A stretch of 64,000 nt of DNA from Elusimicrobia bacterium GWC2_61_19 (GTDB taxonomy: Bacteria > Elusimicrobiota > Elusimicrobia > Elusimicrobiales > UBA9959). The position numbers were made by a program, and so were the translations under genes. The DNA lies in NCBI GenBank assembly GCA_001799795.1, contig MGUD01000016.1, forward strand, positions 2,105 through 66,104, read 5' to 3'. The notes under the pieces were generated by a model that worked only from the letters and a program-made list of their open reading frames with translations, searched no databases and was not told the DNA's origin. This document shows, one piece after another, positions 1 to 64,000 of the stretch; the stretch's first letter is position 1; every line of letters starts with the position of its first letter.

Positions 1-1505
1 CCGGTCCCCAGGTCGGCCGCGCCCACCAGCAGGTTGAAGGAGCCGTCCTCGTTCATCTTCATCGTGGCGGAGGCCATGTCCACTTCCGGGATGCCCGAGC
101 CCTGCATCATGCAGGCCGCGCCTATGCCGCGGCGTATCGGTCCTTCCTGGTGGCGGTACTTGTCTTTTTTCTCGTTCCACTTTATTTCGGCGAGGCCTTT
201 TTCGATGGCCTCGAAAAGGCCGGTGGAGGTGATCACCTGCTCCACGCCTTCGCGGCCCTCGCCCATGGCCTTGAACACCGGCGACCCCTCGCCGAGCTTT
301 ATGTAATTCATCTTGCGGAATTCCACCGGGTCCATGCCGATCTTGGCGGCCATCATGTCCATCAGGCATTCCCAGGCGAAGAAGCCCTGGGTAGCGCCGT
401 AGCCGCGGTACGCGCCGGCCACCGGCATATTGGTATAAACGCTGCGGCCGATGAACTTGATATTGTTCTTAACGCGATACATCGGAATAGTGTGGGAACC
501 CGCGCACATCATGACGGTCAGGGCGTGGGAGCCGTAAGCGCCGGTATTCAGCGTTATCTCCATCTCGGCGTCGGTTATCGTGCCGTCGTTCTTTACGCCG
601 GCCTTCATGCGGCAGATGGCGGGATGGCGGGTACGCGAAGAAATAAAGGTCTCTTTCCGGGTGTATTCCAGCTTAACGGGCTTGCCGGTCTTGAGCGCCA
701 GCGCGGCCACTATATCCTCCAGCACCTCCTGCTTGGAGCCGAAGCCGCCGCCGATGCGCGGCTTTATCACGCGTATGTTTTTAACGGGGAGCTTGAGCGC
801 CTGCGCCACTATGCGGCGCACGTGGAAAGGCACCTGTGTGGAGGTCCGCAGCACCAGGCGGCCGAAGTTGTCGAAGTAAGCGATGGAAATATGCGGTTCG
901 ATGGCGCAATGCTGCAGGTAGGGGATGCTCCAGCTGTGTTCGAAGACGTGGTCCGCCTCTTTGAACCACTCGCCGTTCTTCACCTCGAAGTCGAACTTGG
1001 CGGCGATGTTATGCTTGGCGTCGGGGATGTTCTTGGAGTCGGCCTCGTCGTGGATGACCGGGGCGCCGTCCTTCATGGCCGAGGCGGTGTCCAGCACGGC
1101 CGGGAGGATCTCGTAGTCCACTTTAATTTTGGAAACGGCTTCCTGGGCGGCTTCCATCGTCTCGGCGGCCACGGCGGCCACCCTGTCGCCGACGTAGCGG
1201 ACTTTATTGTCCAGCGTGTAGGTATCGTAGGGTGACGGTTCCGGATAGCCCTGGCCTGCGGTGGTATGCGGCACGCGGGGCAGGTCCTTGTAGGTCAGCA
1301 CGGCTTTAACGCCGGGCACCTTGAGCGCCGCGGAAGTGTCTATCTTCTTTATCCGGGCGTGGGCGTGCGGGCTCCAGAGCAGCTTGGCGTACAGCAGGCC
1401 CTTGAAATCCATATCGTCGGTGAAGGCCGGCTCGCCGCAGGCGAGGCCCATGGCGTCCATTTTAATTACGGGCTGGTTTACCACTTTAAGATTTTTAGCG
1501 TCCAT
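1..1505 (-). CDS. Xanthine dehydrogenase/aldehyde oxidase-family molybdopterin-binding large subunit, set A (first ~501 codons; C-terminus lies beyond the window edge)
   Basis: Absent from the ORF track because it runs off the edge. My minus-strand translation from ATG 1505-1503 reads MDAKNLKVVNQPVIKMDAMGLACGEPAFTDD... and stays open to base 1. Family motifs IGGGFGSKQE and AYRGYGATQGFF. Starts 30 nt downstream of the 2Fe-2S subunit gene. Confidence 0.85.
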   Translation of the reverse strand, partial: MDAKNLKVVNQPVIKMDAMGLACGEPAFTDDMDFKGLLYAKLLWSPHAHARIKKIDTSAALKVPGVKAVLTYKDLPRVPHTTAGQGYPEPSPYDTYTLDNKVRYVGDRVAAVAAETMEAAQEAVSKIKVDYEILPAVLDTASAMKDGAPVIHDEADSKNIPDAKHNIAAKFDFEVKNGEWFKEADHVFEHSWSIPYLQHCAIEPHISIAYFDNFGRLVLRTSTQVPFHVRRIVAQALKLPVKNIRVIKPRIGGGFGSKQEVLEDIVAALALKTGKPVKLEYTRKETFISSRTRHPAICRMKAGVKNDGTITDAEMEITLNTGAYGSHALTVMMCAGSHTIPMYRVKNNIKFIGRSVYTNMPVAGAYRGYGATQGFFAWECLMDMMAAKIGMDPVEFRKMNYIKLGEGSPVFKAMGEGREGVEQVITSTGLFEAIEKGLAEIKWNEKKDKYRHQEGPIRRGIGAACMMQGSGIPEVDMASATMKMNEDGSFNLLVGAADLGT

Positions 1506-1535
1506 AGTTGGTCCCTTTAAATTAATTTAGCCGGC

Positions 1536-2045
1536 TTACTTCCCTTTCGTCCTGAGCCTTTTGGCCGCGTCCTTTACGGCCTCCACCTGCTTTACGTAGC
1601 CGGTGCAGCGGCAGAGGTTGCCGTCCAGCGCTTTGCGGATCTCGGCTTCGGTCGGATTCTTGTTCGAGTCCAGCAGGTGCTTGGAGGAAAGTATCATGCC
1701 CGGGATGCAGAAGCCGCACTGCACCGCGCCGGCCTCCACGAAGGCCTCCTGCAGGGGGTGCGGGTCGCGCACGGAACCGAGACCCTCTATAGTGGTAAGT
1801 TCCCCGCCGTGGGCGGTCACCGCCGGCACCAGGCAGCCCAGCACCGGCTTGCCGTTGAGCAGCACCGTGCAGGAGCCGCAGTCGCCGGTGTCGCAGCCCT
1901 TCTTGGTGCCCTTCCAGCCGTGGCGGCGCAGGGCGTCCAGCAGGAATTCCCCGTTCTTCACGGCCAATTCCTTCTTCTCGCCGTTCACACGGAGCTCTAT
2001 GTTAAAAAAGCCTTTCACCGTTTCTATCATGTCGTTCTTTTTCAT
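1536..2045 (-). CDS. [2Fe-2S]-binding small subunit of Mo-hydroxylase, set A (CoxS-like)
   Basis: 169 aa. Cys clusters CDTGDCGSC and CGFC...CRCTGY typical of this subunit family. ATG 2045 preceded by GAGG. Confidence 0.9.
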   Translation of the reverse strand: MKKNDMIETVKGFFNIELRVNGEKKELAVKNGEFLLDALRRHGWKGTKKGCDTGDCGSCTVLLNGKPVLGCLVPAVTAHGGELTTIEGLGSVRDPHPLQEAFVEAGAVQCGFCIPGMILSSKHLLDSNKNPTEAEIRKALDGNLCRCTGYVKQVEAVKDAAKRLRTKGK

Positions 2046-2055
2046 GGTTTATACC

Positions 2056-2865
2056 TCAAAGGGACTTTATAAAGCGCGCCAGCAGATTGGAGGCGGCCGT
2101 CGAGCGGTACTCCCCGGCGCGCGCTGCGTCCAGGTCCGACGCGAAGGCCTTAGAGGCGGAGGCGTCCCCGGCCAGCATGGCCTTTTCGGCGGCCGGCGCC
2201 AGGAACGGCTTGGGGGACAGCGCCCCGACGGACACTCTCGCGCGGGAGAGGGCTTTGCCTTTCTTCTCCGCGGCGAAGAAAAGGGTTATGTAGGACTCCC
2301 AGCTGGACTGCGTCCTAGCCAGTTTTATGAACTCGCACTTCCATTTCTTGGTCCTGGCGGGGATCACGATCTCGGTTATAAGGCAGTCCAGGCCGGGGCG
2401 CAGGCCCAGGCCGGAAGAGTAAAGGGCGGAGAAGTCGATAAGTTTCGTTCCACCCCGGGCCTGCAGGCGGACCTTGGCGTCCAGGCCGAGCAGCACCACC
2501 GGGAAAATATTGAACGAATGGGGGCGGGCGATATTGCCGCCGATAGTGGCCATGTTGCGCACCAGCTGGGTGGAACATTTAGAGGCCGCCGCCGAGATGA
2601 CGCCGCCGGCCCAGCTCCTGCAGAGCTTATCGCGGTCTATCTCGTCGAAGGTGGCGCCGGCGCCTATCACCAGGTTCCCCCCCGCGAGTTTTATGCCCTT
2701 GATGGGCAGGTTCTTCAGGTCCAGGTAGGTCTCAACGCTGTCGGGCAGGGTTTTGGCCACCAGCGTACCGCCGGCCAGGGCCATGGCTTTATATTTCTTA
2801 TCGAGCAGCAGCGCGACGGCGTCCTTCACGTTGGAAGGGAAAGCGTAGTATTTAATGTTTTTCAC
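2056..2865 (-). CDS. FAD-binding medium subunit of Mo-hydroxylase, set A (CoxM-like)
   Basis: The ORF-track start at 2889 is a TTG that overlaps the upstream gene by 11 nt. GTG 2865 is preceded by GGAGGA (2869-2874), so I prefer it. Motifs ALAGGT and ATIGGNIARP. Confidence 0.8.
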   Translation of the reverse strand: MKNIKYYAFPSNVKDAVALLLDKKYKAMALAGGTLVAKTLPDSVETYLDLKNLPIKGIKLAGGNLVIGAGATFDEIDRDKLCRSWAGGVISAAASKCSTQLVRNMATIGGNIARPHSFNIFPVVLLGLDAKVRLQARGGTKLIDFSALYSSGLGLRPGLDCLITEIVIPARTKKWKCEFIKLARTQSSWESYITLFFAAEKKGKALSRARVSVGALSPKPFLAPAAEKAMLAGDASASKAFASDLDAARAGEYRSTAASNLLARFIKSL

Positions 2866-2878
2866 GGGTCCTCCAGTT

Positions 2879-4588
2879 TTATTTCTCAAAATACGGGTGC
2901 GGCAGGTAAGGCTGCCGGTCGGGTTTGGTCTCCGTCGGCTTGAGTTCCATTTCCTGCACCAGCAGCGCCGACGGGGCCACTATGGACGCGGGCACATAAC
3001 CGCGGTTATAGTAGAAAGGGCCCGGCTGAAAATAGTTATATACGTAATCCTTATCCGAAACCAGCAGGATATCCCGCAGCGCCCTGAAAGTTACGCCAGC
3101 CCACTCGGAAAGCCCGATGACGGTCTCGGAGCCGTCTTTCACGCTTACCTTGTAGGCGAGCACCGGACCGGCCAGCAGGTCTTCGGTTTTCTTCTGGTCC
3201 TCGGGGTCCAGGCGGCGCACCAGCACCGCGTAGTCCAGGCCGCTTTCGGCCGCCATGGCCAGCAGTTTCTTCTTCAGTTCGGCCTCGGGCACGCGCTTCT
3301 CCGCCTGGGCGGTGAAGAACAGGCTGCCGGGGCGCGGCGCGGGGAACTCGTTGACGAAGCCGCGCGCGTGGCCGTTGGAGACGGCGTATTCCTTTACCGG
3401 GGCGCGGCCCATATAGAAGTTAACGAGCTTGCCGTTGCGGACGAGTTCGAGCGGCGCCGGCTTCACGCCCTCGTTATCGATGGGATAGCTGCCGTTGAGA
3501 CGCACGCCGTTATAGGAAACCTCCAGCGGGTTGTCCGTGACGTTCATAAAGGCCGGCAGCACGCGCATATTAAGCTTCTTGGTCAGCTCGCCCGAGGCGA
3601 TATAATAGCGCAGCCAGTCGTCGCGGTCCGCCCAGGGCTTGCGGGCGAAGGAAATATTGCCGACGAAGATCTGGTTGAGGAATTCGGCGGCGGCCTGGTC
3701 CTCGAACATCACCGGCCCGAGATAGACCTCGGCCGTGGAAGAGTCCACTATATAGCTCATATCCCTGGCGAACGCCTCCGTCTGGGCGGCCAGCTCGTCG
3801 TAGGACGGCACGTCGGCCAGGGAACGCCAGGCCAGGGTTTTCGCGTCGGCGATCTTATAGCCCGCGCGGTCCTGCACGGTGGCCCTGATATCAAGGCTAA
3901 CCTTGTCCCACCAGTAGCGGTAGGCCGTCCCCTCGCTGTTGACGAAGCGCGCCGTGCGCAGCGTCCGGCTGAAGTTCACCTGGGAGCCCTGCACCTTGGG
4001 GTACTTGCGGAAAATGCCGGAAAGCCCGCGGACCTTCTCGCGCCAGGCGTCGGCGTCGAAAGCCTCGGCGCTTTTCCGGTCGTCGAAGAAAGTCTCTTTT
4101 TTAGCGGGGGCAAGGTCGCCGTAGAGCTCGGTTATGTTCTTTTTTTTCTGGTAGGCCTTCTTCTGGGAATATTTTTCCAGCGCCTTCTTATAAACGTCGT
4201 CGGTCAGGGACCAAAGGGCGAAGCGGATGGCGTCGTAGCCGTCCTCCTCGTTAAGGGAGGCGGAACCGGGCTCGTAGCCGTTGAAATCCTGCCCCACATA
4301 GTCCGAATTGTCGAAAGCCGGGCTGCCCACGCGCAGGTCCGCCATGGCGTTACGCGAGACGCTGGCGGTATCGTCGCGCAGGGACCCGAACACGCCGGAG
4401 ATGGCGTTCTCGGTGGAGTCGATGACATAATAGGACACGAAGTACGGCCTGTCGAGGTTGTCCATCTTAAGGCGCTGCACGGTGCGCTGCATTTCGTCCG
4501 TCATGGCCTTAAGCACCACGTCGTCGGCCGCCGCGGCCGGGGACGCCGCGGGCAGGAGCAGGGCCAGAATAAAGAGGTATTTTTTCAT
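2879..4588 (-). CDS. Exported TldE/PmbA-like protein (TldD/PmbA fold, no HExxxH)
   Basis: 569 aa. N-terminal Sec-type signal MKKYLFILALLLPAASPAAAADD. The C-terminal half aligns by eye with the upstream paralog (IDNEGV...LVRNGKL...SNGHARG) but lacks the metal-binding HExxxH and the GxCG motif. Confidence 0.7.
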   Translation of the reverse strand: MKKYLFILALLLPAASPAAAADDVVLKAMTDEMQRTVQRLKMDNLDRPYFVSYYVIDSTENAISGVFGSLRDDTASVSRNAMADLRVGSPAFDNSDYVGQDFNGYEPGSASLNEEDGYDAIRFALWSLTDDVYKKALEKYSQKKAYQKKKNITELYGDLAPAKKETFFDDRKSAEAFDADAWREKVRGLSGIFRKYPKVQGSQVNFSRTLRTARFVNSEGTAYRYWWDKVSLDIRATVQDRAGYKIADAKTLAWRSLADVPSYDELAAQTEAFARDMSYIVDSSTAEVYLGPVMFEDQAAAEFLNQIFVGNISFARKPWADRDDWLRYYIASGELTKKLNMRVLPAFMNVTDNPLEVSYNGVRLNGSYPIDNEGVKPAPLELVRNGKLVNFYMGRAPVKEYAVSNGHARGFVNEFPAPRPGSLFFTAQAEKRVPEAELKKKLLAMAAESGLDYAVLVRRLDPEDQKKTEDLLAGPVLAYKVSVKDGSETVIGLSEWAGVTFRALRDILLVSDKDYVYNYFQPGPFYYNRGYVPASIVAPSALLVQEMELKPTETKPDRQPYLPHPYFEK

Positions 4589-4592
4589 AGGG

Positions 4593-6275
4593 TCACCTGT
4601 CCGTGAAAGGCGGCTTGAGCACGGGCGGCCTGGCGTTGGACTTCTGCACTTTCTCCGTTTCCATTTCCGAGAACAGCAGGCTCGGGGAGACGGCGGAAAC
4701 CGGCACCCAACCGGACTCGGCCCCGCAGGAGCCGTTGAAAACGCCGTAATCGTCGCCGGTGACCAGTATGCGCCCGAAGGTCTGCAGCGGGGTGCCTATC
4801 AGGTTCAGCCCGCGCACGGGCTCGTCGGGGCGGCCGTCCGCGAACACCTTGTACCCCTGCGTGACCTGCACGGAGAAGCTCTGCGGCAGGGAGCGCTCGG
4901 TGATGGTGAAGCCGCCGGAAATATCGGTCACCACCAGCCCGTAGGGCTTCCCGGCCTTTTTGGCCTCTTCGATAAGCCGCTTACGCAGCTCGGCGTAAGG
5001 CAGGGTCTTCGAGGAAACGGCTATCAGGTTCCCCTGGCGCGCCACGGCCCCGTTGCCTTCGGAACGGCGCCCGTGCCCGTTGGAAGCCTGGAAATTCTTT
5101 ATCGGGGACCGCCCCATCAGGAAGCCCTTAAGGATCCCGTTCTCCACCAGCACGGCCCGCTGCGCGGGCATTGCCTCGTCGTCGTAGCGGTAGAACCCCC
5201 GCAGGAACTGGGCGCCCTGCCTGTACAGCGTAGGGTCGTCGTAAACGGACAGGAATGCCGGCATTATCGGCTGGCCGACCATCTTGGCGAAGGTCTGCCC
5301 CGACTCCTCGCTCTTCTGGCGGTGCCCTTCCAGGCGGTGGCCCAGGATCTCGTGGAAGAAGACGCCGGCGGCGCGGCTTTCCAGCAGCACCGGGCCGCTG
5401 TAGGGCTGCTCGGGCGGCGCGTTTTTCTGCGCTTTAAGCGCCGCTATCGAAGCGTCTATGTCTTTGGCGATAACGGCTTCGTCGGGGATCTCGCCGGGTT
5501 TATCGGAATCGTAGATCTTAACGGTGGACAGGTCCATGCCGTCGGCCGTGCGCGTATAAAGGGAATAGATGAACCTGATATAGGTATTCCCCGTGACTAT
5601 GGCCGAACCTTCCGAATTGACCATATAGCGGTTCACGGTGTCAGCCGAGAACCGGACCGTCGAGTCGTAGATAAAATCACAGGGCTTGAACTTTTCCGAC
5701 AGGCGGCGGGCCATGGAGCGGAGTTTAGCTTTGTCGAAGGCCGGGAAAACGGCCTTTTCATAGAAGGCCTCCGGCTTACCGGCGGTGAAGTCGTTGGACT
5801 TATCCTCTTCCTCCGCCGTGACGCTCTTGTTCATTTTGACCTTGGCGTACTGGTCGAGCGCGGTCTTGTAAGCCCGGTCGGTGAGGTTCCAGATCTCGGC
5901 GCGCAGCGGGGCCGGGGCGTCCTCCACCGGCAGGCCAAAAACCTCCTGCCGCTTGGAGTTATAGGCGCCGCCGCCTTTCATCTCGTGCGTATTGTCCAGG
6001 GCATAGGAACCGATCCGCACGTCCACGTCCAGCAGGCGGCTGCGCCTGGCGTCCTCGCTGTAAACGGTGCCCTCCTGGGCCGAAAGGCTGTAGGAGGTTT
6101 TATCGTACGCCTCGTAGCCGATGTAATAAAGCGGGGACGGCTCGGCGTTCTTGAGTTTCTGGGCGGAACGGTTAAGCTCGGTTTTCAAAGCTTCCAGCAG
6201 GGGGTCGGAGGCGGCGGGCTGGGCGCTTACGGCGCAGGGCAGCGCCAGCAGGACGGCGGCGATCAGTTTTTTCAT
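4593..6275 (-). CDS. Exported TldD-like metalloprotease
   Basis: ATG 6275 chosen (GGAGAA 5 nt upstream); the ORF-track start at 6290 is a GTG. Signal peptide MKKLIAAVLLALPCAVSAQP. TldD metal site FHEILGHRLEGH (HExxxH) and C-terminal NGSCGAESG. Confidence 0.8.
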   Translation of the reverse strand: MKKLIAAVLLALPCAVSAQPAASDPLLEALKTELNRSAQKLKNAEPSPLYYIGYEAYDKTSYSLSAQEGTVYSEDARRSRLLDVDVRIGSYALDNTHEMKGGGAYNSKRQEVFGLPVEDAPAPLRAEIWNLTDRAYKTALDQYAKVKMNKSVTAEEEDKSNDFTAGKPEAFYEKAVFPAFDKAKLRSMARRLSEKFKPCDFIYDSTVRFSADTVNRYMVNSEGSAIVTGNTYIRFIYSLYTRTADGMDLSTVKIYDSDKPGEIPDEAVIAKDIDASIAALKAQKNAPPEQPYSGPVLLESRAAGVFFHEILGHRLEGHRQKSEESGQTFAKMVGQPIMPAFLSVYDDPTLYRQGAQFLRGFYRYDDEAMPAQRAVLVENGILKGFLMGRSPIKNFQASNGHGRRSEGNGAVARQGNLIAVSSKTLPYAELRKRLIEEAKKAGKPYGLVVTDISGGFTITERSLPQSFSVQVTQGYKVFADGRPDEPVRGLNLIGTPLQTFGRILVTGDDYGVFNGSCGAESGWVPVSAVSPSLLFSEMETEKVQKSNARPPVLKPPFTDR

Positions 6276-6293
6276 TTTATTCTCCGGCACGGA

Positions 6294-7136
6294 TCAAGAC
6301 TGAAAAGAATCAAGGGCGCGCTCAAGCAGCACGCCGCACATTTCCCGGCGGTAGTCGGCGGCGCTGCGGGCGTCGGTTATCGGCGAAACCTCGGCTTTTA
6401 CCAGGGCCGCCGCGTCCCTTATCACTTCAGGGGACAGCTTTTTTCCGGCCAGCCAGGCGGAAGTCTTTACGGCGTAAAGCGGCACCGGGGCCACGGAGCC
6501 CAGGGCGATGCAGGCCAGCTTAACCGCTCCGCCCGACAGTTCCACGGAAACGGCGACCGCGGCCTTGGAAATGCCGAAATAAGCGCGCGGCCCTATTTTG
6601 AGGTAGGCCCCGAGGTGCTTGCGTTTGGGGATCTCGAAAGCCGCGATAATTTCGTCTTTTTTCAGCGCGGTGCGCTTGGGGCCGAGGAAAAGGTCTTTGA
6701 GCGGCAGGCGGCGCCGCTTGCCTTTAAGCGCGAGGTGAACGAAAGCCCCCTCCGCCACCAGGGCGGTCACGCCGTCGGCGCAGGGGCTGCCGTTGGCGGC
6801 GTTGCCGCCGAGGGTGGCCATATTGCGCAGACTGGGGCTGGCGAAATGGGGTATGGCGGCCAGCAGCGCCGGGCACCAGCGGCGGGCGGCCGCGGACTTT
6901 TCTATAGCGGAGATCTTTACGCAGGAACCGATAAAAATGGAGGAAGCCGTTTCTTTTATCCCGCCGAGCTCGGGGAGGTCGCTGATATCTATCCAGCATT
7001 CGGACCGCTCGACGCCGGCATTGTCGGCGGTAACGATGTCGGTGCCGCCGGCCAGGTAACGCCGGTTGCGGCTCAGCCCGGGGAGGGTTTTCCAAAGTTC
7101 TTTCAGAGTGGCGGGCTTTACGATTATTTCAGGCAT
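6294..7136 (-). CDS. FAD-binding medium subunit of Mo-hydroxylase, set B
   Basis: ATG 7136 chosen (MPEIIVKPATLKEL...). The 34-codon extension in the ORF track would overlap the 2Fe-2S gene. Motifs LAGGTDIV and ATLGGNAANGSP. Confidence 0.85.
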   Translation of the reverse strand: MPEIIVKPATLKELWKTLPGLSRNRRYLAGGTDIVTADNAGVERSECWIDISDLPELGGIKETASSIFIGSCVKISAIEKSAAARRWCPALLAAIPHFASPSLRNMATLGGNAANGSPCADGVTALVAEGAFVHLALKGKRRRLPLKDLFLGPKRTALKKDEIIAAFEIPKRKHLGAYLKIGPRAYFGISKAAVAVSVELSGGAVKLACIALGSVAPVPLYAVKTSAWLAGKKLSPEVIRDAAALVKAEVSPITDARSAADYRREMCGVLLERALDSFQS

Positions 7137-7161
7137 GATCTTAGGTGAAAATTGCGCCCAA

Positions 7162-7644
7162 CTATTTCGCCGTTTTCGCTTTTTCCACGGCGGAAAGCAC
7201 CTTCTCGTAGCCGGTGCAGCGGCAGAGGTTGCCGGCAAGTTCCAGTTTTATATCTTCAAGCGTGGCCTTGGGGTTACGGCGGAGCAGCGCCTCGGAGGCG
7301 ATTATCAGCCCGGGGGTGCAGAAACCGCACTGCACGGCGCCCTCGGCCATGAAAGTTTTTTGCAGGGGATGCAGGCCGCCATCCTTGCCTTTGATCCCCT
7401 CTATGGTAACGAGTTCTTTGCCGTGCAGCTGCACGGCCATCATCAGGCAGGAGTTGACGGCCAAGCCGTCCACCAGCACCATGCAGGCCCCGCACTCGCC
7501 CTCGCCGCAGCCTTCCTTGGTGCCCTTCAGCCCCAGGTCCTCGCGGATGAAATCAAGCAAAGAGCGGGAGGATGGTATCTCCCGCTCTACTTTGTGGCCG
7601 TTTACAAGGCAGGAAAGGCCGAAGGTGGCTGTTTTCGAAGTCAT
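7162..7644 (-). CDS. [2Fe-2S]-binding small subunit of Mo-hydroxylase, set B
   Basis: 160 aa. Cys clusters CGEGECGAC and CGFC...CRCTGY. ATG 7644 preceded by AAGGA. Confidence 0.9.
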   Translation of the reverse strand: MTSKTATFGLSCLVNGHKVEREIPSSRSLLDFIREDLGLKGTKEGCGEGECGACMVLVDGLAVNSCLMMAVQLHGKELVTIEGIKGKDGGLHPLQKTFMAEGAVQCGFCTPGLIIASEALLRRNPKATLEDIKLELAGNLCRCTGYEKVLSAVEKAKTAK

Positions 7645-7659
7645 CGTCCTTGCGCCGGT

Positions 7660-8958
7660 CTAGAAGTCGAAGCCCATGCCCACTATGAATTTAACGCCGC
7701 TCAGGACTATAGAATCGGATTCGCCGCTGACGCCGCCGCGGTCGAAGCTTATGCTGTTGAGCTCATAGCGCAGTTCCGCTACCAGCTGCGTCTTCTCGGC
7801 GATCTTCATGCGCAGGCCGACCGGGATCCTGAACATGAAACCAAGCCCCATGTCTTCGGTGGGCCTGACAAAGGAACCGTTGGTAAAGCCCTTAACGTAA
7901 GGCAGTTCGATGGAATTCAGCGACAGACCGAGGCCTATGCCGAAGTAGGGGTCCACTTTTTTGCCGGCGTGGCGGATAAGCAGGTCGCCGCTTATGCCGA
8001 AGGTCTTGACCGTGGCGTAATCGTTGGAAGTGAACGTGAAATTACCGGGCGCGCCGCCGTTGAGCGACCAGGTGGTATCCTGCGCCGCTATATTGCGCTT
8101 CTCATAGGAAAGTTCGATGTCTCCGCCCAGGGCGCCCTTACCGAAGCCGCCCACGCGGAAAGCTATGGGGCCGACGCCTTCGGTCTTAAGTTTATCCCAG
8201 GTAACCGTTCTGTAATCCGCATGGCCGATAATGCTGTTCAGGTCGATGCCCAGGTCGTTGTTGGTATCACCGGGCAGGTTGCTCAGGGTGATATTCCCGT
8301 TGGCGTTGGAGAATTCCAGTTTCATGTCGGGCGCGCCGAAACCCATGAATATGTCGAAGAAGCCATACTCGTGTTCGCCGCGGGCGACGGGCGCGCGCAT
8401 GGGAGCGGCGGCTGCCGGCTGCTGATAGGCGGGCTGTTGGTAAGCCGGCTGCTGGGGAGCGGTGGCAGCGTCGCCGACCCAGTTCTTGTCCAGCGTCACC
8501 TGCGAGGCGCCGATGGCCTGCGCGGTCTCGGTCTTTATCAGGCGGGCGTTAACCTCTATCTGGCCGCCGGAAGTCTCTACCAGGGTGCCGGTCACGATGG
8601 CTTCCACGCCCAGCACCTTGCCCAGTTGCTGCGCGCTGGAGGCGTCTATGGTGCCGGAGGCCTGCAGTTTCAGTTCGGCCATCACCTTGTCCAGCACGGA
8701 GCGCTCGATGATCTCGAACTTGTGCATATTGATCATCTTTATGGTGAGACGCTCGGAAATTACAGAGCCGTCCTTGGTAGCGCCGGCCCTGCCGTCGGCG
8801 TAGGAAAAGGGGATTATGGCTATTTTTTTGCCCTGGATCGAGGTCCCGGCATCCGTAATTTCATTTGCCAGCTGCTGATACCCGTCCATCGCATAGGCGC
8901 CTGCGGTAAAAGCCAGGAACAGCATGCCAGCAAAAAACGCTTTGATGATATTTTTCAT
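7660..8958 (-). CDS. Outer-membrane protein: signal peptide + FlgO/CsgG/LpoB-like periplasmic domain + Q/P/A-rich linker + C-terminal beta-barrel
   Basis: 432 aa. Signal MKNIIKAFFAGMLFLAFTAGAYA. N-domain KKIAIIPFSY...ERSVLDKVMAELKLQASG...GVEAIVTGTL resembles FlgO/CsgG-type domains. Linker QQPAYQQPAYQQPAAAAP. The C-terminal third has alternating hydrophobic strands and ends GMGFDF (terminal Phe, an OMP signature). Confidence 0.6.
   Translation of the reverse strand: MKNIIKAFFAGMLFLAFTAGAYAMDGYQQLANEITDAGTSIQGKKIAIIPFSYADGRAGATKDGSVISERLTIKMINMHKFEIIERSVLDKVMAELKLQASGTIDASSAQQLGKVLGVEAIVTGTLVETSGGQIEVNARLIKTETAQAIGASQVTLDKNWVGDAATAPQQPAYQQPAYQQPAAAAPMRAPVARGEHEYGFFDIFMGFGAPDMKLEFSNANGNITLSNLPGDTNNDLGIDLNSIIGHADYRTVTWDKLKTEGVGPIAFRVGGFGKGALGGDIELSYEKRNIAAQDTTWSLNGGAPGNFTFTSNDYATVKTFGISGDLLIRHAGKKVDPYFGIGLGLSLNSIELPYVKGFTNGSFVRPTEDMGLGFMFRIPVGLRMKIAEKTQLVAELRYELNSISFDRGGVSGESDSIVLSGVKFIVGMGFDF
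8413..8454 (-). repeat. Imperfect 15-nt tandem repeat (about 2.8 units) encoding QQPAY-QQPAY-QQPA in the OMP linker
   Basis: Minus-strand units cagcagccggcttac / caacagcccgcctat / cagcagccggca, read directly. In frame and coding. Confidence 0.85.
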
Positions 8959-8972
8959 TATTTTTCCCTCGA

Positions 8973-11252
8973 CTAACCCTTTTTTATTTCATTCCAGATC
9001 TTTTCCGGCAGCAACGGCACCGATCTTACCCTGGCGCCGCAGGCGTTCTTGATCGCGTTGGCTACAGCCGGCGCTACGCCGATAAGCGGCACCTCACCCA
9101 TGCCTTTGGCCTTATAAGGCCCCTCGGCGTAGGGTTTCTCTATGAAAATTATATCATATTCGGGTTTATCTGCGGTAGTAGCTATGACGTAGTCGGTGAA
9201 ATTGGGGTTCACCATGATGCCGTTCTTGTAGACCAGGTTCTCGAACATGGCCCAGCTCATGCCCTGCAGGATGCCGCCCTGGGCCTGGCCCATGGCGAGC
9301 CGCGGGTTCACTATTTTACCCACGTCGTAGGCGGCCCAGATCTTTTTAACTTTGGCCACGCCCGTCCTGAGATCTACTTCCACCTCGGCCGCGTCGGCCG
9401 AATACGAGTAGATAACGTAGGCGTCGCCCTGGCCGTCCTCCATCTTGAAGGTGGTCCTGGGGGCGGCGTACCAGCCCTGCTCGCTCATCTTCTGGCGGCG
9501 GTCCCAGCAGCCGGCCGCCACTTTCTTAAAATCCACTACTTTGCCGCCCATCGAGAACAGGCCGCCGGCGGCCAGCATCGGCTTGGAGGCGTCCGCCCCC
9601 TCGGCGATGAGCATGTCGTAGGCGGTCTTAAAAACGCGCTCCCTGATAGGCGTGGCGGCCTCTATGATGGCGTTGCCGCTCATCAGCGTGGTGCGGCTGG
9701 CCACGGTGGGCCCGGAGTCCGGCACCTTGGAAGAGTCCACTTCCTCCACCCGCACGCTGTCGTACGGGGCGTTGAGCGTCTCCGCGGTTATCTGGGCCAG
9801 CACGGTCAGCGCGCCCTGCCCCATTTCGGTGTTCCCGACATTAACGGTAACCGAGGAATCTTTATAGACGTTCACAAAAGCGCCGGCCCTGTCCAGATAG
9901 CGGCCCTTGGCGCCCAGGCCCACGCCGTAGTAAGTGGCGGAAAAGCCGATCCCGGTAACCACGTCGCCCTGACGTTTCGGGCTAAGCACTTTCTTGTCCC
10001 AACCGGAACGGCGCTTCACGGCCTGCACCACTTCCTTTAGGCCGCAGGAGGAATTAAGTTTCTGGCCGGTAATGGTCTTATCGCCGGGCGCTAGCAGGTT
10101 GTTCAGGCGGAACTGCACCGGGTCCACCCCTACTTTTTCCGCGAGTTCGTCTATAAGCGATTCCTGCGCGAAGCAGATCTGCGGCTGGCCGAAGCCGCGG
10201 AAAGCGCCGCACGGCACTTTATTGGTGGCCGCGGCGTAAGTCTGTATATCCACGTTAGCTATTTTGTAGGGACCGGCGGCGTGCACCGTGCCGCGCCACA
10301 GCACTATAGGCGACAGCGTGGAGTACGCCCCGCCGTCCAGCACGTACTTAACGCGGCAGGCGGTGATGCGGCCGTTCTTGTCGGCGGCATAGGCCACCCT
10401 GGCCCAGCCGGGATGCCGCTTGGACATGCTCTGAAAATCTTCCTTGCGCCCGTAAATAAGCTTTACCGGGCGGCCTGTCTTGGCGGCGCACAGCGCGGCG
10501 TGCGAGGCCACCAGGGCGGGCACGTCTTCTTTGCCGCCGAAGCCGCCGCCGGTAACCGTCTGGAGTATTTTTACTTTATGATAGGGCAGGGCGAGCGCCG
10601 CCGCGACCGCGTCCAGCACGTAGAAAGGACACTGCGTGGAACTGTGCACGGTCATACCGCCGTCGGCTTCGGGCACGGCCACCGCGCCCTGCGTCTCGAG
10701 GTAGGCGTGCACCTGGTAATTGGTGGAGAATTCCCCCTCCACCGTAAAAGCGGCTTTTTCGAAAGCTTTATCCACGGCGCCTTTTTTTATGACGAAGCTG
10801 GAGACGATATTGTCTTTGCCGTAGATCTTTACCGAGCCCTTTTCCAAAGCTTTAAGCGGGTCCGCCACCGAAGGCAGTTCCTTGTACTTTATCTCGACCA
10901 GGGCGGCGGCTTTTTTGGCCGCGCGGGCGCTGTCGGCCACCACCAGGGCCACGGTCTCGCCGGCGAAGCGGGCTTCGCCCTGGGGCAGGAAAGGGTAATC
11001 CTGCATGACGACCGGCCACTTATTGACGCCTTTTATATCCTTGTATGTGACTAAAGTTACATAGCCAGGCACCCGGCGGGCGGCCTTATCGGAGATGGAG
11101 AGTATTTTAATCCTGGGCCGCGGGGAACGGACGGCGGCGGCGTGCAGCATACCGGCGAAGTCCCTGTCGGCCGCGTACTGCGCCCTGCCTGTCGCCTTGA
11201 TCAGCGCGTCCTTCCTCGGCAGCGATTTCCCGACGAATGAAAGTTTTTCCAT
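8973..11252 (-). CDS. Xanthine dehydrogenase-family molybdopterin-binding large subunit, set B
   Basis: 759 aa. Motifs GGGFGGKE, AFRGFGQPQ and GMGEVP, the positions equivalent to Glu802, Arg880 and Glu1261 of bovine XDH. No twin-arginine signal at the N-terminus (MEKLSFVGKSLPRKD). Confidence 0.9.
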   Translation of the reverse strand: MEKLSFVGKSLPRKDALIKATGRAQYAADRDFAGMLHAAAVRSPRPRIKILSISDKAARRVPGYVTLVTYKDIKGVNKWPVVMQDYPFLPQGEARFAGETVALVVADSARAAKKAAALVEIKYKELPSVADPLKALEKGSVKIYGKDNIVSSFVIKKGAVDKAFEKAAFTVEGEFSTNYQVHAYLETQGAVAVPEADGGMTVHSSTQCPFYVLDAVAAALALPYHKVKILQTVTGGGFGGKEDVPALVASHAALCAAKTGRPVKLIYGRKEDFQSMSKRHPGWARVAYAADKNGRITACRVKYVLDGGAYSTLSPIVLWRGTVHAAGPYKIANVDIQTYAAATNKVPCGAFRGFGQPQICFAQESLIDELAEKVGVDPVQFRLNNLLAPGDKTITGQKLNSSCGLKEVVQAVKRRSGWDKKVLSPKRQGDVVTGIGFSATYYGVGLGAKGRYLDRAGAFVNVYKDSSVTVNVGNTEMGQGALTVLAQITAETLNAPYDSVRVEEVDSSKVPDSGPTVASRTTLMSGNAIIEAATPIRERVFKTAYDMLIAEGADASKPMLAAGGLFSMGGKVVDFKKVAAGCWDRRQKMSEQGWYAAPRTTFKMEDGQGDAYVIYSYSADAAEVEVDLRTGVAKVKKIWAAYDVGKIVNPRLAMGQAQGGILQGMSWAMFENLVYKNGIMVNPNFTDYVIATTADKPEYDIIFIEKPYAEGPYKAKGMGEVPLIGVAPAVANAIKNACGARVRSVPLLPEKIWNEIKKG

Positions 11253-11262
11253 ATTGGGCCTC

Positions 11263-12075
11263 TTACTTGCGGCTGTGCGCGTCGCGCATATGCGCCCCGT
11301 CCCGCTTATAGTGCACCTTTATCATTTCGGCCAGCACGGAAACGGCTATTTCCCCCGGCGCCTTGCCGCCCAGGTTCAGCCCTATGGGCGAATGCACCCG
11401 CGCGTCCTTTAAGGGATAAAGCTTTTTCCCGGCGAGCAGGCGGAAGATCTCGGCCACCTTGTCCTTGCTGCCTATCATGCCGATGTAGGCCGCGTCCGTA
11501 CGCATCAGGGCTTCCAGGCATTCCCTGTCCAGGGCGTGCCCGCGCGTGACTATTACCGCGTAGGTATCTTTATCCACTCCGGCCGCGGCCACCGCTTTGT
11601 GCGGGGCCTCGTTTATTATCGTCAGCGCTCCGGGGAAGCGCCCGGCGTTGGCGAACTCTTCCCTGTCGTCGGCCACCAGGTAGGGATACCCCGCCAGGCG
11701 GCAGGCTTCGGCTATCTTGACGCCCACGTGGCCGCCGCCGAGTATCAGAACTTTCAAAGGATTCCTGTACACGTCGATGTAGACTTCCATATCCCCCATG
11801 CAGATCATGCCGGTATTGCCGCCGGGCTTCAGGTCGAAGACGAATTTACCGCCCTCGCCTTTTTTAAGGCAGGCAACGGCCTGTTTTATGGTGAGGGCCT
11901 CTATAGAGCCGCCGCCTACCGTGCCCTCTATGGCGCCGTCGGCGTACACCAGCATTTTGGCGCCGGCCTCGCGCGGGGTGGAGCCGCCCACGGAGATAAC
12001 TGTGACGAAAGCGGCGCTGCGGCCGGAATCGATGGCCTCGGAAAGCATTTTGATCAGGTTCTTGTTTTCATTCAT
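11263..12075 (-). CDS. xdhC: XdhC/CoxI-family Mo-cofactor insertion/maturation protein
   Basis: 270 aa. GGSTPREAGAKMLV N-domain and Rossmann-like ILGGGHVG C-domain, typical of XdhC. Immediately upstream of the set B large subunit. Confidence 0.85.
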   Translation of the reverse strand: MNENKNLIKMLSEAIDSGRSAAFVTVISVGGSTPREAGAKMLVYADGAIEGTVGGGSIEALTIKQAVACLKKGEGGKFVFDLKPGGNTGMICMGDMEVYIDVYRNPLKVLILGGGHVGVKIAEACRLAGYPYLVADDREEFANAGRFPGALTIINEAPHKAVAAAGVDKDTYAVIVTRGHALDRECLEALMRTDAAYIGMIGSKDKVAEIFRLLAGKKLYPLKDARVHSPIGLNLGGKAPGEIAVSVLAEMIKVHYKRDGAHMRDAHSRK

Positions 12076-12094
12076 GGCGTTTTATTTTACCAAT

Positions 12095-13636
12095 TTACAA
12101 TACTTTGTAGATCTCCACCGGTTCGGCCTTTCCCTTCAGCGCGGCCTTGCCCATGGCTTCGAATTTAAACGTTTCCCCGAGCGAACCGCGGGCCCTTTCC
12201 AGGGCGGGGCCGCTCACCAGGATATCCGTATTGAAGTCCTTGGTCCTGGATTCCAGCCGGGAGGCGATATTGACCGTGTCGCCGATGAAAGTGTACTCAA
12301 GGCGGGAGACGGTGCCGATATTGCCGCCCACCAGCTTGCCCGAGTGTATGCCTATGCCGAAATCCACCAGCCCGGGAGTTTTTCCCGCGGCGTTGAACTC
12401 GGCCAGGGCTTTCCTCATCCCTACCGCCGCGCGCACCGCGTCGGCCGCGTAGTCGTCCGAGCCCAGCAGCGGGGTATAGATCGCCATTACGGCGTCGCCG
12501 ATGAACTTGTTGATCACGCCGTGGTTGGCGGTGATAGGCGGGGTTATATAATGGAAATAATTATTAAGGAACTCCACCAGCATGGAGGCGCTCATCTTCT
12601 CGCTCAGGGGGGTAAAATTGCGGATGTCGCAGAACATCACCGCGGCTTCCATATCCTCGCCGCCCAGGTTCACTTTCTTGTTCTTTATCAGCTCCCGGGC
12701 GATCTCTATGGACAGGTACTTGCCGAAAGTGTCCTGCAGCGCCTCGCGCTCTTTCAGCCCGTCGACCATGTCGTTAAAACCCGCCTTCAGGTGCGCTATC
12801 TCGTCGGAGAAGAAGACATGCGTTTTAACGAACTCGCCGCCGGCCACGCGCCGCATCTTGCCGATGAGCCCGTCAAGCGGCACTTGTATGCCGTTATAGA
12901 CCGTGGAAACCCCCGTCAGGAGCAGCACGCCGCACAGGAAGAGCATGAGGCCGAAATCCCCGGCAAAAGTGTCCCACGGCACCCGGTTCAGGAAAAGCAG
13001 GTAGATCAGCACGAACGGGATAATGGCGAAACCTATGACGAGCGAGGAGATCTTCAGGTAGATGGGGATGGAGAACCCGGGCCGCAGGCTGGACAATTCC
13101 TCCGATGAGTAAAGACTGACCATGAGCTTCTTCTGTCTGGAAAGATGGGCGTCTATGTGGGCAATAAGCAGGGCGGCCTGCCCCGCGAAGGCGACACCCG
13201 ACGCCGCCCAGATCTGCCAGGGCAGAGCGCCGAACAGCATTATAGGTAAAGCCAGCGCCAGGCCCTGCGATATCACCAGCATCAGGAAAGCGTCGCGGTA
13301 GATGTTGCCCAGCCGCCTGCGGATCTTTGCCTTCAGTTTCTCGTCGGGTTTGCGGACATACAGATAGGCCGGCCTCGCCCAGACATAGACCATCAGGACC
13401 ATCACGATGAACGGCAGGCCTATATTCAAACCCTGATGACCGGGGCCCATGCCGATGTTCAGCGCCCCGCCTCCGATGTTGGGATCACCGGACAGGGCGA
13501 CCATGGTTATACGGTAGAAGGAAGAGTAGATGAACCCGAGGAATAGCGGGATGTAGAGGAGGCTGAAGAACTCTCTCAGCTTCTCTTTGCGCGCAGCTTT
13601 TTCAGGATCGCCGAACAATATGATGTCGCCTTTCAT
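12095..13636 (-). CDS. Membrane-bound HAMP-domain class III adenylate/guanylate cyclase
   Basis: Internal ATG 13636 chosen (MKGDIILFGDPEK...); it overlaps the stop of the upstream permease (ATGA). The 183-codon upstream extension in the ORF track is Arg/Gly-rich and lies inside the permease gene. Multiple TM segments, then cyclase motifs FCDIRNFTPLSE, KFIGDAVMA, GDTVNIASRLE. Confidence 0.85.
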   Translation of the reverse strand: MKGDIILFGDPEKAARKEKLREFFSLLYIPLFLGFIYSSFYRITMVALSGDPNIGGGALNIGMGPGHQGLNIGLPFIVMVLMVYVWARPAYLYVRKPDEKLKAKIRRRLGNIYRDAFLMLVISQGLALALPIMLFGALPWQIWAASGVAFAGQAALLIAHIDAHLSRQKKLMVSLYSSEELSSLRPGFSIPIYLKISSLVIGFAIIPFVLIYLLFLNRVPWDTFAGDFGLMLFLCGVLLLTGVSTVYNGIQVPLDGLIGKMRRVAGGEFVKTHVFFSDEIAHLKAGFNDMVDGLKEREALQDTFGKYLSIEIARELIKNKKVNLGGEDMEAAVMFCDIRNFTPLSEKMSASMLVEFLNNYFHYITPPITANHGVINKFIGDAVMAIYTPLLGSDDYAADAVRAAVGMRKALAEFNAAGKTPGLVDFGIGIHSGKLVGGNIGTVSRLEYTFIGDTVNIASRLESRTKDFNTDILVSGPALERARGSLGETFKFEAMGKAALKGKAEPVEIYKVL

Positions 13637-14871
13637 GTATACCTCAGGAAAACCCAGTATATTATGGCATTTATAAAAGTCAGCGGGATCCCGACGCGGG
13701 CGAACTCCATGAAGGTTATGGTCGCCCCGGTTTTTTTCTCCGCGGTCTGTATGATTATCACGTTGCTGGCCGCGCCCAGGATGAACAGGTTCCCCGCAAA
13801 AGTGGAGGCCGCCGCCAGCGCCATCAGTGCCGGCGTCCCGGCCCCGGCGTGCCGCAGCAGCGGCAGGTAAAGCGCCACCAGCGGCACATTGGAGATGAAC
13901 TGGCTCAGGCCCACGCTGATGACCATCACGGGCCCGAGCCCGGCGAGATCGGCGCCGGAGCGCGAGATAAGCCCCTGAAAAAAGCCGGTATCCCAGACGG
14001 CGCGCATCAGTACGAACATGCCGGCGAAAAAGGCCAGCGTGCTCCAGTCGGTCTTGCGCAGGATCTCGAAACGCCGGGGGCTGAAAAGAAGCCCCGGCGC
14101 GGCCGCGGCCAGCGCTATCCAGGTAAGCCGGAAATCCCAGGCGGGGTTGACGGCGACAAGCGCGATCTTGGCGGTTATCATGCACGCCAGCACCGCCGCG
14201 GTCAGGCGCGCCAGCCGCGCCAGCGCCTGGTCCTTTATCGGTTCCTGAGAATGCGTAAGGCGTACCTTCCTGAATTCCTGTCTGTAGAAGTACCGCAGGA
14301 GCAGGAAAACGAAACCCAGGTTGATGAGCGTGGGAACGGCGAGATATTTAAAAAAGGTAAGGAAAGGCGCGGCGATCTCCCCCTTAACGGCCACCAGCAG
14401 GTTCTGCGGGTTGCCGATGGGGCTCATCACGCTGCCGACGGTGACGGAGAAAGCCAGGGCCAGCAGCAGCGCCTTGGGGGAGAAGGCATGCTTGCGGGCC
14501 AGCAGCAGCGCCACCGGCGTGCCTATTATGGCCAGCGTATCGTTCATCAGGAAGGCGGAGGCGAGGCCCATGAAGAAGACCATTATCAGCAGCAGCCCCT
14601 CTTCGGTCTTTGCCCGCTTAAAGATCCCGAACTTGGCGTGGGCCAGCCAGCCGCTGAGTTCCAGCGTCTGCCCGGCGGCGAACATGCCGAACAGAAAAAG
14701 CATAACGTCCCGGTCCACGGCGTCCAGAGCGGCGGCCGGTCTTATGCCGCCGGTAAGCAGGACGGCGGCCGCGCCGGCGCACATCACCTGCCAGATCTGG
14801 AAGCGCAAACGCCCCACCTGCCGCACGGCGGTGAGGAGGAACACGACGGCAAGTATTATTATCGGCAGCAT
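13633..14871 (-). CDS. ArsB/NhaD-superfamily (CitMHS/SLC13-like) anion permease
   Basis: 412 aa, polytopic throughout. LMNDTLAIIGTPV and SPIGNPQNLLVA motifs are typical of this permease superfamily. Confidence 0.7.
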   Translation of the reverse strand: MLPIIILAVVFLLTAVRQVGRLRFQIWQVMCAGAAAVLLTGGIRPAAALDAVDRDVMLFLFGMFAAGQTLELSGWLAHAKFGIFKRAKTEEGLLLIMVFFMGLASAFLMNDTLAIIGTPVALLLARKHAFSPKALLLALAFSVTVGSVMSPIGNPQNLLVAVKGEIAAPFLTFFKYLAVPTLINLGFVFLLLRYFYRQEFRKVRLTHSQEPIKDQALARLARLTAAVLACMITAKIALVAVNPAWDFRLTWIALAAAAPGLLFSPRRFEILRKTDWSTLAFFAGMFVLMRAVWDTGFFQGLISRSGADLAGLGPVMVISVGLSQFISNVPLVALYLPLLRHAGAGTPALMALAAASTFAGNLFILGAASNVIIIQTAEKKTGATITFMEFARVGIPLTFINAIIYWVFLRYT

Positions 14872-14887
14872 TTCGTGGAAGCAGTGT

Positions 14888-15481
14888 CTAAACGAGGCCC
14901 GCGTAATCCTCCGGCGTGTCGAAGTCCCTGATTATCTCCGGGTCCTTCACTTCCAGGTCGGTTATCTTTACGGAGGGATGATGCGTCACCCAGTGCAGGC
15001 CCTTGTCCGGCGGTCCCTCGAAGCAGAGCGCCTTGTGCGCAGCCGGTATTATTATCGGGTGCCCCCGCTTCAGGCGCGCATCCGCGGCCCTGAAAGTGCG
15101 GGGAACAACTATGGACTCCTTGTTGGAAAGCCAGCAGTCCATGATCTTTTTGTAGGTTTCCGGGGCCACGGTGGGCTGGTCGGCCAGGCAGACCATAAAA
15201 CCTTCGGAGAAGTCCGACGCGGCCGCCAGGCCGCAGCGCAGGGAAGAAAGCTGGCCGTTCTCCGGCTTGGGATTGACCGCTACCTTTTCCCCCGCCGGCA
15301 CCCAGGCGGACAAGATTTCATGCGAGGCCCGCCCCAGCACCACCACGCGGTCCTCCACGCCGGCCGCCCTCAGGGCCGCGCAGACATGCTCGATAAAGGG
15401 CTTACCCCGCCATTGAAGCAGGGCTTTAGGGCGTCCCATCCTGGACGATTCTCCCGCCGCAAGTATTATCGCCGAGATCAT
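14888..15481 (-). CDS. mocA: MobA-like nucleotidyltransferase, probably molybdenum cofactor cytidylyltransferase (MocA-type)
   Basis: 197 aa. N-terminal ILAAGESSRMGRPKALL signature. The MCD cofactor made by MocA is the one used by XDH-family enzymes, which fits the neighbouring genes. Confidence 0.75.
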   Translation of the reverse strand: MISAIILAAGESSRMGRPKALLQWRGKPFIEHVCAALRAAGVEDRVVVLGRASHEILSAWVPAGEKVAVNPKPENGQLSSLRCGLAAASDFSEGFMVCLADQPTVAPETYKKIMDCWLSNKESIVVPRTFRAADARLKRGHPIIIPAAHKALCFEGPPDKGLHWVTHHPSVKITDLEVKDPEIIRDFDTPEDYAGLV

Positions 15482-15487
15482 AGCCGT

Positions 15488-16591
15488 TCAGTCCCCGAAA
15501 CTTATGCCCAGGTCGCGCGCCGTAACTATAGTGTCGCAGTCGGGCGGCACGGTCTTCATGCGGTTGGTCGCTTCCTTCAGCGGCACATAGCGCACCGTAG
15601 GCGGGTCCAGCGCTACCATCACACCGGTGCGGCCTTCCTCCAGCGCCCGCACCGCGGCCGCGCCGAAGCGCAGGGAGATGAGGCGGTCGAAAGTGGTGGG
15701 GCAGCCGCCGCGCAGCAGATGGCCCAGCACCACGGTGCGGCATTCCTTGCCCACCAGCGGCTCAAGCTCTTTTGCCACGCGCTCCCCGGCGCCGCCCAGC
15801 TTCTCGGCCCGGCCCAATTCCTTACCGACGACGGAAACGGAGCCGCCTTTGGGCATGGCACCCTCGGCCACCACGACGATGGCGTAGTGTTTGCCGCGCT
15901 TGGGTCTTTCTTTAAGAGCCGCGGCTACTTTGCCGATATCGTAAGGGATCTCGGGGATCAGGATGGCGTCGGCGTTGCCGGAAACCCCGGCGTTGAGCGC
16001 TATCCAGCCGGCGTAGCGGCCCATCACCTCCACCACCATCACCCGGCGGTGCGCGTCCGCGGTGGAGTGCAGGCGGTCCAGGCATTCGGTGGCGAAAGAG
16101 ACCGCCGTGTCGAAGCCGAAAGTGACCACCGTCTTGTCCAGGTCGTTGTCTATGGTCTTGGGCACGCCTATGGTGGGCAGGCCCTTTTCCGAAAGCACAT
16201 TGGCGATACCCAGCGAACCGTCGCCGCCCAGCGCCACCAGCGCGTCTATGCCGTTATGTTTAAAAGCCGCCATCAGTTCGTCCGTGCGGTCTTTCTCGTA
16301 CATTTTCCCGTCGGGGCCCAGGGTGGGATACTTAGTGGGATTGCCCTTATTGGTTGTGCCCAATATGGTGCCGCCCAAATGCGTTATGCCCCGCACCGAG
16401 CGCCGGTTCAGCGGGATCAGCCCGCCTTCCGGGTACTCCTCCGGCCTCAGCAGGCCGTTGTAGCCGTCCCTTATGCCGACGCACTCCATACCCCGGTTGA
16501 TGGCCGACACAACCACCGCCCGTATAACCGCGTTAAGCCCCGGCGCGTCCCCGCCGCCGGTATTAATGGCGATCTTCTTTATCTTCCCCAT
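15488..16591 (-). CDS. pfkA: 6-phosphofructokinase (phosphoryl donor not resolvable from sequence)
   Basis: 367 aa. GGGDAPGLNA, GGDGS and PKTIDNDL motifs. Gly at the E. coli 104 position points to an ATP-type enzyme, while Lys at the 124 position is as in PPi-type and group III enzymes. Confidence 0.9.
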   Translation of the reverse strand: MGKIKKIAINTGGGDAPGLNAVIRAVVVSAINRGMECVGIRDGYNGLLRPEEYPEGGLIPLNRRSVRGITHLGGTILGTTNKGNPTKYPTLGPDGKMYEKDRTDELMAAFKHNGIDALVALGGDGSLGIANVLSEKGLPTIGVPKTIDNDLDKTVVTFGFDTAVSFATECLDRLHSTADAHRRVMVVEVMGRYAGWIALNAGVSGNADAILIPEIPYDIGKVAAALKERPKRGKHYAIVVVAEGAMPKGGSVSVVGKELGRAEKLGGAGERVAKELEPLVGKECRTVVLGHLLRGGCPTTFDRLISLRFGAAAVRALEEGRTGVMVALDPPTVRYVPLKEATNRMKTVPPDCDTIVTARDLGISFGD

Positions 16592-16612
16592 ATATTCCCC
16601 CCTTCCCCTGTT

Positions 16613-17989
16613 TCAGCAGCCGGCTTTCCGGTACAGCGCGGCGGCGGCCTTGTTGGCGCGCTCGGCCAGCTTAAATTCGTCCACGTTCACCAGGCGGCCG
16701 TTCCTGACGACCACCTTGCCGTTGACTATGGTGTGCTTGGTGCGGTGGGAGGCGCCGCAGAACAGCAGCGAGGCCAGCGGGTCCGACTTGGACCCGGCGA
16801 AATCCAGGCCGCTCACGTCGAATATGGCGATATCGGCGGCTTTGCCCGGCGCTATGGAGCCAATGTCGCCGCGCCCCAGCACGGATGCGCCGCCGTGCGT
16901 GGCCAGCTTAAAGGCGTCCCGGGCGGGCATGGCTTCCACGCCCGCCTTCACGCGCTGCACCAGCATGGCCTGCCGCACTTCGCCCAGCATGTCCGAAGAA
17001 TCGTTGGAGGCGGAGCCGTCTACGGCCAGACCCACCGGCACGTTATGATCGAGGAACATCCGTATCGGCGCTATACCGGAACCCAGGCGCAGGTTGGAAC
17101 AGGGACAATGCGCCACGCCGGTGCGCGTTTTACCCATCTTTTTGGCTTCGGCCTCGTTGATATAGACGCAGTGGGCGAACCAGGCGTTGCCTTCCGACAC
17201 CCAGCCCACCGACTCCATGTATTCCAGCGGCCGCATCTTAAAAAGCTTTTTGCAGAACGCTTCTTCGTCGATGGTCTCGGCCAGGTGGGTATGCATGCGC
17301 ACGCCCCACTTCTTGGCCATTACCGCCGTGAGCTTAAGCAGTTCCGTGGTGACGGAGAAAGGCGAGCAGGGCGCCAGCGCCACGCGGGTCATGGCGAAGT
17401 CCCGCGCGTCGTGGAATTTATGCACCAGCCGCTCGCAGTCCTTCATTATGAAATCTTCCGTCTGCACCACGCTGTCCGGCGGCAGACCGCCCTTGGACCG
17501 GCCACGCGACATGGAGCCGCGCGTGGCGTGGAAGCGGATGCCTAATTCTTTGGCCGCCTCTATCTGCGTGTCTATAAAAAAACCGCTGTTCTGTTTGGGG
17601 AAAAGATAAAGATGGTCCGAGCTGGTGGTACAGCCGGTCAGCAGCAGCTCGCCCAGGCCCACCTGGGTGCTGGCGTAGATCGCCTCGGGGTTCACGTGCT
17701 TCCAGATGTCGTAGAGGTAGATCAGCCAGTCGAAGAGCTTGGCGTCCTGCACTTTAGGCAGGTTGCGGGTGAGGGTCTGGTACAGGTGGTGGTGGGTATT
17801 CACAAAACCGGGCAGCACCACGCAGCCCTTGGCGTCTATAACAGTATCGGCCTTCACTTTCAGATTTTTGCCGACCTTCCGGATCACCGGGCCTTCGATA
17901 TAGACATCGCCGCCTTTAATCTCGCGGCCCTGCCCGTCCATGGTGGCCAGCACCAGCGCGTTCTTTATTAAAAGGGATTTTTGTTTCAT
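16613..17989 (-). CDS. Amidohydrolase, 8-oxoguanine deaminase-like
   Basis: ATG 17989 chosen (MKQKSLLIKNALV...). Motifs NTHHHLYQTLTR, ALAPCSPFSV, HTHLAETIDE, HCPCSNLRLGSG and VDGSASND match, from memory, the Pseudomonas 8-oxoguanine deaminase family. Confidence 0.75.
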   Translation of the reverse strand: MKQKSLLIKNALVLATMDGQGREIKGGDVYIEGPVIRKVGKNLKVKADTVIDAKGCVVLPGFVNTHHHLYQTLTRNLPKVQDAKLFDWLIYLYDIWKHVNPEAIYASTQVGLGELLLTGCTTSSDHLYLFPKQNSGFFIDTQIEAAKELGIRFHATRGSMSRGRSKGGLPPDSVVQTEDFIMKDCERLVHKFHDARDFAMTRVALAPCSPFSVTTELLKLTAVMAKKWGVRMHTHLAETIDEEAFCKKLFKMRPLEYMESVGWVSEGNAWFAHCVYINEAEAKKMGKTRTGVAHCPCSNLRLGSGIAPIRMFLDHNVPVGLAVDGSASNDSSDMLGEVRQAMLVQRVKAGVEAMPARDAFKLATHGGASVLGRGDIGSIAPGKAADIAIFDVSGLDFAGSKSDPLASLLFCGASHRTKHTIVNGKVVVRNGRLVNVDEFKLAERANKAAAALYRKAGC

Positions 17990-18081
17990 CGTGGTCTCCG
18001 GAAATTTCAGTTCTTTAAATATTATAGTAAAATTAAAATTAGCACCGGTTTGCACGGATATTAAACAACTGGGGACGAATC
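17990..18081. promoter_or_regulatory. AT-rich divergent intergenic region between the 8-oxoG-deaminase-like gene and the DPD-like gene
   Basis: 92 bp, clearly AT-rich against the GC-rich background (ttctttaaatattatagtaaaattaaaatt). Contains TATAGT at 18023-18028. No convincing -35 element. Confidence 0.35.
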
Positions 18082-20538
18082 ATGAAAAATAAGATCACTT
18101 TCCTTTCCGACGCGCAGCTCAAGACCGAGGCCGAACGCTGCCTCTACTGCGAGGACAAGCCCTGCAAGACCGCCTGCCCGGCCGACTGCTCGCCGGCCGA
18201 CTTCATAATGGCCGTGCGCCAGATGGAGAAGTCCGACCTCAAGCGCTCGGCCGCCCTGATAATGGGCCACAACACTTTCGGCGGCGTCTGCGGCGCGGTC
18301 TGCCCCGACTGGTTCTGCGTAAAGGCCTGCTCCCGCAAACTCTTCGACAACCCCATCAACATACCGGCCGTACAGGCCGCCGTGGTGCAGAAGGCCAAAG
18401 AACTGGGCGTGATGCCCAAGTTCAGGAAGGCCAAACCCAACGGCAAGAAAGTGGCGGTAGTGGGCGCCGGCCCCGCGGGCTTCGCCGCCGCCGGCACCCT
18501 GGCCCAGCTCGGCTATAAAATAGATATTTTTGAAAAAGACAAAAAAGCCGGCGGCGCCTGCAACCTGATACCCGACAAGCGCTTCCCCAAAGAAGTGCTG
18601 CGCACCGAAATAGAATTCATAAAAACACTGGGAGACATTTCCATAAAGACCGGCGCGGCAGTAAAAGACCCGGCCGCCCTGCTTAAAACTTACGACGCCG
18701 TAATAGTTACGGCCGGCGTGGCCGAGCAGATAAAGCTGAATATCGAGGGAGAGAACCTGGGCGTGGAAGGCCTGGAATACCTGCGCAATTCCTCCAAATA
18801 CAAGGTGAAAGGCAGGAACGTGGCCGTTATCGGCGGCGGCGCGGTGGCGGCCGACTGCGCCATGAAGGCGCTGGAGCTGGGCGCGGCCAAAGCCGAGATC
18901 TTCACCCGCAAGAACATCGGCGACATACAGCTGCCCGAGCACGAGCTGCGCGACATCCTGAAGGCGGGCATCAACATCAACGCGAAGAGCCGCATCACCG
19001 CCATACTGAAAAGCGGTAAAGGCATAAAGATCGTGCGCCTGGACGACAAGGCAAAAGATATCCCCGGCACCGAACAGGTCCGCACCGACCTGAGCTTTGT
19101 GGTGCTGGCCATAAAGAACCTCCCTGTCTTCCAGGACAAAAAGCAGAAAGGCGTATTCCTGGCAGGCGACTGCCGCAACGGCGCGGCCACCGTGGTGGAG
19201 GGCGCGGCCTCGGGTAAGAACGCGGCCATGGAAGCCCACGCCTTCATGCAGGGCAAAAAAGCGCCCGCCATCCCCAACAACCTCAAGAGCACCGTTCTGC
19301 TGGCCGGCCGCGATATGCTGCCGGTTTCGTTGGAGACCGACTTCTTCGGCCGCAAACTGCGCTCGCCATTCATCATCTCCGCCTCTCCCCACTCCGACGG
19401 GTACGACCAGGTGAAGCGCGCCTACGAGGCGGGCTGGCCCGGCGTGGTTATGAAAACCGCCTTCGACGGGCTCGACATCCACATCCCGTCGGAATACATG
19501 GTGACCTTCACGGAGAACACCTACGGCAATTCCGATAACGTCTCCGGCCACGCGCTGGACCGCGTCTGCGGTGAAGTGGCGCGCCTGGTGAAGGAATACC
19601 CGGACCGCCTGACCGCGGCCTCCACCGGCGGGCCGGTGACCGGCAACGACGAAGCCGACAAGAAAGCCTGGCAGTCCAATACGCTCAAACTCGAGAAAGC
19701 CGGCGCCATGGCCATAGAATATTCCCTCTCCTGCCCCCAGGGCGGCGACGGCACCAAGGGCGACATCGTCTCCCAGGACCCGGAGCTGGCCGCCAAGATC
19801 ATAGACTGGGTTATGGAAGTGTCCAACCCCGAAGTGCCCAAGCTCTTCAAGCTGACCGGCGCGGTCACCGCCATCTGGCAGGTGGTCAACGCCATAAAGC
19901 AGGTTTACGCCAAGTACCCGCATAAGAAGGCCGGCATCACCCTGGCCAATTCTTTCCCGGCGCTGGCCTTCCGCCCGCGCCTGTCCGGCAAAGGCCGCTG
20001 GGAAGAAGGCATGGTGGTGGGCATGAGCGGCGAGGGCGTGGCCCCCATAAGCAACCTGACCATCGCCAAAGCCGTGGGCCTGGGCGTGCCGATCTCCGGC
20101 AACGGCGGGCCGATGGACTACAAAGCGGCCGCGCATTTCCTGGCGCTGGGCGCGAAGTCGGTGCAGTTCTGCACCGTGGTCATGAAGTACGGCTTCGGCG
20201 TGATAGACGAACTCAACTGGGGCCTCAGCCACATGCTGGAGGAGAAGGGCTACAAGTCGGTAGCGGAATTCACCGGCTGCGCCCTGCCCGGTCCTATAAC
20301 GAACTTCCCCGACCTCACGCCGGTAAAGAACATCCCGTCGGTAGACGCGGACCTCTGCCGCCATTGCGGCAACTGCGAGCGCTGCGGCTACCTGGCCGTA
20401 AAACTGGACGGGAAGAAAGTGCCGCAGTTCGATGCTTCTAAATGTATCGGCTGCTCGCTGTGCGTGAAGAAGTGCTTCTCCGGCGCGCTGAAGATGCGTA
20501 AGCGCACGGCCGCGGAACTTAAGGTTTGCCCGGACTAA
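18082..20538 (+). CDS. Single-chain dihydropyrimidine dehydrogenase-like flavoprotein (GltD/PreT-like N-half + DHODH/PreA-like TIM barrel + C-terminal 2x[4Fe-4S])
   Basis: 818 aa. N-terminal Cys-rich helical Fe-S region (CLYCEDKPCKTACP). Dinucleotide folds VAVVGAGPAGFAAA and VAVIGGGAVAADCA. PreA-like SPFIISASP...VVMKTAF. C-terminal CRHCGNCERC...CIGCSLCVKKC. Confidence 0.8.
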   Translation: MKNKITFLSDAQLKTEAERCLYCEDKPCKTACPADCSPADFIMAVRQMEKSDLKRSAALIMGHNTFGGVCGAVCPDWFCVKACSRKLFDNPINIPAVQAAVVQKAKELGVMPKFRKAKPNGKKVAVVGAGPAGFAAAGTLAQLGYKIDIFEKDKKAGGACNLIPDKRFPKEVLRTEIEFIKTLGDISIKTGAAVKDPAALLKTYDAVIVTAGVAEQIKLNIEGENLGVEGLEYLRNSSKYKVKGRNVAVIGGGAVAADCAMKALELGAAKAEIFTRKNIGDIQLPEHELRDILKAGININAKSRITAILKSGKGIKIVRLDDKAKDIPGTEQVRTDLSFVVLAIKNLPVFQDKKQKGVFLAGDCRNGAATVVEGAASGKNAAMEAHAFMQGKKAPAIPNNLKSTVLLAGRDMLPVSLETDFFGRKLRSPFIISASPHSDGYDQVKRAYEAGWPGVVMKTAFDGLDIHIPSEYMVTFTENTYGNSDNVSGHALDRVCGEVARLVKEYPDRLTAASTGGPVTGNDEADKKAWQSNTLKLEKAGAMAIEYSLSCPQGGDGTKGDIVSQDPELAAKIIDWVMEVSNPEVPKLFKLTGAVTAIWQVVNAIKQVYAKYPHKKAGITLANSFPALAFRPRLSGKGRWEEGMVVGMSGEGVAPISNLTIAKAVGLGVPISGNGGPMDYKAAAHFLALGAKSVQFCTVVMKYGFGVIDELNWGLSHMLEEKGYKSVAEFTGCALPGPITNFPDLTPVKNIPSVDADLCRHCGNCERCGYLAVKLDGKKVPQFDASKCIGCSLCVKKCFSGALKMRKRTAAELKVCPD

Positions 20539-20540
20539 CC

Positions 20541-21866
20541 ATGAAACATACCATACTGATAAAGAACGGCATCATAGCGACCCTGGGCGACAAGAACCGC
20601 GTGCTCACCGGCCACGCCCTGCTTATAGAGGACGGGCTGATAAAGAAGATCGGCCCCCAGAAGAGCTTCAAGGGCAAATATTCCAAGGTAATAGATGCCA
20701 AGAACAAACTGGTAATGCCGGGGTTCATAAACACCCACATGCATTTTTACAGCACCTTCGCGCGGGGCCTGGGCAAAGCCGCTCCGTCGCGCAACTTCAT
20801 GGAGATCCTCAACAACCTGTGGTGGCGACTGGACAAGAAGCTGACCAACGCGGATTCCTACTACAGCGCAGTGATCCCTCTCATCAATGCGGTGCGCAAG
20901 GGCACCACCACCCTGATAGACCACCACGCGAGCCCCTTCGCCATAGCCGGCTCGCTGGGCGCCGTGGCCAAGGCCGCCAATGAGACAGGCCTGCGCGCAG
21001 CCCTGTGTTATGAAGTCTCCGACCGCGACGGCAAGGAAAAAGCAAAAGAAGGCCTGGAGGAGAACACCGCTTTCATAACGGCTGTCGCCGCCAGCAAGGG
21101 CAACAATCTAAAGGCCATGTTCGGCCTGCACGCCTCTTTCACCATCTCCGACGAAACGCTGGAAGAAGCGGCCTACCGCGGCCACAAGCTGGGCGCCGGC
21201 TTCCACATTCACACGGCAGAGTCCCAGGCGGACCAGCTGCAATGCGAATCCCACCACAAGATACGCGTGGTGGAGCGCCTGCACGGTTTCGGCATACTGG
21301 GCCGCAAATCCATAGCGGCGCACTGCGTACACGTCAACGAAAAAGAGATCGAGATATTGAGGGAAACCGGCACGGCGGTGGTGCATAACCCGCAGTCCAA
21401 CGCCAATAATTCCGTCGGGATAGCCGATATCACCGGTATGATGGCCAAAGGCGTGCTGGTGGGCCTGGGCACCGACGCCATGACCGTCAACATGATGGAA
21501 GAAGTGCGCGCGGCGCTGTGGCTGCAGCACCTGAAGCGCGACCCCTCGCAGGGTTTCATGGAAGCGGCGCAGGCGCTGCTGGTGAACAACGCCAAGATAG
21601 CCAACCGCTATTTCACCGGCCTCGGGGAACTGAAAGCCGGCTTCGCCGCCGATATCGCCGTCATCGACTATATCCCCCCCACGCCCATGGACGCCTCCAA
21701 CTTCTACGGGCACCTTATATTCGGCATCAGCCAGAGCGCGGTGGACACCACCATAGCCGCCGGCCGGGTGCTGATGGAGAACAAAAAACTCAAGTTGGAT
21801 ATAGACGAAGAGGAAGTATCCCGCAAATCGGCGGAACTCGCTAAGAAACTCTGGAGCAGGTTCTAG
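20541..21866 (+). CDS. ssnA: SsnA-family amidohydrolase
   Basis: ATG 20541, 2 nt after the upstream stop. Motifs PGFINTHMHFYS, NLWWRLD, IDHHASP and HIHTAES match the E. coli SsnA sequence as I recall it. Confidence 0.8.
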   Translation: MKHTILIKNGIIATLGDKNRVLTGHALLIEDGLIKKIGPQKSFKGKYSKVIDAKNKLVMPGFINTHMHFYSTFARGLGKAAPSRNFMEILNNLWWRLDKKLTNADSYYSAVIPLINAVRKGTTTLIDHHASPFAIAGSLGAVAKAANETGLRAALCYEVSDRDGKEKAKEGLEENTAFITAVAASKGNNLKAMFGLHASFTISDETLEEAAYRGHKLGAGFHIHTAESQADQLQCESHHKIRVVERLHGFGILGRKSIAAHCVHVNEKEIEILRETGTAVVHNPQSNANNSVGIADITGMMAKGVLVGLGTDAMTVNMMEEVRAALWLQHLKRDPSQGFMEAAQALLVNNAKIANRYFTGLGELKAGFAADIAVIDYIPPTPMDASNFYGHLIFGISQSAVDTTIAAGRVLMENKKLKLDIDEEEVSRKSAELAKKLWSRF

Positions 21867-21885
21867 GAACGGATGAAATAACGAA

Positions 21886-21916
21886 TAAGCCGGCCCTCCG
21901 GGCCGGCTTATTTTTT
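21886..21916 (+). terminator. Intrinsic terminator after ssnA; the hairpin overlaps the stop codon of the convergent kinase gene
   Basis: Perfect 11-bp stem taagccggccc / gggccggctta with loop tcc, followed by tttttt (21911-21916). Confidence 0.7.
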
Positions 21917-24652
21917 GGCTTTATCCAGGGCTTCCCTTACTTTCAGCAGCAGCGTGTCGGAATCGATGGGTTTCTGCACGAACAGGCTGTTCTCGCCGAT
22001 AGTATTGCTCGCCGCCACCAATTCCTCGGAGTAGCCGGAAATATAGACCACCGGCAGCCCGGGGACCATTTTGCGGGCCGCGGCCGCCAGCTCTATGCCG
22101 CCCGTTTCAGGCATTACCAGATCGGTAACCAGCAGGCCGGCTTTCCTGAAAGTTTCCGCGCCCAGTTCCAGCGCGTCGGCGCCGTTAGCCGCCTCTATTA
22201 CCGCATAGCCGTTCTCGCGCAGGGTGCGCGCCATGGCGCCGCGCACCTGCGCCTCGTCCTCCACCAGCACCACTGTCTCGGTCCCGCCGCGTGGTTTCCC
22301 GGCCGGAGCGGCCGCCACGGGCGCTTCCGCGCCCTCGGCGGCTTCCGGGAAGTAGATCTTAAAACTGGTGCCCGACCCGGGTTCGCTGTAGACCCAGATA
22401 TAGCCGCCGGACTGTTTGATAGTACCGTACACCATCGAAAGCCCGAGGCCGGTGCCTTTGCCGGGTTCTTTAGTGGTAAAGAAGGGCTCGAAAATATGCG
22501 CGAGGGTTTCCGCGCCCATGCCGGCGCCGGTGTCGCTGATCATCAGGCGCACATAACGCCCCGGCGGCACCACGTCGTGCCTGCCGGGGGCGTTCTCGGT
22601 AAGCGTCAGGGCGGCCGTCTCTATGATTATCTTTCCCGACCCGGTTATGGCGTCCTTGGAGTTGACTATCAGGTTCATTATGGTCTGCTCTATCTGACCG
22701 GGGTCCGCCTTTACGCTGGCGATATTCCCGGAAAGCCGCAGGGAAAGTTCGATATGCTCGCCGATAAGCCGCCTGAGCATGTCTTTCATGCCGCTGATGG
22801 TATTATTAAGGTTGATAACGCGCGGCAGCAGCACCTGCCGCCGGCTGAAGGCCAGCAGCTGCCGGGTCAGAGTGGCGGCGCGCTCCGCCGCGGCGGTTAT
22901 CTCACCGACGTCGCCGCGCCGCGGGTCGGCTGCGTCAAGGCTGGAATTAAGGAACCCCGCGTAGCTCAGAATAGCGGTAAGGATATTATTGAAGTCATGC
23001 GCCACGCCGCCGGCCAGCCGGCCGATGGCTTCCATCTTCTGGCTCTGCCGCAGTTGCTCACGCGTGTATTCCAGCTGGCTGGTGGCTTCGGCCCTGGCCA
23101 GTTCGCTCTTCATGGAATTCACGGCGTAGGTCACGTTCTCCGCCAGCGAGGCCAGCAGCCGCTCCTCGTCTTCCATGAAAAAGCCGGCCTCTTCCGCGTA
23201 AAAGGTTATTATGCCGCCCCCGCCTATAGGGAAAGCCGCCGAAGACTTAAAGCCGCGCTGAAGAGCCGCCTCGCGCCAGGGCATCATGGCCGGGTTGGTC
23301 TCCGTGTCGCTGTTGATTATTATCTTACCCTCGCGGGCGGCGGTGCCGCTCGGCCCCCTGCCCTCCGGCGTTGAGGCATCCAGGGAGACGCGCAACCCCT
23401 GCAGGTAGCCCTCGTCGTTGCCGCCGGAGGCGACAGGGAGGATCAGGCCGTCGGGGCCGGGCAGGCCCACCCAAGCGAATTTCATCCCGCCGCTCTCCAC
23501 CGCTATCCGGCAGATCTCCGCGTAAAGCTTCTGAGGCGTCCGCACACGCACGATGGCCTCGTTAACGAGACTTAAGATGCTGTAGAGCCGGTTCATGCGC
23601 CGCAGCCGGTCTTCCGCGGCCTTGCGGACGGTAATATCGCGCAGGCTGCCCTCTATTCCCACCGGCAGGCCGCCGAAGCCGCGCAGCAGGCGCGCGTTCA
23701 CCAGCACGTCCAGCACGCCGCGGTCCTTCGTCTTCAGTTTTACCTCGTAGTTCTCCACTGTCCCCTTCGCCAGCATTTCCTTTATCAGCAGCTTCCTGTC
23801 CTCGGGGTGCAGGTACAGGTTGGAGACCGGCCTGCCCAGCAGCTCCTCGCGGGTGTAGCCGGAATATTTGACTATCGACGGGGTTATATCCGTCAGGCGG
23901 CCTTTCCAGTCGGCGCGGTAGAAGATCTCCTGCACGGTGTCGAAAAAGTGCCGGTACTCGGCCTCTTTTTCGGCCACCAGCGCGTCGGTAGCGCCCCGGG
24001 CCCTCAACCAGCGCCTGGCGGATATGGCGGTCAGCGCCCAGAACATTAAGGAGATAAAAATGCCGGCTATGGCACCCAGGCTCTTTTTTACGATAGCGCG
24101 CCGTGAGGCGGCACCTTCCGCCTGCAGGGTTGTTTTCAAAGCCTTTATCAGGTCGTCGACGCCGGCGGTATAGGTTTTTTCCCAGCGCAGGTATTCGCGG
24201 CCGGTCAGCAGGGCCGAGGCCTCCCTCTTTTTACCGGAGCGCGCCAGCCGCATGGCGCGTTCTTCAAGTTCTATAAGCTGCAGGTTGGCCTCGTTGATAG
24301 CGGCCATGAACGGAGAGGCTTCCGCCTCGATCATGAGCCGGCCTATTCTTTTTATGGCAGGGTCCAGCTCGCCGGCAAGACGCACGTGTTCGCGTTCATA
24401 CAGGGCGTTCCCGGTGGAAACCGCCATATTGGCCGCCATGGTCAGCTGCGAATCCAGCGTGATAAGACCGCTGATGGTGTTCAGCGTCTCGTAGCGGCGC
24501 TCATCCATCTCCCCGGTCAGCGAGGCGATACTGGCGGAATGCGAATAGATAAGGAACAAAGAAATAGCGCTGGCGGCCAGCGCGGCGCCGAAATAAGCGA
24601 TCGGGAACCGGGCCACGGCTATCCTCGTTGTTTCTTTCTGTTCTTCTGCCAT
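21908..24652 (-). CDS. Hybrid sensor histidine kinase (TM sensor, PAS, GAF, HisKA, HATPase, receiver)
   Basis: 914 aa. H-box GGVAHDFNNILTAI. ATPase motifs DTGAGM and GTGLGLS. C-terminal receiver VLVEDEAQVR...LVTDLVMPETGG. Confidence 0.85.
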   Translation of the reverse strand: MAEEQKETTRIAVARFPIAYFGAALAASAISLFLIYSHSASIASLTGEMDERRYETLNTISGLITLDSQLTMAANMAVSTGNALYEREHVRLAGELDPAIKRIGRLMIEAEASPFMAAINEANLQLIELEERAMRLARSGKKREASALLTGREYLRWEKTYTAGVDDLIKALKTTLQAEGAASRRAIVKKSLGAIAGIFISLMFWALTAISARRWLRARGATDALVAEKEAEYRHFFDTVQEIFYRADWKGRLTDITPSIVKYSGYTREELLGRPVSNLYLHPEDRKLLIKEMLAKGTVENYEVKLKTKDRGVLDVLVNARLLRGFGGLPVGIEGSLRDITVRKAAEDRLRRMNRLYSILSLVNEAIVRVRTPQKLYAEICRIAVESGGMKFAWVGLPGPDGLILPVASGGNDEGYLQGLRVSLDASTPEGRGPSGTAAREGKIIINSDTETNPAMMPWREAALQRGFKSSAAFPIGGGGIITFYAEEAGFFMEDEERLLASLAENVTYAVNSMKSELARAEATSQLEYTREQLRQSQKMEAIGRLAGGVAHDFNNILTAILSYAGFLNSSLDAADPRRGDVGEITAAAERAATLTRQLLAFSRRQVLLPRVINLNNTISGMKDMLRRLIGEHIELSLRLSGNIASVKADPGQIEQTIMNLIVNSKDAITGSGKIIIETAALTLTENAPGRHDVVPPGRYVRLMISDTGAGMGAETLAHIFEPFFTTKEPGKGTGLGLSMVYGTIKQSGGYIWVYSEPGSGTSFKIYFPEAAEGAEAPVAAAPAGKPRGGTETVVLVEDEAQVRGAMARTLRENGYAVIEAANGADALELGAETFRKAGLLVTDLVMPETGGIELAAAARKMVPGLPVVYISGYSEELVAASNTIGENSLFVQKPIDSDTLLLKVREALDKAKK

Positions 24653-24743
24653 CTCCCCCCCCCATCCAGTTCCGGTAATTATAACCTATTTTTAAAACAA
24701 CGGACACGCCGCATAGGCCGCCGCGTTAGATATTAACGGCGCC

Positions 24744-24755
24744 TGACGCGCGTCA
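24744..24755. promoter_or_regulatory. Perfect 12-bp palindrome TGACGCGCGTCA upstream of the aconitase gene (candidate operator)
   Basis: Read directly. Lies 57 bp upstream of ATG 24812, in the divergent region shared with the hybrid kinase gene. Confidence 0.3.
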
Positions 24756-24811
24756 AGGTGCAAAACCTCTTTATTTATGAGAAAATATATAGACACCCAA
24801 GGAGCGTGACC

Positions 24812-26746
24812 ATGGCGCAAAACATCGTTGATAAAATACTTGCCTCCCATTTAAAAGAGGGCGAATTCATAAAAGGCCGCGAGATCGGCATACGCGTCGA
24901 CCAGACCCTGACCCAGGACGCGACCGGCACCATGGCCTATCTGCAGTTCGAGGCGATGGGCCTGAAGGAAATTAAAACGGACCTGTCAGTTTCCTACGTG
25001 GACCACAACACCGTGCAGGTCGGTTTCGAGAACTCGGACGACCACAAATATCTCCAGACGGTAGCGGCCCGCTACGGCGTGGTCTACTCCCGCCCCGGCA
25101 ACGGCATCTGCCACCAGGTGCACCTGGAGCGCTTCGGCAAGCCCGGCACCACGCTGCTGGGCTCCGATTCCCACACCCCCACCGGCGGCGGCATAGGCCA
25201 GGTGGCCATAGGCGCAGGCGGCCTGGACGTGGCGGTGGCCATGGGCGGCGGACTGTTCTATACCGCGGCCCCCAAGGTCTACCTGGTAAAAATGTCCGGC
25301 GAGCTCGGCCCCTGGGCGACGGCCAAAGACGTGGTGCTCAAGATGCTGGAACTACTCACCACCAAGGGCAATGTGGGCGTTATGCTGGAATACGGCGGCC
25401 CCGGCGTAAAGACCCTTTCGGTGCCCCAGCGCGCCACCATAGCCAACATGGGCGCCGAGATGGGCGTGACCTGTTCCGTGTTCCCCTCCGACAATGTCAC
25501 CAAGAGATTCATGAAGGCCCAGGGCCGCGAGGCGGACTGGACAGAACTGAAAGCCGACCGCGGCGCGAAATACGACCGCGTGATAGGACTGAACCTTTCC
25601 GCCGTGGAGCCGATGGCCGCCTGCCCGCACAGCCCCGGCAGCGTCAAACCCGTTTCGGAACTGGAAGGCGGGCCGGTCGACCAGGTCTGCATCGGCTCCT
25701 GCACCAACTCCTCCTACCGCGACATGTTCACCGTGGCCGAGATCATGAAAGGCCGCAAGGTAGCGGCCAGCGTCAGCCTGGGCATAGCGCCCGGCTCGCG
25801 CCAGGTGCTGCAGATGATGGCCCGCAAAGGCGCCCTGGCCAACCTGCTGGACTCCGGCGCCCGCATCCTTGAGAGCGCCTGCGGCTTCTGCATAGGCAAC
25901 CACTTCTCGCCCAAGAGCGGCGGCGTCTCCCTGCGCACCTCCAACCGCAACTTCGAGGCCCGCAGCGGCACCGCCGACGCGCAGGTGTACCTGGTGAGCC
26001 CCGAAGTGGCCGCCGTGGCCGCCGTGACCGGCAAGTTCACCGACCCGCGCAAGGCCGGCATCCCCTACCCCGCCGTGAAAGAGCCGGGCGCCTTCCTGGT
26101 GGACGACAGCATGTTCATAAAGCCGTCGGCCGAACTTAAGGGCACGGAAGTTTTCCGCGGCCCCAACATCGGCGAGCCGCCCAAGAACGACAGGATGCCC
26201 GAGCGGCTGGGCGGCACCGTGATGATACACGTGGGCGACAAGATCACCACCGACCACATCATGCCCGCCGGCGCGCGGCTGAAGTACCGCTCCAACGTCC
26301 CGAAATACGCCCAGTACGTGTTCGAGAACGTGGACCCGACGTTCCACAAGCGCTGCCTGGAGAACAAGGCGGCCGGCGGCCATAACGTGATAGTGGCCGG
26401 CGAGTCCTACGGCCAGGGGTCCAGCCGCGAACACGCGGCCATGTGCCCCATGTACCTCGGCGTAAAAGCCGTGGTCGCCAAGTCTTTCGAGCGCATCCAC
26501 GCGGCCAATCTCATAAACTTCGGCATAGCGCCGCTCACATTCAAGAGCCCGGCCGATTACGACGGCATAAAGGCCGGCGATAAACTTACCTGCCCGGACT
26601 GGCGCGCCGCCGTTGCGGAAGGCCGGCCGGTGCTGCTGAAGAACGAGCGCACCGGCGCTTCCATAGAATGCGTCTGCGCCCTTTCGGGGCGCCAGAGGGC
26701 CATTCTTACGGCCGGCGGCCTGCTGAACCATACCACGGGCAAATAA
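24812..26746 (+). CDS. Aconitate hydratase (short, about 645-aa type)
   Basis: ATG 24812 preceded by AAGGAG (24799-24804). Motifs DQTLTQDATG, GSDSHTP, IGSCTNSS and NRNFEARSG. Confidence 0.9.
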   Translation: MAQNIVDKILASHLKEGEFIKGREIGIRVDQTLTQDATGTMAYLQFEAMGLKEIKTDLSVSYVDHNTVQVGFENSDDHKYLQTVAARYGVVYSRPGNGICHQVHLERFGKPGTTLLGSDSHTPTGGGIGQVAIGAGGLDVAVAMGGGLFYTAAPKVYLVKMSGELGPWATAKDVVLKMLELLTTKGNVGVMLEYGGPGVKTLSVPQRATIANMGAEMGVTCSVFPSDNVTKRFMKAQGREADWTELKADRGAKYDRVIGLNLSAVEPMAACPHSPGSVKPVSELEGGPVDQVCIGSCTNSSYRDMFTVAEIMKGRKVAASVSLGIAPGSRQVLQMMARKGALANLLDSGARILESACGFCIGNHFSPKSGGVSLRTSNRNFEARSGTADAQVYLVSPEVAAVAAVTGKFTDPRKAGIPYPAVKEPGAFLVDDSMFIKPSAELKGTEVFRGPNIGEPPKNDRMPERLGGTVMIHVGDKITTDHIMPAGARLKYRSNVPKYAQYVFENVDPTFHKRCLENKAAGGHNVIVAGESYGQGSSREHAAMCPMYLGVKAVVAKSFERIHAANLINFGIAPLTFKSPADYDGIKAGDKLTCPDWRAAVAEGRPVLLKNERTGASIECVCALSGRQRAILTAGGLLNHTTGK

Positions 26747-26758
26747 AAGGATATTACC

Positions 26759-28030
26759 ATGGCACAAAGAGGCATAAGGGAATACGAAGGCAAGAAGATA
26801 CTTTTCGACGGTCTGGCCAAAACCATCCCGTCCTTTAAGGGCAAGTCGGAGAAGCTGGCGCTGGTGAAACCCGGCACCGACCCCAAACAGCTGGTGAAGG
26901 ACCATCCCTGGCTGCTTAAGGAAAAACTGGTGGCCAAACCCGACCAGCTGTTCGGCAAGCGCGGCAAACACGGCCTGCTTTGCCTGAACGCCGACTGGAA
27001 GACCGCCTGGAAATGGATCTCGGACCGGATGAACAAGACCGTCACCGTCGGCAAAACCACCGGTGAGCTGAACACCTTCATGATAGAGCCCTTCACCCCT
27101 CACAAAGAGGACGCCGAAGAATGTTACGTGGCCATACGCGCCTACCGCGACTATGATACCGTCTACCTCTCCAACAAGGGCGGCATCTACGTCGAGGAGA
27201 ACTGGGAGAAAGTGAAAGAGACCCACGTCCCCATCCTTTCCTCCATCGACGACGTAAAGCTGAATATGCCTGACTTCGGCAAGCGCAAGGCGCAGATAGA
27301 GGAGTTCGTTAAGGCCCTCTACAAAGTTTACGCGGAAGGCGGCTTCACCTACCTTGAAATAAACCCGTTCACCTTCTCCGGCGACGACATCGTGCCGCTG
27401 GACCTGGTGGCCAAGGTGGACGACACCGCCGCCTTCGAATGCGCCAAGGTCTGGGGCGGCCTGGAATTCCCCGCCCCCTTCGGCTCTACGCACACAAAAG
27501 AAGAAGACTTCATCCGCGGGCTGGACGAGAAGACCGGCGCCAGCCTAAAACTGACCGTGCTGAATCCCAAGGGCCGCATCTGGAACATGGTGGCCGGCGG
27601 CGGCGCCTCCGTCATCTACGCCGACACCGTCTGCGACCTGGGCTATTCCAAAGAACTCGCCAACTACGGCGAATACTCCGGCGATCCCTCCGCGGAGGAC
27701 ACCTACCAGTACGCGCGCACCGTGCTTGACCTGCTGACCCGGGAGAAAGGCGTTAAAGGCAAGGTGCTTATAATAGGCGGCGGCATCGCCAACTTCACCG
27801 ACGTAGCCAAGACCTTCACCGGCATCATAAAGGCCTTGAACGAGTACAAGACCAGGCTTACGGAGCAGAAGGTGAAGATCTACGTGCGGCGCGGAGGCCC
27901 CAACTATAAAGAGGGCCTCTCCAACATGCGCAAGCTCGGCGAGACCCTGGGCGTGCCCATAGAGGTTTACGGCCCCGAGACCCACATGACTTCCGTAGTT
28001 TCCATGGCCCTGGGAGGCAAAAAGAAATGA
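26759..28030 (+). CDS. aclB: ATP-citrate lyase small (beta) subunit, ATP-grasp part
   Basis: 423 aa. REYEGKKIL start, KPDQLFGKRGK, NMVAGGGASVIYADT and GGGIANFTDVA are as in ACL / succinyl-CoA-synthetase-beta-like proteins. Confidence 0.9.
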   Translation: MAQRGIREYEGKKILFDGLAKTIPSFKGKSEKLALVKPGTDPKQLVKDHPWLLKEKLVAKPDQLFGKRGKHGLLCLNADWKTAWKWISDRMNKTVTVGKTTGELNTFMIEPFTPHKEDAEECYVAIRAYRDYDTVYLSNKGGIYVEENWEKVKETHVPILSSIDDVKLNMPDFGKRKAQIEEFVKALYKVYAEGGFTYLEINPFTFSGDDIVPLDLVAKVDDTAAFECAKVWGGLEFPAPFGSTHTKEEDFIRGLDEKTGASLKLTVLNPKGRIWNMVAGGGASVIYADTVCDLGYSKELANYGEYSGDPSAEDTYQYARTVLDLLTREKGVKGKVLIIGGGIANFTDVAKTFTGIIKALNEYKTRLTEQKVKIYVRRGGPNYKEGLSNMRKLGETLGVPIEVYGPETHMTSVVSMALGGKKK

Positions 28031-29856
28031 AACCAGAACTTTTCACCAAAGACACCACCGCGATAGTTTACGGCTACCACACCAACGCCATCCAGCGCAT
28101 GCTGGACTTCGACTACGCCTGCGGGCGCAAGGTCCCGTCGGTGGCCGCCATAGTGGACCCGGGCCGCGAAGGCGTGCACAAGGCTTTCTTCGGCAAAGGC
28201 GAGATCCTGCTGCCCATGTACCGCACGCTGGCCGCGGCCGCCGAGACCCACCCGAAGGCCGACGTAGTGGTCAACTTCGCCTCTTTCCGCAGCGCTTTCG
28301 CCTCCAGCCTGGAAGCCCTGGAGCATCCCAACATCCGCACCGTGGCCGTTATAGCCGAGGGCATACCGGAACGGCGCGCCCGCATACTTGCCGCCACCGC
28401 CAAAAAGCTGGATAAAATGGTCATCGGCCCGGCCACCGTGGGCGGCATAAAGGCCGGCTGCTTCAAAATAGCCAATACCGCCGGCACGTATGAGAATATC
28501 GTCGAGTCCAAACTGCACCGACCCGGTTCCGTCGGCTTCGTGTCCAAGTCCGGCGGCCTTTCCAACGAGTGCTACAACATCATAGCCCGCAACTCGGACG
28601 GCCTCTACGAGGGCATAGCCATAGGCGGCGACGCCTACCCCGGCTCCACCCTGCTCGAGCACATCCTGCGCTACGAGGCCATCCCCGCCGTTAAAATGAT
28701 AGTGGCGCTGGGCGAAATAGGCGGCACCGAGGAGCTGCGCATAGTGGAAGCCCTCAAGACGAAGAAGATCAAAAAGCCGCTGGTGATCTGGGTGACCGGC
28801 ACCTGCTCCAAAATGTTCCCGGCTGGCGTGCAGTTCGGCCACGCGGGCGCCAAGGCCGGTTCGGACCTGGAAACGGCCGAAGCCAAGAACAAGGCCCTCA
28901 AGGACGCCGGCGCCATAGTGCCGGATTCTTTCGACAATTACGGCGTGATGATAGAGCGCACTTATGAAGCCCTCATGAAGAAGGGGGTCATAAAGCCCAC
29001 CGAAGAAGTTACCGCCCCTGTTCTTCCTATGGACTTCGCCCAGGCGATGAAAGAGGGCAAGATCCGCAAAGCCACCACTTTCATTAACACCATCTCCAAC
29101 GAGAAGAAAGAGGAGCTGGAATACTGTAATATGCCCATTTCCAAAGTGCTGGAAAGCGGCATGGGGATAGGCGGCGTGATAGGGCTGCTTTGGTTCAAGC
29201 GTGAACTGCCGGATTACGGGCGCAAGTTCCTCGAGACGGCGCTTATCCTGACGGCCGACCACGGGCCCGCCGTCTCAGGCGCGCATAACGCCATAGTGGC
29301 GGCGCGGGCCGGCAAGGATATCATCTCCTCGCTGGCTTCGGGCCTGCTTACCATCGGGCCGCGTTTCGGCGGCGCCATAGACGACGCCGCGCAGAATTTC
29401 AAGCGCGCGCACGACGCCGGGCTCACCCCTGCGCAGTTCGTAAAGGATATGAAGGCCAAGGGGCTTAACATCCCCGGCATCGGCCACAGGGTCAAGAGCA
29501 TCTCCAACCCGGACATGCGCGTGACGCAGCTGAAGGCCTTCTGCAAGAAGAACTTTAAACACACGGAACTGCTGGATTACGCGCTGGCCGTGGAACAGAT
29601 CACTTCGTCCAAGAAGGGCAACCTGATACTGAACGTGGACGGCTGCATCGGCATCTGCTTCGTGGACATGCTGGCGAGCTGCGGCTCTTTCAAGAAGTCG
29701 GAAATAGATAACATCGTGAGCATGGGCTGCCTCAACGCCCTGTTCGTAGTGGGCCGCTCCATCGGCATCTTCGGCCACATCTTCGACCAGAAGCGCCAGA
29801 AACAGCCCCTGTACCGCACCCCCTACGACGAAATAGCCTACATGACCGACCTGTAA
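28027..29856 (+). CDS. aclA: ATP-citrate lyase large (alpha) subunit
   Basis: 609 aa. Start overlaps the aclB stop (ATGA). CoA-ligase motif SKSGGLSNE, phospho-His motif QFGHAGA, and a citrate-synthase-like C-terminal domain. Confidence 0.9.
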   Translation: MKPELFTKDTTAIVYGYHTNAIQRMLDFDYACGRKVPSVAAIVDPGREGVHKAFFGKGEILLPMYRTLAAAAETHPKADVVVNFASFRSAFASSLEALEHPNIRTVAVIAEGIPERRARILAATAKKLDKMVIGPATVGGIKAGCFKIANTAGTYENIVESKLHRPGSVGFVSKSGGLSNECYNIIARNSDGLYEGIAIGGDAYPGSTLLEHILRYEAIPAVKMIVALGEIGGTEELRIVEALKTKKIKKPLVIWVTGTCSKMFPAGVQFGHAGAKAGSDLETAEAKNKALKDAGAIVPDSFDNYGVMIERTYEALMKKGVIKPTEEVTAPVLPMDFAQAMKEGKIRKATTFINTISNEKKEELEYCNMPISKVLESGMGIGGVIGLLWFKRELPDYGRKFLETALILTADHGPAVSGAHNAIVAARAGKDIISSLASGLLTIGPRFGGAIDDAAQNFKRAHDAGLTPAQFVKDMKAKGLNIPGIGHRVKSISNPDMRVTQLKAFCKKNFKHTELLDYALAVEQITSSKKGNLILNVDGCIGICFVDMLASCGSFKKSEIDNIVSMGCLNALFVVGRSIGIFGHIFDQKRQKQPLYRTPYDEIAYMTDL

Positions 29857-29870
29857 GCGTCCAGCCGGGC

Positions 29871-29911
29871 AAAAAAAGAACCGCAGGGGACTCCCCTGCG
29901 GTTCTTTTTTT
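29871..29911. terminator. Bidirectional intrinsic terminator between convergent aclA and the secreted HExxH protein gene
   Basis: aaaaaaa, then a 12-bp stem gaaccgcagggg / cccctgcggttc with loop act, then ttttttt. Confidence 0.75.
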
Positions 29912-29923
29912 ACGGGCCCCGCC

Positions 29924-31444
29924 TCAATCCCGCTTTTCCAGCAAAGACCTGCGGCTGAAGCTCTTTTCCAGATAGGTAATGACGGCCTTGCGGCCCGTGA
30001 CAGTGAGCGTGCCGGACTTGGTGATGGACAGATTTAAGCCGGTTTCGCTCAGAGACAATGTACCGAACGGGTAGACCCCGTCGGACAGCGGGAGTGATAC
30101 GCCGTCGATGAGCACCGCGGCCGAGGCGGCGGCGTGGAAGCGGACCCCGGAGCCCAGAACGGCGGGACGGTCCTCGAAGTGCAGCGTGAAGGTCTTGCCG
30201 CTGACATCAAGAACATGAAGGTGCGGCATAAGCGTTTCGCGCCCGTTCAGCTTGAAATCCGGATTGGTGCCGCTGAAGCCGAAATTAGTCTCTTTGTCCC
30301 AGGGCACCGGCACTTTCCACTCGATACCCGGAGAATTTTCATAGTCGGAGATGGCGCCGGCCTTGAGCGACTGGAAGTCGGCCGCCACCTGTTTACCGGT
30401 CCGGAGGAGGTCGTTGTAGCCGTGCTCCGCTTTGGCTTCGGCCAGGAGAGCTTGCCCGGTGCCGGAAGACATAGGATAGGAGAGGGCGAGCAGTTCATGC
30501 GGCGCGGCGCCGGCGGACACAAGCTCTTTCCAGCCCGCGTGGCCGGCACGGTCCAGCAGAAGGCCCTGGGCGGCGCCTGTGGCGTAATAGCGGCCTTTCT
30601 CCATGTCGTCTATCGTCGGAAAGCGGTCGAGCCTTCTGGTGATCAAAGGGATAACGCCACCCGGCACCGGAGCCACATCGGGCCGGGCCATTAAATTCTC
30701 CTCGATATATTGAGCCATCCCCTCGGTACGCTCCTGGTCCGTCTCGACATCGCCGCTGTCCGGCAGGCGGGTGTACCGTTCGGCGCGGACCGCCAGGAAT
30801 TGGCGGGCGAAGCGGGCGGACTCGGCCGGAGCGGCGGCCTGGAGAGCGCTTTTAAGCGCCCTCTGCTCCAGCGCGGCCAGGGCCAGGTCCTCGGCGTCGG
30901 GCTCACTGGCGCGCTGGCCGTACTGGGTAGCCGCGAAGCCTTTTTCCTGATAGATATGAAATCGTTCGTGGATTATCGTGTGAACGTCCCTCTCCGGCTT
31001 GTCGCCTGTCTGATAACGATAGGCGAATGAATCTATACCGTTGATATTCCGGTGAAACTGGAACGCAAAGTTCAGGTCGGAGATAACTCCCTGCTTCTCA
31101 AAGACCGTTCGAGGCGAGGAAAAGACCGCGTTATAACCGGCGGGCGGGTTAGGATGCGCTATAAGGAACGACCGCAGCCCCGCCTCGTAAAGAAGCACGG
31201 GCTGGCCGAATACGGAGTACCCGGGCCAGACAGGCGCACGCTGATTTGACAGGTCGGCGTTGAGCAGCAGGGTCACACGCGCGCCGACGGCCTCAACGTC
31301 GGAAACGGGAGCCGGAGGCGGGGTTATACTTTGAATTGATAAAGCCTGGCTGCCGTCAAAGACGCGGTCCCAGGTGTTCTGCGCGCAAATATTTTGAACA
31401 GGAAGAACGGTCAGAAAGGCCGTAAAAAGGGTTATTGATCTCAT
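29924..31444 (-). CDS. Secreted hypothetical protein with HExxH...EGxAxY (gluzincin-like putative metallopeptidase)
   Basis: ATG 31444 chosen; it gives the signal peptide MRSITLFTAFLTVLPVQNICAQ. The ORF-track start is a TTG 12 codons upstream. Motif IIHERFHIYQ, and 77 residues later ERTEGMAQYIEE. No other family recognised. Confidence 0.5.
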   Translation of the reverse strand: MRSITLFTAFLTVLPVQNICAQNTWDRVFDGSQALSIQSITPPPAPVSDVEAVGARVTLLLNADLSNQRAPVWPGYSVFGQPVLLYEAGLRSFLIAHPNPPAGYNAVFSSPRTVFEKQGVISDLNFAFQFHRNINGIDSFAYRYQTGDKPERDVHTIIHERFHIYQEKGFAATQYGQRASEPDAEDLALAALEQRALKSALQAAAPAESARFARQFLAVRAERYTRLPDSGDVETDQERTEGMAQYIEENLMARPDVAPVPGGVIPLITRRLDRFPTIDDMEKGRYYATGAAQGLLLDRAGHAGWKELVSAGAAPHELLALSYPMSSGTGQALLAEAKAEHGYNDLLRTGKQVAADFQSLKAGAISDYENSPGIEWKVPVPWDKETNFGFSGTNPDFKLNGRETLMPHLHVLDVSGKTFTLHFEDRPAVLGSGVRFHAAASAAVLIDGVSLPLSDGVYPFGTLSLSETGLNLSITKSGTLTVTGRKAVITYLEKSFSRRSLLEKRD

Positions 31445-31528
31445 TACATATAGGATAGCGTAAACCGGAACCCCCACCAAGGGCCGAAAGGGCAGCTTTT
31501 GCCGGCCTTTAGACCCAGGAACTTACGT

Positions 31529-31640
31529 GGGGACGCTGATGAATTGATTCCTAATTTTTACGTATTACTATCAAACAGATTACCCCCGACACTGGCTCTT
31601 AAAACAAGCAGCAATTAGGAATCAAGGAATCAGCGTCCCC
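31529..31640. repeat. 112-bp inverted-repeat element: 28-nt arms (25 complementary positions, central 3x3 mismatch) around a 56-bp AT-rich spacer
   Basis: Left arm ggggacgctgatgaattgattcctaatt (31529-31556). Right arm aattaggaatcaaggaatcagcgtcccc (31613-31640). The arms carry the heptamer TGATTCC/GGAATCA three times plus one degenerate copy. Confidence 0.8.
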
Positions 31641-31651
31641 TTCCAAATGGT

Positions 31652-32650
31652 TTAAAATGTCTGGGTTACTTTGTTGAGGCCTTTTGGGTTATCGGGGTTG
31701 AGGCCTTTGGAGAGGGCCAGGCGCAGGGCCAGGAGCTTCATGGAAATGTCCACCGGGATGCAGCTGAAAGGGAACTTAAGTCCGCCGGGCAGCACCACCT
31801 CGTAGGGCGTGCCGCGCTCGTGCAGGGCTTTTTTCACTTTGACGATATCGTCGGGCAGTTTAGCGGAGGGCGTGAACAGGAAGACCAGGTCGTTCTTGGT
31901 GTAGGCGCCCACCGGGCCGTGCAGGAACTCCGCCGCGGAATAACCCAGGGCGTGCGCCTTGGCCATCTCCCTGAACTTCAGGGCGGAGTCCTCGGCCACG
32001 GCGTTAAAGGCGCCGCGGCCCACGAACCCCAGCATATTGGCTTTTTTTATCCGACCAAGAATGGCTTGGTCTCCGTCTATTTTTTGAACCGCCTTACGCG
32101 CGGCGGCCACGGTGTCGCTGAAATCCTTCGGCGAGAAACAGCGGCTCCAGGCCTGCGCGGTCCACAGCACCGCCCACAGCTGCAGCTCAAAGCTCTTGGT
32201 GGCGGCCACGGGGACCTCTTTTGAACCGGAAAGGAGGATATGCCGCCCGGCCAGACGCGCCAGCGGATTGTTCTTCAGGTCGGCCTCGTTGGTGACAGCC
32301 ACGGCTTTCGCCCCCCACTTCATGAGTTTTTCTACGCAGGCGGTAATATCCTGGCTGCGCCCCGACTGCGAAAAGGCCCAGACGGCCTGGCCCTTGAAGT
32401 TGAGCGGCTTCTTCGCCTCGAAGATGGAATGCGGGTGGATGAAATTGGTGATCGTACCGGCGCAGGTTTCCCAGATATACTTGGCGAACAGCGTGGCCGT
32501 GCCGGAGGAACCGCGGCCCACCAGGTAGACCGTCTTCTCTTTCGACCGCAGGGCCAGTTTACCGAGGGAGCCGGCCCGCGAGGAAAAAGCTTCCAGCAGG
32601 GCGGGGATCTCGGCGATGTCGCCGTAAGTCAGGGTATCTTTGATGTTCAT
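31652..32650 (-). CDS. Double-SIS-domain protein, GlmS-isomerase-domain-only type (GlmD/NagB-II-like glucosamine-6-P deaminase or related sugar-phosphate isomerase)
   Basis: 332 aa. GRGSSGTA and SQSGRSQD SIS motifs. The C-terminal tail NPDNPKGLNKVTQTF resembles the GlmS tail (PRNLAKSVTVE). Confidence 0.7.
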   Translation of the reverse strand: MNIKDTLTYGDIAEIPALLEAFSSRAGSLGKLALRSKEKTVYLVGRGSSGTATLFAKYIWETCAGTITNFIHPHSIFEAKKPLNFKGQAVWAFSQSGRSQDITACVEKLMKWGAKAVAVTNEADLKNNPLARLAGRHILLSGSKEVPVAATKSFELQLWAVLWTAQAWSRCFSPKDFSDTVAAARKAVQKIDGDQAILGRIKKANMLGFVGRGAFNAVAEDSALKFREMAKAHALGYSAAEFLHGPVGAYTKNDLVFLFTPSAKLPDDIVKVKKALHERGTPYEVVLPGGLKFPFSCIPVDISMKLLALRLALSKGLNPDNPKGLNKVTQTF

Positions 32651-33489
32651 CCGGTTATCTTCTTTTTGGCTTTCCTTAGTTCTTTTATGCCGCGGTCTAT
32701 GTCGCGCAGGTCCAGGCCGGTGCGGCCGTAATGGGCGTGCTCTATCGGCGAATCCGGGCAGATATAGGTGCCGCGCTTTATGCCCTTGGGGTCTTTTTCC
32801 AGGCCCAGCCAGATCAGCCAGGGTTTAAGCCCGGTGAAATCCCTGGCCATCAGCTCCGGGTTGGACCGCATGAGCAGCTGCGGGTCGCCGAAACCGTCCA
32901 GCACCACGCCGGAGTGATACCCGGCCTCTTTGGCGGCCTCCACGTCGCGGTGAGTGTCGCCTATCACAAAGACGTCGCCCGACTTTATGGAGGTCAGCGC
33001 CAATTTCGCCGCCCTCTCCACGGCCTTCTGCAGCACCACGCAGCGGTGGTGGGAATCGCAGCCGAAACCGCCGAAAGCGAAATACTTCATAAGACCGGAG
33101 GGTTCCAGCTTTATAAAAGCCCCCTCCTTCAGGTTGCCGGTGCCCAGGCCGACCAGCACGTCCTTGCGCGCGGACAGTTTGGCCAGGAATTTTTCCACGC
33201 CTTTAACTTTTAAATATTTTTTCGCCTTTACAGAAAGCAGCACTTCCGCCGGCAGCCGGTCCACGTACTTCTGGGTCAGCGAGGCCATTTCCTTTTTGGT
33301 GGGCTTACGGCCGGCCCCCGCCTTAAAGGCGTTCTCGAAATTGGACTTGTCCGTGGCGCCCTGCAGCTGAAAAGCGCTGCAGGCGTCCTTACGGCCGGTC
33401 ATGGCCTGCACCGCGTGGTTCAGCGCCCGGGCGCCCGCGCCCCCGGCCTTGACCAGCGTCCCGTCGATGTCGAATAGTATGATCTTCAT
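32647..33489 (-). CDS. HAD-superfamily hydrolase with about 60-aa C-terminal extension
   Basis: 280 aa. Motif I LFDIDGTL and motif IV VIGDTHRDVEAA. The stop overlaps the downstream start (ATGA). Confidence 0.7.
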   Translation of the reverse strand: MKIILFDIDGTLVKAGGAGARALNHAVQAMTGRKDACSAFQLQGATDKSNFENAFKAGAGRKPTKKEMASLTQKYVDRLPAEVLLSVKAKKYLKVKGVEKFLAKLSARKDVLVGLGTGNLKEGAFIKLEPSGLMKYFAFGGFGCDSHHRCVVLQKAVERAAKLALTSIKSGDVFVIGDTHRDVEAAKEAGYHSGVVLDGFGDPQLLMRSNPELMARDFTGLKPWLIWLGLEKDPKGIKRGTYICPDSPIEHAHYGRTGLDLRDIDRGIKELRKAKKKITG

Positions 33490-33493
33490 AGTT

Positions 33494-34744
33494 TTAAAAC
33501 TTCGGGTAGACCACGTTGCCGTTCTTCAGCGTCAGCAGGTTCTGGTTGGCGCCGAAATAATAACAAAGCTCGCGGTAATCGTCAGCGCCGAAGAAAGCGA
33601 GGTCCGCCTGCATGCCGGGCGCCACGCTGCCCACCCTGTCGCCTATCCCCAGCGCCCAGGCCCCGTTGACCGTGGCCGCGCAGAGCGCCTCTTCGGGGGT
33701 CATGGCGCAATGGGTGCAGGCCGCCGCCAGCACGAACTGCATGTTCCAGCAGGGACAGGTACCGGGATTGAAGTCGGTAGCCAGCGCCACCGGCACGCCC
33801 TCGGCGATAATTTCGCGCGCGGGCGGATACTTGGCCAGGCCCAGGTAGAAATTGGAAGCCGGCAGCAGGGTGGCGATGGTGCCCGCGTCCCGCATGGCGG
33901 CGATATCCTCGGCGTAGACGTAATCGGCGTGGTCGGCGCTGACAGCGCCGGCCGCCGCCCCGGCGCGCGTACCGCCGTAATTGGAAAGCTGTTCCGAGTG
34001 GACTTTGGGTTTAAGCCCGAGCCGCGCGGCCTCTTTAAGGTAAGCCGTGGTCTGTTCCGGCGTGAAATAACCTTTCTCGCAGAAAATGTCGGCGAAGACC
34101 GCCAGCTTTTCTGCGGCGACTTTAGGCAGGATCTCCGCGGTCACGTGATCGAGGTACTTCTGCGCGTCACCTTTAAACTCGGGCGGCACGCTGTGCGCCG
34201 CCAGCAGCGTAGGCAGCATTTCCAGCGGCGTATATTTCTGCGCCTCGCGCACCGCCTTCAGCATTTTTAATTCGGACTCCAGGTTTAGCCCGTAGCCGCT
34301 TTTAACTTCTATAGTGGTGGTGCCGCATTCCAGGAAGCGCGCGGCGCGGGCGGCAAGCTGGGCCGCCATGGCCTTGGGTGCCTGCGCGCGCACGGCGCCG
34401 ATGCTCGACAGTATCCCCCCGCCGGCGGCTTTTATCTCCTGATAGGAAGCGCCGGCGGTGCGCATGGAGAAATCTTTAAGGCGCGGCTCGGCGAACACGG
34501 TGTGCGTATGGCTGTCCACGAAACCCGGCAGACAGATCCCGTTAACCTCCACCTGCCTGGCTTTCTTGGCCAGGCGGTGGCGCATAACCGCGGCCCGCGG
34601 TCCCGCCGCTTCTATAATGCCGCCATCCACCAGCACGGCGGCGTTCTTGACCAGGCCCGCCTCGCGCATGGCCGCCCCCGCGCGGGGAGCTTTGTCCCCC
34701 GCGAAGGTGAGCAGCTGCTTTATGCCGGTGAACAGTATAGCCAT
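33494..34744 (-). CDS. hutI: Imidazolonepropionase
   Basis: 416 aa. PGFVDSHTHTVF and EVKSGYGL motifs. The start overlaps the yajQ stop by 1 nt (TGATG). Confidence 0.9.
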   Translation of the reverse strand: MAILFTGIKQLLTFAGDKAPRAGAAMREAGLVKNAAVLVDGGIIEAAGPRAAVMRHRLAKKARQVEVNGICLPGFVDSHTHTVFAEPRLKDFSMRTAGASYQEIKAAGGGILSSIGAVRAQAPKAMAAQLAARAARFLECGTTTIEVKSGYGLNLESELKMLKAVREAQKYTPLEMLPTLLAAHSVPPEFKGDAQKYLDHVTAEILPKVAAEKLAVFADIFCEKGYFTPEQTTAYLKEAARLGLKPKVHSEQLSNYGGTRAGAAAGAVSADHADYVYAEDIAAMRDAGTIATLLPASNFYLGLAKYPPAREIIAEGVPVALATDFNPGTCPCWNMQFVLAAACTHCAMTPEEALCAATVNGAWALGIGDRVGSVAPGMQADLAFFGADDYRELCYYFGANQNLLTLKNGNVVYPKF

Positions 34745-35241
34745 CAGCGGAAATTATCGAACTGGAGCGTTATCTTGTAATCCCCGCCGCGCAGCAAGGT
34801 CATTACGTTCTGCAGTTCGTCCTTGGACTTGGAGGTGACGCGCAGCGTGTCGCCCTGGATGGAGACGTTCGCCTTCATTTTAGCGTCTTTAATGGCCCGC
34901 ACTATCTCCTTGGCTTTCTCCTGCGGTATGCCCTGCTGCACTTTCACCGCCTGTTTAGCCGTGCCGCCCAGCGCGTGTTCCACCTTCTGCGCCTCGAAAT
35001 TCTTCACCGGCAGGCCGCGCTTGGAAATCTTGGTGAGCAGCACGTCGAAAAGGGCCTTGACCTTATAATCGTCGGAAGACGACAGGAGTATGCTGTTGGC
35101 CTTCTTGTCGAAGTTTATCTCGGACTTGGAGTCCTTGAAGTCGTACCGGTTGATGACTTCCTTCATGGCGATGGCGATAGCCTCGTCCACCACGGTATAG
35201 TCCACCTTGGAAACCACGTCAAAACTGAATTCACTTGCCAT
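34744..35241 (-). CDS. yajQ: YajQ-family nucleotide (c-di-GMP)-binding protein
   Basis: 165 aa, collinear with E. coli YajQ (SFDVVSKVD...RYDFK...IQGDTLRVTSKSKDELQ...LQFDNFR). GGAGGA upstream of the ATG. Confidence 0.85.
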   Translation of the reverse strand: MASEFSFDVVSKVDYTVVDEAIAIAMKEVINRYDFKDSKSEINFDKKANSILLSSSDDYKVKALFDVLLTKISKRGLPVKNFEAQKVEHALGGTAKQAVKVQQGIPQEKAKEIVRAIKDAKMKANVSIQGDTLRVTSKSKDELQNVMTLLRGGDYKITLQFDNFR

Positions 35242-35260
35242 AATTAATATCCTCCGTTGG

Positions 35261-36913
35261 TTATTTAAGCATCGGGATCTTTACGCCCTTCTTCTTGGCG
35301 AAATCCGAAGCGATCTTGTAGCCGGCGTCGGCGTGGCGCAGCACGCCCATGGCCGGGTCGTTGGTAAGCACGCGTTCCAGGCGCAGGGCCATCTCTTTGG
35401 TGCCGTCGGCCACGGTCACCTGCCCCGCGTGCAGGGAATAGCCCATCCCCACCCCGCCGCCGTGGTGGAAGGACACCCAGCTGGCGCCGGAAGCCGTGTT
35501 GATAAGGGCGTTGAGTATGGGCCAGTCGGCTATGGCGTCGGACCCGTCCTTCATAGCTTCGGTCTCGCGGAAGGGGCTGGCGACTGAGCCGGAATCCAGA
35601 TGGTCGCGGCCTATCACGACAGGCGCCGAGATCTTACCCTTCTTCACCAGGTCGTTGATGCGCATGCCCATGAGATGCCGCTCGCCGTAGCCCAGCCAGC
35701 AGATGCGCGAAGGCAGACCCTGGAACTTCACCTTTTTAGTGGCCATGTCCATCCAGCGCCGCAAATGCTCGTCTTTGGGGAACAGGTCGAGCACCAGCTT
35801 GTCGGTAACGGCTATATCTTTAGGGTCGCCTGAAAGCGCGGCCCAGCGAAACGGGCCCTTGCCTTCGCAGAACAGGTCCCTTATATAGGCCGGCACGAAA
35901 CCGGGAAAGTCGTACGCGCGTTTTACTCCCTGCTTAAAGGCCATCGTGCGGATATTGTTGCCGTAGTCGAAAGTGACGGCGCCGGCTTTCTGCAGTTTGA
36001 GCATGGCTTCCACGTGTATGGCGATGGATTCCATGGAAAGTTTCAGGTATTTCTGCGGGTCCCGGCGGCGCAGCTCGTTGGCTTCTTTTACGCTGTAGCC
36101 CTTTGGTATATAGCCCTTCAGCGGGTCATGCGCCGAGGTCTGGTCGGTCAGTACGTCTATCTTCACGCCGCGGCGGAACATCTCCGGCAGCACTTCGGCG
36201 CAGTTGCCCAGCAGGCCGATGGAGAGCGGCCGCTTCGCCTTCATGGCGTCATCCGCCAGGCGCAGCGCTTCGTCCAGGCTGCGGCTCATGACGTCGACGT
36301 AGGCCGTAGCCAGGCGCTTCTGGATGCGGGTCTCGTCGGCCTCTATAACTATGGCCACGCCGCCGTTCATGGTGACGGCCAGGGGCTGGGCGCCGCCCAT
36401 GCCGCCCAGGCCGCCGGTAACGGTGAGCTTGCCGGCCAGGTCGCTCTTGAAATGTTTGCGGGCGCAGGCGGCGAAGGTCTCGTAAGTGCCCTGCAGGATG
36501 CCCTGCGTGCCGATATAGATCCAGGAGCCGGCCGTCATCTGGCCGTACATCATCAGGCCTTTTTTCTCGAGCTCGTCGAAGGTCTCCCAGTTGGCCCAGT
36601 TGCCCACCAGGTTGGAGTTGGCGATGATGACGCGGGGGCTGTATTGGTGGGTGCGCAGGACGCCGACGGGCTTGCCGGACTGCACCAGCAGGGTTTCGTC
36701 GTTCTCCAGTTTGCGCAGCGTCGAGACTATCGCGTGATAGCAGTCCCAGTTGCGGGCGGCCTTGCCGCGCCCGCCGTAGACTATCAGGTCCTCAGGGCGC
36801 TCGGCCACCTCCGGGTCCAGATTGTTCATCAGCATGCGCAGGGCCGCTTCCTGCTGCCAGCCCTTGCATGAAATTTTATTGCCGCGCGGAGCGCGTATTA
36901 TATTGGAACTCAT
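35261..36913 (-). CDS. hutU: Urocanate hydratase
   Basis: 550 aa. [16 protein letters not shown] and [10 protein letters not shown] motifs. GGAGGA upstream. Confidence 0.95.
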
Positions 36914-36930
36914 ACCACGTCCTCCATGAT

Positions 36931-38457
36931 CTATTTGACGAAATAGCCGCCCAATATCGCTTCGGCCACGGCCTCGATGCGGCCGGAGAAGACCTCGTCG
37001 CCCTTGAAGGCGGGCGAGATCTTGCGGAGGTCCGCCAGGGCCTCCTCGATGCGGGGCCCGGACCGCAGCGGGCGGTGGAATTCCACGCCCTCGGCCGCGG
37101 CCATCAGCTCTATGGCGTAGATGCGCGCCACGTTGTGCACCACCGTGCTGAGCTTCAGCGCCGCGGTCATACCCATGCTCACAAAATCCTCCTTATTGGC
37201 GGAGGTGGGGATGGAGTCGGCGCTGGCGGGATGGCTTAATATCTTATTCTCGTTGCAGAGCGCGGCGGCCGTCACATGCGCGATCATGAAGCCGGACTCC
37301 AGGCCCGGGTTGCGGGCCAGGAAAGGCGGCAGTATCTCGAAGTCGCTCACCAGCTGGGCGATGCGGCGCTCGGAAATATTCCCCAGGGCCGTCAGGGCGA
37401 TGGCGGCGAAATCCGCCGCGAAAGCCAGGGCCTGGCCGTGAAAGTTGCCTCCGGAGATCACTTCTATCTCCCCGCGCTTTTTGCCGGCGACCACCAGCGG
37501 GTTGTCCGTAACGCTGCCGAGTTCGGTCTCAAAAACGTTCAGCGCGTACTCGATAGCGTCGCGCGCGGCGCCCATGGCCTGGGGCATGCAGCGCAGCGAA
37601 TAGGGGTCCTGCACGCGTTTGTCGTTGGCGGTGTGGGAGGCGCGGATCTTGCTGCCCTTCAGCATGGCCGCCAGCATTTCGGCCACTTCCAACTGGCCCG
37701 GGTGCGGTTTAAGCTCGTGGATGCGCATATCGAAGGCGGTCGGCGTGCCCTTCAGCGCCTCCAGGCTCATCGCCCCGGTGAGGACGGCGGAATAAAAAAG
37801 GTTCATGGCTTCGAACAGCGCCAGCCCGCCGACGGACTTCATGGCCTGCGTGCCGTTTATGAGCGCCAGGCCTTCTTTTTCGGCCAGCTCTATGGGCTTG
37901 AGGCCGGCCTTCTTGAGGACCGCGGCGGACGGCTGCCACTTCTCCTCGCCGGCGAATTTCGCCATGCCCTCGCCGATCAGCGTCAGCGCCATGTGGGCGG
38001 AAGGCGCCAGGTCGCCGCTGGCCCCGACGGAGCCTTTTGAGGGAATGAAAGGGATAACACCCTTGTTTATAAGGGCGGAAAGAGTTTTAACCACTACAGG
38101 GCGCACGCCGGAGTTGCCCATGGCCAGTTCGTTGGCACGGGCGAACATAAGCCCGAGGGTCTCCGCGTCGTCGAGCGGCTCGCCCACGCCGCAGGCGTGG
38201 CTGCGGATCAGGTTCACCTGCAGGCTTTTGAGACTTTCCCGCGAAACACGCTGGCTGGCCAGTTCGCCGAAGCCGGTGTTTATGCCGTACATCACGCGGT
38301 CCTCGGCGAGCAGGGCCTCCAGGCTGGCGCGGCGCGCGGCTATGAGCTTAAGCGCTTTGGGCGGCAGCACGGTCTTGCGGTAGCCCAGGGCCACCTCGGC
38401 GAAATCCACGATATCGGGGTACGAACCCAGGGTGAAAGGTTTACAGGCTTTAGTCAT
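36931..38457 (-). CDS. hutH: Histidine ammonia-lyase
   Basis: 508 aa. MIO-forming [14 protein letters not shown] motif. Confidence 0.95.
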
Positions 38458-39044
38458 GATGTTTTTCCTCCGCTTTTTTGCACCAGGTCCGCCACCGTTA
38501 CAGCTCCGGCCGACTTAAAGGCGCTTATGAAATGCTCGAATATTTTCCGGGTCATCTCCACGTCGCTCAAAGCCCGGTGCCAGCCGCCGTTGGAGATGTT
38601 AAGTTCCGCCGCTATCTTCCCCAGGCGGTTGCTCTGGAATTTCCAGTTCTTCCTGGCTATGGCCAGGGTATCCACCACGTGCAGCTTCGGGAATTTAAGC
38701 CCGACCCTTTCCAGTTCCGCCGAGAGAAAAGCGATATCGAACTCCGCGTTGTGCGCGACTATCACCGAATTTTCCAGCAGGGCCAGCAGCCGCGGGGCCA
38801 CGGCCGCGAAAGACGGGCTGTCTTTCACCATCTCGTCCGTGATGCCGTGGATCTTCGACACTTCGGCCGGGATGGGCGCGCCGGGGTTCACCAGCTCGGC
38901 CAGTTCGGCCACCCTGTCGCTTCCGCGGAAGCTTATGGCCGCCACCTCGCAGACGCGGGCGGCCCTGGGGGACAGCCCCGTGGTCTCCACGTCGATGAAC
39001 GTGAAGACCGCTTCCTCTATTTTCAAACTCGCCGTAGCTTGCAT
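38454..39044 (-). CDS. DnaQ-like DEDDh 3'-5' exonuclease (Pol III epsilon family, stand-alone)
   Basis: 196 aa. ExoI FIDVETTGL, ExoII VAHNAEFDIAFL and ExoIII HRALSDVE motifs. The stop overlaps the hutH start (ATGA). Confidence 0.8.
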   Translation of the reverse strand: MQATASLKIEEAVFTFIDVETTGLSPRAARVCEVAAISFRGSDRVAELAELVNPGAPIPAEVSKIHGITDEMVKDSPSFAAVAPRLLALLENSVIVAHNAEFDIAFLSAELERVGLKFPKLHVVDTLAIARKNWKFQSNRLGKIAAELNISNGGWHRALSDVEMTRKIFEHFISAFKSAGAVTVADLVQKSGGKTS

Positions 39045-39066
39045 GTTGCCTTAAGTGCTTCGGCGC

Positions 39067-39780
39067 TTACAGCGCCCCGTAATAAATATATCTGGTCCAC
39101 AGCCCCAGCGCCACGGTCAGGCCCACGCTCAACCCCACGTTGAGCCGGGACAGGTCTATGATCCGCTTCTTCCTCACGTACATGATCTGGACCACCCAGG
39201 CCAGCGCGAAAGGCACCCACCAATAGCCCCCGACGAAGAAGAAAGCCCACAGCACCACCCGCTCGAAAATAAGGAAGTATTTCTCGTCGAAATGCGGGAA
39301 CCCCTTGCCGAAGAGATCCTTTTCCACGAAGTAGACCAGCACCGTGGTGAAGTGAGTGACCAGCACCAGCATGCAGGCGATGCCTATCCATTTTTCCGCC
39401 AGCAGGAAATTATGGTCGGGGATCACCACCGGGGAGATCATGAACAGCACGTAGAAATGCAGGAATTGGTCGGCCAGGAAGCTGACCGTGCCGTCGCGGA
39501 ACCCCATCGTGTTCATACTGTAGACGCGCAGTTCGTCCACCACGAAATGCAGCGCCAGTATTATCCCCAGCGCCCACCAGCCGGTGATCGCGGCCGGGCC
39601 TATCTTTACCCAGGTACGGCCCAGGTAGGGCCAGGCAAGCGCCATGGCGACGACGAAATGCGTCAGGCAGTGCAGCAGCATCCCCCACACGTGTTTGCGC
39701 TTCAGGCGGTTGACCACGTCGAACTGCAGCGTAAAGTCCGCCAGCAGGTGCGAGAGAAGAAGTCTCCAGAATATTATCAT
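39067..39780 (-). CDS. DUF3307-like integral membrane protein
   Basis: 237 aa, polytopic. N-terminal SHLLADFTLQ motif is characteristic of DUF3307 as I recall it. Confidence 0.55.
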   Translation of the reverse strand: MIIFWRLLLSHLLADFTLQFDVVNRLKRKHVWGMLLHCLTHFVVAMALAWPYLGRTWVKIGPAAITGWWALGIILALHFVVDELRVYSMNTMGFRDGTVSFLADQFLHFYVLFMISPVVIPDHNFLLAEKWIGIACMLVLVTHFTTVLVYFVEKDLFGKGFPHFDEKYFLIFERVVLWAFFFVGGYWWVPFALAWVVQIMYVRKKRIIDLSRLNVGLSVGLTVALGLWTRYIYYGAL

Positions 39781-39789
39781 CGCGGTCCT

Positions 39790-41943
39790 CTACTTTGACG
39801 TCAGGTTGAACGAGCCGTCCCAGTCCTTGGGCACTTCTTTTTCGTACTTCTCGGCCAGTTCCAGGTAGAACTGCGAGGGGCCGTCGGCGGGGCGCGCCTT
39901 CAGCGCCGCTTTGAACAGCTTGGCGGCGTCGGCGTATTTTCCGGCGTAGAACTTTTCCGTGCCCTCTCCGTAGGACTTAAGCATAGCCGCTATTTCCGGC
40001 CCGGCGGCACCCTTGCGCGCGAAGGGCTCGTAAACCTTGACGGGGATGGCCTTGCCTACCACCCGGATGCTGCCCAGGAAGCGGTGATCGAAGAGCTCCT
40101 TCGAGTCCTCGAAAGTCTCCCCGCTGGCCATGATCTGGGAGTGGAAGAATTTATTGGCGCCTTCCAGGCGGGAAGCCAGGTTCACGGCGTCCCCCATGAC
40201 GGTATAGGAAAGTCTGGTCTTGGAACCCATGTTGCCCACTACCATCGGGCCGGAATTCAGGCCGACGCGGCACGAGGGCTTTATGGCGTACTGCGTGAGC
40301 TGCTTGTTCAGACGGGCCATCTCGGCCTGGCAGTCCACGGCGGCCAGGCAGGCCAGCCTGCGGTGGTCTTTCTGGTCCAGCGGGGCGTTCCAGAAGGCCA
40401 TGATGCAGTCGCCTATGTATTTATCGACCACGCCGTCGTGCTTCAAGATGATGTCGGTAAGGCCCGACAGGTACTCGTTGAGCATCGAGGTCAGCTCTTC
40501 GGGCGTCATCTTTTCCGACATGGTGGTAAAGCCCGCTATGTCCAGGAAGAAAGCCGTCATTTCGCGCTTCTCGCCGCCCAGCGACAGCCTGGACGGGTCC
40601 TTGGTGATGAGTTCCACCACCTTGGGCGACAGGTACTGCCCGAAGGTGTTCTTGATCCACTTCTTCTCCCGGCCCTCGAGGACCGCCTTATGGACCGTCA
40701 CGAAAATAAAGGGGACCATCAAAGAAAAAAGCAGACTCAGATACGGCATGGCGGTAAGCTGTGTCATGGCGTAAACGCTTAACGCCATCAGCGCTGCCAT
40801 TACCGACACTGAGGTTATGGATATGACTTTTATGGAATACCGCGAGAGGACCACAGGCAGCCATACCAGCAGAACGGCCAGCAGAACTATGATCCAGGTC
40901 GCTACCGGGTGCAGAAAATCGCCGTGGAGCATATTGTCGATGGCGTTCGCGTGAACTTCGACCCCGGGCCAGGACGCGTAGAACGGAGAAGGGTAGTGGT
41001 CATAGGCCCCCAACGCGGTAGACCCGACCAGGGCAATACCCCCCTTAATGACCTTGCGCTCCTCAGGAGACAGTTTGCCTTCCATGATATCCAGGACGGA
41101 GATATGACGGTAAACGGAATTATTCTTCTTCGCGGGCGGCGCCGTCCAGCCGGGGTGGTAGACCCTGTCCTGGGGAATACGGAAATTAAGGTAATGCGGC
41201 GCGGTGCGGTATTCGTTTTCCAGGTCGGCCAGGGGCCTGCCGCTGTAACCGGAATAGACGGCCATGGCCAGCAGAGGCAAGCCGACCCCGGCGCAGTCTT
41301 TGCCGCACTTGGTCTTGAGGGACAGATTCTTATAAAGGATGGAGTCGCTGAACAGACTCAACCGGCGGACTTCGCCGTTGGCCTCGATATTGCCCTCCAC
41401 GTGCGGGTGGGAAATATACTTGGCGGCTTCGCCCAAACCGCTTATCGGGTACTGAACCTCGCCCGTTTCGGGATTGACCGCGACAAGGACAGAGACGTTC
41501 GCCGCCCGCCGCACCGCGTCCACCATGATACCGTCGCTGACCTTGTCGTCGCGGTCGGAGTCGAAGATGAGGACGTCCAGCCCTATCGCTTTTACTCCCG
41601 CCTTATTGAGCTTTTCTATCAGGGTAGCGTAATTCTTCCTTTTGAAGGGATAACCGAGCTTCTTGACCGTATGCTCGTCGATAGCCGCCACGAATATACG
41701 GTCATCGGCGTCATGATTGAAATATTTACCGAAGCCCGCTTTAAGGTCCTGCTCGGAGCTTAGCGACACGAGCGCCGGGAGGTTTATCCGGAAATCGGCC
41801 CATTTATTCTCAAGCGTCCGCACCCACCAGCCGGTGGACAGCCAGCCGTCCACAACGAAGCTGAACAATAAGAACCCTGTAAACAACCCGCTGAAAAGAT
41901 AAAGCGCCCCTTTGCCCTGTTTTGCGACATTTTGTTTTTCCAT
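39790..41943 (-). CDS. CHASE2-sensor class III adenylate/guanylate cyclase with TPR-like tail
   Basis: 717 aa. CHASE2-like FPFKRKNYATLIEKLNKAGVKAIGLDVLF. TM block. Cyclase motifs FFLDIAGFTTMSE, KYIGDCIMAFW, GDAVNLASRLE. Confidence 0.85.
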   Translation of the reverse strand: MEKQNVAKQGKGALYLFSGLFTGFLLFSFVVDGWLSTGWWVRTLENKWADFRINLPALVSLSSEQDLKAGFGKYFNHDADDRIFVAAIDEHTVKKLGYPFKRKNYATLIEKLNKAGVKAIGLDVLIFDSDRDDKVSDGIMVDAVRRAANVSVLVAVNPETGEVQYPISGLGEAAKYISHPHVEGNIEANGEVRRLSLFSDSILYKNLSLKTKCGKDCAGVGLPLLAMAVYSGYSGRPLADLENEYRTAPHYLNFRIPQDRVYHPGWTAPPAKKNNSVYRHISVLDIMEGKLSPEERKVIKGGIALVGSTALGAYDHYPSPFYASWPGVEVHANAIDNMLHGDFLHPVATWIIVLLAVLLVWLPVVLSRYSIKVISITSVSVMAALMALSVYAMTQLTAMPYLSLLFSLMVPFIFVTVHKAVLEGREKKWIKNTFGQYLSPKVVELITKDPSRLSLGGEKREMTAFFLDIAGFTTMSEKMTPEELTSMLNEYLSGLTDIILKHDGVVDKYIGDCIMAFWNAPLDQKDHRRLACLAAVDCQAEMARLNKQLTQYAIKPSCRVGLNSGPMVVGNMGSKTRLSYTVMGDAVNLASRLEGANKFFHSQIMASGETFEDSKELFDHRFLGSIRVVGKAIPVKVYEPFARKGAAGPEIAAMLKSYGEGTEKFYAGKYADAAKLFKAALKARPADGPSQFYLELAEKYEKEVPKDWDGSFNLTSK

Positions 41944-41996
41944 ATTTTTCCCTCTGACCCCTGTTATCCGCGCCGGAGCATATTTCCGGTCGGCCC

Positions 41997-44024
41997 TTAT
42001 CGGGCCGGCACTGAGAATTTAAATTCAGAACCGCCGCCTCCCGCCGCCTCTGCCCAGATACGGCCGCCGTGCAGTTCTACTATTTTGCGCGAGATGGCCA
42101 GGCCCAGGCCGAAGCCGCCATCTTCCCCGCCTGCCTTAAGCTGTTTGTACTTCTCGAAGATCGTTTCCAGCTGGTCCACCGGGATGCCAGGACCGGTGTC
42201 GGCGACGGTAAAGAGCAGCCCGCCTTTATCGTCGCTGGCGGAAACCGTAACCTTGCCGCCTTTAGGCGTGAATTTCCAGGCGTTGGAAATAAGGTTCTCC
42301 ATGACCCTGCGCAGCAGGGAGGAATCGGCGGAAAATTCTTTTTTACCCGCCCCGGCGGCATCGATGGAAAGCTCGACGCCCTTTTCCTCAAAAAGGGGCC
42401 GAAAACTTTCGACCGCTGAGGAGAGGAACTCCGCCGCGTTGACCGGTTTGAGGTCGGGCTTGAGCTGGCCGGCCTCCATGCGGGAAATATCCAGGATGTT
42501 CTCCAGCAGCTTGAAGAGCCGGTCGCTGGAGTCTTTCACGTTGCGCACATAACCGGCCTGTTTCGCCCCCGGCTCGAACTCCCTTTCCAGAAGTTTTATG
42601 TAGCCCTGCATGGTAAGCAGCGGGGCCCGCAGATCGTGCGCCACGGAATGGAAGAACTCTTCTTTCATGGCCTGCATCTTTCTTTCCAGGGTGATGTCGC
42701 GCAGCACCATGAACACCGCCGGGTTCTGCGTTCTGGCCGACAGCGTCTGCACGCTGGCCCTGTAATATTTCGTCTCCCCGCTCTGTTCCAGTTCTATCAC
42801 GCCGCTCTTGGACCTGGCCTTTTTCTGCACCAGACCGGCTATGCGCCGGCGCAGCGGCTCGTCCTCGCCGGGAGACGCGCCCACCCCCCCCAGCAGGATC
42901 CTGGCGGCCGCGTTGGCGTAAAGCAGTTCCCCGCGCAGGTCGCACAGGATAATGGCGTCATGGATGAGGCTGACCAGAAGCTCCAGCTTCTGCTTTTCCT
43001 CGAAAACCTTCTCTACCTGTATGCCGTGGTAACGGTCGACTTCGCGCATCATGGAATTAAAAGCGCGCAGCAGGGCAGAAAGCTCCGCGAATTCCGTCTC
43101 TTCGTTCACGGAGGTCTTGAACTCGCCGCCGGAGACCCTTACCGCGCCGGCCATAAGCGCCTCCACCGGCACGGCCAGGCGGCGAGTGAAAAGCAGCGCG
43201 GAAAAATAAAAGGCGGTAGCCACCGCCAGCAGGAAAAAAGCCATCAGCCAGGTTATACGGTTCACGCCGGAAAAGGCTTCGGCGCGGTTCTCCAGCGCCA
43301 CCACGAACAGGTCGAAACCGCGCACCCGCGCCGCCGCGCCGATATAGTCGCCCTTTTTACCGGCTATCTCGAAAGACTGACCGCGTTTGAGGATACCGCG
43401 CACTTCGGCGCCGTCGAATTCCTCGAAGGCCCCCGACAGCGGCAGGGCGTTGCCTTCGGCGTCGGAGAGCAGCAGGCCGCCGGTGGCCCCCAGCCGCTGG
43501 GAGCGCAGCTTCTCGAACAGGTCGCGCATGTTCACCACGGCAAAAGCGTAATAGCCCCCGCCGATAGGGTACACCAGACGGCAGAGCGGCATATCATAGA
43601 CCATCTCGAAGTGGCCCAGCGCGGCGCGCCCGTCTTTAGCGGCCTTCCGGAAAAGGGTGTCCCCGCTCAGGTCCAGGTAGCCCAGGTAGCGCTTGATCTC
43701 GGGCGTCCCGCCGCTGAGCGCCGCGCGGCCGTCGGGCCCGGTGAAAGCCAGGTAAAGGAATTCCGGATTATTCTTGAGCGCGCGCTCCAGTCCCTTAGCG
43801 CTCACATAAGAGGCGTCGGTATCCCACATCCGCTCGAAGCGGCGCGACAGGTCCTGCGCCTCCCGCTCCATCATCAGCGACCCCATCTGGGAGACGTTGC
43901 GCTGGAGGCTCGCGATGTCGTCCTTGGCGCGCGCCTGGAAATAGAACAAAAACAGGCCTGCCGGGACTATCGGGATAAGCCCGGCCCCGAACACGATCAT
44001 CAGCAGTCTGTTCAGTAATGTCAT
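41997..44024 (-). CDS. Sensor histidine kinase (periplasmic sensor, HAMP, PAS, HisKA, HATPase)
   Basis: 675 aa. H-box FFHSVAHDLRAPL. ATPase motifs DTGPGIP and GGFGLGLAI. Confidence 0.85.
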   Translation of the reverse strand: MTLLNRLLMIVFGAGLIPIVPAGLFLFYFQARAKDDIASLQRNVSQMGSLMMEREAQDLSRRFERMWDTDASYVSAKGLERALKNNPEFLYLAFTGPDGRAALSGGTPEIKRYLGYLDLSGDTLFRKAAKDGRAALGHFEMVYDMPLCRLVYPIGGGYYAFAVVNMRDLFEKLRSQRLGATGGLLLSDAEGNALPLSGAFEEFDGAEVRGILKRGQSFEIAGKKGDYIGAAARVRGFDLFVVALENRAEAFSGVNRITWLMAFFLLAVATAFYFSALLFTRRLAVPVEALMAGAVRVSGGEFKTSVNEETEFAELSALLRAFNSMMREVDRYHGIQVEKVFEEKQKLELLVSLIHDAIILCDLRGELLYANAAARILLGGVGASPGEDEPLRRRIAGLVQKKARSKSGVIELEQSGETKYYRASVQTLSARTQNPAVFMVLRDITLERKMQAMKEEFFHSVAHDLRAPLLTMQGYIKLLEREFEPGAKQAGYVRNVKDSSDRLFKLLENILDISRMEAGQLKPDLKPVNAAEFLSSAVESFRPLFEEKGVELSIDAAGAGKKEFSADSSLLRRVMENLISNAWKFTPKGGKVTVSASDDKGGLLFTVADTGPGIPVDQLETIFEKYKQLKAGGEDGGFGLGLAISRKIVELHGGRIWAEAAGGGGSEFKFSVPAR

Positions 44025-44066
44025 TAATTCCGCGGGCAGCGGGCGCAGCGCCCCGCCGCCGGAAGC

Positions 44067-45266
44067 CTATTTCTGTTTCTTAAGCGTTTCTATCAGCTTG
44101 GGCACGATCTCGTGCGCGTCCCCTACGATGCCGTATTTAGCCACGTTGAAGATGGGCGCGTTGGGGTCCTTATTGACGGCCACTATCACGTCGGAGGCCT
44201 TCATGCCCACGATATGCTGCACCGCGCCCGAAATGCCGAACGAAAGGTAAAGCTTCGGGGACACGGTGGTGCCGCTCTGCCCTACCTGGTGCGCCTTATC
44301 CTTGAACCCCAGGTCCACGGCCGCGCGTGACGCCCCTACGACGCCGCCGAGCAGTTTGGAAAGCTCTTCGAGCTGCTTAAATTTATCCCTGGTCTTCATG
44401 CCGCGCCCGCCGGAGACTATCACCTTGGCGGTCTCGATCTTCACCGCGCCGGCGTCATGGGCGATCTTCCGCTCCAGCACCTTAATGCGGCGCAGGCTCT
44501 TATCGAGCTTGGCCGACTCCCGCACCACCAGCGCGGAGCGTCCGTGCACGGGCTCGCCCATCTTCATCACGTTGGGACGCACGGTGGACATCTGCGGCCT
44601 GGAATTGGGGGCCAGGATGTCGGCCATGATGTTGCCGCCGAAAGCCGGGCGGGACTGGAGCAGCAGGCCGTTCTTTATGGCGAGGGCGGTGCAGTCCGCG
44701 GTGAGGCCCACATAGAGGGTGGACGCCACGCGCGGGGCGAGGTCGCGGCCCTGTATGGTGGCGCCGTAGAGCATGATGGACGGTTTATGGCGGGTCACCA
44801 GGGACACTATCACCGTAGAGAAGATATCCGTGTTGTACTCGAAAAGCTCGTCGTGCTCCACCATGTAGACCTTGTCGGCCCCGTAAGCGCCCAGCTCTTT
44901 CTCGTAATTATGGTTCTTGTCGGCCAGCAGGACCGCGCAAAGGTCTTCGCCCAGCTCGTCGGCAAGGCGCCGGCCCGCCGAGAGCAGTTCGAACGTGACC
45001 TGCTTGATCTTTTTGGTCTGCGTATCCACGCCGTTCTCGGTGAGTTCCACGTAGACCCAGACGCCCTTATGGCCGGAGAGGTCGCGCGCCGAGGCTTCTT
45101 CGCGGGTTATGGCGATGGCCTGCACCGGGCAGATCTGGACGCAGACGCCGCACAGCGTGCAGGCCTCGTTCATCACGGCCTTCTTGTCCATCATGTTTAT
45201 GGCGGCGAAGGGGCAGACCGGCACGCACTTGCCGCAGCCTATACATTTTTTAGAAACCTCTATCAT
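44067..45266 (-). CDS. etfA: Electron-transfer flavoprotein alpha subunit with N-terminal 2x[4Fe-4S] ferredoxin domain
   Basis: 399 aa. CIGCGKCVPVCP and CTLCGVCVQICP at the N-terminus, then an EtfA body (SGGRGM, GISGAVQH). Confidence 0.9.
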   Translation of the reverse strand: MIEVSKKCIGCGKCVPVCPFAAINMMDKKAVMNEACTLCGVCVQICPVQAIAITREEASARDLSGHKGVWVYVELTENGVDTQTKKIKQVTFELLSAGRRLADELGEDLCAVLLADKNHNYEKELGAYGADKVYMVEHDELFEYNTDIFSTVIVSLVTRHKPSIMLYGATIQGRDLAPRVASTLYVGLTADCTALAIKNGLLLQSRPAFGGNIMADILAPNSRPQMSTVRPNVMKMGEPVHGRSALVVRESAKLDKSLRRIKVLERKIAHDAGAVKIETAKVIVSGGRGMKTRDKFKQLEELSKLLGGVVGASRAAVDLGFKDKAHQVGQSGTTVSPKLYLSFGISGAVQHIVGMKASDVIVAVNKDPNAPIFNVAKYGIVGDAHEIVPKLIETLKKQK

Positions 45267-45302
45267 CGTGATCTCCTGTTGCTTAAATTGTCCCGCCGGG
45301 GC

Positions 45303-46094
45303 TTAATCTTCCAGAAAATGTTCGTCCTTCATTATCTGCAGTATCCTGGCCGTCCCCTCGGCGCCGGAGCCGGAGAACATGGCGGCCTTCTCTCTCTGAG
45401 GCGGCGGATAGATCCTGTCCACCTGGGTGGGCGAGCCTTTAAGGCCGAGGTACTGGGGTTCGGCGCCGATGTCGGCGGCGTTCCAGGTATGGAAAGGCTT
45501 CTTGAGCGAGGCGTTGACCGCGAGGAAGGACGGATAGCGGGGCGCGTAATCCTTATGCATGATCATGGTCAGCAGCACCGGAGGGCGGGCCTCCACCACT
45601 TCGTGCCCGCCGTCTATCTGCTTATGCGCTATGATCCGGCGCCCGTCCACTTCCACGCGCTCGCAGAAGGTCACCTGCGGCATGCCCAGCTGCTGGGCCA
45701 CGCCGGGGCCGGTCTGGGCGGTGTCGCCGTCTATGGCCTGCATACCGGCGAATATCATGTCCACCTTGCCGATCTTCTTTATGGCTTTGGCCAGCGCGTA
45801 AGAAGTCGCCCAGGTGTCGGACCCGGCGAAAGCCATGTCCGAAAGGAGGATGCCCTCGTCGGCGCCCAGGGCCATGCCCATCTGCACCACGCTCTTCGCC
45901 TGGGGCGGCCCCATGGAGACCAGCGTCACCTTGAAATCGTGCTTGGCCTTCAGTTCCAGCGCCGTCTGCAGCGCGAAGTGGTCGTAGGGATTGATGATGC
46001 TGGGCACCCCGGCGCGGATAAGGGTGCCGGTCTCCAGGTTTATTTTAACCTCGGTGCTGTCGGGCACCTGCTTTACGCAAACGACGATATTCAT
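45303..46094 (-). CDS. etfB: Electron-transfer flavoprotein beta subunit (bifurcating-type motif)
   Basis: 263 aa. VCVKQVPD start. Contains DGDTAQTGP, the motif reported for the second-FAD site of bifurcating (group 2) Etfs. Confidence 0.9.
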   Translation of the reverse strand: MNIVVCVKQVPDSTEVKINLETGTLIRAGVPSIINPYDHFALQTALELKAKHDFKVTLVSMGPPQAKSVVQMGMALGADEGILLSDMAFAGSDTWATSYALAKAIKKIGKVDMIFAGMQAIDGDTAQTGPGVAQQLGMPQVTFCERVEVDGRRIIAHKQIDGGHEVVEARPPVLLTMIMHKDYAPRYPSFLAVNASLKKPFHTWNAADIGAEPQYLGLKGSPTQVDRIYPPPQREKAAMFSGSGAEGTARILQIMKDEHFLED

Positions 46095-46111
46095 AGGGAA
46101 CTCCTTTAAAC

Positions 46112-47752
46112 TTACTTCGCCTTGAAGGTCTGTTTCAGTTTGGCGGCCACCAGGTCCATGTCGGCTATCATGCCTTTCTGTTCCATCTGGACAGCCTCGA
46201 TATTTACGGCGTCGGCCAGGTTGTTGCCGCTGTCAGCGGCGCCCAGCACCAGCGCCAGGCCTTCCAGCGCGGTATTAAGGGCGGCCTCACGGGCGAAAAC
46301 CCGCGCCATGGCCTGCCAGCCTTCCCGGTCGAACCGCACGGTCTCGGTATATTTCTGAGCGCCGGCGGCGGTGGAGAAGATGGCGGCGGTTTCGGCCGCG
46401 GCTATAAGCCGGCCCAGCTTGAACGAAACGTGCTGGTGGCGTGTGAGCTTCTGCACGCGGCACTCTTCCATTACCGCGCCCAGGGCCCGCAGCGCCAGCG
46501 CAGAGGCGTGCGCGCCGCAGCGCGGCTCTTTGGCGTGCAGCTCGTCGAGTTTGTCGGCCATATCCAGGTAATACCGGCCGCGGGATTTCAAATGTTCCTG
46601 CCAGCGGCCGCGGTAAATGGTCATCTCCAGCACTTCGCTGGTGCCCTCGTAGATGCAGGTGATCTTGATGTCGCGCTTGATCTTCTCTACGGGGAAATCC
46701 TTGGTGTAGCCGTAGCCGCCCAGCGCCTGGATGGCGTCGTCGGCCGCCTTGTTCCCCCACTCGGAAGCGCCGTACTTGGCGATGGCGCCCTCGGTCTGCA
46801 GCCCGTGTTCGCCCGAGTCCAGCCGCAGGGCGGTGTACTCTATATAAGACCTGGCCCCTTCCAGGCGCACATAATTAGGAACTATAAGTTTGTGGGTGTA
46901 GCCCTGCTTGTCGGAAAGGGGACCGCCGCCCTGGATGCGCTGCTGGCTGTAGCGGATGGCCTGTTCCACGGCTTCTTCGCCGGCGCCCAGGCCGAAAGCG
47001 GCCACCATCACGCGGGTATAGCCGAAAACGGCCTGCGCCTGCAGCAGACCCTTGCCTTCTTCCATCCCTATCAGGTTCTCCGCCGGCACGTAAACATTGT
47101 CCAGGGAAAGCCCGGCCGTGTTGGAAAGGCGGATGCCGTGCTTGTCCTCGTGCTTGTTGGCCGAGAAGCCTTCCATATCTTTTTCCACGATGAACCAGGA
47201 CGGGCCGCCCGGCGCCAGGGCCAGTACGGTGTGCATGTCGGCCACGCCGCCGTTGGAGATCCACTGCTTGTTGCCGGTGATGCGGTAGCCGGCGATCTTG
47301 CCGTTCTTCACCACGTGCTCGGCGCGGGTGCGCAGGTTGACCAGGTCGCTCCCGGCGTCGGGCTCGGTGGCCGCGTAGGCCACCAAAAGGTTCTCGCTGG
47401 CGATGCGCTTGAGCCATTTTTCCTTCTGCTCTTCCGTGCCGCCGACGTTGAGCGGATCGGTCCCGAGGAAAGTGGCGAACACGCCGGTGGCTATACCCAG
47501 GTCTATGCGGGCGAGCGCCTCGCAGATCCTGTAGATGTCGTAAGTGCCGCCGGAGACGCCGCCGTACTCCTCGGGGATCATCAGCAGGTGCACGCCCAGC
47601 GTATCGCGGTCGTACATTTCCTTAAGGATGTCGGCGGGGAATTCGTTCTTCTCGTCCAGCTCGCGGATCAGGTCGAAAGGAATGCGCCGCTTGGCGTACT
47701 CCCTGAGACTGTCCAGCATCAAGTTGCGTGAAATAGCGTCCATGCTTGCCAT
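46112..47752 (-). CDS. Acyl-CoA dehydrogenase with about 160-aa C-terminal extension
   Basis: 546 aa. ATEPDAGSD, QWISNGG and IYEGTSEV motifs. AAGGAG upstream. Confidence 0.9.
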   Translation of the reverse strand: MASMDAISRNLMLDSLREYAKRRIPFDLIRELDEKNEFPADILKEMYDRDTLGVHLLMIPEEYGGVSGGTYDIYRICEALARIDLGIATGVFATFLGTDPLNVGGTEEQKEKWLKRIASENLLVAYAATEPDAGSDLVNLRTRAEHVVKNGKIAGYRITGNKQWISNGGVADMHTVLALAPGGPSWFIVEKDMEGFSANKHEDKHGIRLSNTAGLSLDNVYVPAENLIGMEEGKGLLQAQAVFGYTRVMVAAFGLGAGEEAVEQAIRYSQQRIQGGGPLSDKQGYTHKLIVPNYVRLEGARSYIEYTALRLDSGEHGLQTEGAIAKYGASEWGNKAADDAIQALGGYGYTKDFPVEKIKRDIKITCIYEGTSEVLEMTIYRGRWQEHLKSRGRYYLDMADKLDELHAKEPRCGAHASALALRALGAVMEECRVQKLTRHQHVSFKLGRLIAAAETAAIFSTAAGAQKYTETVRFDREGWQAMARVFAREAALNTALEGLALVLGAADSGNNLADAVNIEAVQMEQKGMIADMDLVAAKLKQTFKAK

Positions 47753-47782
47753 TAATAACTCCTTAAAAAGGTGACTCTCCCG

Positions 47783-49273
47783 CTACGCTCTTACAGCTTC
47801 GCACGAGGCCAGATAGCCCTTGACCTCGCCGGTTATCTTTTCGGCGTAGGCCTTGTCCTCGAGCCCTTCGGCGTTAATAAAAACGTTCTCCGCGGCGCAG
47901 CGTATGGCCGCCTCCAGCTGGTAGCGGGCGCTGCGGTAATCGGAAACCACCTGCGGCGAGACGGACGTGCCGCAGACGATAAGCCCGGCCAGGGCCTCCG
48001 AGGACAGGCGCGCCGTTTTCAGGGGCACTTCGGCGGCGTGCTTCAGCGCGGCCTGCATCTTCACCTTGCGCTCGGGGTTATCCTTGGGGATCTTCATGGC
48101 CTCCATGAAGCCGTCGAAAGAGGCGGAATCCTCGGCCACGCAGTTCTGCAGGGCCACCTTGTGGGAGGCAAGGCGCTCGGCCAGCTCGCGCATGGCCGGC
48201 TTTTTGGCCTCGTCGAGTTTCTTGCTCCTCAGGCTTATCCCCAGCGCCATCTGGCCCAGCGCGCAGCCCATGGCCCCGTTCACCGCGGCGGCGGAACCGC
48301 CGCCGGGCGTGGGGTCGGTATTGGCCAGGGCGTCCACGAACAGGTTGGCGCCGGCCTGCCAGGAACTGAGCAGCTTCAGGAGCTTCGTCTCCAGCACCTG
48401 CTCGTCCTTCTTGAAATCCTTGACCTGCAGGGCTTCCACGGCGTAGTCGGTGATGGCGTCCTGGGTGGTGAGGCCGATAAGCTCGGTGCCGGTAATGGCG
48501 ATGTTCTTCGGCGCCAGTTCTTTGGCCAGTTCGTCCATCACGCGTTTTATGGAGGTGGTCCTGTAATCGGTCAGCACGGTGGACATCTGCACCTGGCCCT
48601 TGGACTCCAGGAAGATCTCCTTGGCGCGCAACGCCGGCAGGCCGCCGCCGGAGGTGCGTATCTTTTTAGCCAGCCCCTTGGCGAACTCCATGTCGGTGGT
48701 GGCCAGGTTGACGTTAAAATTCACTATCTGGTTGCGGGCGCCGACGGCCATAGCCCCGGCGGTGGGATGGATGCGGTTGGGGCCGAAGTCCGGCACCCTG
48801 GCGGGGTCCTTGCCTATCTCTTCCCTCAGGCCTTCGAACTGGCCCTTGCGCACCTTGGCCAGGTCCTTGCGGTGCTCGAACTTGGCGGCGCGGTCGTAGA
48901 GATACACCGGGATATTGAGCTCCCGGCCTATGCGCTCGCCGGCGGTCTCGGCCAGTTTAATGCAGTCTTCTATCGTGGAATCCATTATGGGGATGAAGGG
49001 GGCCACGTCGGTGGCGCCCATGCGGGGATGCTCGCCTTTGTGGTGGTTGAGGTCTATAAGCTGGGCGGCTTTCTTCGTCACGGCGAACATGGCGTCAGCC
49101 GCGGTCTCCACGGGGGCTATAAAAGTGAGGACGGTGCGGTTATGGTCCGCGTCTTTCTCAACGTCCAGCACCAGCACGCCCGGGACGGACCTGGCGGCAT
49201 CCACGATGGCGTTGATCTTGGCCAGATCTTTTCCTTCGCTGAAATTAGGCACGCATTCCACGAACTTTCCCAT
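47783..49273 (-). CDS. ftcD: Fused glutamate formiminotransferase / formiminotetrahydrofolate cyclodeaminase
   Basis: 496 aa. N-terminal VECVPNFSEGKD formiminotransferase signature. C-terminal third has TPGGGSAAA, typical of cyclodeaminase. Confidence 0.85.
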   Translation of the reverse strand: MGKFVECVPNFSEGKDLAKINAIVDAARSVPGVLVLDVEKDADHNRTVLTFIAPVETAADAMFAVTKKAAQLIDLNHHKGEHPRMGATDVAPFIPIMDSTIEDCIKLAETAGERIGRELNIPVYLYDRAAKFEHRKDLAKVRKGQFEGLREEIGKDPARVPDFGPNRIHPTAGAMAVGARNQIVNFNVNLATTDMEFAKGLAKKIRTSGGGLPALRAKEIFLESKGQVQMSTVLTDYRTTSIKRVMDELAKELAPKNIAITGTELIGLTTQDAITDYAVEALQVKDFKKDEQVLETKLLKLLSSWQAGANLFVDALANTDPTPGGGSAAAVNGAMGCALGQMALGISLRSKKLDEAKKPAMRELAERLASHKVALQNCVAEDSASFDGFMEAMKIPKDNPERKVKMQAALKHAAEVPLKTARLSSEALAGLIVCGTSVSPQVVSDYRSARYQLEAAIRCAAENVFINAEGLEDKAYAEKITGEVKGYLASCEAVRA

Positions 49274-49336
49274 ATTAGCCTCCCAAGCGTCAGGCGCGGG
49301 ATGCCGGTACGGCGCAAACCCGCTTTATATATATAA

Positions 49337-49342
49337 ATTATA
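49337..49342 (-). promoter_or_regulatory. Candidate -10 box (TATAAT on the minus strand) for the ftcD-acad-etfBA string
   Basis: Plus-strand attata at 49337-49342. Lies downstream of the 49398-49426 hairpin and 63 nt upstream of ATG 49273. The -35 is weak (TTCTCT). Confidence 0.35.
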
Positions 49343-49390
49343 CTAATTAGGGCGGCAGGAGAGAAATACCGAAAAGCGGCCCGTGAGGCC

Positions 49391-49426
49391 GTAAAATGCG
49401 ATAACCCGCTTTTGGCGGGTTATCGC
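49391..49426 (-). terminator. Probable intrinsic terminator after the OMP gene
   Basis: Perfect 12-bp stem gcgataacccgc / gcgggttatcgc with a 5-nt loop. On the minus strand it is followed by AUUUUAC. Confidence 0.5.
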
Positions 49427-49498
49427 TTCCCCAACCTTCGGGGAGTTCACAGTTGGAGGCCGTTAATACCGGCGTCCATACATATTATAATAGATATC

Positions 49499-49514
49499 CC
49501 TTGACTTGTCAAGG
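49499..49514. promoter_or_regulatory. Perfect 16-bp palindrome CCTTGACTTGTCAAGG, 1 nt downstream of the OMP stop codon
   Basis: Read directly. It shares the GTCAAGG half-site with the sequence flanking the 24744-24755 palindrome. Confidence 0.25.
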
Positions 49515-49515
49515 C

Positions 49516-50154
49516 CTACTTCTTATCCTTCCAGACGCCGTAATGCAGGACCAGCATGACGTTGAGATTATCGGCGGAATCAAGGTTGAAATTCGATCCC
49601 TTCATGTTGAAGATATGGTGCCAGCGCAGGTCCAGGCCCAGGAGAGTTCCCCACCAGAAAGGGTAGGCCACGCCGCCGCCCAGGCTCAGGCCCGCGCTGG
49701 AACCCGAATCCGACCCGTAGCGCGTCCCACCCGACGTGAAGGCCGGCTGGCTCCACTGATAAAGCCCCGCGCCCAGCACACCATAGAAAAGTTTTTCCCC
49801 CTCGAGGTAAGAAACCTTCGCGAAAGGCCCCATGGAAAACACCTTAAGCCCCAGGTCCTTCATGACGCGGTTCTCATGCCGCAGGGAGTAAGAGGTCTCC
49901 AGGCCGTAACTCAGGAGCTCATCCACCCGCTTGGAAGCTGCCAGGCTGAAAACGTTTGAAGGTTTAAAACCCGCGTCCTTATCCCCCCAATGGCCGCCAA
50001 AAGGCACCGCCCAGCCCCCGCCGGCCGACACATAGCCCGCCAGGTACCGGGTGGGTTCCGGCAGGTCCTCCAGGCCGGGCAGGCCGGCGGCGCCCTGCGC
50101 CCCCGCGGTCCGGGCGCAGGCCAGCAGACCGACGGCCAGGAGCAGGCCCCTCAT
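49516..50154 (-). CDS. Small outer-membrane beta-barrel protein (OmpW/OmpA-barrel-like)
   Basis: 212 aa. Signal MRGLLLAVGLLACARTAGAQG. Gly/Tyr/Ser-rich alternating strands. The start overlaps the upstream stop (ATGA). Confidence 0.5.
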   Translation of the reverse strand: MRGLLLAVGLLACARTAGAQGAAGLPGLEDLPEPTRYLAGYVSAGGGWAVPFGGHWGDKDAGFKPSNVFSLAASKRVDELLSYGLETSYSLRHENRVMKDLGLKVFSMGPFAKVSYLEGEKLFYGVLGAGLYQWSQPAFTSGGTRYGSDSGSSAGLSLGGGVAYPFWWGTLLGLDLRWHHIFNMKGSNFNLDSADNLNVMLVLHYGVWKDKK

Positions 50155-51236
50155 TTCGCGTCTCCGGGCACAACGCCGATGCCGGCCTTTACGCGGTCCA
50201 GGGAATAGACCCCGTCTTTGGAGAGGAAGCCGCCGCCGCGCATGCCGCTGTCCTTGATGAAGAAAGGGGTATCCAGGTCGATAAAATCGAAACCGCCCAG
50301 CCCGCCGGCGAAATGAGCCGCCGCCGCCGAAGCCAGTTCGCTCTCCAGCATCTCCCCCATCATCAGTTTTATCCCGGAGGCGCGGGCCAGCGCCCAGACC
50401 TCGCGCGCCCTGAGGAACCCGAGCTTGGTGAGCTTTATGTTCACCGCGCTGACGGCCTTGCGGCGGATCAGGTTAAAAACATCGTCCAGGGAATAGGCGG
50501 ATTCGTCGGCGCAGACGGGCATGGCTAATTTGCGGGTAAGATAGGCGAGCCCGTCGATATCGTCCTTCGGCACGGGCTGTTCCAGGACCTCCGGGCGTAT
50601 GCCGCGGCGGGCAAGGTCGTTGATGAATTTTTCGGCTTCCTTCGCGCCGTAGGCGCAGTTGGCGTCCAGGTAGATGGCGGAGGCCGGCGCGGCCTTATGC
50701 ACCGCCTCCAGGCGCCGGAAATCCTCGTCCATGTCGGAGCCGGTCTTTACCTTGAAAATATGGAACCCGTCCGCGCGCATTTTCTTCGTAAAAGTGTAAG
50801 CGGCGTCGGCCCCGCCGATCACTACCGTTATATCCGTTTTAAGTTCAGGGGAACGGGCGCCGAATAATTTCCAGAGCGAGATCCCCTGCAGGCGGGCGGC
50901 CAGGTCCAGCACGGCCATCTGCGCGGCCGCCAGCGCGGCCCTGTTGTCGTCCAGCTCCGCTTCCAGGAGACACATCGCGCCCAGGTAGTTGGCCGCATCG
51001 CGGCCCGCCAGCAGCGCCCCGGCCCGCCGCAGGTTCTTAACGGTGCGCTCCCTGGTTTCGCCGGTGATATGCGTGGCGATGGCGGCTTCGCCGTAGCCCT
51101 TTACGCCGCCCGCAGCCTCCAGCGTGAAGACGGCGTTCTCGAGGCTTTTGTGGCTGCCGCTAGAGATGGTGAACGGGGTGAACAGCTGGGCGTCCAGCTC
51201 GCGCACGGAAAATTTTTTAATAATGGTATCTTTCAT
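50151..51236 (-). CDS. Enolase-superfamily dipeptide epimerase (L-Ala-D/L-Glu epimerase-like)
   Basis: 361 aa. KxK motif FKVKTG. Metal ligands in DANCAY, LEQPV and ADES. Confidence 0.75.
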   Translation of the reverse strand: MKDTIIKKFSVRELDAQLFTPFTISSGSHKSLENAVFTLEAAGGVKGYGEAAIATHITGETRERTVKNLRRAGALLAGRDAANYLGAMCLLEAELDDNRAALAAAQMAVLDLAARLQGISLWKLFGARSPELKTDITVVIGGADAAYTFTKKMRADGFHIFKVKTGSDMDEDFRRLEAVHKAAPASAIYLDANCAYGAKEAEKFINDLARRGIRPEVLEQPVPKDDIDGLAYLTRKLAMPVCADESAYSLDDVFNLIRRKAVSAVNIKLTKLGFLRAREVWALARASGIKLMMGEMLESELASAAAAHFAGGLGGFDFIDLDTPFFIKDSGMRGGGFLSKDGVYSLDRVKAGIGVVPGDAK

Positions 51237-52378
51237 TCTGCCGCCTTTTTCCCGGGGGTAACTTCGCGTCCGAGGACCATCAGCACCACCACCACAAGGA
51301 AGATCATGACGCTCTGCGCCAGCAGCAGCCAGGTGCCCAGCGTAGAGGCGGTGTGGCGTATGGTCCAGGCCCCCAGCCCGAGACAGATGTTCAGCAGCAC
51401 GATGAAACCCACGGTCTGCTCCACGTCGAGCCCCAGCTTCATGAGCCGGTGATGAAAATGGTCCTTACCGGTATACTCAAGCCATTGCCTGACGCTCTTC
51501 ACGCTGCCGTTGCGGACGCGCGAAACGGTGGTGTAAATAATATCGAAGACCGGGATGCCGAGCACAAGCAGCGGCGTGGAAAAGGAAACTGCCGGATTGT
51601 CGGTGGCCCACCCGCCGTAAAGCGCCAGACAGCCGAGTATGAAGCCTATAAAGGTTGAGCCGGAATCTCCGAGGAAGACGCGGGCCGGGTGCCAGTTCAT
51701 GCGCAGGAACCCGGCGCAGGCCCCGGCGAGCGCCGCCGAGATGAAGGAAAGCGGATACTGACTGGAATTCCAGCCGATGCCCAGGAAAAGAAGGGCGCAG
51801 ATGAACCCCATGCTGGACGCCAGTCCGTCTATGCCGTCCATGAAATTGAAAGCGTTGACTATGCCGACCAGCCAAAGCACCGACAGGACGGTGGAAATAA
51901 CCAGTCCGAACGGGAGCTTGAGCGGGAAGTTGAAGTAAAGGCCGAAGAAGGTCACCACCAGCGCGGCCGCCACCTGCCAGAACAGGCGGGTCCGGGCGGA
52001 AAGCCCTTTCCAATCGTCGAAGAAGCCCAACAGGAATATTATCGTGCCGCCCAGCATTATCCCGTAGATCTCTTTTGAGAACTGCTGATTGCGGACCATC
52101 GCCAGCATGAAGCCCAGGTAAACGGCGAGGCCGCCGATGCGGGGAACCGGGGAAGTATGGACCTTGCGCGCGTCGGGATGATCTATGGCGCCTATCCTGA
52201 CGGCCAGCCAGCCGCTGACGGGGGCCAGCAGGAACACGGCTGCCATGGCGATAAAGAAGAGGTAGGTCCAGCGCAACCCCTCGGTCCAGGTCCAGGCGGA
52301 AAAACCGCCCGCGGGGAGCACCACCAGCAGGACGGCCAGGACGGTAAAAGAAATAAGACCGCCCTGGCGCTTCCTCAT
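51233..52378 (-). CDS. Polyprenyl-phosphate N-acetylhexosamine-1-phosphate transferase (WecA/MraY family, GT4)
   Basis: Internal ATG 52378 chosen (MRKRQGGLISFTV...); it overlaps the PIG-L stop (ATGA). The 124-codon ORF-track extension is Arg/Pro/Gly-rich and lies inside the PIG-L gene. Motifs DDWKGL and NAFNFMDGIDGLA. Confidence 0.85.
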   Translation of the reverse strand: MRKRQGGLISFTVLAVLLVVLPAGGFSAWTWTEGLRWTYLFFIAMAAVFLLAPVSGWLAVRIGAIDHPDARKVHTSPVPRIGGLAVYLGFMLAMVRNQQFSKEIYGIMLGGTIIFLLGFFDDWKGLSARTRLFWQVAAALVVTFFGLYFNFPLKLPFGLVISTVLSVLWLVGIVNAFNFMDGIDGLASSMGFICALLFLGIGWNSSQYPLSFISAALAGACAGFLRMNWHPARVFLGDSGSTFIGFILGCLALYGGWATDNPAVSFSTPLLVLGIPVFDIIYTTVSRVRNGSVKSVRQWLEYTGKDHFHHRLMKLGLDVEQTVGFIVLLNICLGLGAWTIRHTASTLGTWLLLAQSVMIFLVVVVLMVLGREVTPGKKAAE

Positions 52379-53004
52379 TTCGTGCTGCCCAGAAGGTAGT
52401 CGAGGAGCAGGCGGCGCGGCACGAAACCCTCGGCGTATTTCACCCGGTCCTGATAGCCGCGGAACATCGCCGCGGCCTTGGCGCTTTCTATTATGGAAAG
52501 GTTCTTCACCCGCGTCTTGTAGACCTGGGAGCGGTGGCACTTGAGCAGCCCGACTTTCTTGTTTATCACGGGACCGATATCCACAAAAACGCCCGGGTTG
52601 AACTCCAGCGTGGTGGGCACCTCGTAGAAAAGAAGGTTCTGTATGTAGCGGGCGGCGGTCTCCACGGCTTTCGCCACGCTGCGGTGGTCCTGGTGCGTGT
52701 CCGCGACGTGGTTGACAAAAACCAGGTCGGGCTTGACCTCTTCCACGCATTTTTCCACCGAGCGGATGAGCTCGCGCGTCAGGGAGACCCCGGTGTCCTC
52801 GAAGCCGCCCCAGTAAAGTTTGGCCTTAAGCAGCGCGGCGGACCGCTCCTGCTCCGCCAGGCGCAGCCTGGGGTCGCCGCCGACGGACCCCCGCGTCATC
52901 ACGAGCATGTTTATCTTATGACCCTTGGCCATAAGTTTGTGGAAAGTCCCGCCGCAGCCGAATTCAAGATCGTCCGGGTGCGCGCCTATGCCGAGAATTT
53001 TCAT
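52375..53004 (-). CDS. PIG-L/LmbE-family N-acetylglucosaminyl deacetylase
   Basis: 209 aa. GAHPDDLEFGCGG and HQDH motifs. Confidence 0.85.
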   Translation of the reverse strand: MKILGIGAHPDDLEFGCGGTFHKLMAKGHKINMLVMTRGSVGGDPRLRLAEQERSAALLKAKLYWGGFEDTGVSLTRELIRSVEKCVEEVKPDLVFVNHVADTHQDHRSVAKAVETAARYIQNLLFYEVPTTLEFNPGVFVDIGPVINKKVGLLKCHRSQVYKTRVKNLSIIESAKAAAMFRGYQDRVKYAEGFVPRRLLLDYLLGSTK

Positions 53005-53021
53005 CGTTTCCCCTGGTCGCT

Positions 53022-53819
53022 TTACCTGCTGCTCTCCACGCCTTCGGCCACGAGTTCCGCGGTTATGGTCTTTTCACCTTTGGAGAAGGCCGTCAGCATG
53101 CTCATATTGGCTATGTTGTTGATCTGGCGGGGTATGCCGCCGGACCGCTCGAAGATCAGGTCCATTGCCTGCTCGTTAAATATGTTTTCCGTGAGCCCGG
53201 CGACTTCCAGCCGGTGGGCGACGTACTTCCTGGTTTCCTCGAAATCCAGCGGCTTAAGGTGGTAGCTCAGGGTGATGCGCTGGCTGAACTGCTTGTTGGA
53301 ATCCAGTTTTTCCTTAAGCTCCGGCTGGCCGCTGAGGATGAGCGTGAGCAGGAACCTGGTCTCGGTCTGAAAATTCAGCAGCAGCCGCAGCTCCTCGAAA
53401 ACGTTCTCGTCGTTTATCAACTGGGCCTCGTCTATGGCCACCACCACGTGTTTGCCGTCCTGGAAGGTATCGCGCAGGAAGCGCTCTATCCCCATCAGCA
53501 CATCTTCCTTGGTCTTGGGCACGTTGTAGCCGGTAAAATTATGCAGGATCGTCTTGAGCAGCCCCAGGTCGTCCAGGCGCGGGTTGTGCACGAAAGAGAA
53601 AACGTAGCCCTTCTTCTTGAACTGCCGCTCCAGCGACTTCAGGATCAGGGTCTTGCCGGTGCCGTAAGCGCCGGTGATGACCGCGCAGGCCTTCTTTTCG
53701 TCCACCACATAGGAGAGCCTGGAGAAAGCTTCGTCGTGCTCCTCGGAGTCGAAGAAGAATTCCGTGTCGGGGGTGTTCTCAAAAGGCAGTTTTTTCAGGT
53801 TCCAGTGCTTCTGGTACAT
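53022..53819 (-). CDS. ExeA/GspA-like AAA ATPase
   Basis: 265 aa. Walker A GAYGTGKT and Walker B VVAIDEAQ. SGQPEL and GGIPRQIN motifs are typical of ExeA-type ATPases. Confidence 0.75.
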   Translation of the reverse strand: MYQKHWNLKKLPFENTPDTEFFFDSEEHDEAFSRLSYVVDEKKACAVITGAYGTGKTLILKSLERQFKKKGYVFSFVHNPRLDDLGLLKTILHNFTGYNVPKTKEDVLMGIERFLRDTFQDGKHVVVAIDEAQLINDENVFEELRLLLNFQTETRFLLTLILSGQPELKEKLDSNKQFSQRITLSYHLKPLDFEETRKYVAHRLEVAGLTENIFNEQAMDLIFERSGGIPRQINNIANMSMLTAFSKGEKTITAELVAEGVESSR

Positions 53820-53831
53820 GAATAATATTTA

Positions 53832-53837
53832 ATTATA
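53832..53837 (-). promoter_or_regulatory. Candidate -10 box (TATAAT on the minus strand) only 12 nt upstream of the exeA-like ATG
   Basis: Plus-strand attata at 53832-53837. No Shine-Dalgarno between it and ATG 53819. This would give a leaderless or very short-leader mRNA. Confidence 0.3.
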
Positions 53838-53892
53838 TATAGCGGGGGAAAGCAACAGAAGACTGGCCCGTTATTTCGTCCGGACGATGTTA

Positions 53893-54945
53893 TCAGGCCA
53901 GCTTGCCGCGCAGGTAGTCGGCGCGCAAGGCGTCGCGCTCGTCGGGATTCAGGGCCCGCCCGGCGGCGGCCTGTATGTGCGCCGGCTGCAGCAGCAGGGT
54001 GACCTGGTTGAAGGTGCTGAAATCCACGCCCATATTCCAGCCCATGGCGGCGCCCATGCGGGCCAGCGAGATGTTCTGCATGAACTCCTCGTAGGAAAGC
54101 CGGCGGGCGTGTTTAAGCAGGCCCAGCGCCCTGAAAACCGCGTCCTCGGTCTTCAGCTTGAGCGGCCCCTTAAGCATCTCTTCCCGGGCCGCTATCTCCT
54201 GGCGTATCAGGTTGCGGATCACGCGGTCTATGTTCTGGCAGAAATCCTCTTCGCTGCGGCCCAGACAGGTGGCGTTGGAGATCTGGTAGAAGTCCCCGAG
54301 CACGTACGTCCCCTCCCCGTAGATACCCCGCGCCGTCACGCCCAGGTGCGAAAGGTTCTCCAACACGGCCGGCATGCGCCCCAGGCGCGAGAGCGCCGGC
54401 AGATGCGCCAGGCAGGAGACCCGCATACCGGTCCCGACGTTGGTGGGGCAGGCCGTTAAAAATCCGAATTTGCCGCCGTAGGCGAAAGGCAGCTCGCGCC
54501 CCAGCGCCGAATCCAGCTTGAGGGCCGCCTTGAAGGAGTCCTCGATGGCGAACCCGGAGTTAAGGCACTGCAGGCGCAAATGGTCCTCTTCGTTTATCAT
54601 CACCGAAAGGTCCTCGTCGTTGGCGACCGCGGCGCCGGAGGGCAGCACGGAGGCGGCCAGCGCGTGGGAAATATGGTGCCGCTCGACCAGGAAACGCTTT
54701 TCCAGCTGACTGAGCGCCTCGGTCTTAAGGAAATGGCCGCGGGAGAACAGACCGCTGTCCCTGGCCGCCGCCAGCGCCAGACGGCGTATCTCCGCCAGCT
54801 GGCGGGGCTCGGCGCGGTTGGGGAAGGGAAAGCCGGCCAGGTTACGGGCGAAACGGACCCGCGTGGAAAAGATCATATCGGGCCAGGCGCCGCGCGCGTT
54901 GGCCCAGGTGACCTGGGGGCGGAAGCTTTTTATAACCTCAGCCAT
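53893..54945 (-). CDS. mcsB: Protein arginine kinase (ATP:guanido phosphotransferase)
   Basis: 350 aa. RVRFARNL, EEDHLRLQ and CPTNVGTGMR motifs. Confidence 0.9.
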   Translation of the reverse strand: MAEVIKSFRPQVTWANARGAWPDMIFSTRVRFARNLAGFPFPNRAEPRQLAEIRRLALAAARDSGLFSRGHFLKTEALSQLEKRFLVERHHISHALAASVLPSGAAVANDEDLSVMINEEDHLRLQCLNSGFAIEDSFKAALKLDSALGRELPFAYGGKFGFLTACPTNVGTGMRVSCLAHLPALSRLGRMPAVLENLSHLGVTARGIYGEGTYVLGDFYQISNATCLGRSEEDFCQNIDRVIRNLIRQEIAAREEMLKGPLKLKTEDAVFRALGLLKHARRLSYEEFMQNISLARMGAAMGWNMGVDFSTFNQVTLLLQPAHIQAAAGRALNPDERDALRADYLRGKLA

Positions 54946-55456
54946 GCCTACCCTCCAGCGCTTTCATGGCGTCGCGCAGCCGGGCCGCGCCTTCGAAATC
55001 TTCCCTTGCCACGGCGACCTTAAGGTCAGCGCGCAGTTCCTCCAGGCGCCGGGCGACTTCGGACTTGGACAGCTTAAGCGAGGCCCCCCCGTCGTAACTC
55101 CGGCCCGCGTGCTGCGAGGCCCCGTGGATGCGGGTCATAAGCTCGGTCAGCTGCACGGCGAAGCCGTCGTAACAGTCGGGGCAGCCGAGGCGGCCGGTTT
55201 CTTTGAATTCGGAATACTTCAGGCCGCAGCTCCGGCAGCGCAGGGTTTTACGCTCGGGCGGCAGGAAATCCTTAAAATAGCCGCTCATGTTGCCGACTAT
55301 GTCGGAAATATTGAAAGCGCCGGCCTCGAGGCCCAGCCCGATGCCTTTTTTGGCCGCGCAGGCCGGACAGAGGTGGGTTTCTGTGACCTTGTTGTTCACG
55401 GCCAGCTTCAGGAAGACGGCCGCCGCGGCCTTATTGCACTCCTCGCAAAGTTTCAT
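54938..55456 (-). CDS. mcsA: McsA-like activator of protein arginine kinase (zinc-ribbon CxxC pairs + UVR motif)
   Basis: 172 aa. CEECNK...CPAC and CRSCG...CPDC. C-terminal UVR-like EDFEGAARLRD. Confidence 0.8.
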   Translation of the reverse strand: MKLCEECNKAAAAVFLKLAVNNKVTETHLCPACAAKKGIGLGLEAGAFNISDIVGNMSGYFKDFLPPERKTLRCRSCGLKYSEFKETGRLGCPDCYDGFAVQLTELMTRIHGASQHAGRSYDGGASLKLSKSEVARRLEELRADLKVAVAREDFEGAARLRDAMKALEGRHG

Positions 55457-56115
55457 GCGGTTAATTTCCCGCCAGCCATGCGCAGCGCACGGTCGGCCCG
55501 GCGGGCCGCTTCCTCGTTGTGGGTGACCATCAGCACCGCCGTCCCCATGTCGGCGGCGCGCCTCAGGTCGTCGAGGATCACGCCGGAATTGTGGCGGTCA
55601 AGGTTGCCGGTGGGTTCGTCGGCGATCAGCAGGGCGGGGGTGTTGCACAGGGCCCTCAGCATGGCCGCGCGCTGCTTTTCCCCGCCCGAGATCTCCATCG
55701 GGAACTTTCCCGCTATTACTTCCAGGCCGAACCGTTCGAGCAGTTCCAGGCCGCGCCCCTTGGCCGGGGAGCCCAGCACGCGGGCCGGCATCTCGATGTT
55801 CTCAAGGATGGTGAACTCCGGCAGCAGCGAGTCGAACTGGAACACGAAGCCCACGTTCTTAAGCCGCAGCACGGCCTTCTCGGCTTCGTCCATGTCCTCC
55901 AGGCGCTTACCGAACAGCCGGATCTCGCCGCTGTAGACGTCGTCGAGCAGACCGACGATATTGAGGAAAGTGGATTTGCCGGAACCGGAGGGCCCCACTA
56001 TGGAGACGAATTCGCCTTTGGAAATGGAGAAATCCAGGTTCTCCAGCACAAGTATCTGCTCGTGCCCCTGCGTATAGGCCTTGCTCAGGCCTTCTATCTC
56101 GACGATCTTATCCAT
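55453..56115 (-). CDS. lolD: ABC transporter ATP-binding protein, LolD-type
   Basis: 220 aa. Walker A GPSGSGKST, signature ISGGEKQR, Walker B LLIADEPTGNLD. Confidence 0.85.
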   Translation of the reverse strand: MDKIVEIEGLSKAYTQGHEQILVLENLDFSISKGEFVSIVGPSGSGKSTFLNIVGLLDDVYSGEIRLFGKRLEDMDEAEKAVLRLKNVGFVFQFDSLLPEFTILENIEMPARVLGSPAKGRGLELLERFGLEVIAGKFPMEISGGEKQRAAMLRALCNTPALLIADEPTGNLDRHNSGVILDDLRRAADMGTAVLMVTHNEEAARRADRALRMAGGKLTA

Positions 56116-57334
56116 AGCGTATAGCGTCCACCGGGCTCACCCTGGAAGCGCGCAGGGCCGGGTAAATGGCGCTGAGCATGCAAAGGAGGTAGCTTACCCC
56201 GGCGGTGGCCAGGATATCGCGGACTTTAAGCTCCACCGGGACCTTCGTAATGTAATAAATGTCGGACGGCAGTTCCACCACCGGGTAGACCGAAATGAAG
56301 ACGGCGATGCCGACGCCCAGCAGCACGCCCAGGGTTATGCCGGTAACGGCGATAAGGTTGCCCTCCCAGAAGAAAACCCTCCGGATGAAGCCGGGCCCCG
56401 CGCCCATGGCCCGCAGGATGCCGATGTCGCGCAGCTTTTCCACGCTCATCATCAGCAGGTTGGAAGCGATATTAAAAGTGGCCACCAGGATTATAAGCGC
56501 CAGCACCAGGGTCATCACGAATTTTTCCAGCTTAAGCGCGGCAAAAAGCGTCTGGTTCATGTCGGCGTAGGTTTTCACATTATAAGAGAAGCCCAGGGCT
56601 TTGCGCAGGTCCGCCGCCGCCGGCCCCGCCGTTTTAATGTTCTTGAGGCGTATCCCCACCCCGTTGGCCCCGCCGCCCAGCCCGAAGAAATCCGCGGCCG
56701 CCCCGAGCGAGCAGTAAGCCATGGTGTTGTCGAATTCGTAGTAACCCGTGCGCACGAGCCCCGCCACCTTGAATTTTTTCATCTTGGGCAGCAGGCCCAT
56801 CCCGGTGGAGGTTCCCTGCGGCGAGACCAGCACGGCCTCGTCCCCCACCCACAAACCCAGGTTCTTGGCCAGTTCCTCTCCCAGTATCACGCCCTGCGGC
56901 GCCCCGGCGGCGGGTTTGACCAGCCCTTCCCAGGAACCGCGCACCAGGGAATTCTTAAGATTATTGACGGTAAACTCACCGGCGGGATCGAGGCCTTTTA
57001 CCACTACGCCGGTGGACCGGTTGTCGAAGGTGAGGATGGCCTGCCCCAGCACGAAGGGCGACAGGGCCGCCACGCGGGCGTCGCGGCCGAGTTCGGCGCG
57101 GACCACGTCCAGGTCGCGCGGCTGCATGCGGCCGTACACGGTGATATGCGCCTGGGCGTCGATTATTTTCTTTTTGATGTCGGACTGAAAGCCGTCCATG
57201 ATGGCCAGCGTTACTATCAGCGCGGCTACGCCCAGCGCCACCCCGGCCACGCCTATGAACGTGGTGATCATGGCGAAGAGGCCTTTGCGTTTGGCAAGCA
57301 GGTAGCGACGTGCGATAAAGAATTCTGTGGACAT
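56108..57334 (-). CDS. lolC: Lipoprotein-releasing system permease (LolC/LolE family, FtsX fold)
   Basis: ATG 57334 chosen (MSTEFFIARRYLLAKRKG...). The 36-codon extension in the ORF track is Arg/Gly-rich. MacB/FtsX-type topology. No Shine-Dalgarno visible upstream. Confidence 0.8.
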   Translation of the reverse strand: MSTEFFIARRYLLAKRKGLFAMITTFIGVAGVALGVAALIVTLAIMDGFQSDIKKKIIDAQAHITVYGRMQPRDLDVVRAELGRDARVAALSPFVLGQAILTFDNRSTGVVVKGLDPAGEFTVNNLKNSLVRGSWEGLVKPAAGAPQGVILGEELAKNLGLWVGDEAVLVSPQGTSTGMGLLPKMKKFKVAGLVRTGYYEFDNTMAYCSLGAAADFFGLGGGANGVGIRLKNIKTAGPAAADLRKALGFSYNVKTYADMNQTLFAALKLEKFVMTLVLALIILVATFNIASNLLMMSVEKLRDIGILRAMGAGPGFIRRVFFWEGNLIAVTGITLGVLLGVGIAVFISVYPVVELPSDIYYITKVPVELKVRDILATAGVSYLLCMLSAIYPALRASRVSPVDAIRYG

Positions 57335-57356
57335 AAACAGGGTTAAATCTAGTGAA

Positions 57357-57491
57357 CCAGGCGACACGGGGACCGGAACGCAAAAACGTGGTCTCGCACA
57401 CCGTGCTCGCCACTCCCCGCCTCGCCCTCCGCGCTTACGCAAGCGTCGGGCTCCGGCAGGGTTTTGCTAACCCGGTCCCCGTATCGCCTGG
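57357..57491 (-). other. Candidate structured RNA / cis-regulatory leader (or MITE-like inverted repeat) in the lysS-lolC intergenic region
   Basis: 20-nt arms ccaggcgacacggggaccgg (57357-57376) and ccggtccccgtatcgcctgg (57472-57491). The single non-complementary position is a G-U wobble in the minus-strand transcript but a C-A mismatch on the plus strand. An inner helix GCAAAA/UUUUGC and two internal hairpins are readable. Confidence 0.4.
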
Positions 57492-57530
57492 GGAACCTTA
57501 CCAATGGTCGGTCGCACCCGCGCTTTAACG

Positions 57531-59033
57531 CTACTGCTTAGCGGTATCGGTATCCGGGCGCAGCAGCGGGAACAGTATGACTTCCCGGATGGAGGGCTTG
57601 CCGTTCATCAGCATGCACAGGCGGTCGATGCCGATGCCTATGCCGCCCATGGGGGGCATGCCGTATTCCATCGCTTCTATGAAATCCTTGTCGAGGATGT
57701 CGGCTTCGCCGTTGTTCTCTTCTTTCTGCTGGCGCAGCTGTTCGACCAGGCGGCTTTTCTGGTCTTCGGGGTCGTTCAGCTCGGAGTAGGCGTTGGCTAT
57801 TTCCTCGGTGCCGGCGAAGAACTCGAAGCGTTCGACCAGGCTCTCGTCGCCGGTCTTGCACTTGGCCAGCGGGGTGATGGCCGTGGGGTAATCCATGACG
57901 AAGGTGGGCTGTACCAGCGCGCCCAGGATCTTCTCGTCCATGATGCGGTCGAAGATCTTGGCGGACGTGGTGTCGGAAGCGCACTCGACGTGCAGCTTCT
58001 TGGCCAGCTTCAGCAGGTTCTCCCGGTTGAAGCCTTTACCTTTCAGCACCTCATGGATATCCTCGCCGGTCTTCTCCTTCCAGGAGTCGGGGAGGCTGAG
58101 GCGTTTAAAGGGAGGCTTGAGGTTGATGGTGTTGCCGTTGTATTCAATGGTCTCGGAGCCGAGGATTTTGATGCAGCGCTCGAAGACGCTTTCGACGAAC
58201 TCGGCCATACCGTTATAGTCGGAGTAGGCGATGTAGGCCTCGAGCGTGGTGAACTCGGGGTTGTGGCGGGTGTCCACGCCCTCGTTGCGGAACACGCGGC
58301 CTATCTCGTAGGCGCCGTCGAAGCCGCCGATCAGCAGCTTTTTCAGCGGCAGCTCGGTGGCGATGCGCATGTACAGCTCGTAGCGGTAGGCGTTATGGAA
58401 AGTGATGAAAGGGCGGGCGTTGGCGCCGCCTGCCTGCGCGCAGAGTACCGGGGTCTCCACCTCCAGGCAGCCCCGGCCGTTGAGCACGTCGCGGATGGCG
58501 GCCACTATCTGGGCGCGGCGCACAAAGATGGCGCGGGTCTCGTCGTTGGAGATCAGGTCGAGGTAGCGCTCGCGGTAGCGGGCCTCGGCGTCGGTCAGCC
58601 CGTGGAACTTCTCGGGCAGTGGGCGCACGGCCTTGGAAAGCACGGTTATCTTCTCGGCGTTGACGGTCAGCTCCCCGGTATGCGTCAGGAAAAGTTTCCC
58701 TTCCACACCCAGAAAATCGCCCACGGCCATCTGCTTCCTGAACAGCTCGTAGGCCTCTTCGCCGACGGCGTCCTTTTTTACGTAGATCTGCATCTTGCCG
58801 GTGCCGTCCTTCAGGTGCGCGAAGGTGGCCTTGCCCATCACGCGCATAAGCATCATGCGCCCGGCGATGATCACCTGCGTGTCGGCGGGCAGCTTGGAGG
58901 CTTCGGCGATCTTATGGGTCGGTTTGAAGCGGTGGGGGAACGGGTCTATGCCCTTCTCCCTTATGGCTTTTATCTTGGAATAATTGTGGGTGACTATGTC
59001 ATTGATGCCGGAATTAGGAGGGGTAGTAGTCAT
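57531..59033 (-). CDS. lysS: Lysine--tRNA ligase, class II
   Basis: 500 aa. OB-fold N-domain and class II motifs (FLEVETPVL-like CLEVETPVL, FRNEG, GIGIDRL). Confidence 0.95.
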   Translation of the reverse strand: MTTTPPNSGINDIVTHNYSKIKAIREKGIDPFPHRFKPTHKIAEASKLPADTQVIIAGRMMLMRVMGKATFAHLKDGTGKMQIYVKKDAVGEEAYELFRKQMAVGDFLGVEGKLFLTHTGELTVNAEKITVLSKAVRPLPEKFHGLTDAEARYRERYLDLISNDETRAIFVRRAQIVAAIRDVLNGRGCLEVETPVLCAQAGGANARPFITFHNAYRYELYMRIATELPLKKLLIGGFDGAYEIGRVFRNEGVDTRHNPEFTTLEAYIAYSDYNGMAEFVESVFERCIKILGSETIEYNGNTINLKPPFKRLSLPDSWKEKTGEDIHEVLKGKGFNRENLLKLAKKLHVECASDTTSAKIFDRIMDEKILGALVQPTFVMDYPTAITPLAKCKTGDESLVERFEFFAGTEEIANAYSELNDPEDQKSRLVEQLRQQKEENNGEADILDKDFIEAMEYGMPPMGGIGIGIDRLCMLMNGKPSIREVILFPLLRPDTDTAKQ

Positions 59034-59413
59034 TTTTTTGAGGCGATCGCGTCCTTTACGATTTTTACGAGGTTCTTGGGCTCAAAGGGTTTTTCCACGA
59101 AGGCGAAAATATTGGAGGAAAGTTCGAACAGGTCCTTCATCTGGCCCTTGGCGGTCAGGATAACTATCGGGATATCGCACAGCTCGTCTATCTCCTGCAG
59201 CTTGGACTGGAACGTATAACCGTCCATCTCAGGCATCATTATATCCAGGATTATGGCGTCGGGGATGATCCTGCCGGGGTCTTTGGAGGTAAGTTTATTG
59301 TAGGCTTCGAGGCCGTTATAAGCTTCGAGAACCTCCAGTTTCTCCCTCTCCATGAGCACCTTTATCAGGTACACCACGTCTTTTTCGTCGTCAACCACCA
59401 TTACCTTGGACAT
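59030..59413 (-). CDS. Single-domain response regulator (CheY-like receiver)
   Basis: 127 aa. VVDDE, phospho-acceptor context ILDIMMPEMDG, and LTAKG. The stop overlaps the lysS start (ATGA). Confidence 0.85.
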   Translation of the reverse strand: MSKVMVVDDEKDVVYLIKVLMEREKLEVLEAYNGLEAYNKLTSKDPGRIIPDAIILDIMMPEMDGYTFQSKLQEIDELCDIPIVILTAKGQMKDLFELSSNIFAFVEKPFEPKNLVKIVKDAIASKK

Positions 59414-59527
59414 AGATCTCCCGTAAAAGGCCGACCGTGCAGGGGATCGGCCGCCGGCCGGGCCCCTTATTTAAGAATCATATTATTTTACAAGATAGGC
59501 GCAAAGAAAACAAGCTGCGCCCGCGTA

Positions 59528-60208
59528 TCAGGAGCGGGTCACGGCGGCGGCGCCCGCGGCGGAGAATTTCCGGCCGCTAAAACCCCTTAACCACGCGATC
59601 ATCGCCGAAACATTGTCCGCGTTAAGTTTTTCGATATAGCAATGCTCGGCCGTCCTGCGCAGGCCTATGCGCAGCGCCGTTTCCCTGTGCCAGGCGGAGT
59701 TGTACACCCCGGCCGCGAGAAGCCTGTCGTTCACGTTCTCCAGCGTGGCGTTCTCGGCGCAGAAAACGCCGCTGGCCGCGCAAAGCCGGCGCAGCAGATC
59801 TTCGAGCACCGCGCCGGCCAGCGCAGCGGCCGAAACATAGTGCCCTTTCCCCACCATATCCTCCGCCCGGCCAAGGAGATCCTCGGCCAGCCCGGTCGGG
59901 CTGGCGGCGCGTGCCGCGCCGTGCGCGGCCGGCAGGTCGGTCTGCGCGCGCCTGAGGGTGCCGACAAAAAAAGAAAAGACGGAGCCAGGGGCGCGCATGG
60001 AGTTGCCGTTCTCTACCGCAGCCAGCTCGGTATAATAACGGCTTTCTCCGCCGAAGGCCTTCCTGACGAAAAGGAGGCAGTCATTTTTCCAGCCCGCGTA
60101 GTCCGCGTTCGGGGCAGGATGCCTGTACCAGCGATAGCGGCTGCCGGTCAGGAAATCCTCCCTGAAGGCGTTGCCTCTAGCGATAAGATCGTTCAATTTT
60201 TTTTCCAT
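59528..60208 (-). CDS. Hypothetical protein; C-terminal half possibly HEPN/DUF4145-like (Rx4H: RRTAEH)
   Basis: ATG 60208 chosen (the ORF-track start at 60232 is a TTG). 226 aa with no signal peptide or TM segment. The helical C-half contains LRIGLRRTAEH. The assignment is weak. Confidence 0.45.
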   Translation of the reverse strand: MEKKLNDLIARGNAFREDFLTGSRYRWYRHPAPNADYAGWKNDCLLFVRKAFGGESRYYTELAAVENGNSMRAPGSVFSFFVGTLRRAQTDLPAAHGAARAASPTGLAEDLLGRAEDMVGKGHYVSAAALAGAVLEDLLRRLCAASGVFCAENATLENVNDRLLAAGVYNSAWHRETALRIGLRRTAEHCYIEKLNADNVSAMIAWLRGFSGRKFSAAGAAAVTRS

Positions 60209-60323
60209 TCTCTGTCTCACGGCACGGCACAAGTCCGCACCATAATTCGAAATATAGCATAAATGCCCGCACCCCGGCTTTGACCGCGGTTAACACCCGC
60301 TTTCAGTGCTGGCTTCAAAAATG

Positions 60324-60329
60324 TAGAAT
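60324..60329 (+). promoter_or_regulatory. Candidate -10 box TAGAAT for ndk
   Basis: atgTAGAATa lies 36 nt upstream of ATG 60365. GAGGAG Shine-Dalgarno at 60355-60360. No convincing -35. Confidence 0.3.
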
Positions 60330-60364
60330 AGTTCGATTGAGACCCACCCCCTTTGAGGAGACCT

Positions 60365-60841
60365 ATGGCTATTGAAAGAACACTGGTTATCATTAAACCC
60401 GACGGCATGCAGCGGCACCTGGCCGGCCTGGCCATCGACAGACTGGAGAACACCCACCTGGAGCTCATCGGCGCCAAGATCGTCACCGTCACGGACAAGC
60501 TGGCGCGGGAGCACTACGCGCTGCTCGAGGGCACGGGGCCGTTCGTAGACAAGAAGCTCTTCGAGCACCTGATCAACTTCATCAAGGGCGAATACCACGG
60601 CGACCCCAAACGCCGTGTGCTGGCCCTCGTCTACCAGGGCGAGAACGCCGTAAAGGGTATCCGCACGGCTGTAGGCGTGACCAACCCCGAGGACGCCTCG
60701 CCCGACACCATCCGCGGCGCGTTCGGCCGCATCTGCCGCAAACACGGCTATTACGAGAACGTGGTCCACGCCTCGGGCAACCTGGAAGAGGCCGAACGCG
60801 AAATAAGCATCTGGTTCAAACCCGGGGAAATGCTGGACTGA
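60365..60841 (+). CDS. ndk: Nucleoside diphosphate kinase (with two short insertions relative to the canonical ~140-aa enzymes)
   Basis: ATG 60365 chosen (MAIERTLVIIKPDG). Active-site His context NVVHASG. Confidence 0.9.
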   Translation: MAIERTLVIIKPDGMQRHLAGLAIDRLENTHLELIGAKIVTVTDKLAREHYALLEGTGPFVDKKLFEHLINFIKGEYHGDPKRRVLALVYQGENAVKGIRTAVGVTNPEDASPDTIRGAFGRICRKHGYYENVVHASGNLEEAEREISIWFKPGEMLD

Positions 60842-60848
60842 GCCCCCC

Positions 60849-61712
60849 ATGAACGCCGGCCCCTCCCTTCTCCTGACCCTGCTGCTGCTCTACCCCTGCG
60901 CCGCCGGCGCGCAGACGGAGCGCGAGGAAGAGCGCGTCACCCTGCCTACGGAGGACGGCTGGAAGCTCAGCGGCCGCTACCTGAAAGCGGCCGACGGGGC
61001 GCCCACGCTGGTACTCATCCATACGCAAAAAAGCGACCTGACGGAATGGGAGCCGCTCTTCAAGCCTTTAAAGCGCTACGGGTTCGGCTATCTGACCTTC
61101 GACCTGCGCGGGCACGGCAACAGCTTCGTCACCCCATCCGGCTCCACCGCCACCTGGCGCGCCTTCAGCGTGGACGGACAGGACAACGACTACAATAAAA
61201 TGACGCGCGACGTGGAAGGCGCCATCGCCTACCTTTCCACCCATTCCGTCTCCGGCGGGAATATCGTGCTGGTTGGGTCGGTACTGGGCGCAAATCTGGC
61301 CATAAAGACCGCGGCCCTCCACCAGGAAATTCCCATGGTGATAGCCGTTTCCCCCGCCTTTAACGTAAACTCGGTCCTGTCCGTGAACCCGCTGCGCGCT
61401 TACGGCCGCAGGCCGATCCTGATGATAGCGGGCGCCGACCGCGCGCGCCAGTACGAGGAATTCAAGATACTCAACCACACCGCCCAGATAGCCTGCGGCA
61501 AGAACAACGTAACGGTTATCGTGGAGGCGAAAGGCTACGGCGCGGGGCTGATAACCAAGTACAACCTGCGGCGGGTGCTGGACTGGATAAAGAACCCGCG
61601 CCTGCCGGAGGTGGTGGAAGTGCCGGCCGCCGCGGCGGAGGAGCTGCCCCCCGGCGCCACACAACAGACCGAGACCCCGGAAGAGAACCGCGGCGAAATG
61701 CCGGCGTACTGA
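60849..61712 (+). CDS. Secreted alpha/beta-hydrolase-fold protein
   Basis: 287 aa. Signal MNAGPSLLLTLLLLYPCAAGAQ. FDLRGHGNS motif. The nucleophile-elbow region VGSVLGA is not a canonical GxSxG. Confidence 0.55.
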   Translation: MNAGPSLLLTLLLLYPCAAGAQTEREEERVTLPTEDGWKLSGRYLKAADGAPTLVLIHTQKSDLTEWEPLFKPLKRYGFGYLTFDLRGHGNSFVTPSGSTATWRAFSVDGQDNDYNKMTRDVEGAIAYLSTHSVSGGNIVLVGSVLGANLAIKTAALHQEIPMVIAVSPAFNVNSVLSVNPLRAYGRRPILMIAGADRARQYEEFKILNHTAQIACGKNNVTVIVEAKGYGAGLITKYNLRRVLDWIKNPRLPEVVEVPAAAAEELPPGATQQTETPEENRGEMPAY

Positions 61713-61718
61713 CAATCT

Positions 61719-62621
61719 ATGAAAAAGACCGACGCTTTCACCTACTCCAAACTGCCCACGGAGCAGAGCAACCCGCGCACCAGGGACCTGGACCGCGTAC
61801 CGCTCCGGCGGGTGCTGGAAAAACTGAACTACGAGGACGCGCTGGTGCCCCGGGCCGTGGCGAAGGCCATCCCGCAGATAGAGAAAGCGGCGCGGGCCGT
61901 CTCCAGAACCTACCTGGCCGGCGGCAGAATATATTTCATCGGCGCCGGCACGAGCGGCCGCCTGGGCGTGCTGGAAGCCGCTGAGATCCCCCCCACCTAC
62001 GGCGTGGGGGCCGATGTGTTCACCGCCCTGATGGCCGGCGGCAAGGACGCCGTCTTCCTGTCCAAAGAAGGCGCCGAGGACGTTTTTGAGAACGGCAGGC
62101 GCGAGATAGCCGGGCTGGCCCGGCGCGGCGACACCGTAGTAGGCATCGCCGCCAGCGGCATCACCCCTTACGTACAGGGCGGCCTGGCAGCCGGCAAAAA
62201 AGCCGGCGCCGTGACCGTGCTGGTCACCTGCAACCCCAGGGAGAAGGCGAAAGAAGCCGCCATCCGCGTGACTCTCGACGTGGGCCCCGAACCGGTCTCG
62301 GGCTCGACGCGCATGAAATCCGGCACCGCCACCAAACTCGCCCTGAACATGCTCTCGACCGCCTCCATGGTGATCTCCGGCAAGGTCTACCGCAACTGGA
62401 TGGTGGACGTGAAGACCACCTCCAAAAAGCTTGTGCTCCGCGCGGAGCGCATTACCGCCACCGTGGGCGGCGTCGGCCGGGAGGAAGCGCGCCGCCTGCT
62501 GGATCTGACCGGCAACGACGTGAAGACGGCCATCGTAATGGCGCGCCTCGGCGTCACCAAAGAGGCCGCGGCCGCGCGCATAAAAAAAGCCGGGGGCTTC
62601 CTTAAAAATATCCTGGGCTAG
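61719..62621 (+). CDS. murQ: N-acetylmuramic acid 6-phosphate etherase
   Basis: 300 aa. TEQSNPRTRDLD and GAGTSGRLG motifs. Confidence 0.9.
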   Translation: MKKTDAFTYSKLPTEQSNPRTRDLDRVPLRRVLEKLNYEDALVPRAVAKAIPQIEKAARAVSRTYLAGGRIYFIGAGTSGRLGVLEAAEIPPTYGVGADVFTALMAGGKDAVFLSKEGAEDVFENGRREIAGLARRGDTVVGIAASGITPYVQGGLAAGKKAGAVTVLVTCNPREKAKEAAIRVTLDVGPEPVSGSTRMKSGTATKLALNMLSTASMVISGKVYRNWMVDVKTTSKKLVLRAERITATVGGVGREEARRLLDLTGNDVKTAIVMARLGVTKEAAAARIKKAGGFLKNILG

Positions 62622-62627
62622 CTTCAT

Positions 62628-63548
62628 ATGATAAAATTCCTTTCCTCCCTGCGCCTGTTCTTCGCCGTAACCCTGGCGCTGGGCGCGGTCCTGATCTACC
62701 AGACCCTTTTCAACCGCGGCGCGCCAGTGTACGGCACGCCCTGGTTCGCGGCGCTCGGCGTGCTGGCGGCGGCGAACATTGCCGCCTGCGCCCTCGGCCG
62801 CGCCAGAACGGCCTCGGCCCGGTTCCTTCTGCTCCACACGGGGCTGGTAGTTATCATCCTCGGGGCCTTCCTCACGCGTTTCTACCGCTTCGAAGCCGAA
62901 CTCCCGCTGCGCGCCGGAGAAACTACGGACACCGCGTACGCCGGCACCGCCGCCTATAAGCTGCCCTTTTCCGTCACCCTCGAAGATTTCAGCCTGGAAT
63001 ACTACGCGGAACCGCTCGGCCGGATAACGGTGGAAACGGACGGCTCGCGCGAAGTGTTCGACGCCAAAGAGGGCACGGTCATAGAGGTCCCGGGCCTCGC
63101 CCCCATAAAAGTGCTGCGCGCCGTCCGCGATTTCGGCCTGACAGCCGGTAACAAGGTCATAGAGAAATCACCCTACTGGCACAACCCGGCCGTGCAGCTG
63201 GAGCTCAAGTCCGGCGGCAAAACCAGGAAACTCTGGTTCTTCAGCAATTTCCCGGCCATGCACGCCCAGACCCTGCCCTTCGGAGTTTTTTACGCCGTAG
63301 AACAGGCGGAGATCAAGAACTTTACCAGCGCCGTGGCGCTCAAGACCGCCGCGGGACGTGAACTGAAGGCGAAAATATCGGTGAACAGGCCTTTCAAAGT
63401 GGACGGGTACACGCTGTACCAGACGAGTTATGACCCCGCCGAAGCCGGCTACAGCCTGCTCACCGCCACCCTCGACCGCGGCGCGTGGGTCGTCTACGCC
63501 GGCTTCGCGATGCTGCTGATGGGAGTACTTTTATGGCTGCGCAAATAA
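62628..63548 (+). CDS. resB: Cytochrome c biogenesis protein ResB/CcsB (short form)
   Basis: 306 aa. N-terminal TM pair, a soluble domain and a C-terminal TM helix. Directly followed by, and overlapping, ccsA. Confidence 0.65.
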   Translation: MIKFLSSLRLFFAVTLALGAVLIYQTLFNRGAPVYGTPWFAALGVLAAANIAACALGRARTASARFLLLHTGLVVIILGAFLTRFYRFEAELPLRAGETTDTAYAGTAAYKLPFSVTLEDFSLEYYAEPLGRITVETDGSREVFDAKEGTVIEVPGLAPIKVLRAVRDFGLTAGNKVIEKSPYWHNPAVQLELKSGGKTRKLWFFSNFPAMHAQTLPFGVFYAVEQAEIKNFTSAVALKTAAGRELKAKISVNRPFKVDGYTLYQTSYDPAEAGYSLLTATLDRGAWVVYAGFAMLLMGVLLWLRK

Positions 63549-64000
63549 TTTTATTTAACGCTTCTTTCGGCCTTTGCCTGGCCGCGCTGGCCTGCTGGTC
63601 GGCGGCTTATGTCTTTAGAAAACCGCGCCTGGCCGCCGCAGCCGTGTGGGCCTTGGGGCTGGCCTGGCTGGCGCTCAGCGCGGGCCTGGCCGTGCTCTGG
63701 GCAAAACTGGGACGCGCGCCTCTTTCCAACCAGTATGAGTCGATGCTGGCCCTGCTGTGGTTCGTTTTCCCGATCGCTTTTTACTTTCACCGCGCTGCCG
63801 GGCGGACGGAGATCATGCCGGCCGCGGCGCTGGCCGCCTCGCTCCTCTTCGGCGCGGCGGCCCTGCTGGATAAGACCGCGCACCCGCTGATGCCGGCGCT
63901 GCGGTCCGACTGGCTGATCGTACACGTGCTGTCCTCGATGGCCGCCTACGCCGCCTTCGCTCTGGCCGCCGCCGCGGCCGGCTGGGCGTTGGCTAAACGG
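63533..64000 (+). CDS. ccsA: Cytochrome c biogenesis protein CcsA/ResC (N-terminal 156 codons; continues past the window end)
   Basis: Absent from the ORF track (runs off the edge). My translation from ATG 63533 reads MAAQIILFNASFGLCLAALACW...GRAPLSNQYESMLALLWF...LMPALRSDWLIVHV. It overlaps the resB stop by 16 nt. Confidence 0.8.
   Translation, partial: MAAQIILFNASFGLCLAALACWSAAYVFRKPRLAAAAVWALGLAWLALSAGLAVLWAKLGRAPLSNQYESMLALLWFVFPIAFYFHRAAGRTEIMPAAALAASLLFGAAALLDKTAHPLMPALRSDWLIVHVLSSMAAYAAFALAAAAAGWALAKR

Follow-up and report, generated by a model that had tools for sequence, protein, structure and literature searches.

Two adjacent genes in the window, by which we mean the whole 64,000-nucleotide stretch of DNA analysed, are likely to encode a zinc metallopeptidase of the TldD/TldE type (MEROPS M103) that acts outside the cytoplasm and whose placement among XDH-family genes in Elusimicrobia reflects co-regulation. 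Judged by sequence, both proteins are members of the TldD/PmbA family, but not equivalogs of E. coli TldD and PmbA. They belong to a long-form (~560 aa), predicted exported branch of that family which, in many phyla, is an autonomous two-gene unit or a single fused chain. The features that define the pair are as follows.

4593..6275 (-), TldD-like catalytic subunit, 560 aa, predicted exported precursor (PF19289, E=1.5e-31)
2879..4588 (-), TldE/PmbA-like non-catalytic partner, 569 aa, predicted exported precursor (PF19289, E=4e-13)
6222..6275 (-), residues 1-18 of the TldD-like protein, MKKLIAAVLLALPCAVSA, predicted to be a Sec signal peptide cleaved just ahead of Q19 (best 9-residue Kyte-Doolittle value 3.26)
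4526..4588 (-), ~residues 1-21 of the PmbA-like protein, MKKYLFILALLLPAASPAAAA, likewise predicted to be a Sec signal peptide (best 9-residue Kyte-Doolittle value 2.98)
5337..5354 (-), HEILGH metal-binding/catalytic motif of the TldD-like protein (H308, E309 and H313), aligned with HEAVGH (residues 262-267) of E. coli TldD
4722..4733 (-), GSCG motif of the TldD-like protein with the third metal ligand, C517, aligned with GVCG (Cys454) of E. coli TldD

Public gene calling on this contig, made independently, gave identical 560-aa and 569-aa products, and no further TldD-like genes were found in the whole window. The window comes from the Elusimicrobia MAG GWC2_61_19, and the TldD-like protein is 100% identical to a protein of that MAG. 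The domain matched by both proteins, PF19289, is the PmbA/TldD C-terminal domain, and the two are 28% identical to each other over their full length (E=5e-49). The TldD-like protein aligns with E. coli TldD (PDB 5nj5) at E=2e-19, and its AlphaFold model (pLDDT 86.7) retrieved E. coli TldD as the best Foldseek match (E=1e-30, TM 0.76, ~540 columns), with the best 16 PDB matches all being TldD/TldE/PmbA chains (E=1e-30 to 5e-22, TM 0.71-0.78). Identity to canonical TldD in the structural alignment is 18%. The NCBIfam equivalogs were not reached, either for TldD (NF008006, 64.8 bits against a cut-off of 513) or for PmbA (NF008268, 18.3 bits against 438), and Pfam found no TldD domain by sequence in the N-terminal 260 residues, which match by predicted fold only. 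Thus the function of the pair may have diverged.

The metal site distinguishes the two subunits. H308, E309, H313 and C517 of the TldD-like protein align to H262, E263, H267 and C454 of E. coli TldD (E. coli residues from PMC5810440) and are invariant among 53 aligned homologues, and a set of invariant residues specific to the subfamily surrounds them (R314, H318, R319, Q320, K321 and E520). Where the TldD-like protein has HEILGH and GSCG, its partner has NQIFVG and GPFYYNRG. The preliminary description assigned both motifs to the upstream paralogue only, and this holds throughout the loci examined: gene 1 keeps the motif in every one, and gene 2 is without metal motifs in all of them, with a single chance HEEPAH string as the sole exception. 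E. coli TldD/E is itself a heterodimer whose metal site lies on the TldD subunit alone and whose cleavage is restricted to unfolded peptides (PMC5810440; PMC10885120), so that the active/inactive split seen here is typical of the family rather than new.

Pairing of the two subunits is equally regular. In the 80 loci examined, the order is almost always active gene then inactive gene, and a motif-less paralogue lies directly downstream of gene 1 in ~73 of 79. Among the best 150 representative matches, 58 are natural fusions of at least 1,000 aa, and these single chains retain one HExxGH motif. One fusion was modelled (pLDDT 90.8, pTM 0.88), and its best structural matches were the E. coli TldD and TldE-type (PmbA) chains. 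An N-terminal hydrophobic segment is kept in 47 of 49 fusions, while a hydrophobic segment at the junction occurs in only one; in the other 48 it is absent and the second half begins at the conserved mature sequence. The fusions support export and, together with the near-universal adjacency of the two genes, lend indirect support to a 1:1 complex of the subunits. The active/inactive heterodimer proposed previously gains weight from the motif pattern, the 58 fusions among 150 matches and the pTM of 0.88, and we infer from these sequence patterns that the TldD-like and PmbA-like proteins form such a heterodimer.

Signal peptides were called by a heuristic (a basic n-region, a hydrophobic h-region of 7-15 residues and a small-x-small site before the mature domain) together with comparative evidence. 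By this heuristic both N-termini have the character of Sec (SPase I) signals, with the site preceding a conserved mature domain. The TldD-like protein begins with MKK, LIAAVLLALPCAV and SA before the Q at the cleavage site, giving a basic n-region, a 13-residue h-region and a V-S-A site, and the PmbA-like protein begins with MKK, YLFILALLLPAA and SPAAA before ADD. The best 9-residue Kyte-Doolittle values of the two (3.26 and 2.98) compare with 2.04 for the E. coli TldD control, where the peak lies in an internal helix and no signal-like segment occurs at the N-terminus. Residues 14-20 of the TldD-like model have pLDDT below 50. Among close homologues, ~110 of 120 have signal-like N-termini whose sequence drifts rapidly but whose character is kept, and the segment directly precedes DPLL.AL..EL.RS, with which the conserved mature part starts. 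Across ~80 loci from about a dozen phyla, both genes encode N-termini of this signal-like kind. Together with the 49 fusions, these counts uphold the earlier proposal of Sec-type signal peptides on both proteins, the individual calls being heuristic. A lipoprotein (SPase II) signal on the TldD-like protein was considered and rejected: the sequence reads A-L-P-C, with Pro at -1 and no [LVI][ASTVI][GAS]C lipobox, and the Cys is missing from many homologues.

The assigned starts hold as well. A GGAG lies ~8 nt 5' of the TldD-like ATG at 6275 and is a conserved ribosome-binding site, and an AGGTG lies ~7 nt 5' of the PmbA-like ATG at 4588. No better-supported downstream start exists for the TldD-like gene: past ATG 6275, no ATG, GTG or TTG occurs before residue 24, at which the conserved mature part begins. 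For the PmbA-like gene the candidate is a GTG at codon 24, which has no ribosome-binding site and was rejected because the ATG has its AGGTG 7 nt upstream and lies 4 nt past the preceding stop.

The exported branch is widespread. Species-level genomes with the pair number at least 583, about a dozen phyla are represented among the 80 loci examined, and clustering at 50% identity (E<=1e-30) gave ~2,000 clusters, partner paralogues included. All-against-all clustering of ORFs from 86 loci revealed no conserved neighbour of the pair beyond closely related genomes, and in relatives at 52-53% identity the pair stands alone. TldD/E is found in most bacteria and nearly all archaea and has been studied only as a cytoplasmic enzyme (PMC5810440); our literature search on exported or periplasmic TldD/PmbA returned no relevant publication. 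The branch described here would thus be a second, extracytoplasmic TldD/E world that includes many single-chain fused forms, and the pair is a candidate self-compartmentalised periplasmic protease that is ATP-independent. The natural fusions should make handy constructs for structural and biochemical work.

In the mechanism that we favour, each subunit would carry a cleavable Sec signal peptide and leave the cytoplasm, the periplasm being the most likely destination given that the lineage is diderm; signal cleavage and periplasmic location are both deduced from sequence. The TldD-like subunit, carrying HEILGH and Cys517, would pair 1:1 with the motif-less TldE-like subunit, and the two, by analogy with E. 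coli TldD/E, would form a closed shell admitting only unfolded peptides. Peptidase activity and substrate are likewise assigned by analogy, and the likely role would be the sequence-independent breakdown of oligopeptides or unfolded polypeptides of the envelope. The XDH placement would then represent co-regulation within a catabolic locus for nitrogen-rich substrates, not mechanistic dependence.

The locus in which the pair is embedded comprises two Mo-hydroxylase gene sets and associated genes.

1..1505 (-), molybdopterin-binding large subunit, downstream set, running off the window (PF01315, PF02738)
1536..2045 (-), [2Fe-2S] subunit, downstream set (PF01799, PF00111)
2056..2865 (-), FAD-binding subunit, downstream set, GTG start preceded by GGAGG, 269 aa in the public call (PF00941)
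6294..7136 (-), FAD-binding subunit, upstream set, 280 aa in the public gene call (PF00941, PF03450)
7162..7644 (-), [2Fe-2S] subunit, upstream set (PF01799, PF00111)
7660..8958 (-), third predicted exported protein, with a signal peptide, FlgO/CsgG/LpoB-like domain and Pro/Gln-rich linker (Pfam CsgG, FlgO, PagL)
8973..11252 (-), molybdopterin-binding large subunit, upstream set (PF01315, PF02738, PF20256)
11263..12075 (-), XdhC-type Mo-cofactor insertion chaperone (PF02625, PF13478)

The best NCBIfam match of the upstream large subunit is pucD, at 538 bits (below the 784-bit cut-off), and in the full contig the downstream large subunit is 769 aa long and is followed by glnA. Amidohydrolases and Mo-cofactor genes also belong to the locus, and no dedicated inner-membrane transporter was found within the cluster. 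None of the six XDH subunits bears a Tat or Sec signal: no RR with a hydrophobic N-terminus was found, XdhC included, and the subunits have best Kyte-Doolittle values of at most 2.4 and no basic-then-hydrophobic start. Periplasmic XDH enzymes were rejected on this ground.

Spacing within the locus is tight. The PmbA-like gene follows the TldD-like gene after 4 nt, and its TAA (2879-2881) is 13 nt from the GTG (2865) of the downstream FAD-subunit gene, both distances agreeing with the preliminary description. That description gave the gap to the upstream FAD-subunit gene as 3 nt; it is actually 18 nt, from the stop at 6294-6296 to ATG 6275. The 3-nt figure is counted to a GTG further upstream, at 6290, and does not agree with the start coordinate given in the same description. 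No significant terminator or promoter separating genes of the cluster was found. Terminator-like sites number 16 in total, against a shuffled expectation of 18.3, and a hairpin between the FAD-subunit and TldD-like genes (6335..6315, -), although it has the terminator pattern, was rejected as a terminator, being within coding sequence and unconserved in relatives. With tight spacing conserved and no such signal between the genes, the co-transcription suggested earlier stands: as read from the sequence, the pair is probably co-transcribed with the XDH-family (N-heterocycle catabolism) genes.

The neighbourhood is conserved in relatives, as the whole 10-gene order with its tight spacing recurs down to 58% TldD-like identity while the flanking genes differ. 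XDH embedding is seen in a main clade of Elusimicrobia and in another, small one. On a crude tree, XDH linkage recurs at two or three positions, which, with the spacing kept to 58% identity, hints at more than chance placement. The XDH association is limited to an Elusimicrobia sub-group and is dispensable even there: L091 and L092 have this XDH locus, XdhC and the outer-membrane protein included, but no pair. The pair does adjoin an XDH operon, as first described, but it is not special to that operon, being a widespread autonomous unit. The third exported protein, which has a C-terminal beta-barrel ending in GMGFDF, belongs to a FlgO/CsgG-like outer-membrane family with only 178 matches, every source name given being Elusimicrobia. 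In all contexts seen, whether the protease genes are present or not, its gene lies beside XdhC rather than beside the protease. It was rejected as part of the protease module as a general rule, because it travels with XdhC/XDH without the pair and is absent beside the pair in other phyla.

Functional coupling of the pair to the Mo-hydroxylases, possibly with the FlgO/CsgG-like protein, is the strongest competitor to co-regulation, although we regard it as unlikely. The pair would free or admit an N-heterocycle in the envelope, e.g. from a peptide or acyl conjugate, that the two cytoplasmic XDH-type enzymes then hydroxylate. Beyond the conserved 10-gene order amid changing flanks, it could be argued from loci that keep the pair next to XdhC, the outer-membrane protein and one XDH set despite loss of the upstream set (L010, L012, L014, L090), or despite a downstream set no more than distantly paralogous to that in the window (L001). 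XDH-linked pairs in two clades, a distant locus whose XDH genes lie 1.5 kb downstream (L080), a Zixibacteria locus with a divergently oriented Mo-subunit gene (L055), and the processing of peptide-nucleotide antibiotics by TldD/E homologues (PMC10885120) point the same way. Outside the Elusimicrobia group, however, more than 60 loci in many phyla have no XDH neighbour, XDH loci with XdhC and the outer-membrane protein exist without the pair, and the cluster has no transporter of its own. Moreover, the ~18 genes of the region are all co-directional, which makes adjacency of pair and XDH weak evidence. The more specific proposal, that the TldD/E heterodimer and the Elusimicrobia FlgO/CsgG-like protein form an envelope module liberating or admitting an N-heterocycle for the Mo-hydroxylases, we hold to be somewhat less probable again; if true, a TldD/E enzyme would stand at the centre of a catabolic pathway of a new kind, leading from envelope to cytoplasm. 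The XDH embedding is in any case a concrete but weak lead to the substrate.

Two further alternatives concern the proteins themselves. Instead of a peptidase, the complex might be an exported amidohydrolase with a different specificity, for instance an N-deacetylase. A review title cited in PMC10885120 names N-deacetylases within the TldD/E family, and the 18% structural identity to canonical TldD and the subfamily's own invariant residues at the metal site (R314 to E520, above) would suit such a change. We nevertheless think it improbable, as the complex has the HExxxH and Cys triad of the peptidase as well as its overall fold, and a broad distribution without conserved neighbours is easier to reconcile with a general housekeeping substrate (peptides) than with a specialised metabolite. 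Least probable of all, and very much so, is that the N-terminal segments are uncleaved signal anchors tethering the enzyme to the outer face of the inner membrane: some homologues do have longer hydrophobic N-termini, but the h-regions here, at 12-13 residues, are too short for a membrane span, the small-x-small sites (V-S-A, A-A-A) are followed by a helix-breaking variable c-region, and the fusions tolerate loss of the second segment.

Three known systems bear comparison with an exported TldD/TldE-type peptidase. E. coli PaoABC is a periplasmic, envelope-associated aldehyde oxidoreductase of the XDH family, to which the subunits in the window likewise belong, and was considered because an enzyme of such type would make the whole cluster periplasmic. 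PaoA carries a Tat signal. The six subunits in the window, in contrast, have neither a Tat nor a Sec signal, and even their best NCBIfam scores for PaoA and PaoC fall far short of the cut-off. Antibiotic biosynthesis also has TldD/TldE-like N-deacetylase pairs, reportedly known from lincosamide LmbIH/LmbQ work, and Vobruba et al. 2022 is said, by its title, to deal with N-deacetylases among TldD/E homologues. Such pairs, compared here by description only, are likewise two-paralogue TldD/E-type complexes inside a metabolic gene cluster, but they are cytoplasmic and sit in secondary-metabolite clusters, whereas the present pair is predicted to be exported and mostly lacks any cluster.

The closest counterpart is E. 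coli TldD/TldE (MEROPS M103; PDB 5NJ5 and related), which has the same fold over the full length (E=1e-30, TM 0.76) and, like our pair, HExxxH and a distal Cys on one subunit with a paralogous partner lacking them (PMC5810440). The differences are nonetheless considerable. Both subunits of the pair have predicted signal peptides of the Sec type, a feature missing from E. coli TldD; the mature proteins have ~60-90 more residues; neither the N-terminal nor the middle Pfam domain can be detected by sequence; and H318 and A519, the latter adjoining E520, take the place of E. coli D272 and K456. Finally, both paralogues of the pair share a conserved Pro-rich C-terminal tail, and their two genes are adjacent (~73 of 79 loci) or fused.

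The exported pair, a TldD-like gene and a PmbA/TldE-like gene, lies within ten genes identified from Pfam/NCBIfam matches and public gene calls, which comprise two sets of xanthine-dehydrogenase-family (XDH) genes.

Genes around the pair, in transcription order, and the two amidohydrolase genes
11263-12075, minus strand: XdhC
8973-11252, minus strand: Mo-binding large subunit, upstream XDH set
7660-8958, minus strand: exported FlgO/CsgG-like protein with a C-terminal beta-barrel (the outer-membrane protein)
7162-7644, minus strand: [2Fe-2S] subunit, upstream set
6294-7136, minus strand: FAD subunit, upstream set
4593-6275, minus strand: TldD-like protein
2879-4588, minus strand: PmbA/TldE-like protein
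2056-2865, minus strand: FAD subunit, downstream set
1536-2045, minus strand: [2Fe-2S] subunit, downstream set
1-1505, minus strand: Mo-binding large subunit, downstream set, incomplete at the window edge
16613-18055, minus strand: first amidohydrolase, on the same strand as the cluster
20526-21866, plus strand: second amidohydrolase, in the upstream block

The minus strand holds all genes of the window's first 21 kb, the second amidohydrolase gene being on the plus strand. The spacers of 4 nt within the pair and 13 nt to the downstream FAD gene are as first described; the 3-nt gap reported to the upstream FAD gene is actually 18 nt, as the shorter figure belongs to an upstream GTG rather than to the ATG used. 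With gaps of 4-18 nt, and with neither promoter nor terminator signals reaching significance in the window cluster, co-transcription of the cluster, pair included, appears likely. Long antisense ORFs (583-896 aa, at 2855-4606, 4458-7148 and 7066-8976, all on the plus strand) lie opposite the real genes without family matches, and are artefacts of the 61% G+C content.

Both proteins match the Pfam PmbA/TldD C-terminal domain, and homologues carry the database names 'metallopeptidase TldD-related protein' and 'peptidase U62', which are family-level annotations only. Aligned to E. coli TldD, the TldD-like protein places HEILGH on HEAVGH and GSCG on GVCG, the motifs that in the solved E. coli TldD bind the metal, through two His and one Cys, and supply the catalytic Glu (PMC5810440). 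The PmbA-like protein, a full-length paralogue of its partner (28% identity, E=5e-49), has NQIFVG and GPFYYNRG at these two positions; the preliminary description was thus correct in assigning both motifs to the upstream protein only. The same division recurs at every locus examined, the HE..GH and Cys residues being invariant in the first gene and missing from the second, which directly follows it in about 73 of 79 loci. The predicted structure of the TldD-like protein matches E. coli TldD over its whole length (E=1e-30, TM 0.76), so the N-terminal 260 residues, on which Pfam is silent, represent a diverged TldD N-terminal region rather than a new domain.

Residues next to the metal site (5322-5336 and 4716-4721, minus strand; R314-H318 and A519-E520) are invariant or nearly so in the subfamily, reading HEILGHRLEGHRQK and CGAESG. 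In E. coli TldD, D272 and K456 form a salt bridge tethering the clamp; the corresponding subfamily positions are H318 and A519, the latter adjoined by E520, an arrangement that may re-wire the tether or supply an additional metal ligand.

Are both proteins exported? Signals were sought with our own heuristic, which asks for a basic n-region and a small-x-small site and scores hydrophobicity (Kyte-Doolittle) over the best 9 residues. Both starts look signal-like, as the preliminary description had proposed, with best scores of 3.26 (TldD-like) and 2.98 (PmbA-like); the E. coli TldD control has no hydrophobic N-terminal segment, its first helix corresponding to residues 24-41 of the TldD-like protein, and the XDH subunits of the window show no Sec or Tat signal by the same test. 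Both start codons are preceded by ribosome-binding sites, GGAG for the TldD-like ATG, kept in relatives, and AGGTG for the PmbA-like ATG. As no start codon lies between the ATG at 6275 and the conserved mature N-terminus of the TldD-like protein, its hydrophobic segment must be translated, and no better start exists downstream of it. Comparison with homologues speaks more strongly for export than the heuristic does. A signal-like segment is found in about 110 of 120 TldD-like homologues (51-100% identity), its sequence drifting freely directly before a conserved mature start (DPLL.AL..EL.RS), and both genes have a signal-like N-terminus in 80 species-level loci from many phyla. The model of the TldD-like protein loses confidence sharply at residues 14-20, which separate the signal helix from the first helix of the fold.

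Natural fusions of the two genes bear on both export and pairing, and for export they provide the strongest test. A profile searched against 1.84 billion representative proteins returned 1,994 clusters at E<=1e-30, and 58 of the best 150 representative matches are fusions of at least 1,000 aa with two matched stretches. Fusions of about 1,090-1,190 aa (e.g. proteins P0241-P0372 from the profile search, and loci L009, 6760-9696, and L053) combine a single predicted signal peptide at the N-terminus with one HExxGH and a short polar linker, and each aligned fusion contains HExxGH exactly once. At the junction, the linker follows the C-terminal tail of the first half, and the second half sets in with its mature start. 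The hydrophobic N-terminus is kept in 47 of 49 fusions, while a hydrophobic stretch occurs at the junction in only one of 49. With the internal signal gone and the N-terminal one kept, the segments behave like targeting peptides rather than pieces of the fold. The model of one fusion (P0241, 1119 aa; pLDDT 90.8, pTM 0.88) places the two halves confidently relative to each other, and its structural matches are only TldD, TldE and PmbA chains. In E. coli TldD/E both subunits are required for activity, TldD alone binds the metal, and nothing but unfolded peptides can enter the shell (PMC5810440; PMC10885120). By analogy, we infer that the exported pair would have the same architecture, an active subunit complexed with an inactive one.

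A Pro-rich tail is conserved at the C-terminal end of both paralogues (4593-4640 and 2879-2925, minus strand). In the TldD-like protein it reads ...KSNxKPPxLKPPFxD, with K545, P551, L553 and P556 invariant and P550 nearly so; that of the partner reads ...RQPYLPHPYFEK. Modelled with low confidence in the monomer and ordered at the junction in the fusion, the tail may be a subunit-embracing arm.

The exported pair is widespread. Scanning one genome per species, we found a relative in at least 583 genomes, the best 80 of which are 44-80% identical over the full length and include Elusimicrobia, Ignavibacteria, Eisenbacteria, Zixibacteria, Acidobacteriota, Planctomycetota, Verrucomicrobia, Melainabacteria, Myxococcota, Calditrichota and WOR-3. 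When all ORFs neighbouring the pair were clustered, the partner gene was the only conserved neighbour beyond the XDH-linked group. The exported pair is thus an old unit that stands on its own, and this suggests a general rather than a specialised substrate. Two record titles, those of L074 (Flavobacterium psychrophilum) and L041 (Actinomycetota), look out of line with the tree; in L074 the protein almost matches those of Obscuribacterales MAGs (L086, L060, L084), suggesting a mislabelled or contaminated bin.

The neighbourhood of the pair is conserved among some relatives. The full 10-gene order recurs with other flanks where the TldD-like proteins are 78%, 65% and 58% identical, and in further species, while relatives at 52-53% identity have the pair by itself. 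On a neighbour-joining tree, XDH-linked proteins fall into a main clade, made up of the window and 13 species, and a small second one. Further cases are one distant Elusimicrobia genome, with XDH genes 1.5 kb downstream of the pair, and one Zixibacteria genome, with a divergently oriented Mo-subunit gene. The make-up of the locus varies. Four loci (L010, L012, L014, L090) run from XdhC through the outer-membrane protein and the pair directly into one XDH set. The downstream set (window 1-2865, L001 13541-17234, L003 13482-17185) is not orthologous throughout the clade: relative to the window, its Mo subunit is 56% identical in L001, where TldD identity is 78%, and 80% in the more distant L003, where it is 65%. 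This suggests that a paralogous set has taken its place.

The outer-membrane protein, whose gene separates the Mo from the FeS subunit gene of one XDH enzyme (7660-8958, minus strand; elsewhere L001 7314-8639, L090 9001-10179, L091 9001-10338, L092 9001-10302), has a predicted signal peptide (AYA|M), a FlgO/CsgG/LpoB-like domain, a PQQPAYQQPAYQQP linker and a beta-barrel ending in GMGFDF. Its family numbers only 178 homologues, for which all source names given are Elusimicrobia. It adjoins XdhC in every context seen, including two genomes (L091, L092) that have XdhC, this protein and XDH genes without the protease pair. We conclude that the outer-membrane protein goes with the XDH locus, whereas the pair lives there only facultatively.

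What, then, links protease and XDH? Upstream (12095-21866) lie genes for a membrane adenylate/guanylate cyclase, a CitMHS transporter, a MobA-like nucleotidyltransferase that probably serves the Mo cofactor, phosphofructokinase (PFK) and two amidohydrolases; PFK, the MobA-like gene, transporter and cyclase are syntenic in L001, L090, L091 and L092, and L090 and L091 have an amidohydrolase as well. Downstream of the cluster, the public contig continues with glnA and a TolC/MFP/MacB-type efflux set. The upstream block, together with glnA, suggests a locus for N-heterocycle or nitrogen catabolism, and the amidohydrolases, Mo-cofactor genes and glnA fit our default reading, in which the genes of a locus for nitrogen-rich substrates share their regulation. 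That the protease is mechanistically linked to XDH in a direct way is possible but seems unlikely. Further along the window (24758-28030, plus strand), an aconitase gene is followed by one for an ATP-citrate-lyase-type subunit (Citrate_bind and Citrate_synth_N); these may mark a reductive TCA cycle in this Elusimicrobia MAG.

The preliminary description of an exported pair inside a Mo-hydroxylase operon was essentially right in its interpretation, and the pair is real. It is not, however, an operon-specific curiosity, but belongs to an exported branch, itself large, of a known protease family. Of most interest are this unstudied, probably periplasmic TldD/E class, which spans phyla, and its natural fusions; the unexplained association with XDH and the outer-membrane protein in Elusimicrobia comes second. 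We found no description of an exported TldD/E in the literature, although a 2022 family review possibly mentions one. The closest known system is E. coli TldD/E, which has the fold, metal site and active/inactive pairing in common with the exported pair. Unlike E. coli TldD/E, both exported subunits are longer and predicted to leave the cytoplasm, their genes are strictly adjacent or fused, and their sequences have diverged so that they score far below the NCBIfam equivalog cut-offs; both paralogues also carry the conserved Pro-rich C-terminal tail, which E. coli TldD lacks.

Follow-up and report, generated by a model that had tools for sequence, protein, structure and literature searches.

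A two-gene operon at positions 18082-21866 of the window (the whole 64-kb stretch of DNA analysed), from a groundwater Elusimicrobia bacterium, probably encodes the enzymes for the second and third steps of anaerobic reductive urate degradation, a pathway that runs through 2,8-dioxopurine. Its first gene specifies an 818-aa flavoprotein in which PreT-like and PreA-like halves are fused, and its second gene specifies the amidohydrolase SsnA. We propose that the 818-aa protein is an NAD(P)H:2,8-dioxopurine reductase, likely a third architecture of this enzyme within the known pathway; the assignment of the fused family to the pathway rests on genomic context and homology.

The chemistry of anaerobic urate degradation was solved in 2025 (PMC12507026; bioRxiv 10.1101/2025.04.24.650524), and the preliminary description of this DNA, which had called it only partly resolved, is out of date on that point. 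Urate is reduced to 2,8-dioxopurine by XdhD/DOPDH, followed by reduction by YgfK or UacX, a PydA homologue that can stand in for YgfK, and ring opening by SsnA; ureidomethyl-hydantoin is formed from 2,8-dioxopurine by E. coli YgfK with SsnA and likewise by C. difficile UacX with SsnA (PMC12507026; bioRxiv 10.1101/2025.04.24.650524). These papers give 2,8-dioxopurine as the substrate of the reductase, in place of the urate or xanthine suggested earlier. The features of the window that bear on the assignment are as follows.

3-1466, minus strand: Mo-hydroxylase A, molybdopterin subunit, truncated at the window start (full length 769 aa)
1536-2045, minus strand: Mo-hydroxylase A, 2Fe-2S subunit (Fer2, Fer2_2)
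2056-2889, minus strand: Mo-hydroxylase A, FAD subunit, YgfM/XdhB-like (FAD_binding_5; 25% identity to E. coli YgfM)
6294-7238, minus strand: Mo-hydroxylase B, FAD subunit, XdhB-like (FAD_binding_5, CO_deh_flav_C; NF043083, 164 bits)
7162-7644, minus strand: Mo-hydroxylase B, 2Fe-2S subunit (Fer2, Fer2_2; NF043084, 194 bits)
8973-11252, minus strand: Mo-hydroxylase B, molybdopterin subunit, 759 aa (pucD 538 bits, XdhA 487 bits)
11263-12075, minus strand: XdhC-type Mo-hydroxylase maturation factor (NF045664 245 bits, TIGR02964 134 bits, both below the cut-offs)
14888-15481, minus strand: MocA-like nucleotidyltransferase of the MobA family (PF12804, 117 bits)
15488-16591, minus strand: ATP-phosphofructokinase, PFK (PF00365, 328 bits)
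16613-17989, minus strand: 8-oxoguanine-deaminase-family amidohydrolase, 458 aa, ATG at 17989
17990-18081: divergent intergenic region, 92 bp, AT-rich, read from the sequence
18082-20538, plus strand: reductase, 818 aa, PreT-like N-terminal half and PreA-like C-terminal half
20541-21866, plus strand: SsnA amidohydrolase, ATG at 20541
21883-21913: strong bidirectional intrinsic terminator ending the two-gene operon (14-bp stem with 8 G-C, then a T-run)

The named genes all lie at these coordinates, and their frames carry the coding signature of the genome (GC3 ~0.8). In the sequence the reductase gene ends with TAA at 20536-20538 and SsnA starts at 20541; the gap of exactly 2 nt and the divergence of the pair from the deaminase gene are thus as first described, and SsnA appears to be translationally coupled to the reductase. 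Promoters for both directions presumably lie inside the intergenic region 17990-18081, where a simple scan for sigma-70 sites gave no consensus promoter.

Domain analysis of the reductase revealed Fer4_20, Pyr_redox_2, DHO_dh (PF01180, residues 417-719) and two C-terminal Fer4 domains. Residues 16-391 are 31.6% identical to E. coli PreT, and residues 412-805 are 29.8% identical to E. coli PreA. The protein scored far below the cut-off of the YgfK model TIGR03315 (134 against 835 bits), and it aligned with YgfK only over residues 23-382 (YgfK 455-844, 26.5% identity), which is the PreT-like part of YgfK. It also scored below the PreA equivalog cut-off (NF006183, 204 against 335 bits). A HMMER alignment was colinear with pig DPD through all domains (E=6e-54), and the AF2 model (pLDDT 86.5) matched pig DPD over the whole chain in Foldseek (TMq 0.80-0.82, E=7e-55). 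All five domains of the DPD architecture, namely the N-terminal FeS, FAD, NADPH, FMN-barrel and C-terminal FeS domains, were found, in the same order as in pig DPD (PDB 1H7W/1GTH) and with the same four FeS-cluster Cys sets and FAD and NADPH Rossmann motifs; the identity to pig DPD, which is 200 aa longer, is 23-24%, as compared with ~30% to PreT/PreA. The fusion is a PreT+PreA/DPD-type protein and belongs to neither the YgfK nor the PreA equivalog family, which bears out the earlier view that it is a true PreT+PreA-type fusion.

The motif SLSCPQGGDGTKGDIVSQ of the reductase includes the catalytic Cys551, and 16 of its 18 residues are invariant among 62 homologues, with T558 and K559 at least 90% conserved in the same set. 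This Cys lies in the FMN-barrel 'LSCP' motif that pig DPD, PreT/PreA and the window reductase have in common. In the alignment, K458, N483, S550, C551 and N623 correspond to K574, N609, S670, C671 and N736 of pig DPD. Among the pyrimidine-binding residues of the pig enzyme (N609, N668, N736 and C671), N668 is replaced by Ser548, which is invariant in the reductase family, whereas E. coli PreA retains Asn at this position. The family-fixed changes at substrate contacts relative to DPD and PreA comprise N668 to S548, H673 to Q553 and a rewritten loop; the equivalent of T737 (pig DPD numbering) is Ser. An Arg-Lys pair aligned to R364/K365 of pig DPD is kept, which hints at NADPH as the electron donor.

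The second gene encodes SsnA (IPR017700), passing both NF005540 (540.1 bits, cut-off 444) and TIGR03314 (499.5 bits, cut-off 455.5). Aligned over its full length with E. coli SsnA, it shows 32.5% identity; the segments THMHFY, HIHTAE, AAHCVH, GLGTD, NLWWRLD and HASP align between the two proteins, and the amidohydrolase motifs for metal binding and catalysis (HxH, HxxE, His and Asp) are kept. An identity as dihydropyrimidinase was rejected, the TIGR02033 match being just 41 bits at the N-terminus; SsnA falls in the cytosine/guanine-deaminase branch.

Among characterized systems, E. coli YgfK (DOPOR, NADPH:2,8-dioxopurine oxidoreductase) also lies directly upstream of SsnA, likewise in a context of MocA, XDH-family enzymes and a purine deaminase, and the reaction that we propose is identical. 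YgfK and the window reductase have a common PreT/GltD-like NAD(P)H-FAD-FeS module, but the window reductase, unlike YgfK, carries a canonical PreA-type FMN barrel and a C-terminal two-cluster ferredoxin domain. The yanthine reductase UacX of C. difficile, with a PF01180 PydA-type FMN domain, is encoded beside SsnA as in the window (PMC12507026), and a DPD-type FMN domain acting on 2,8-dioxopurine therefore has a precedent, since UacX is a PydA homologue. By its description, with which the window protein was compared, UacX (Q181U4) is without an FAD/NAD(P)H domain and probably ferredoxin-dependent (PMC12507026). The window protein, in contrast, carries, fused at its N-terminus, a complete PreT-like FAD/NAD(P)H/FeS half and should therefore be self-sufficient with pyridine nucleotide.

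The genomic context of the reductase family, which occurs in at least 565 species-level genomes, was analysed in 80 collected loci, with 67 evaluable species-level genomes from several phyla for SsnA adjacency. SsnA directly follows the reductase homologue in 49 of the 67, is found no more than 5 kb away in another 8, and is not nearby in the other 10. A chance arrangement would hardly recur in 49/67 species-level genomes of several phyla. The pair stands in clusters with genuine YgeY and YgeW, together with HyuA-like, XDH and MocA-like genes, in Ignavibacteria, in Kapaibacteria, in KSB1 and in further Elusimicrobia. Four loci (L052, L057, L078 and L087) have the pair at the head of a cluster with YgeY, the XDH Mo and 2Fe-2S subunits and YgeW, joined by a HyuA-like hydantoinase in the last three but not in L052, and by a MocA-like gene in L052; partial forms of this cluster occur in L066 and L085. 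Both partners in L052 exceed their cut-offs (YgeY: NF009555, 564 against 321; YgeW: NF005538, 637 against 453). The homologues that head such clusters are 57-60% identical to the window reductase, with the active-site motif unchanged. Elusimicrobia loci L006 and L007 show the order YgeY, OTCase-family protein (40% identity to YgeW, under the equivalog cut-off), carbamate kinase, two PLP enzymes, reductase and SsnA, and L043 carries the reductase, SsnA, deaminase, MocA, XdhC and XDH genes all on the same strand. Across the 80 loci the neighbours are SsnA, XDH, MocA, XdhC, YgeY, YgeW and adenine deaminase, and neither a dihydropyrimidinase nor a beta-ureidopropionase was found near the reductase homologues. 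Such contexts uphold the earlier placement of the pair, a DPD-like enzyme followed by a ring-opening amidohydrolase, in an anaerobic purine system of the ygeW-ygfT type, with purine and Mo-hydroxylase neighbours and no recognisable pyrimidine genes.

In the window itself, tblastn with E. coli YgeW, YgeX, YgeY and YqeA gave no match, and for HyuA it gave just two 60-residue N-terminal matches, to the two amidohydrolase genes, so that the window holds no HyuA homologue. YgeW, YgeX, YgeY, HyuA and carbamate kinase were also not found in the flanks of the window on the source contig (8.5 kb on the left, 9.5 kb on the right); across the ~82 kb surrounding the pair no downstream pathway genes were seen. 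The absence of these partners from the window had been correctly noted, but its reading as the sign of a variant route does not hold, because the pair adjoins YgeY and YgeW in other phyla, and because the MAG RIFOXYA12_FULL_51_18 (L035), which has the synteny of the window, carries YgeY and YgeW (66.7% identity to E. coli YgeW) on a separate contig. Since none of the closest MAGs to the window came up in searches for YgeY, the pathway may be incomplete or otherwise completed in the organism of the window.

Two Mo-hydroxylases are encoded in the window. Mo-hydroxylase A shares with E. coli XdhD 36.7% identity as well as the XdhD-specific insertion with Glu606 ('AMGEGR' against 'AIGEGK'), which is missing from Mo-hydroxylase B and XdhA; a 2025 paper on the urate pathway tied the Glu of this insertion to 2,8-dioxopurine formation. 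The full-length protein, taken from the source contig, scored 712 bits with NF043082 (cut-off 780) and 604 bits with TIGR03313, both below the curated cut-offs, and we regard it as a candidate XdhD-type urate/2,8-dioxopurine enzyme. The molybdopterin subunit of Mo-hydroxylase B scored under the cut-off of every XDH-family model that it matched; this subunit is ~35% identical to the Mo subunits of the complete clusters in other phyla.

The divergent deaminase passed the '8-oxoguanine deaminase' model NF006055 (646 bits, cut-off 532) and was most similar to VCZ, an isocytosine deaminase (PDB 7WW2; E=1.8e-151, 52% identity across 447 positions), and to the known 8-oxoguanine deaminase Pa0142 (PDB 3HPA; E=5e-150), both of the same family. 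An identity as triazine hydrolase or guanine deaminase was rejected on the far weaker E-values (~1e-86 for triazine hydrolase, 2e-73 for 2PAJ, 9e-29 for guanine deaminase). The VCZ residues that were mutated or discussed, Q73, F88, W90, F210, E237, H271 and D322, are retained. The preliminary description had allowed that a pyrimidine context of the pair, or a grouping of this protein with atrazine or guanine deaminases, would speak against it; neither was observed, since the context found is a purine one and the grouping with 8-oxoguanine deaminases holds. Members of this family also accept guanine, isocytosine and ammeline (PMC10481359). Of the 80 loci, 39 show the deaminase gene linked to that of the reductase, among them L004 and L046, where the reductase is followed by the deaminase homologue and SsnA is not nearby; for the characterized 8-oxoguanine and isocytosine deaminases, in contrast, no conserved association with MocA and a reductase of the dioxopurine type has been described.

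These loci bear on a different reading, in which the pair acts on another oxidised purine or heterocycle (urate, xanthine, 6,8-dioxopurine or the product of the deaminase) as a distinct entry or branch in Elusimicrobia. Besides the occurrence of the reductase with the deaminase and MocA in L004 and L046, it draws on the departure of the active site from DPD and PreA at S548, Q553 and the loop, on an Elusimicrobia reductase about as tightly linked to the deaminase and MocA as to SsnA, and on the lack of downstream pathway genes around the pair. We consider it unlikely: the close homologues with the same motif head clusters with genuine YgeY, YgeW and HyuA-like genes, the window encodes an XdhD-like Mo enzyme that carries an insertion of the Glu606 type, and YgfK selects 2,8-dioxopurine over its isomers (bioRxiv 10.1101/2025.04.24.650524).

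The ordinary pyrimidine pathway, with a single-chain bacterial DPD acting on uracil or thymine and the amidohydrolase serving as dihydropyrimidinase, would suit the whole-chain DPD fold, the conserved catalytic Cys and two of three Asn, and the name 'dihydropyrimidine dehydrogenase' that many members bear in public annotation. It is made very improbable by the SsnA identity of the partner, the low PreA equivalog score, the invariant Ser in place of DPD N668, and a context that was pyrimidine-specific in none of the loci examined; the window reductase has purine genes as partners, whereas DPD and PreT/PreA have pyrimidine genes. The neighbourhood also suggests a service to histidine/imidazole catabolism (hut), on an imidazolone or hydantoin intermediate, since in the lineage of the window SIS, HAD, HutI-like, YajQ, urocanase and HAL genes follow SsnA, with inserted genes here, and FTCD also lies within the window. 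This linkage, however, is limited to close relatives, while other phyla pair the two genes with purine-pathway genes; the hut route of the window is complete without the pair, and a histidine kinase, aconitase and ATP-citrate lyase lie between the two gene sets. We therefore find a hut role scarcely credible.

For the 2,8-dioxopurine pathway, we infer a scheme covering the substrate, the electron donor, the assignment of the Mo-enzyme step and the fate of the product here. The divergent deaminase would act as a feeder, supplying urate from 8-oxoguanine or xanthine from guanine, and an XDH-family enzyme with the XdhD-type Glu insertion, one of the two in the window, would convert urate to 2,8-dioxopurine. 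NAD(P)H would reduce the FAD of the PreT-like half, from which electrons would pass through four [4Fe-4S] clusters, two near each terminus, to the FMN in the PreA-like barrel, probably crossing the dimer as in DPD. The FMN would then give a hydride to C6 of 2,8-dioxopurine while Cys551 protonates C5. SsnA would hydrolyse the resulting cyclic amidine by cytosine-deaminase-type Zn chemistry to ureidomethyl-hydantoin or 5-ureido-dihydrouracil, and this ring opening may draw the unfavourable reduction forward.

The MocA-like protein and XdhC would mature the Mo cofactor, the former by molybdenum-cofactor cytidylylation for the XDH-family enzymes. The best model for the MocA-like protein was TIGR03310 (MocA) with 141.7 bits, under the equivalog cut-off of 186.45, and its gene accompanies the deaminase and XdhC across most Elusimicrobia loci. 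The genes earlier listed for the module were all recovered, but the list had left out the PFK gene inside the interval. This PFK is a passenger outside the module, because the position between MocA and the deaminase lacks it in L030, L032, L041, L049 and L051.

Five genes were located within the interval 14888-21866 of the window, whose G+C content is about 61% and in which a GC3 of about 0.8 marks real genes:

14888-15481, minus strand: MobA-like nucleotidyltransferase (top model MocA, 141.7 bits, under the cut-off of 186)
15488-16591, minus strand: ATP-phosphofructokinase (PFK)
16613-17989, minus strand: amidohydrolase of 458 aa, hereafter the deaminase (NCBIfam NF006055 '8-oxoguanine deaminase', 646 bits, cut-off 532)
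18082-20538, plus strand: reductase of 818 aa (Fer4_20, Pyr_redox_2, DHO_dh and C-terminal Fer4 domains)
20541-21866, plus strand: SsnA of 441 aa (NF005540, 540 against a cut-off of 444; TIGR03314, 499.5 against 455.5)

All the genes named in the preliminary description were recovered with exact coordinates, but its title had left out PFK. This gene is absent from its position in five related loci, and it was therefore regarded as a passenger and rejected as a member of the module. Only 2 nt separate the stop codon of the reductase from the start codon of SsnA, and a terminator with a 14-bp stem lies 3′ of SsnA. The deaminase and the reductase are divergent, with an intergenic region of 92 bp between them. 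YgeV is the sigma-54 activator of the E. coli cluster. A candidate sigma-54 promoter in the 92-bp region, TAGCACCGGTTTGCA, was rejected because the base at −24 is incorrect and the spacer falls short by 1 nt, and a sigma-70 promoter scan of the same region gave no match.

To elucidate the identity of the reductase, it was aligned with PreT, PreA, YgfK and pig DPD. The whole lengths of E. coli PreT and PreA align to residues 16-391 (31.6% identity) and 412-805 (29.8% identity), respectively, and the match to YgfK is confined to its PreT-like middle part (26.5%). The scores against the curated YgfK and PreA models were 134 (cut-off 835) and 204 (cut-off 335). The alignment with pig DPD is colinear across the N-terminal FeS, FAD, NADPH, FMN and C-terminal FeS regions, and the AlphaFold model of the reductase (62 homologues; pLDDT 86.5, pTM 0.86) superposes on pig DPD chains with TMq of 0.80-0.82 (E=7e-55); the next structural matches, NfnI and GltD, cover the N half only. 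K458, N483, S550, C551 and N623 of the reductase are the counterparts of DPD K574, N609, S670, C671 (the catalytic residue) and N736, respectively. Across the 62 sequences of the reductase family, DPD N668 and H673 are replaced by an invariant Ser548 and an invariant Gln553, and of the 18 residues in the mobile loop SLSCPQGGDGTKGDIVSQ, 16 are invariant and T558 and K559 show conservation of 90% or more. The Asn equivalent to DPD N668 is kept in E. coli PreA ('NFSCPQ'). The fold, the scores relative to the cut-offs and the pocket residues therefore showed that the reductase is an enzyme of DPD architecture with a family-specific substrate pocket, outside the characterised PreA and YgfK families, which bears out its earlier designation as a true PreT+PreA-type fusion and not YgfK. 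A protein 96% identical to it is encoded by the MAG 'Elusimicrobia bacterium GWA2_61_42'.

When one genome per GTDB species was scanned, at least 565 loci proved to encode full-length reductase homologues, which occur in Elusimicrobia and, at 56-60% identity, in Ignavibacteria, Kapaibacteria, KSB1, Verrucomicrobia, Planctomycetota, Acidobacteriota, Bacillota, Chlorobiaceae and others. Then, 80 retrieved loci (numbered L below) were annotated by best match against reference proteins from E. coli and the window, and adjacency of SsnA was scored in the 67 that had enough downstream sequence. SsnA is the next gene in 49 of them, lies within 5 kb in 8 and is missing in 10. The reductase neighbours in those without SsnA are an 8-oxoguanine deaminase homologue and MocA (L046), XDH subunits (L059 and L072), adenine deaminase and a PLP enzyme (L074), YgeX-like or other PLP enzymes (L076 and L077) or unrelated genes (L061, L073 and L083); nothing recognisable was found downstream of the reductase in L062, within its mere ~1.6 kb of sequence. 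At three loci (L057, L078 and L087), the reductase heads a cluster comprising SsnA, YgeY, YgeW, a HyuA-like hydantoinase, the Mo and 2Fe-2S subunits of XDH and two PLP enzymes, one thrC-like and one cysK-like. The similar cluster of L052 lacks the hydantoinase and also has a MocA-like gene, and its SsnA, YgeY and YgeW all pass their equivalog cut-offs (546 vs 444, 564 vs 321 and 637 vs 453, respectively); partial versions are present in L066 and L085. In the Elusimicrobia loci L006/L007, YgeY (49% identical to E. coli YgeY), a member of the OTCase family, carbamate kinase and two PLP enzymes precede the pair; the OTCase-family member shares 40% identity with YgeW but scores under the YgeW equivalog cut-off. 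As to whether purine or pyrimidine genes accompany the pair, XDH, MocA, YgeY and YgeW were seen, and a pyrimidine-specific context was found at none of the 80 retrieved loci.

The purine chemistry of the urate clusters reported in 2023, described earlier as only partly resolved, was resolved by two studies in 2025. Urate is reduced to 2,8-dioxopurine ('yanthine') by XdhD-YgfM or a selenium-dependent DOPDH, 2,8-dioxopurine is reduced by YgfK (DOPOR), and the ring is then opened by SsnA to give ureidomethyl-hydantoin (PMC12507026; bioRxiv 10.1101/2025.04.24.650524). UacX, a homologue of PydA (DHO_dh, PF01180), acts together with SsnA in vitro, and reduction is detectable only if coupled to SsnA (PMC12507026). 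UacX carries FMN and FeS without an FAD domain, whereas the window reductase is a complete DPD-type fusion. The SsnA network in PMC12507026 includes Elusimicrobiota, with neighbours coloured by 'UacX (PF01180)', and a full-length PreT+PreA-type fusion is described in neither its text nor its supplement. In the light of this pathway, the substrate of the reductase is probably 2,8-dioxopurine, and not urate or xanthine as had been proposed. The neighbourhoods in other genomes, our main evidence, support a role of the pair in which it would perform the reduction and ring opening of the 2,8-dioxopurine pathway. The earlier idea of a DPD-like reduction of a purine followed by opening by an amidohydrolase, with its tie to the ygeW-ygfT region, is supported. 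The complete clusters of other phyla lack a YgeX equivalog and conserve two other PLP enzymes, one thrC-like of 384-412 aa and one cysK-like of 481-488 aa (L052, 15032-16186 and 20089-21534; L007, 7138-8376 and 8405-9871; also L057, L078 and L087), which may form an alternative pathway end.

Beyond the conserved architecture and residues, we infer a mechanism in which electrons would pass from NAD(P)H to the FAD of the reductase, and then through four [4Fe-4S] clusters to FMN. A hydride would be transferred from FMN to C6 of 2,8-dioxopurine, with Cys551 protonating C5, and the resulting cyclic amidine would be hydrolysed by SsnA through deaminase-type chemistry. An Arg-Lys pair of the reductase aligns with DPD R364/K365, which bind the 2′-phosphate of NADPH, and this residue pair hints at NADPH as the electron donor. 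The HxH, HxxE, His and Asp motifs of SsnA are intact, and the 2-nt coupling of the two genes fits the reported need of SsnA for detectable reduction.

Viewed more widely, the locus is a supercluster of purine and Mo-hydroxylase genes, in which two XDH-family enzymes lie to the left of the pair:

Mo-hydroxylase A: Mo subunit (3-1466, minus strand, cut at the window start), 2Fe-2S and FAD subunits
Mo-hydroxylase B: FAD, 2Fe-2S and Mo (8973-11252, minus strand) subunits, with a CsgG/FlgO-like gene among them
After Mo-hydroxylase B: XdhC, a cyclase and a DASS/CitMHS-type transporter, then the MocA-like gene

Mo-hydroxylase A is the nearer to E. coli XdhD (36.7% identity) and has the XdhD-specific insertion bearing Glu606 ('AMGEGR' vs 'AIGEGK'), a residue linked to 2,8-dioxopurine formation (PMC12507026). 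Mo-hydroxylase B is without this insertion and is ~35% identical to the Mo subunits inside complete clusters. Between the two operons lie two unusually long TldD/PmbA-like proteins (2879-4588 and 4593-6290, minus strand; 569 and 565 aa), in which the PmbA_TldD domain is recognised only C-terminally; the arrangement also occurs in L023 and L051. The CsgG/FlgO-like (lipoprotein-type) gene (7660-8958, minus strand; 432 aa), an odd partner for a cytoplasmic Mo-hydroxylase, lies between the Mo and 2Fe-2S subunits of operon B, and its position is kept in L011, L023, L030, L032, L033, L042, L043 and L051. An adenylate/guanylate-cyclase-domain protein (12095-14185, minus strand) between XdhC and the transporter keeps its position in relatives, and a second one, with a CHASE2 sensor, is encoded at 39790-41943 (minus strand).

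The conserved order in the window's lineage is XDH-XdhC-(cyclase, transporter)-MocA-(PFK)-deaminase with divergent reductase-SsnA, and XDH, XdhC, MocA, deaminase, reductase and SsnA are all co-directional in L043. In one Elusimicrobia lineage (L004/L046, locus coordinates 10001-14652), the genes after the reductase are a deaminase homologue, which shares 69% identity with that of the window, and MocA, and SsnA is not encoded within 10 kb of the reductase; either SsnA has another location, or the reductase has the deaminase-family enzyme as its partner in this lineage. Identity of the window's deaminase as HutF (formiminoglutamate deiminase), considered with hut genes nearby, was rejected because its scores on the HutF models, 130-158 bits, fall short of their cut-offs (362-413). 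With PDB 7WW2 the deaminase shares 52% identity (E=1.8e-151), and 3HPA is almost equally near, whereas triazine hydrolases, isoxanthopterin deaminase and guanine deaminases are all distant, so that it groups with 8-oxoguanine deaminases and not with triazine hydrolases or guanine deaminases. 7WW2 is the isocytosine deaminase VCZ, of a family acting on 8-oxoguanine, guanine, isocytosine and ammeline (PMC10481359), and the VCZ residues studied there are conserved in the window deaminase by alignment. The simplest reading is that the deaminase would serve as a feeder, converting 8-oxoguanine to urate or guanine to xanthine.

YgeW, YgeX, YgeY, HyuA and carbamate kinase had been reported absent from the window, and tblastn likewise found none of them there. 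The whole window matches, at full identity, positions 25927-89926 of a groundwater metagenome contig 109 kb long, and the same five were found neither in the 8.5 kb to the left of the window nor in the 9.5 kb to its right. Searches for YgeY homologues named several Elusimicrobia MAGs, none of those closest to the window. In the MAG RIFOXYA12_FULL_51_18, locus L035 agrees with the window in synteny and its reductase shares 78-79% identity with that of the window, and another contig carries YgeY beside a YgeW 66.7% identical to E. coli YgeW. The absence of partners is not in itself a sign of a different route; the missing partners probably sit elsewhere in the genome. A high-GC Elusimicrobia locus with YgeY, YgeW and carbamate kinase (L092) has a LysRS-FtsX-ABC block in common with the window, but says little about the window's genome since the proteins are only ~50-55% identical.

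What is new here, with modest novelty, is the complete DPD-type fusion as a likely third reductase architecture in addition to those of YgfK and UacX; it is widespread in environmental phyla and, in Elusimicrobia, is tied to an 8-oxoguanine-family deaminase. A more far-reaching reading, rather unlikely as a whole, is that the fusion is a third, self-sufficient, pyridine-nucleotide-linked 2,8-dioxopurine reductase, maybe the prevailing non-gut form (groundwater, sediment and peat; Elusimicrobia, Ignavibacteria, Verrucomicrobia, KSB1 and others), and that in the window's lineage it was rewired with the deaminase and two XDH-type enzymes, without the usual neighbours HyuA, YgeW, YgeY and YgeX. 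With such a rewired module, if true, the pathway could be entered by a separate route from oxidised guanine, or its lower part could be completed in another way. If the assignment holds, dearomatisation of the purine ring in anaerobic urate breakdown would have evolved from related components on three or more occasions (in YgfK, in UacX of the ferredoxin type and in the complete DPD-type fusion), the gut-bacterial pathway would be widespread among free-living anaerobes of many phyla, and BLAST with YgfK as the marker would overlook organisms using the fusion. In addition, an NAD(P)H-linked reductase made of a single polypeptide could be a less complicated component with which to engineer urate-degrading probiotics. 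The finding opens no new mechanism and settles no long-standing question.

A hybrid kinase, aconitase and ATP-citrate lyase are encoded to the right of the pair, as is a complete set of genes for histidine utilisation. The histidine route comprises HAL, urocanase, a HutI-like amidohydrolase and formiminotransferase-cyclodeaminase (33494-38457 and 47783-49273, minus strand). The hut genes directly follow SsnA in the relatives L002, L011, L030 and L041, and in the window they are separated from SsnA by the inserted genes for the kinase, aconitase and ATP-citrate lyase. Aconitase and then both ATP-citrate lyase subunits, with Citrate_bind/ATP-grasp and then CoA-ligase/citrate-synthase domains, occupy 24758-29856 (plus strand), which suggests that this Elusimicrobia lineage runs a reductive TCA cycle or cleaves citrate. 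At 44067-47752 (minus strand), EtfB, a 546-aa acyl-CoA dehydrogenase and an EtfA that carries a ferredoxin domain at its N-terminus are encoded together, and look like an electron-bifurcating Etf/Bcd-type module. Further right are an McsB-type ATP:guanido phosphotransferase (protein arginine kinase; 53893-54945, minus strand) and its small UVR-domain, McsA-like partner (54938-55456).
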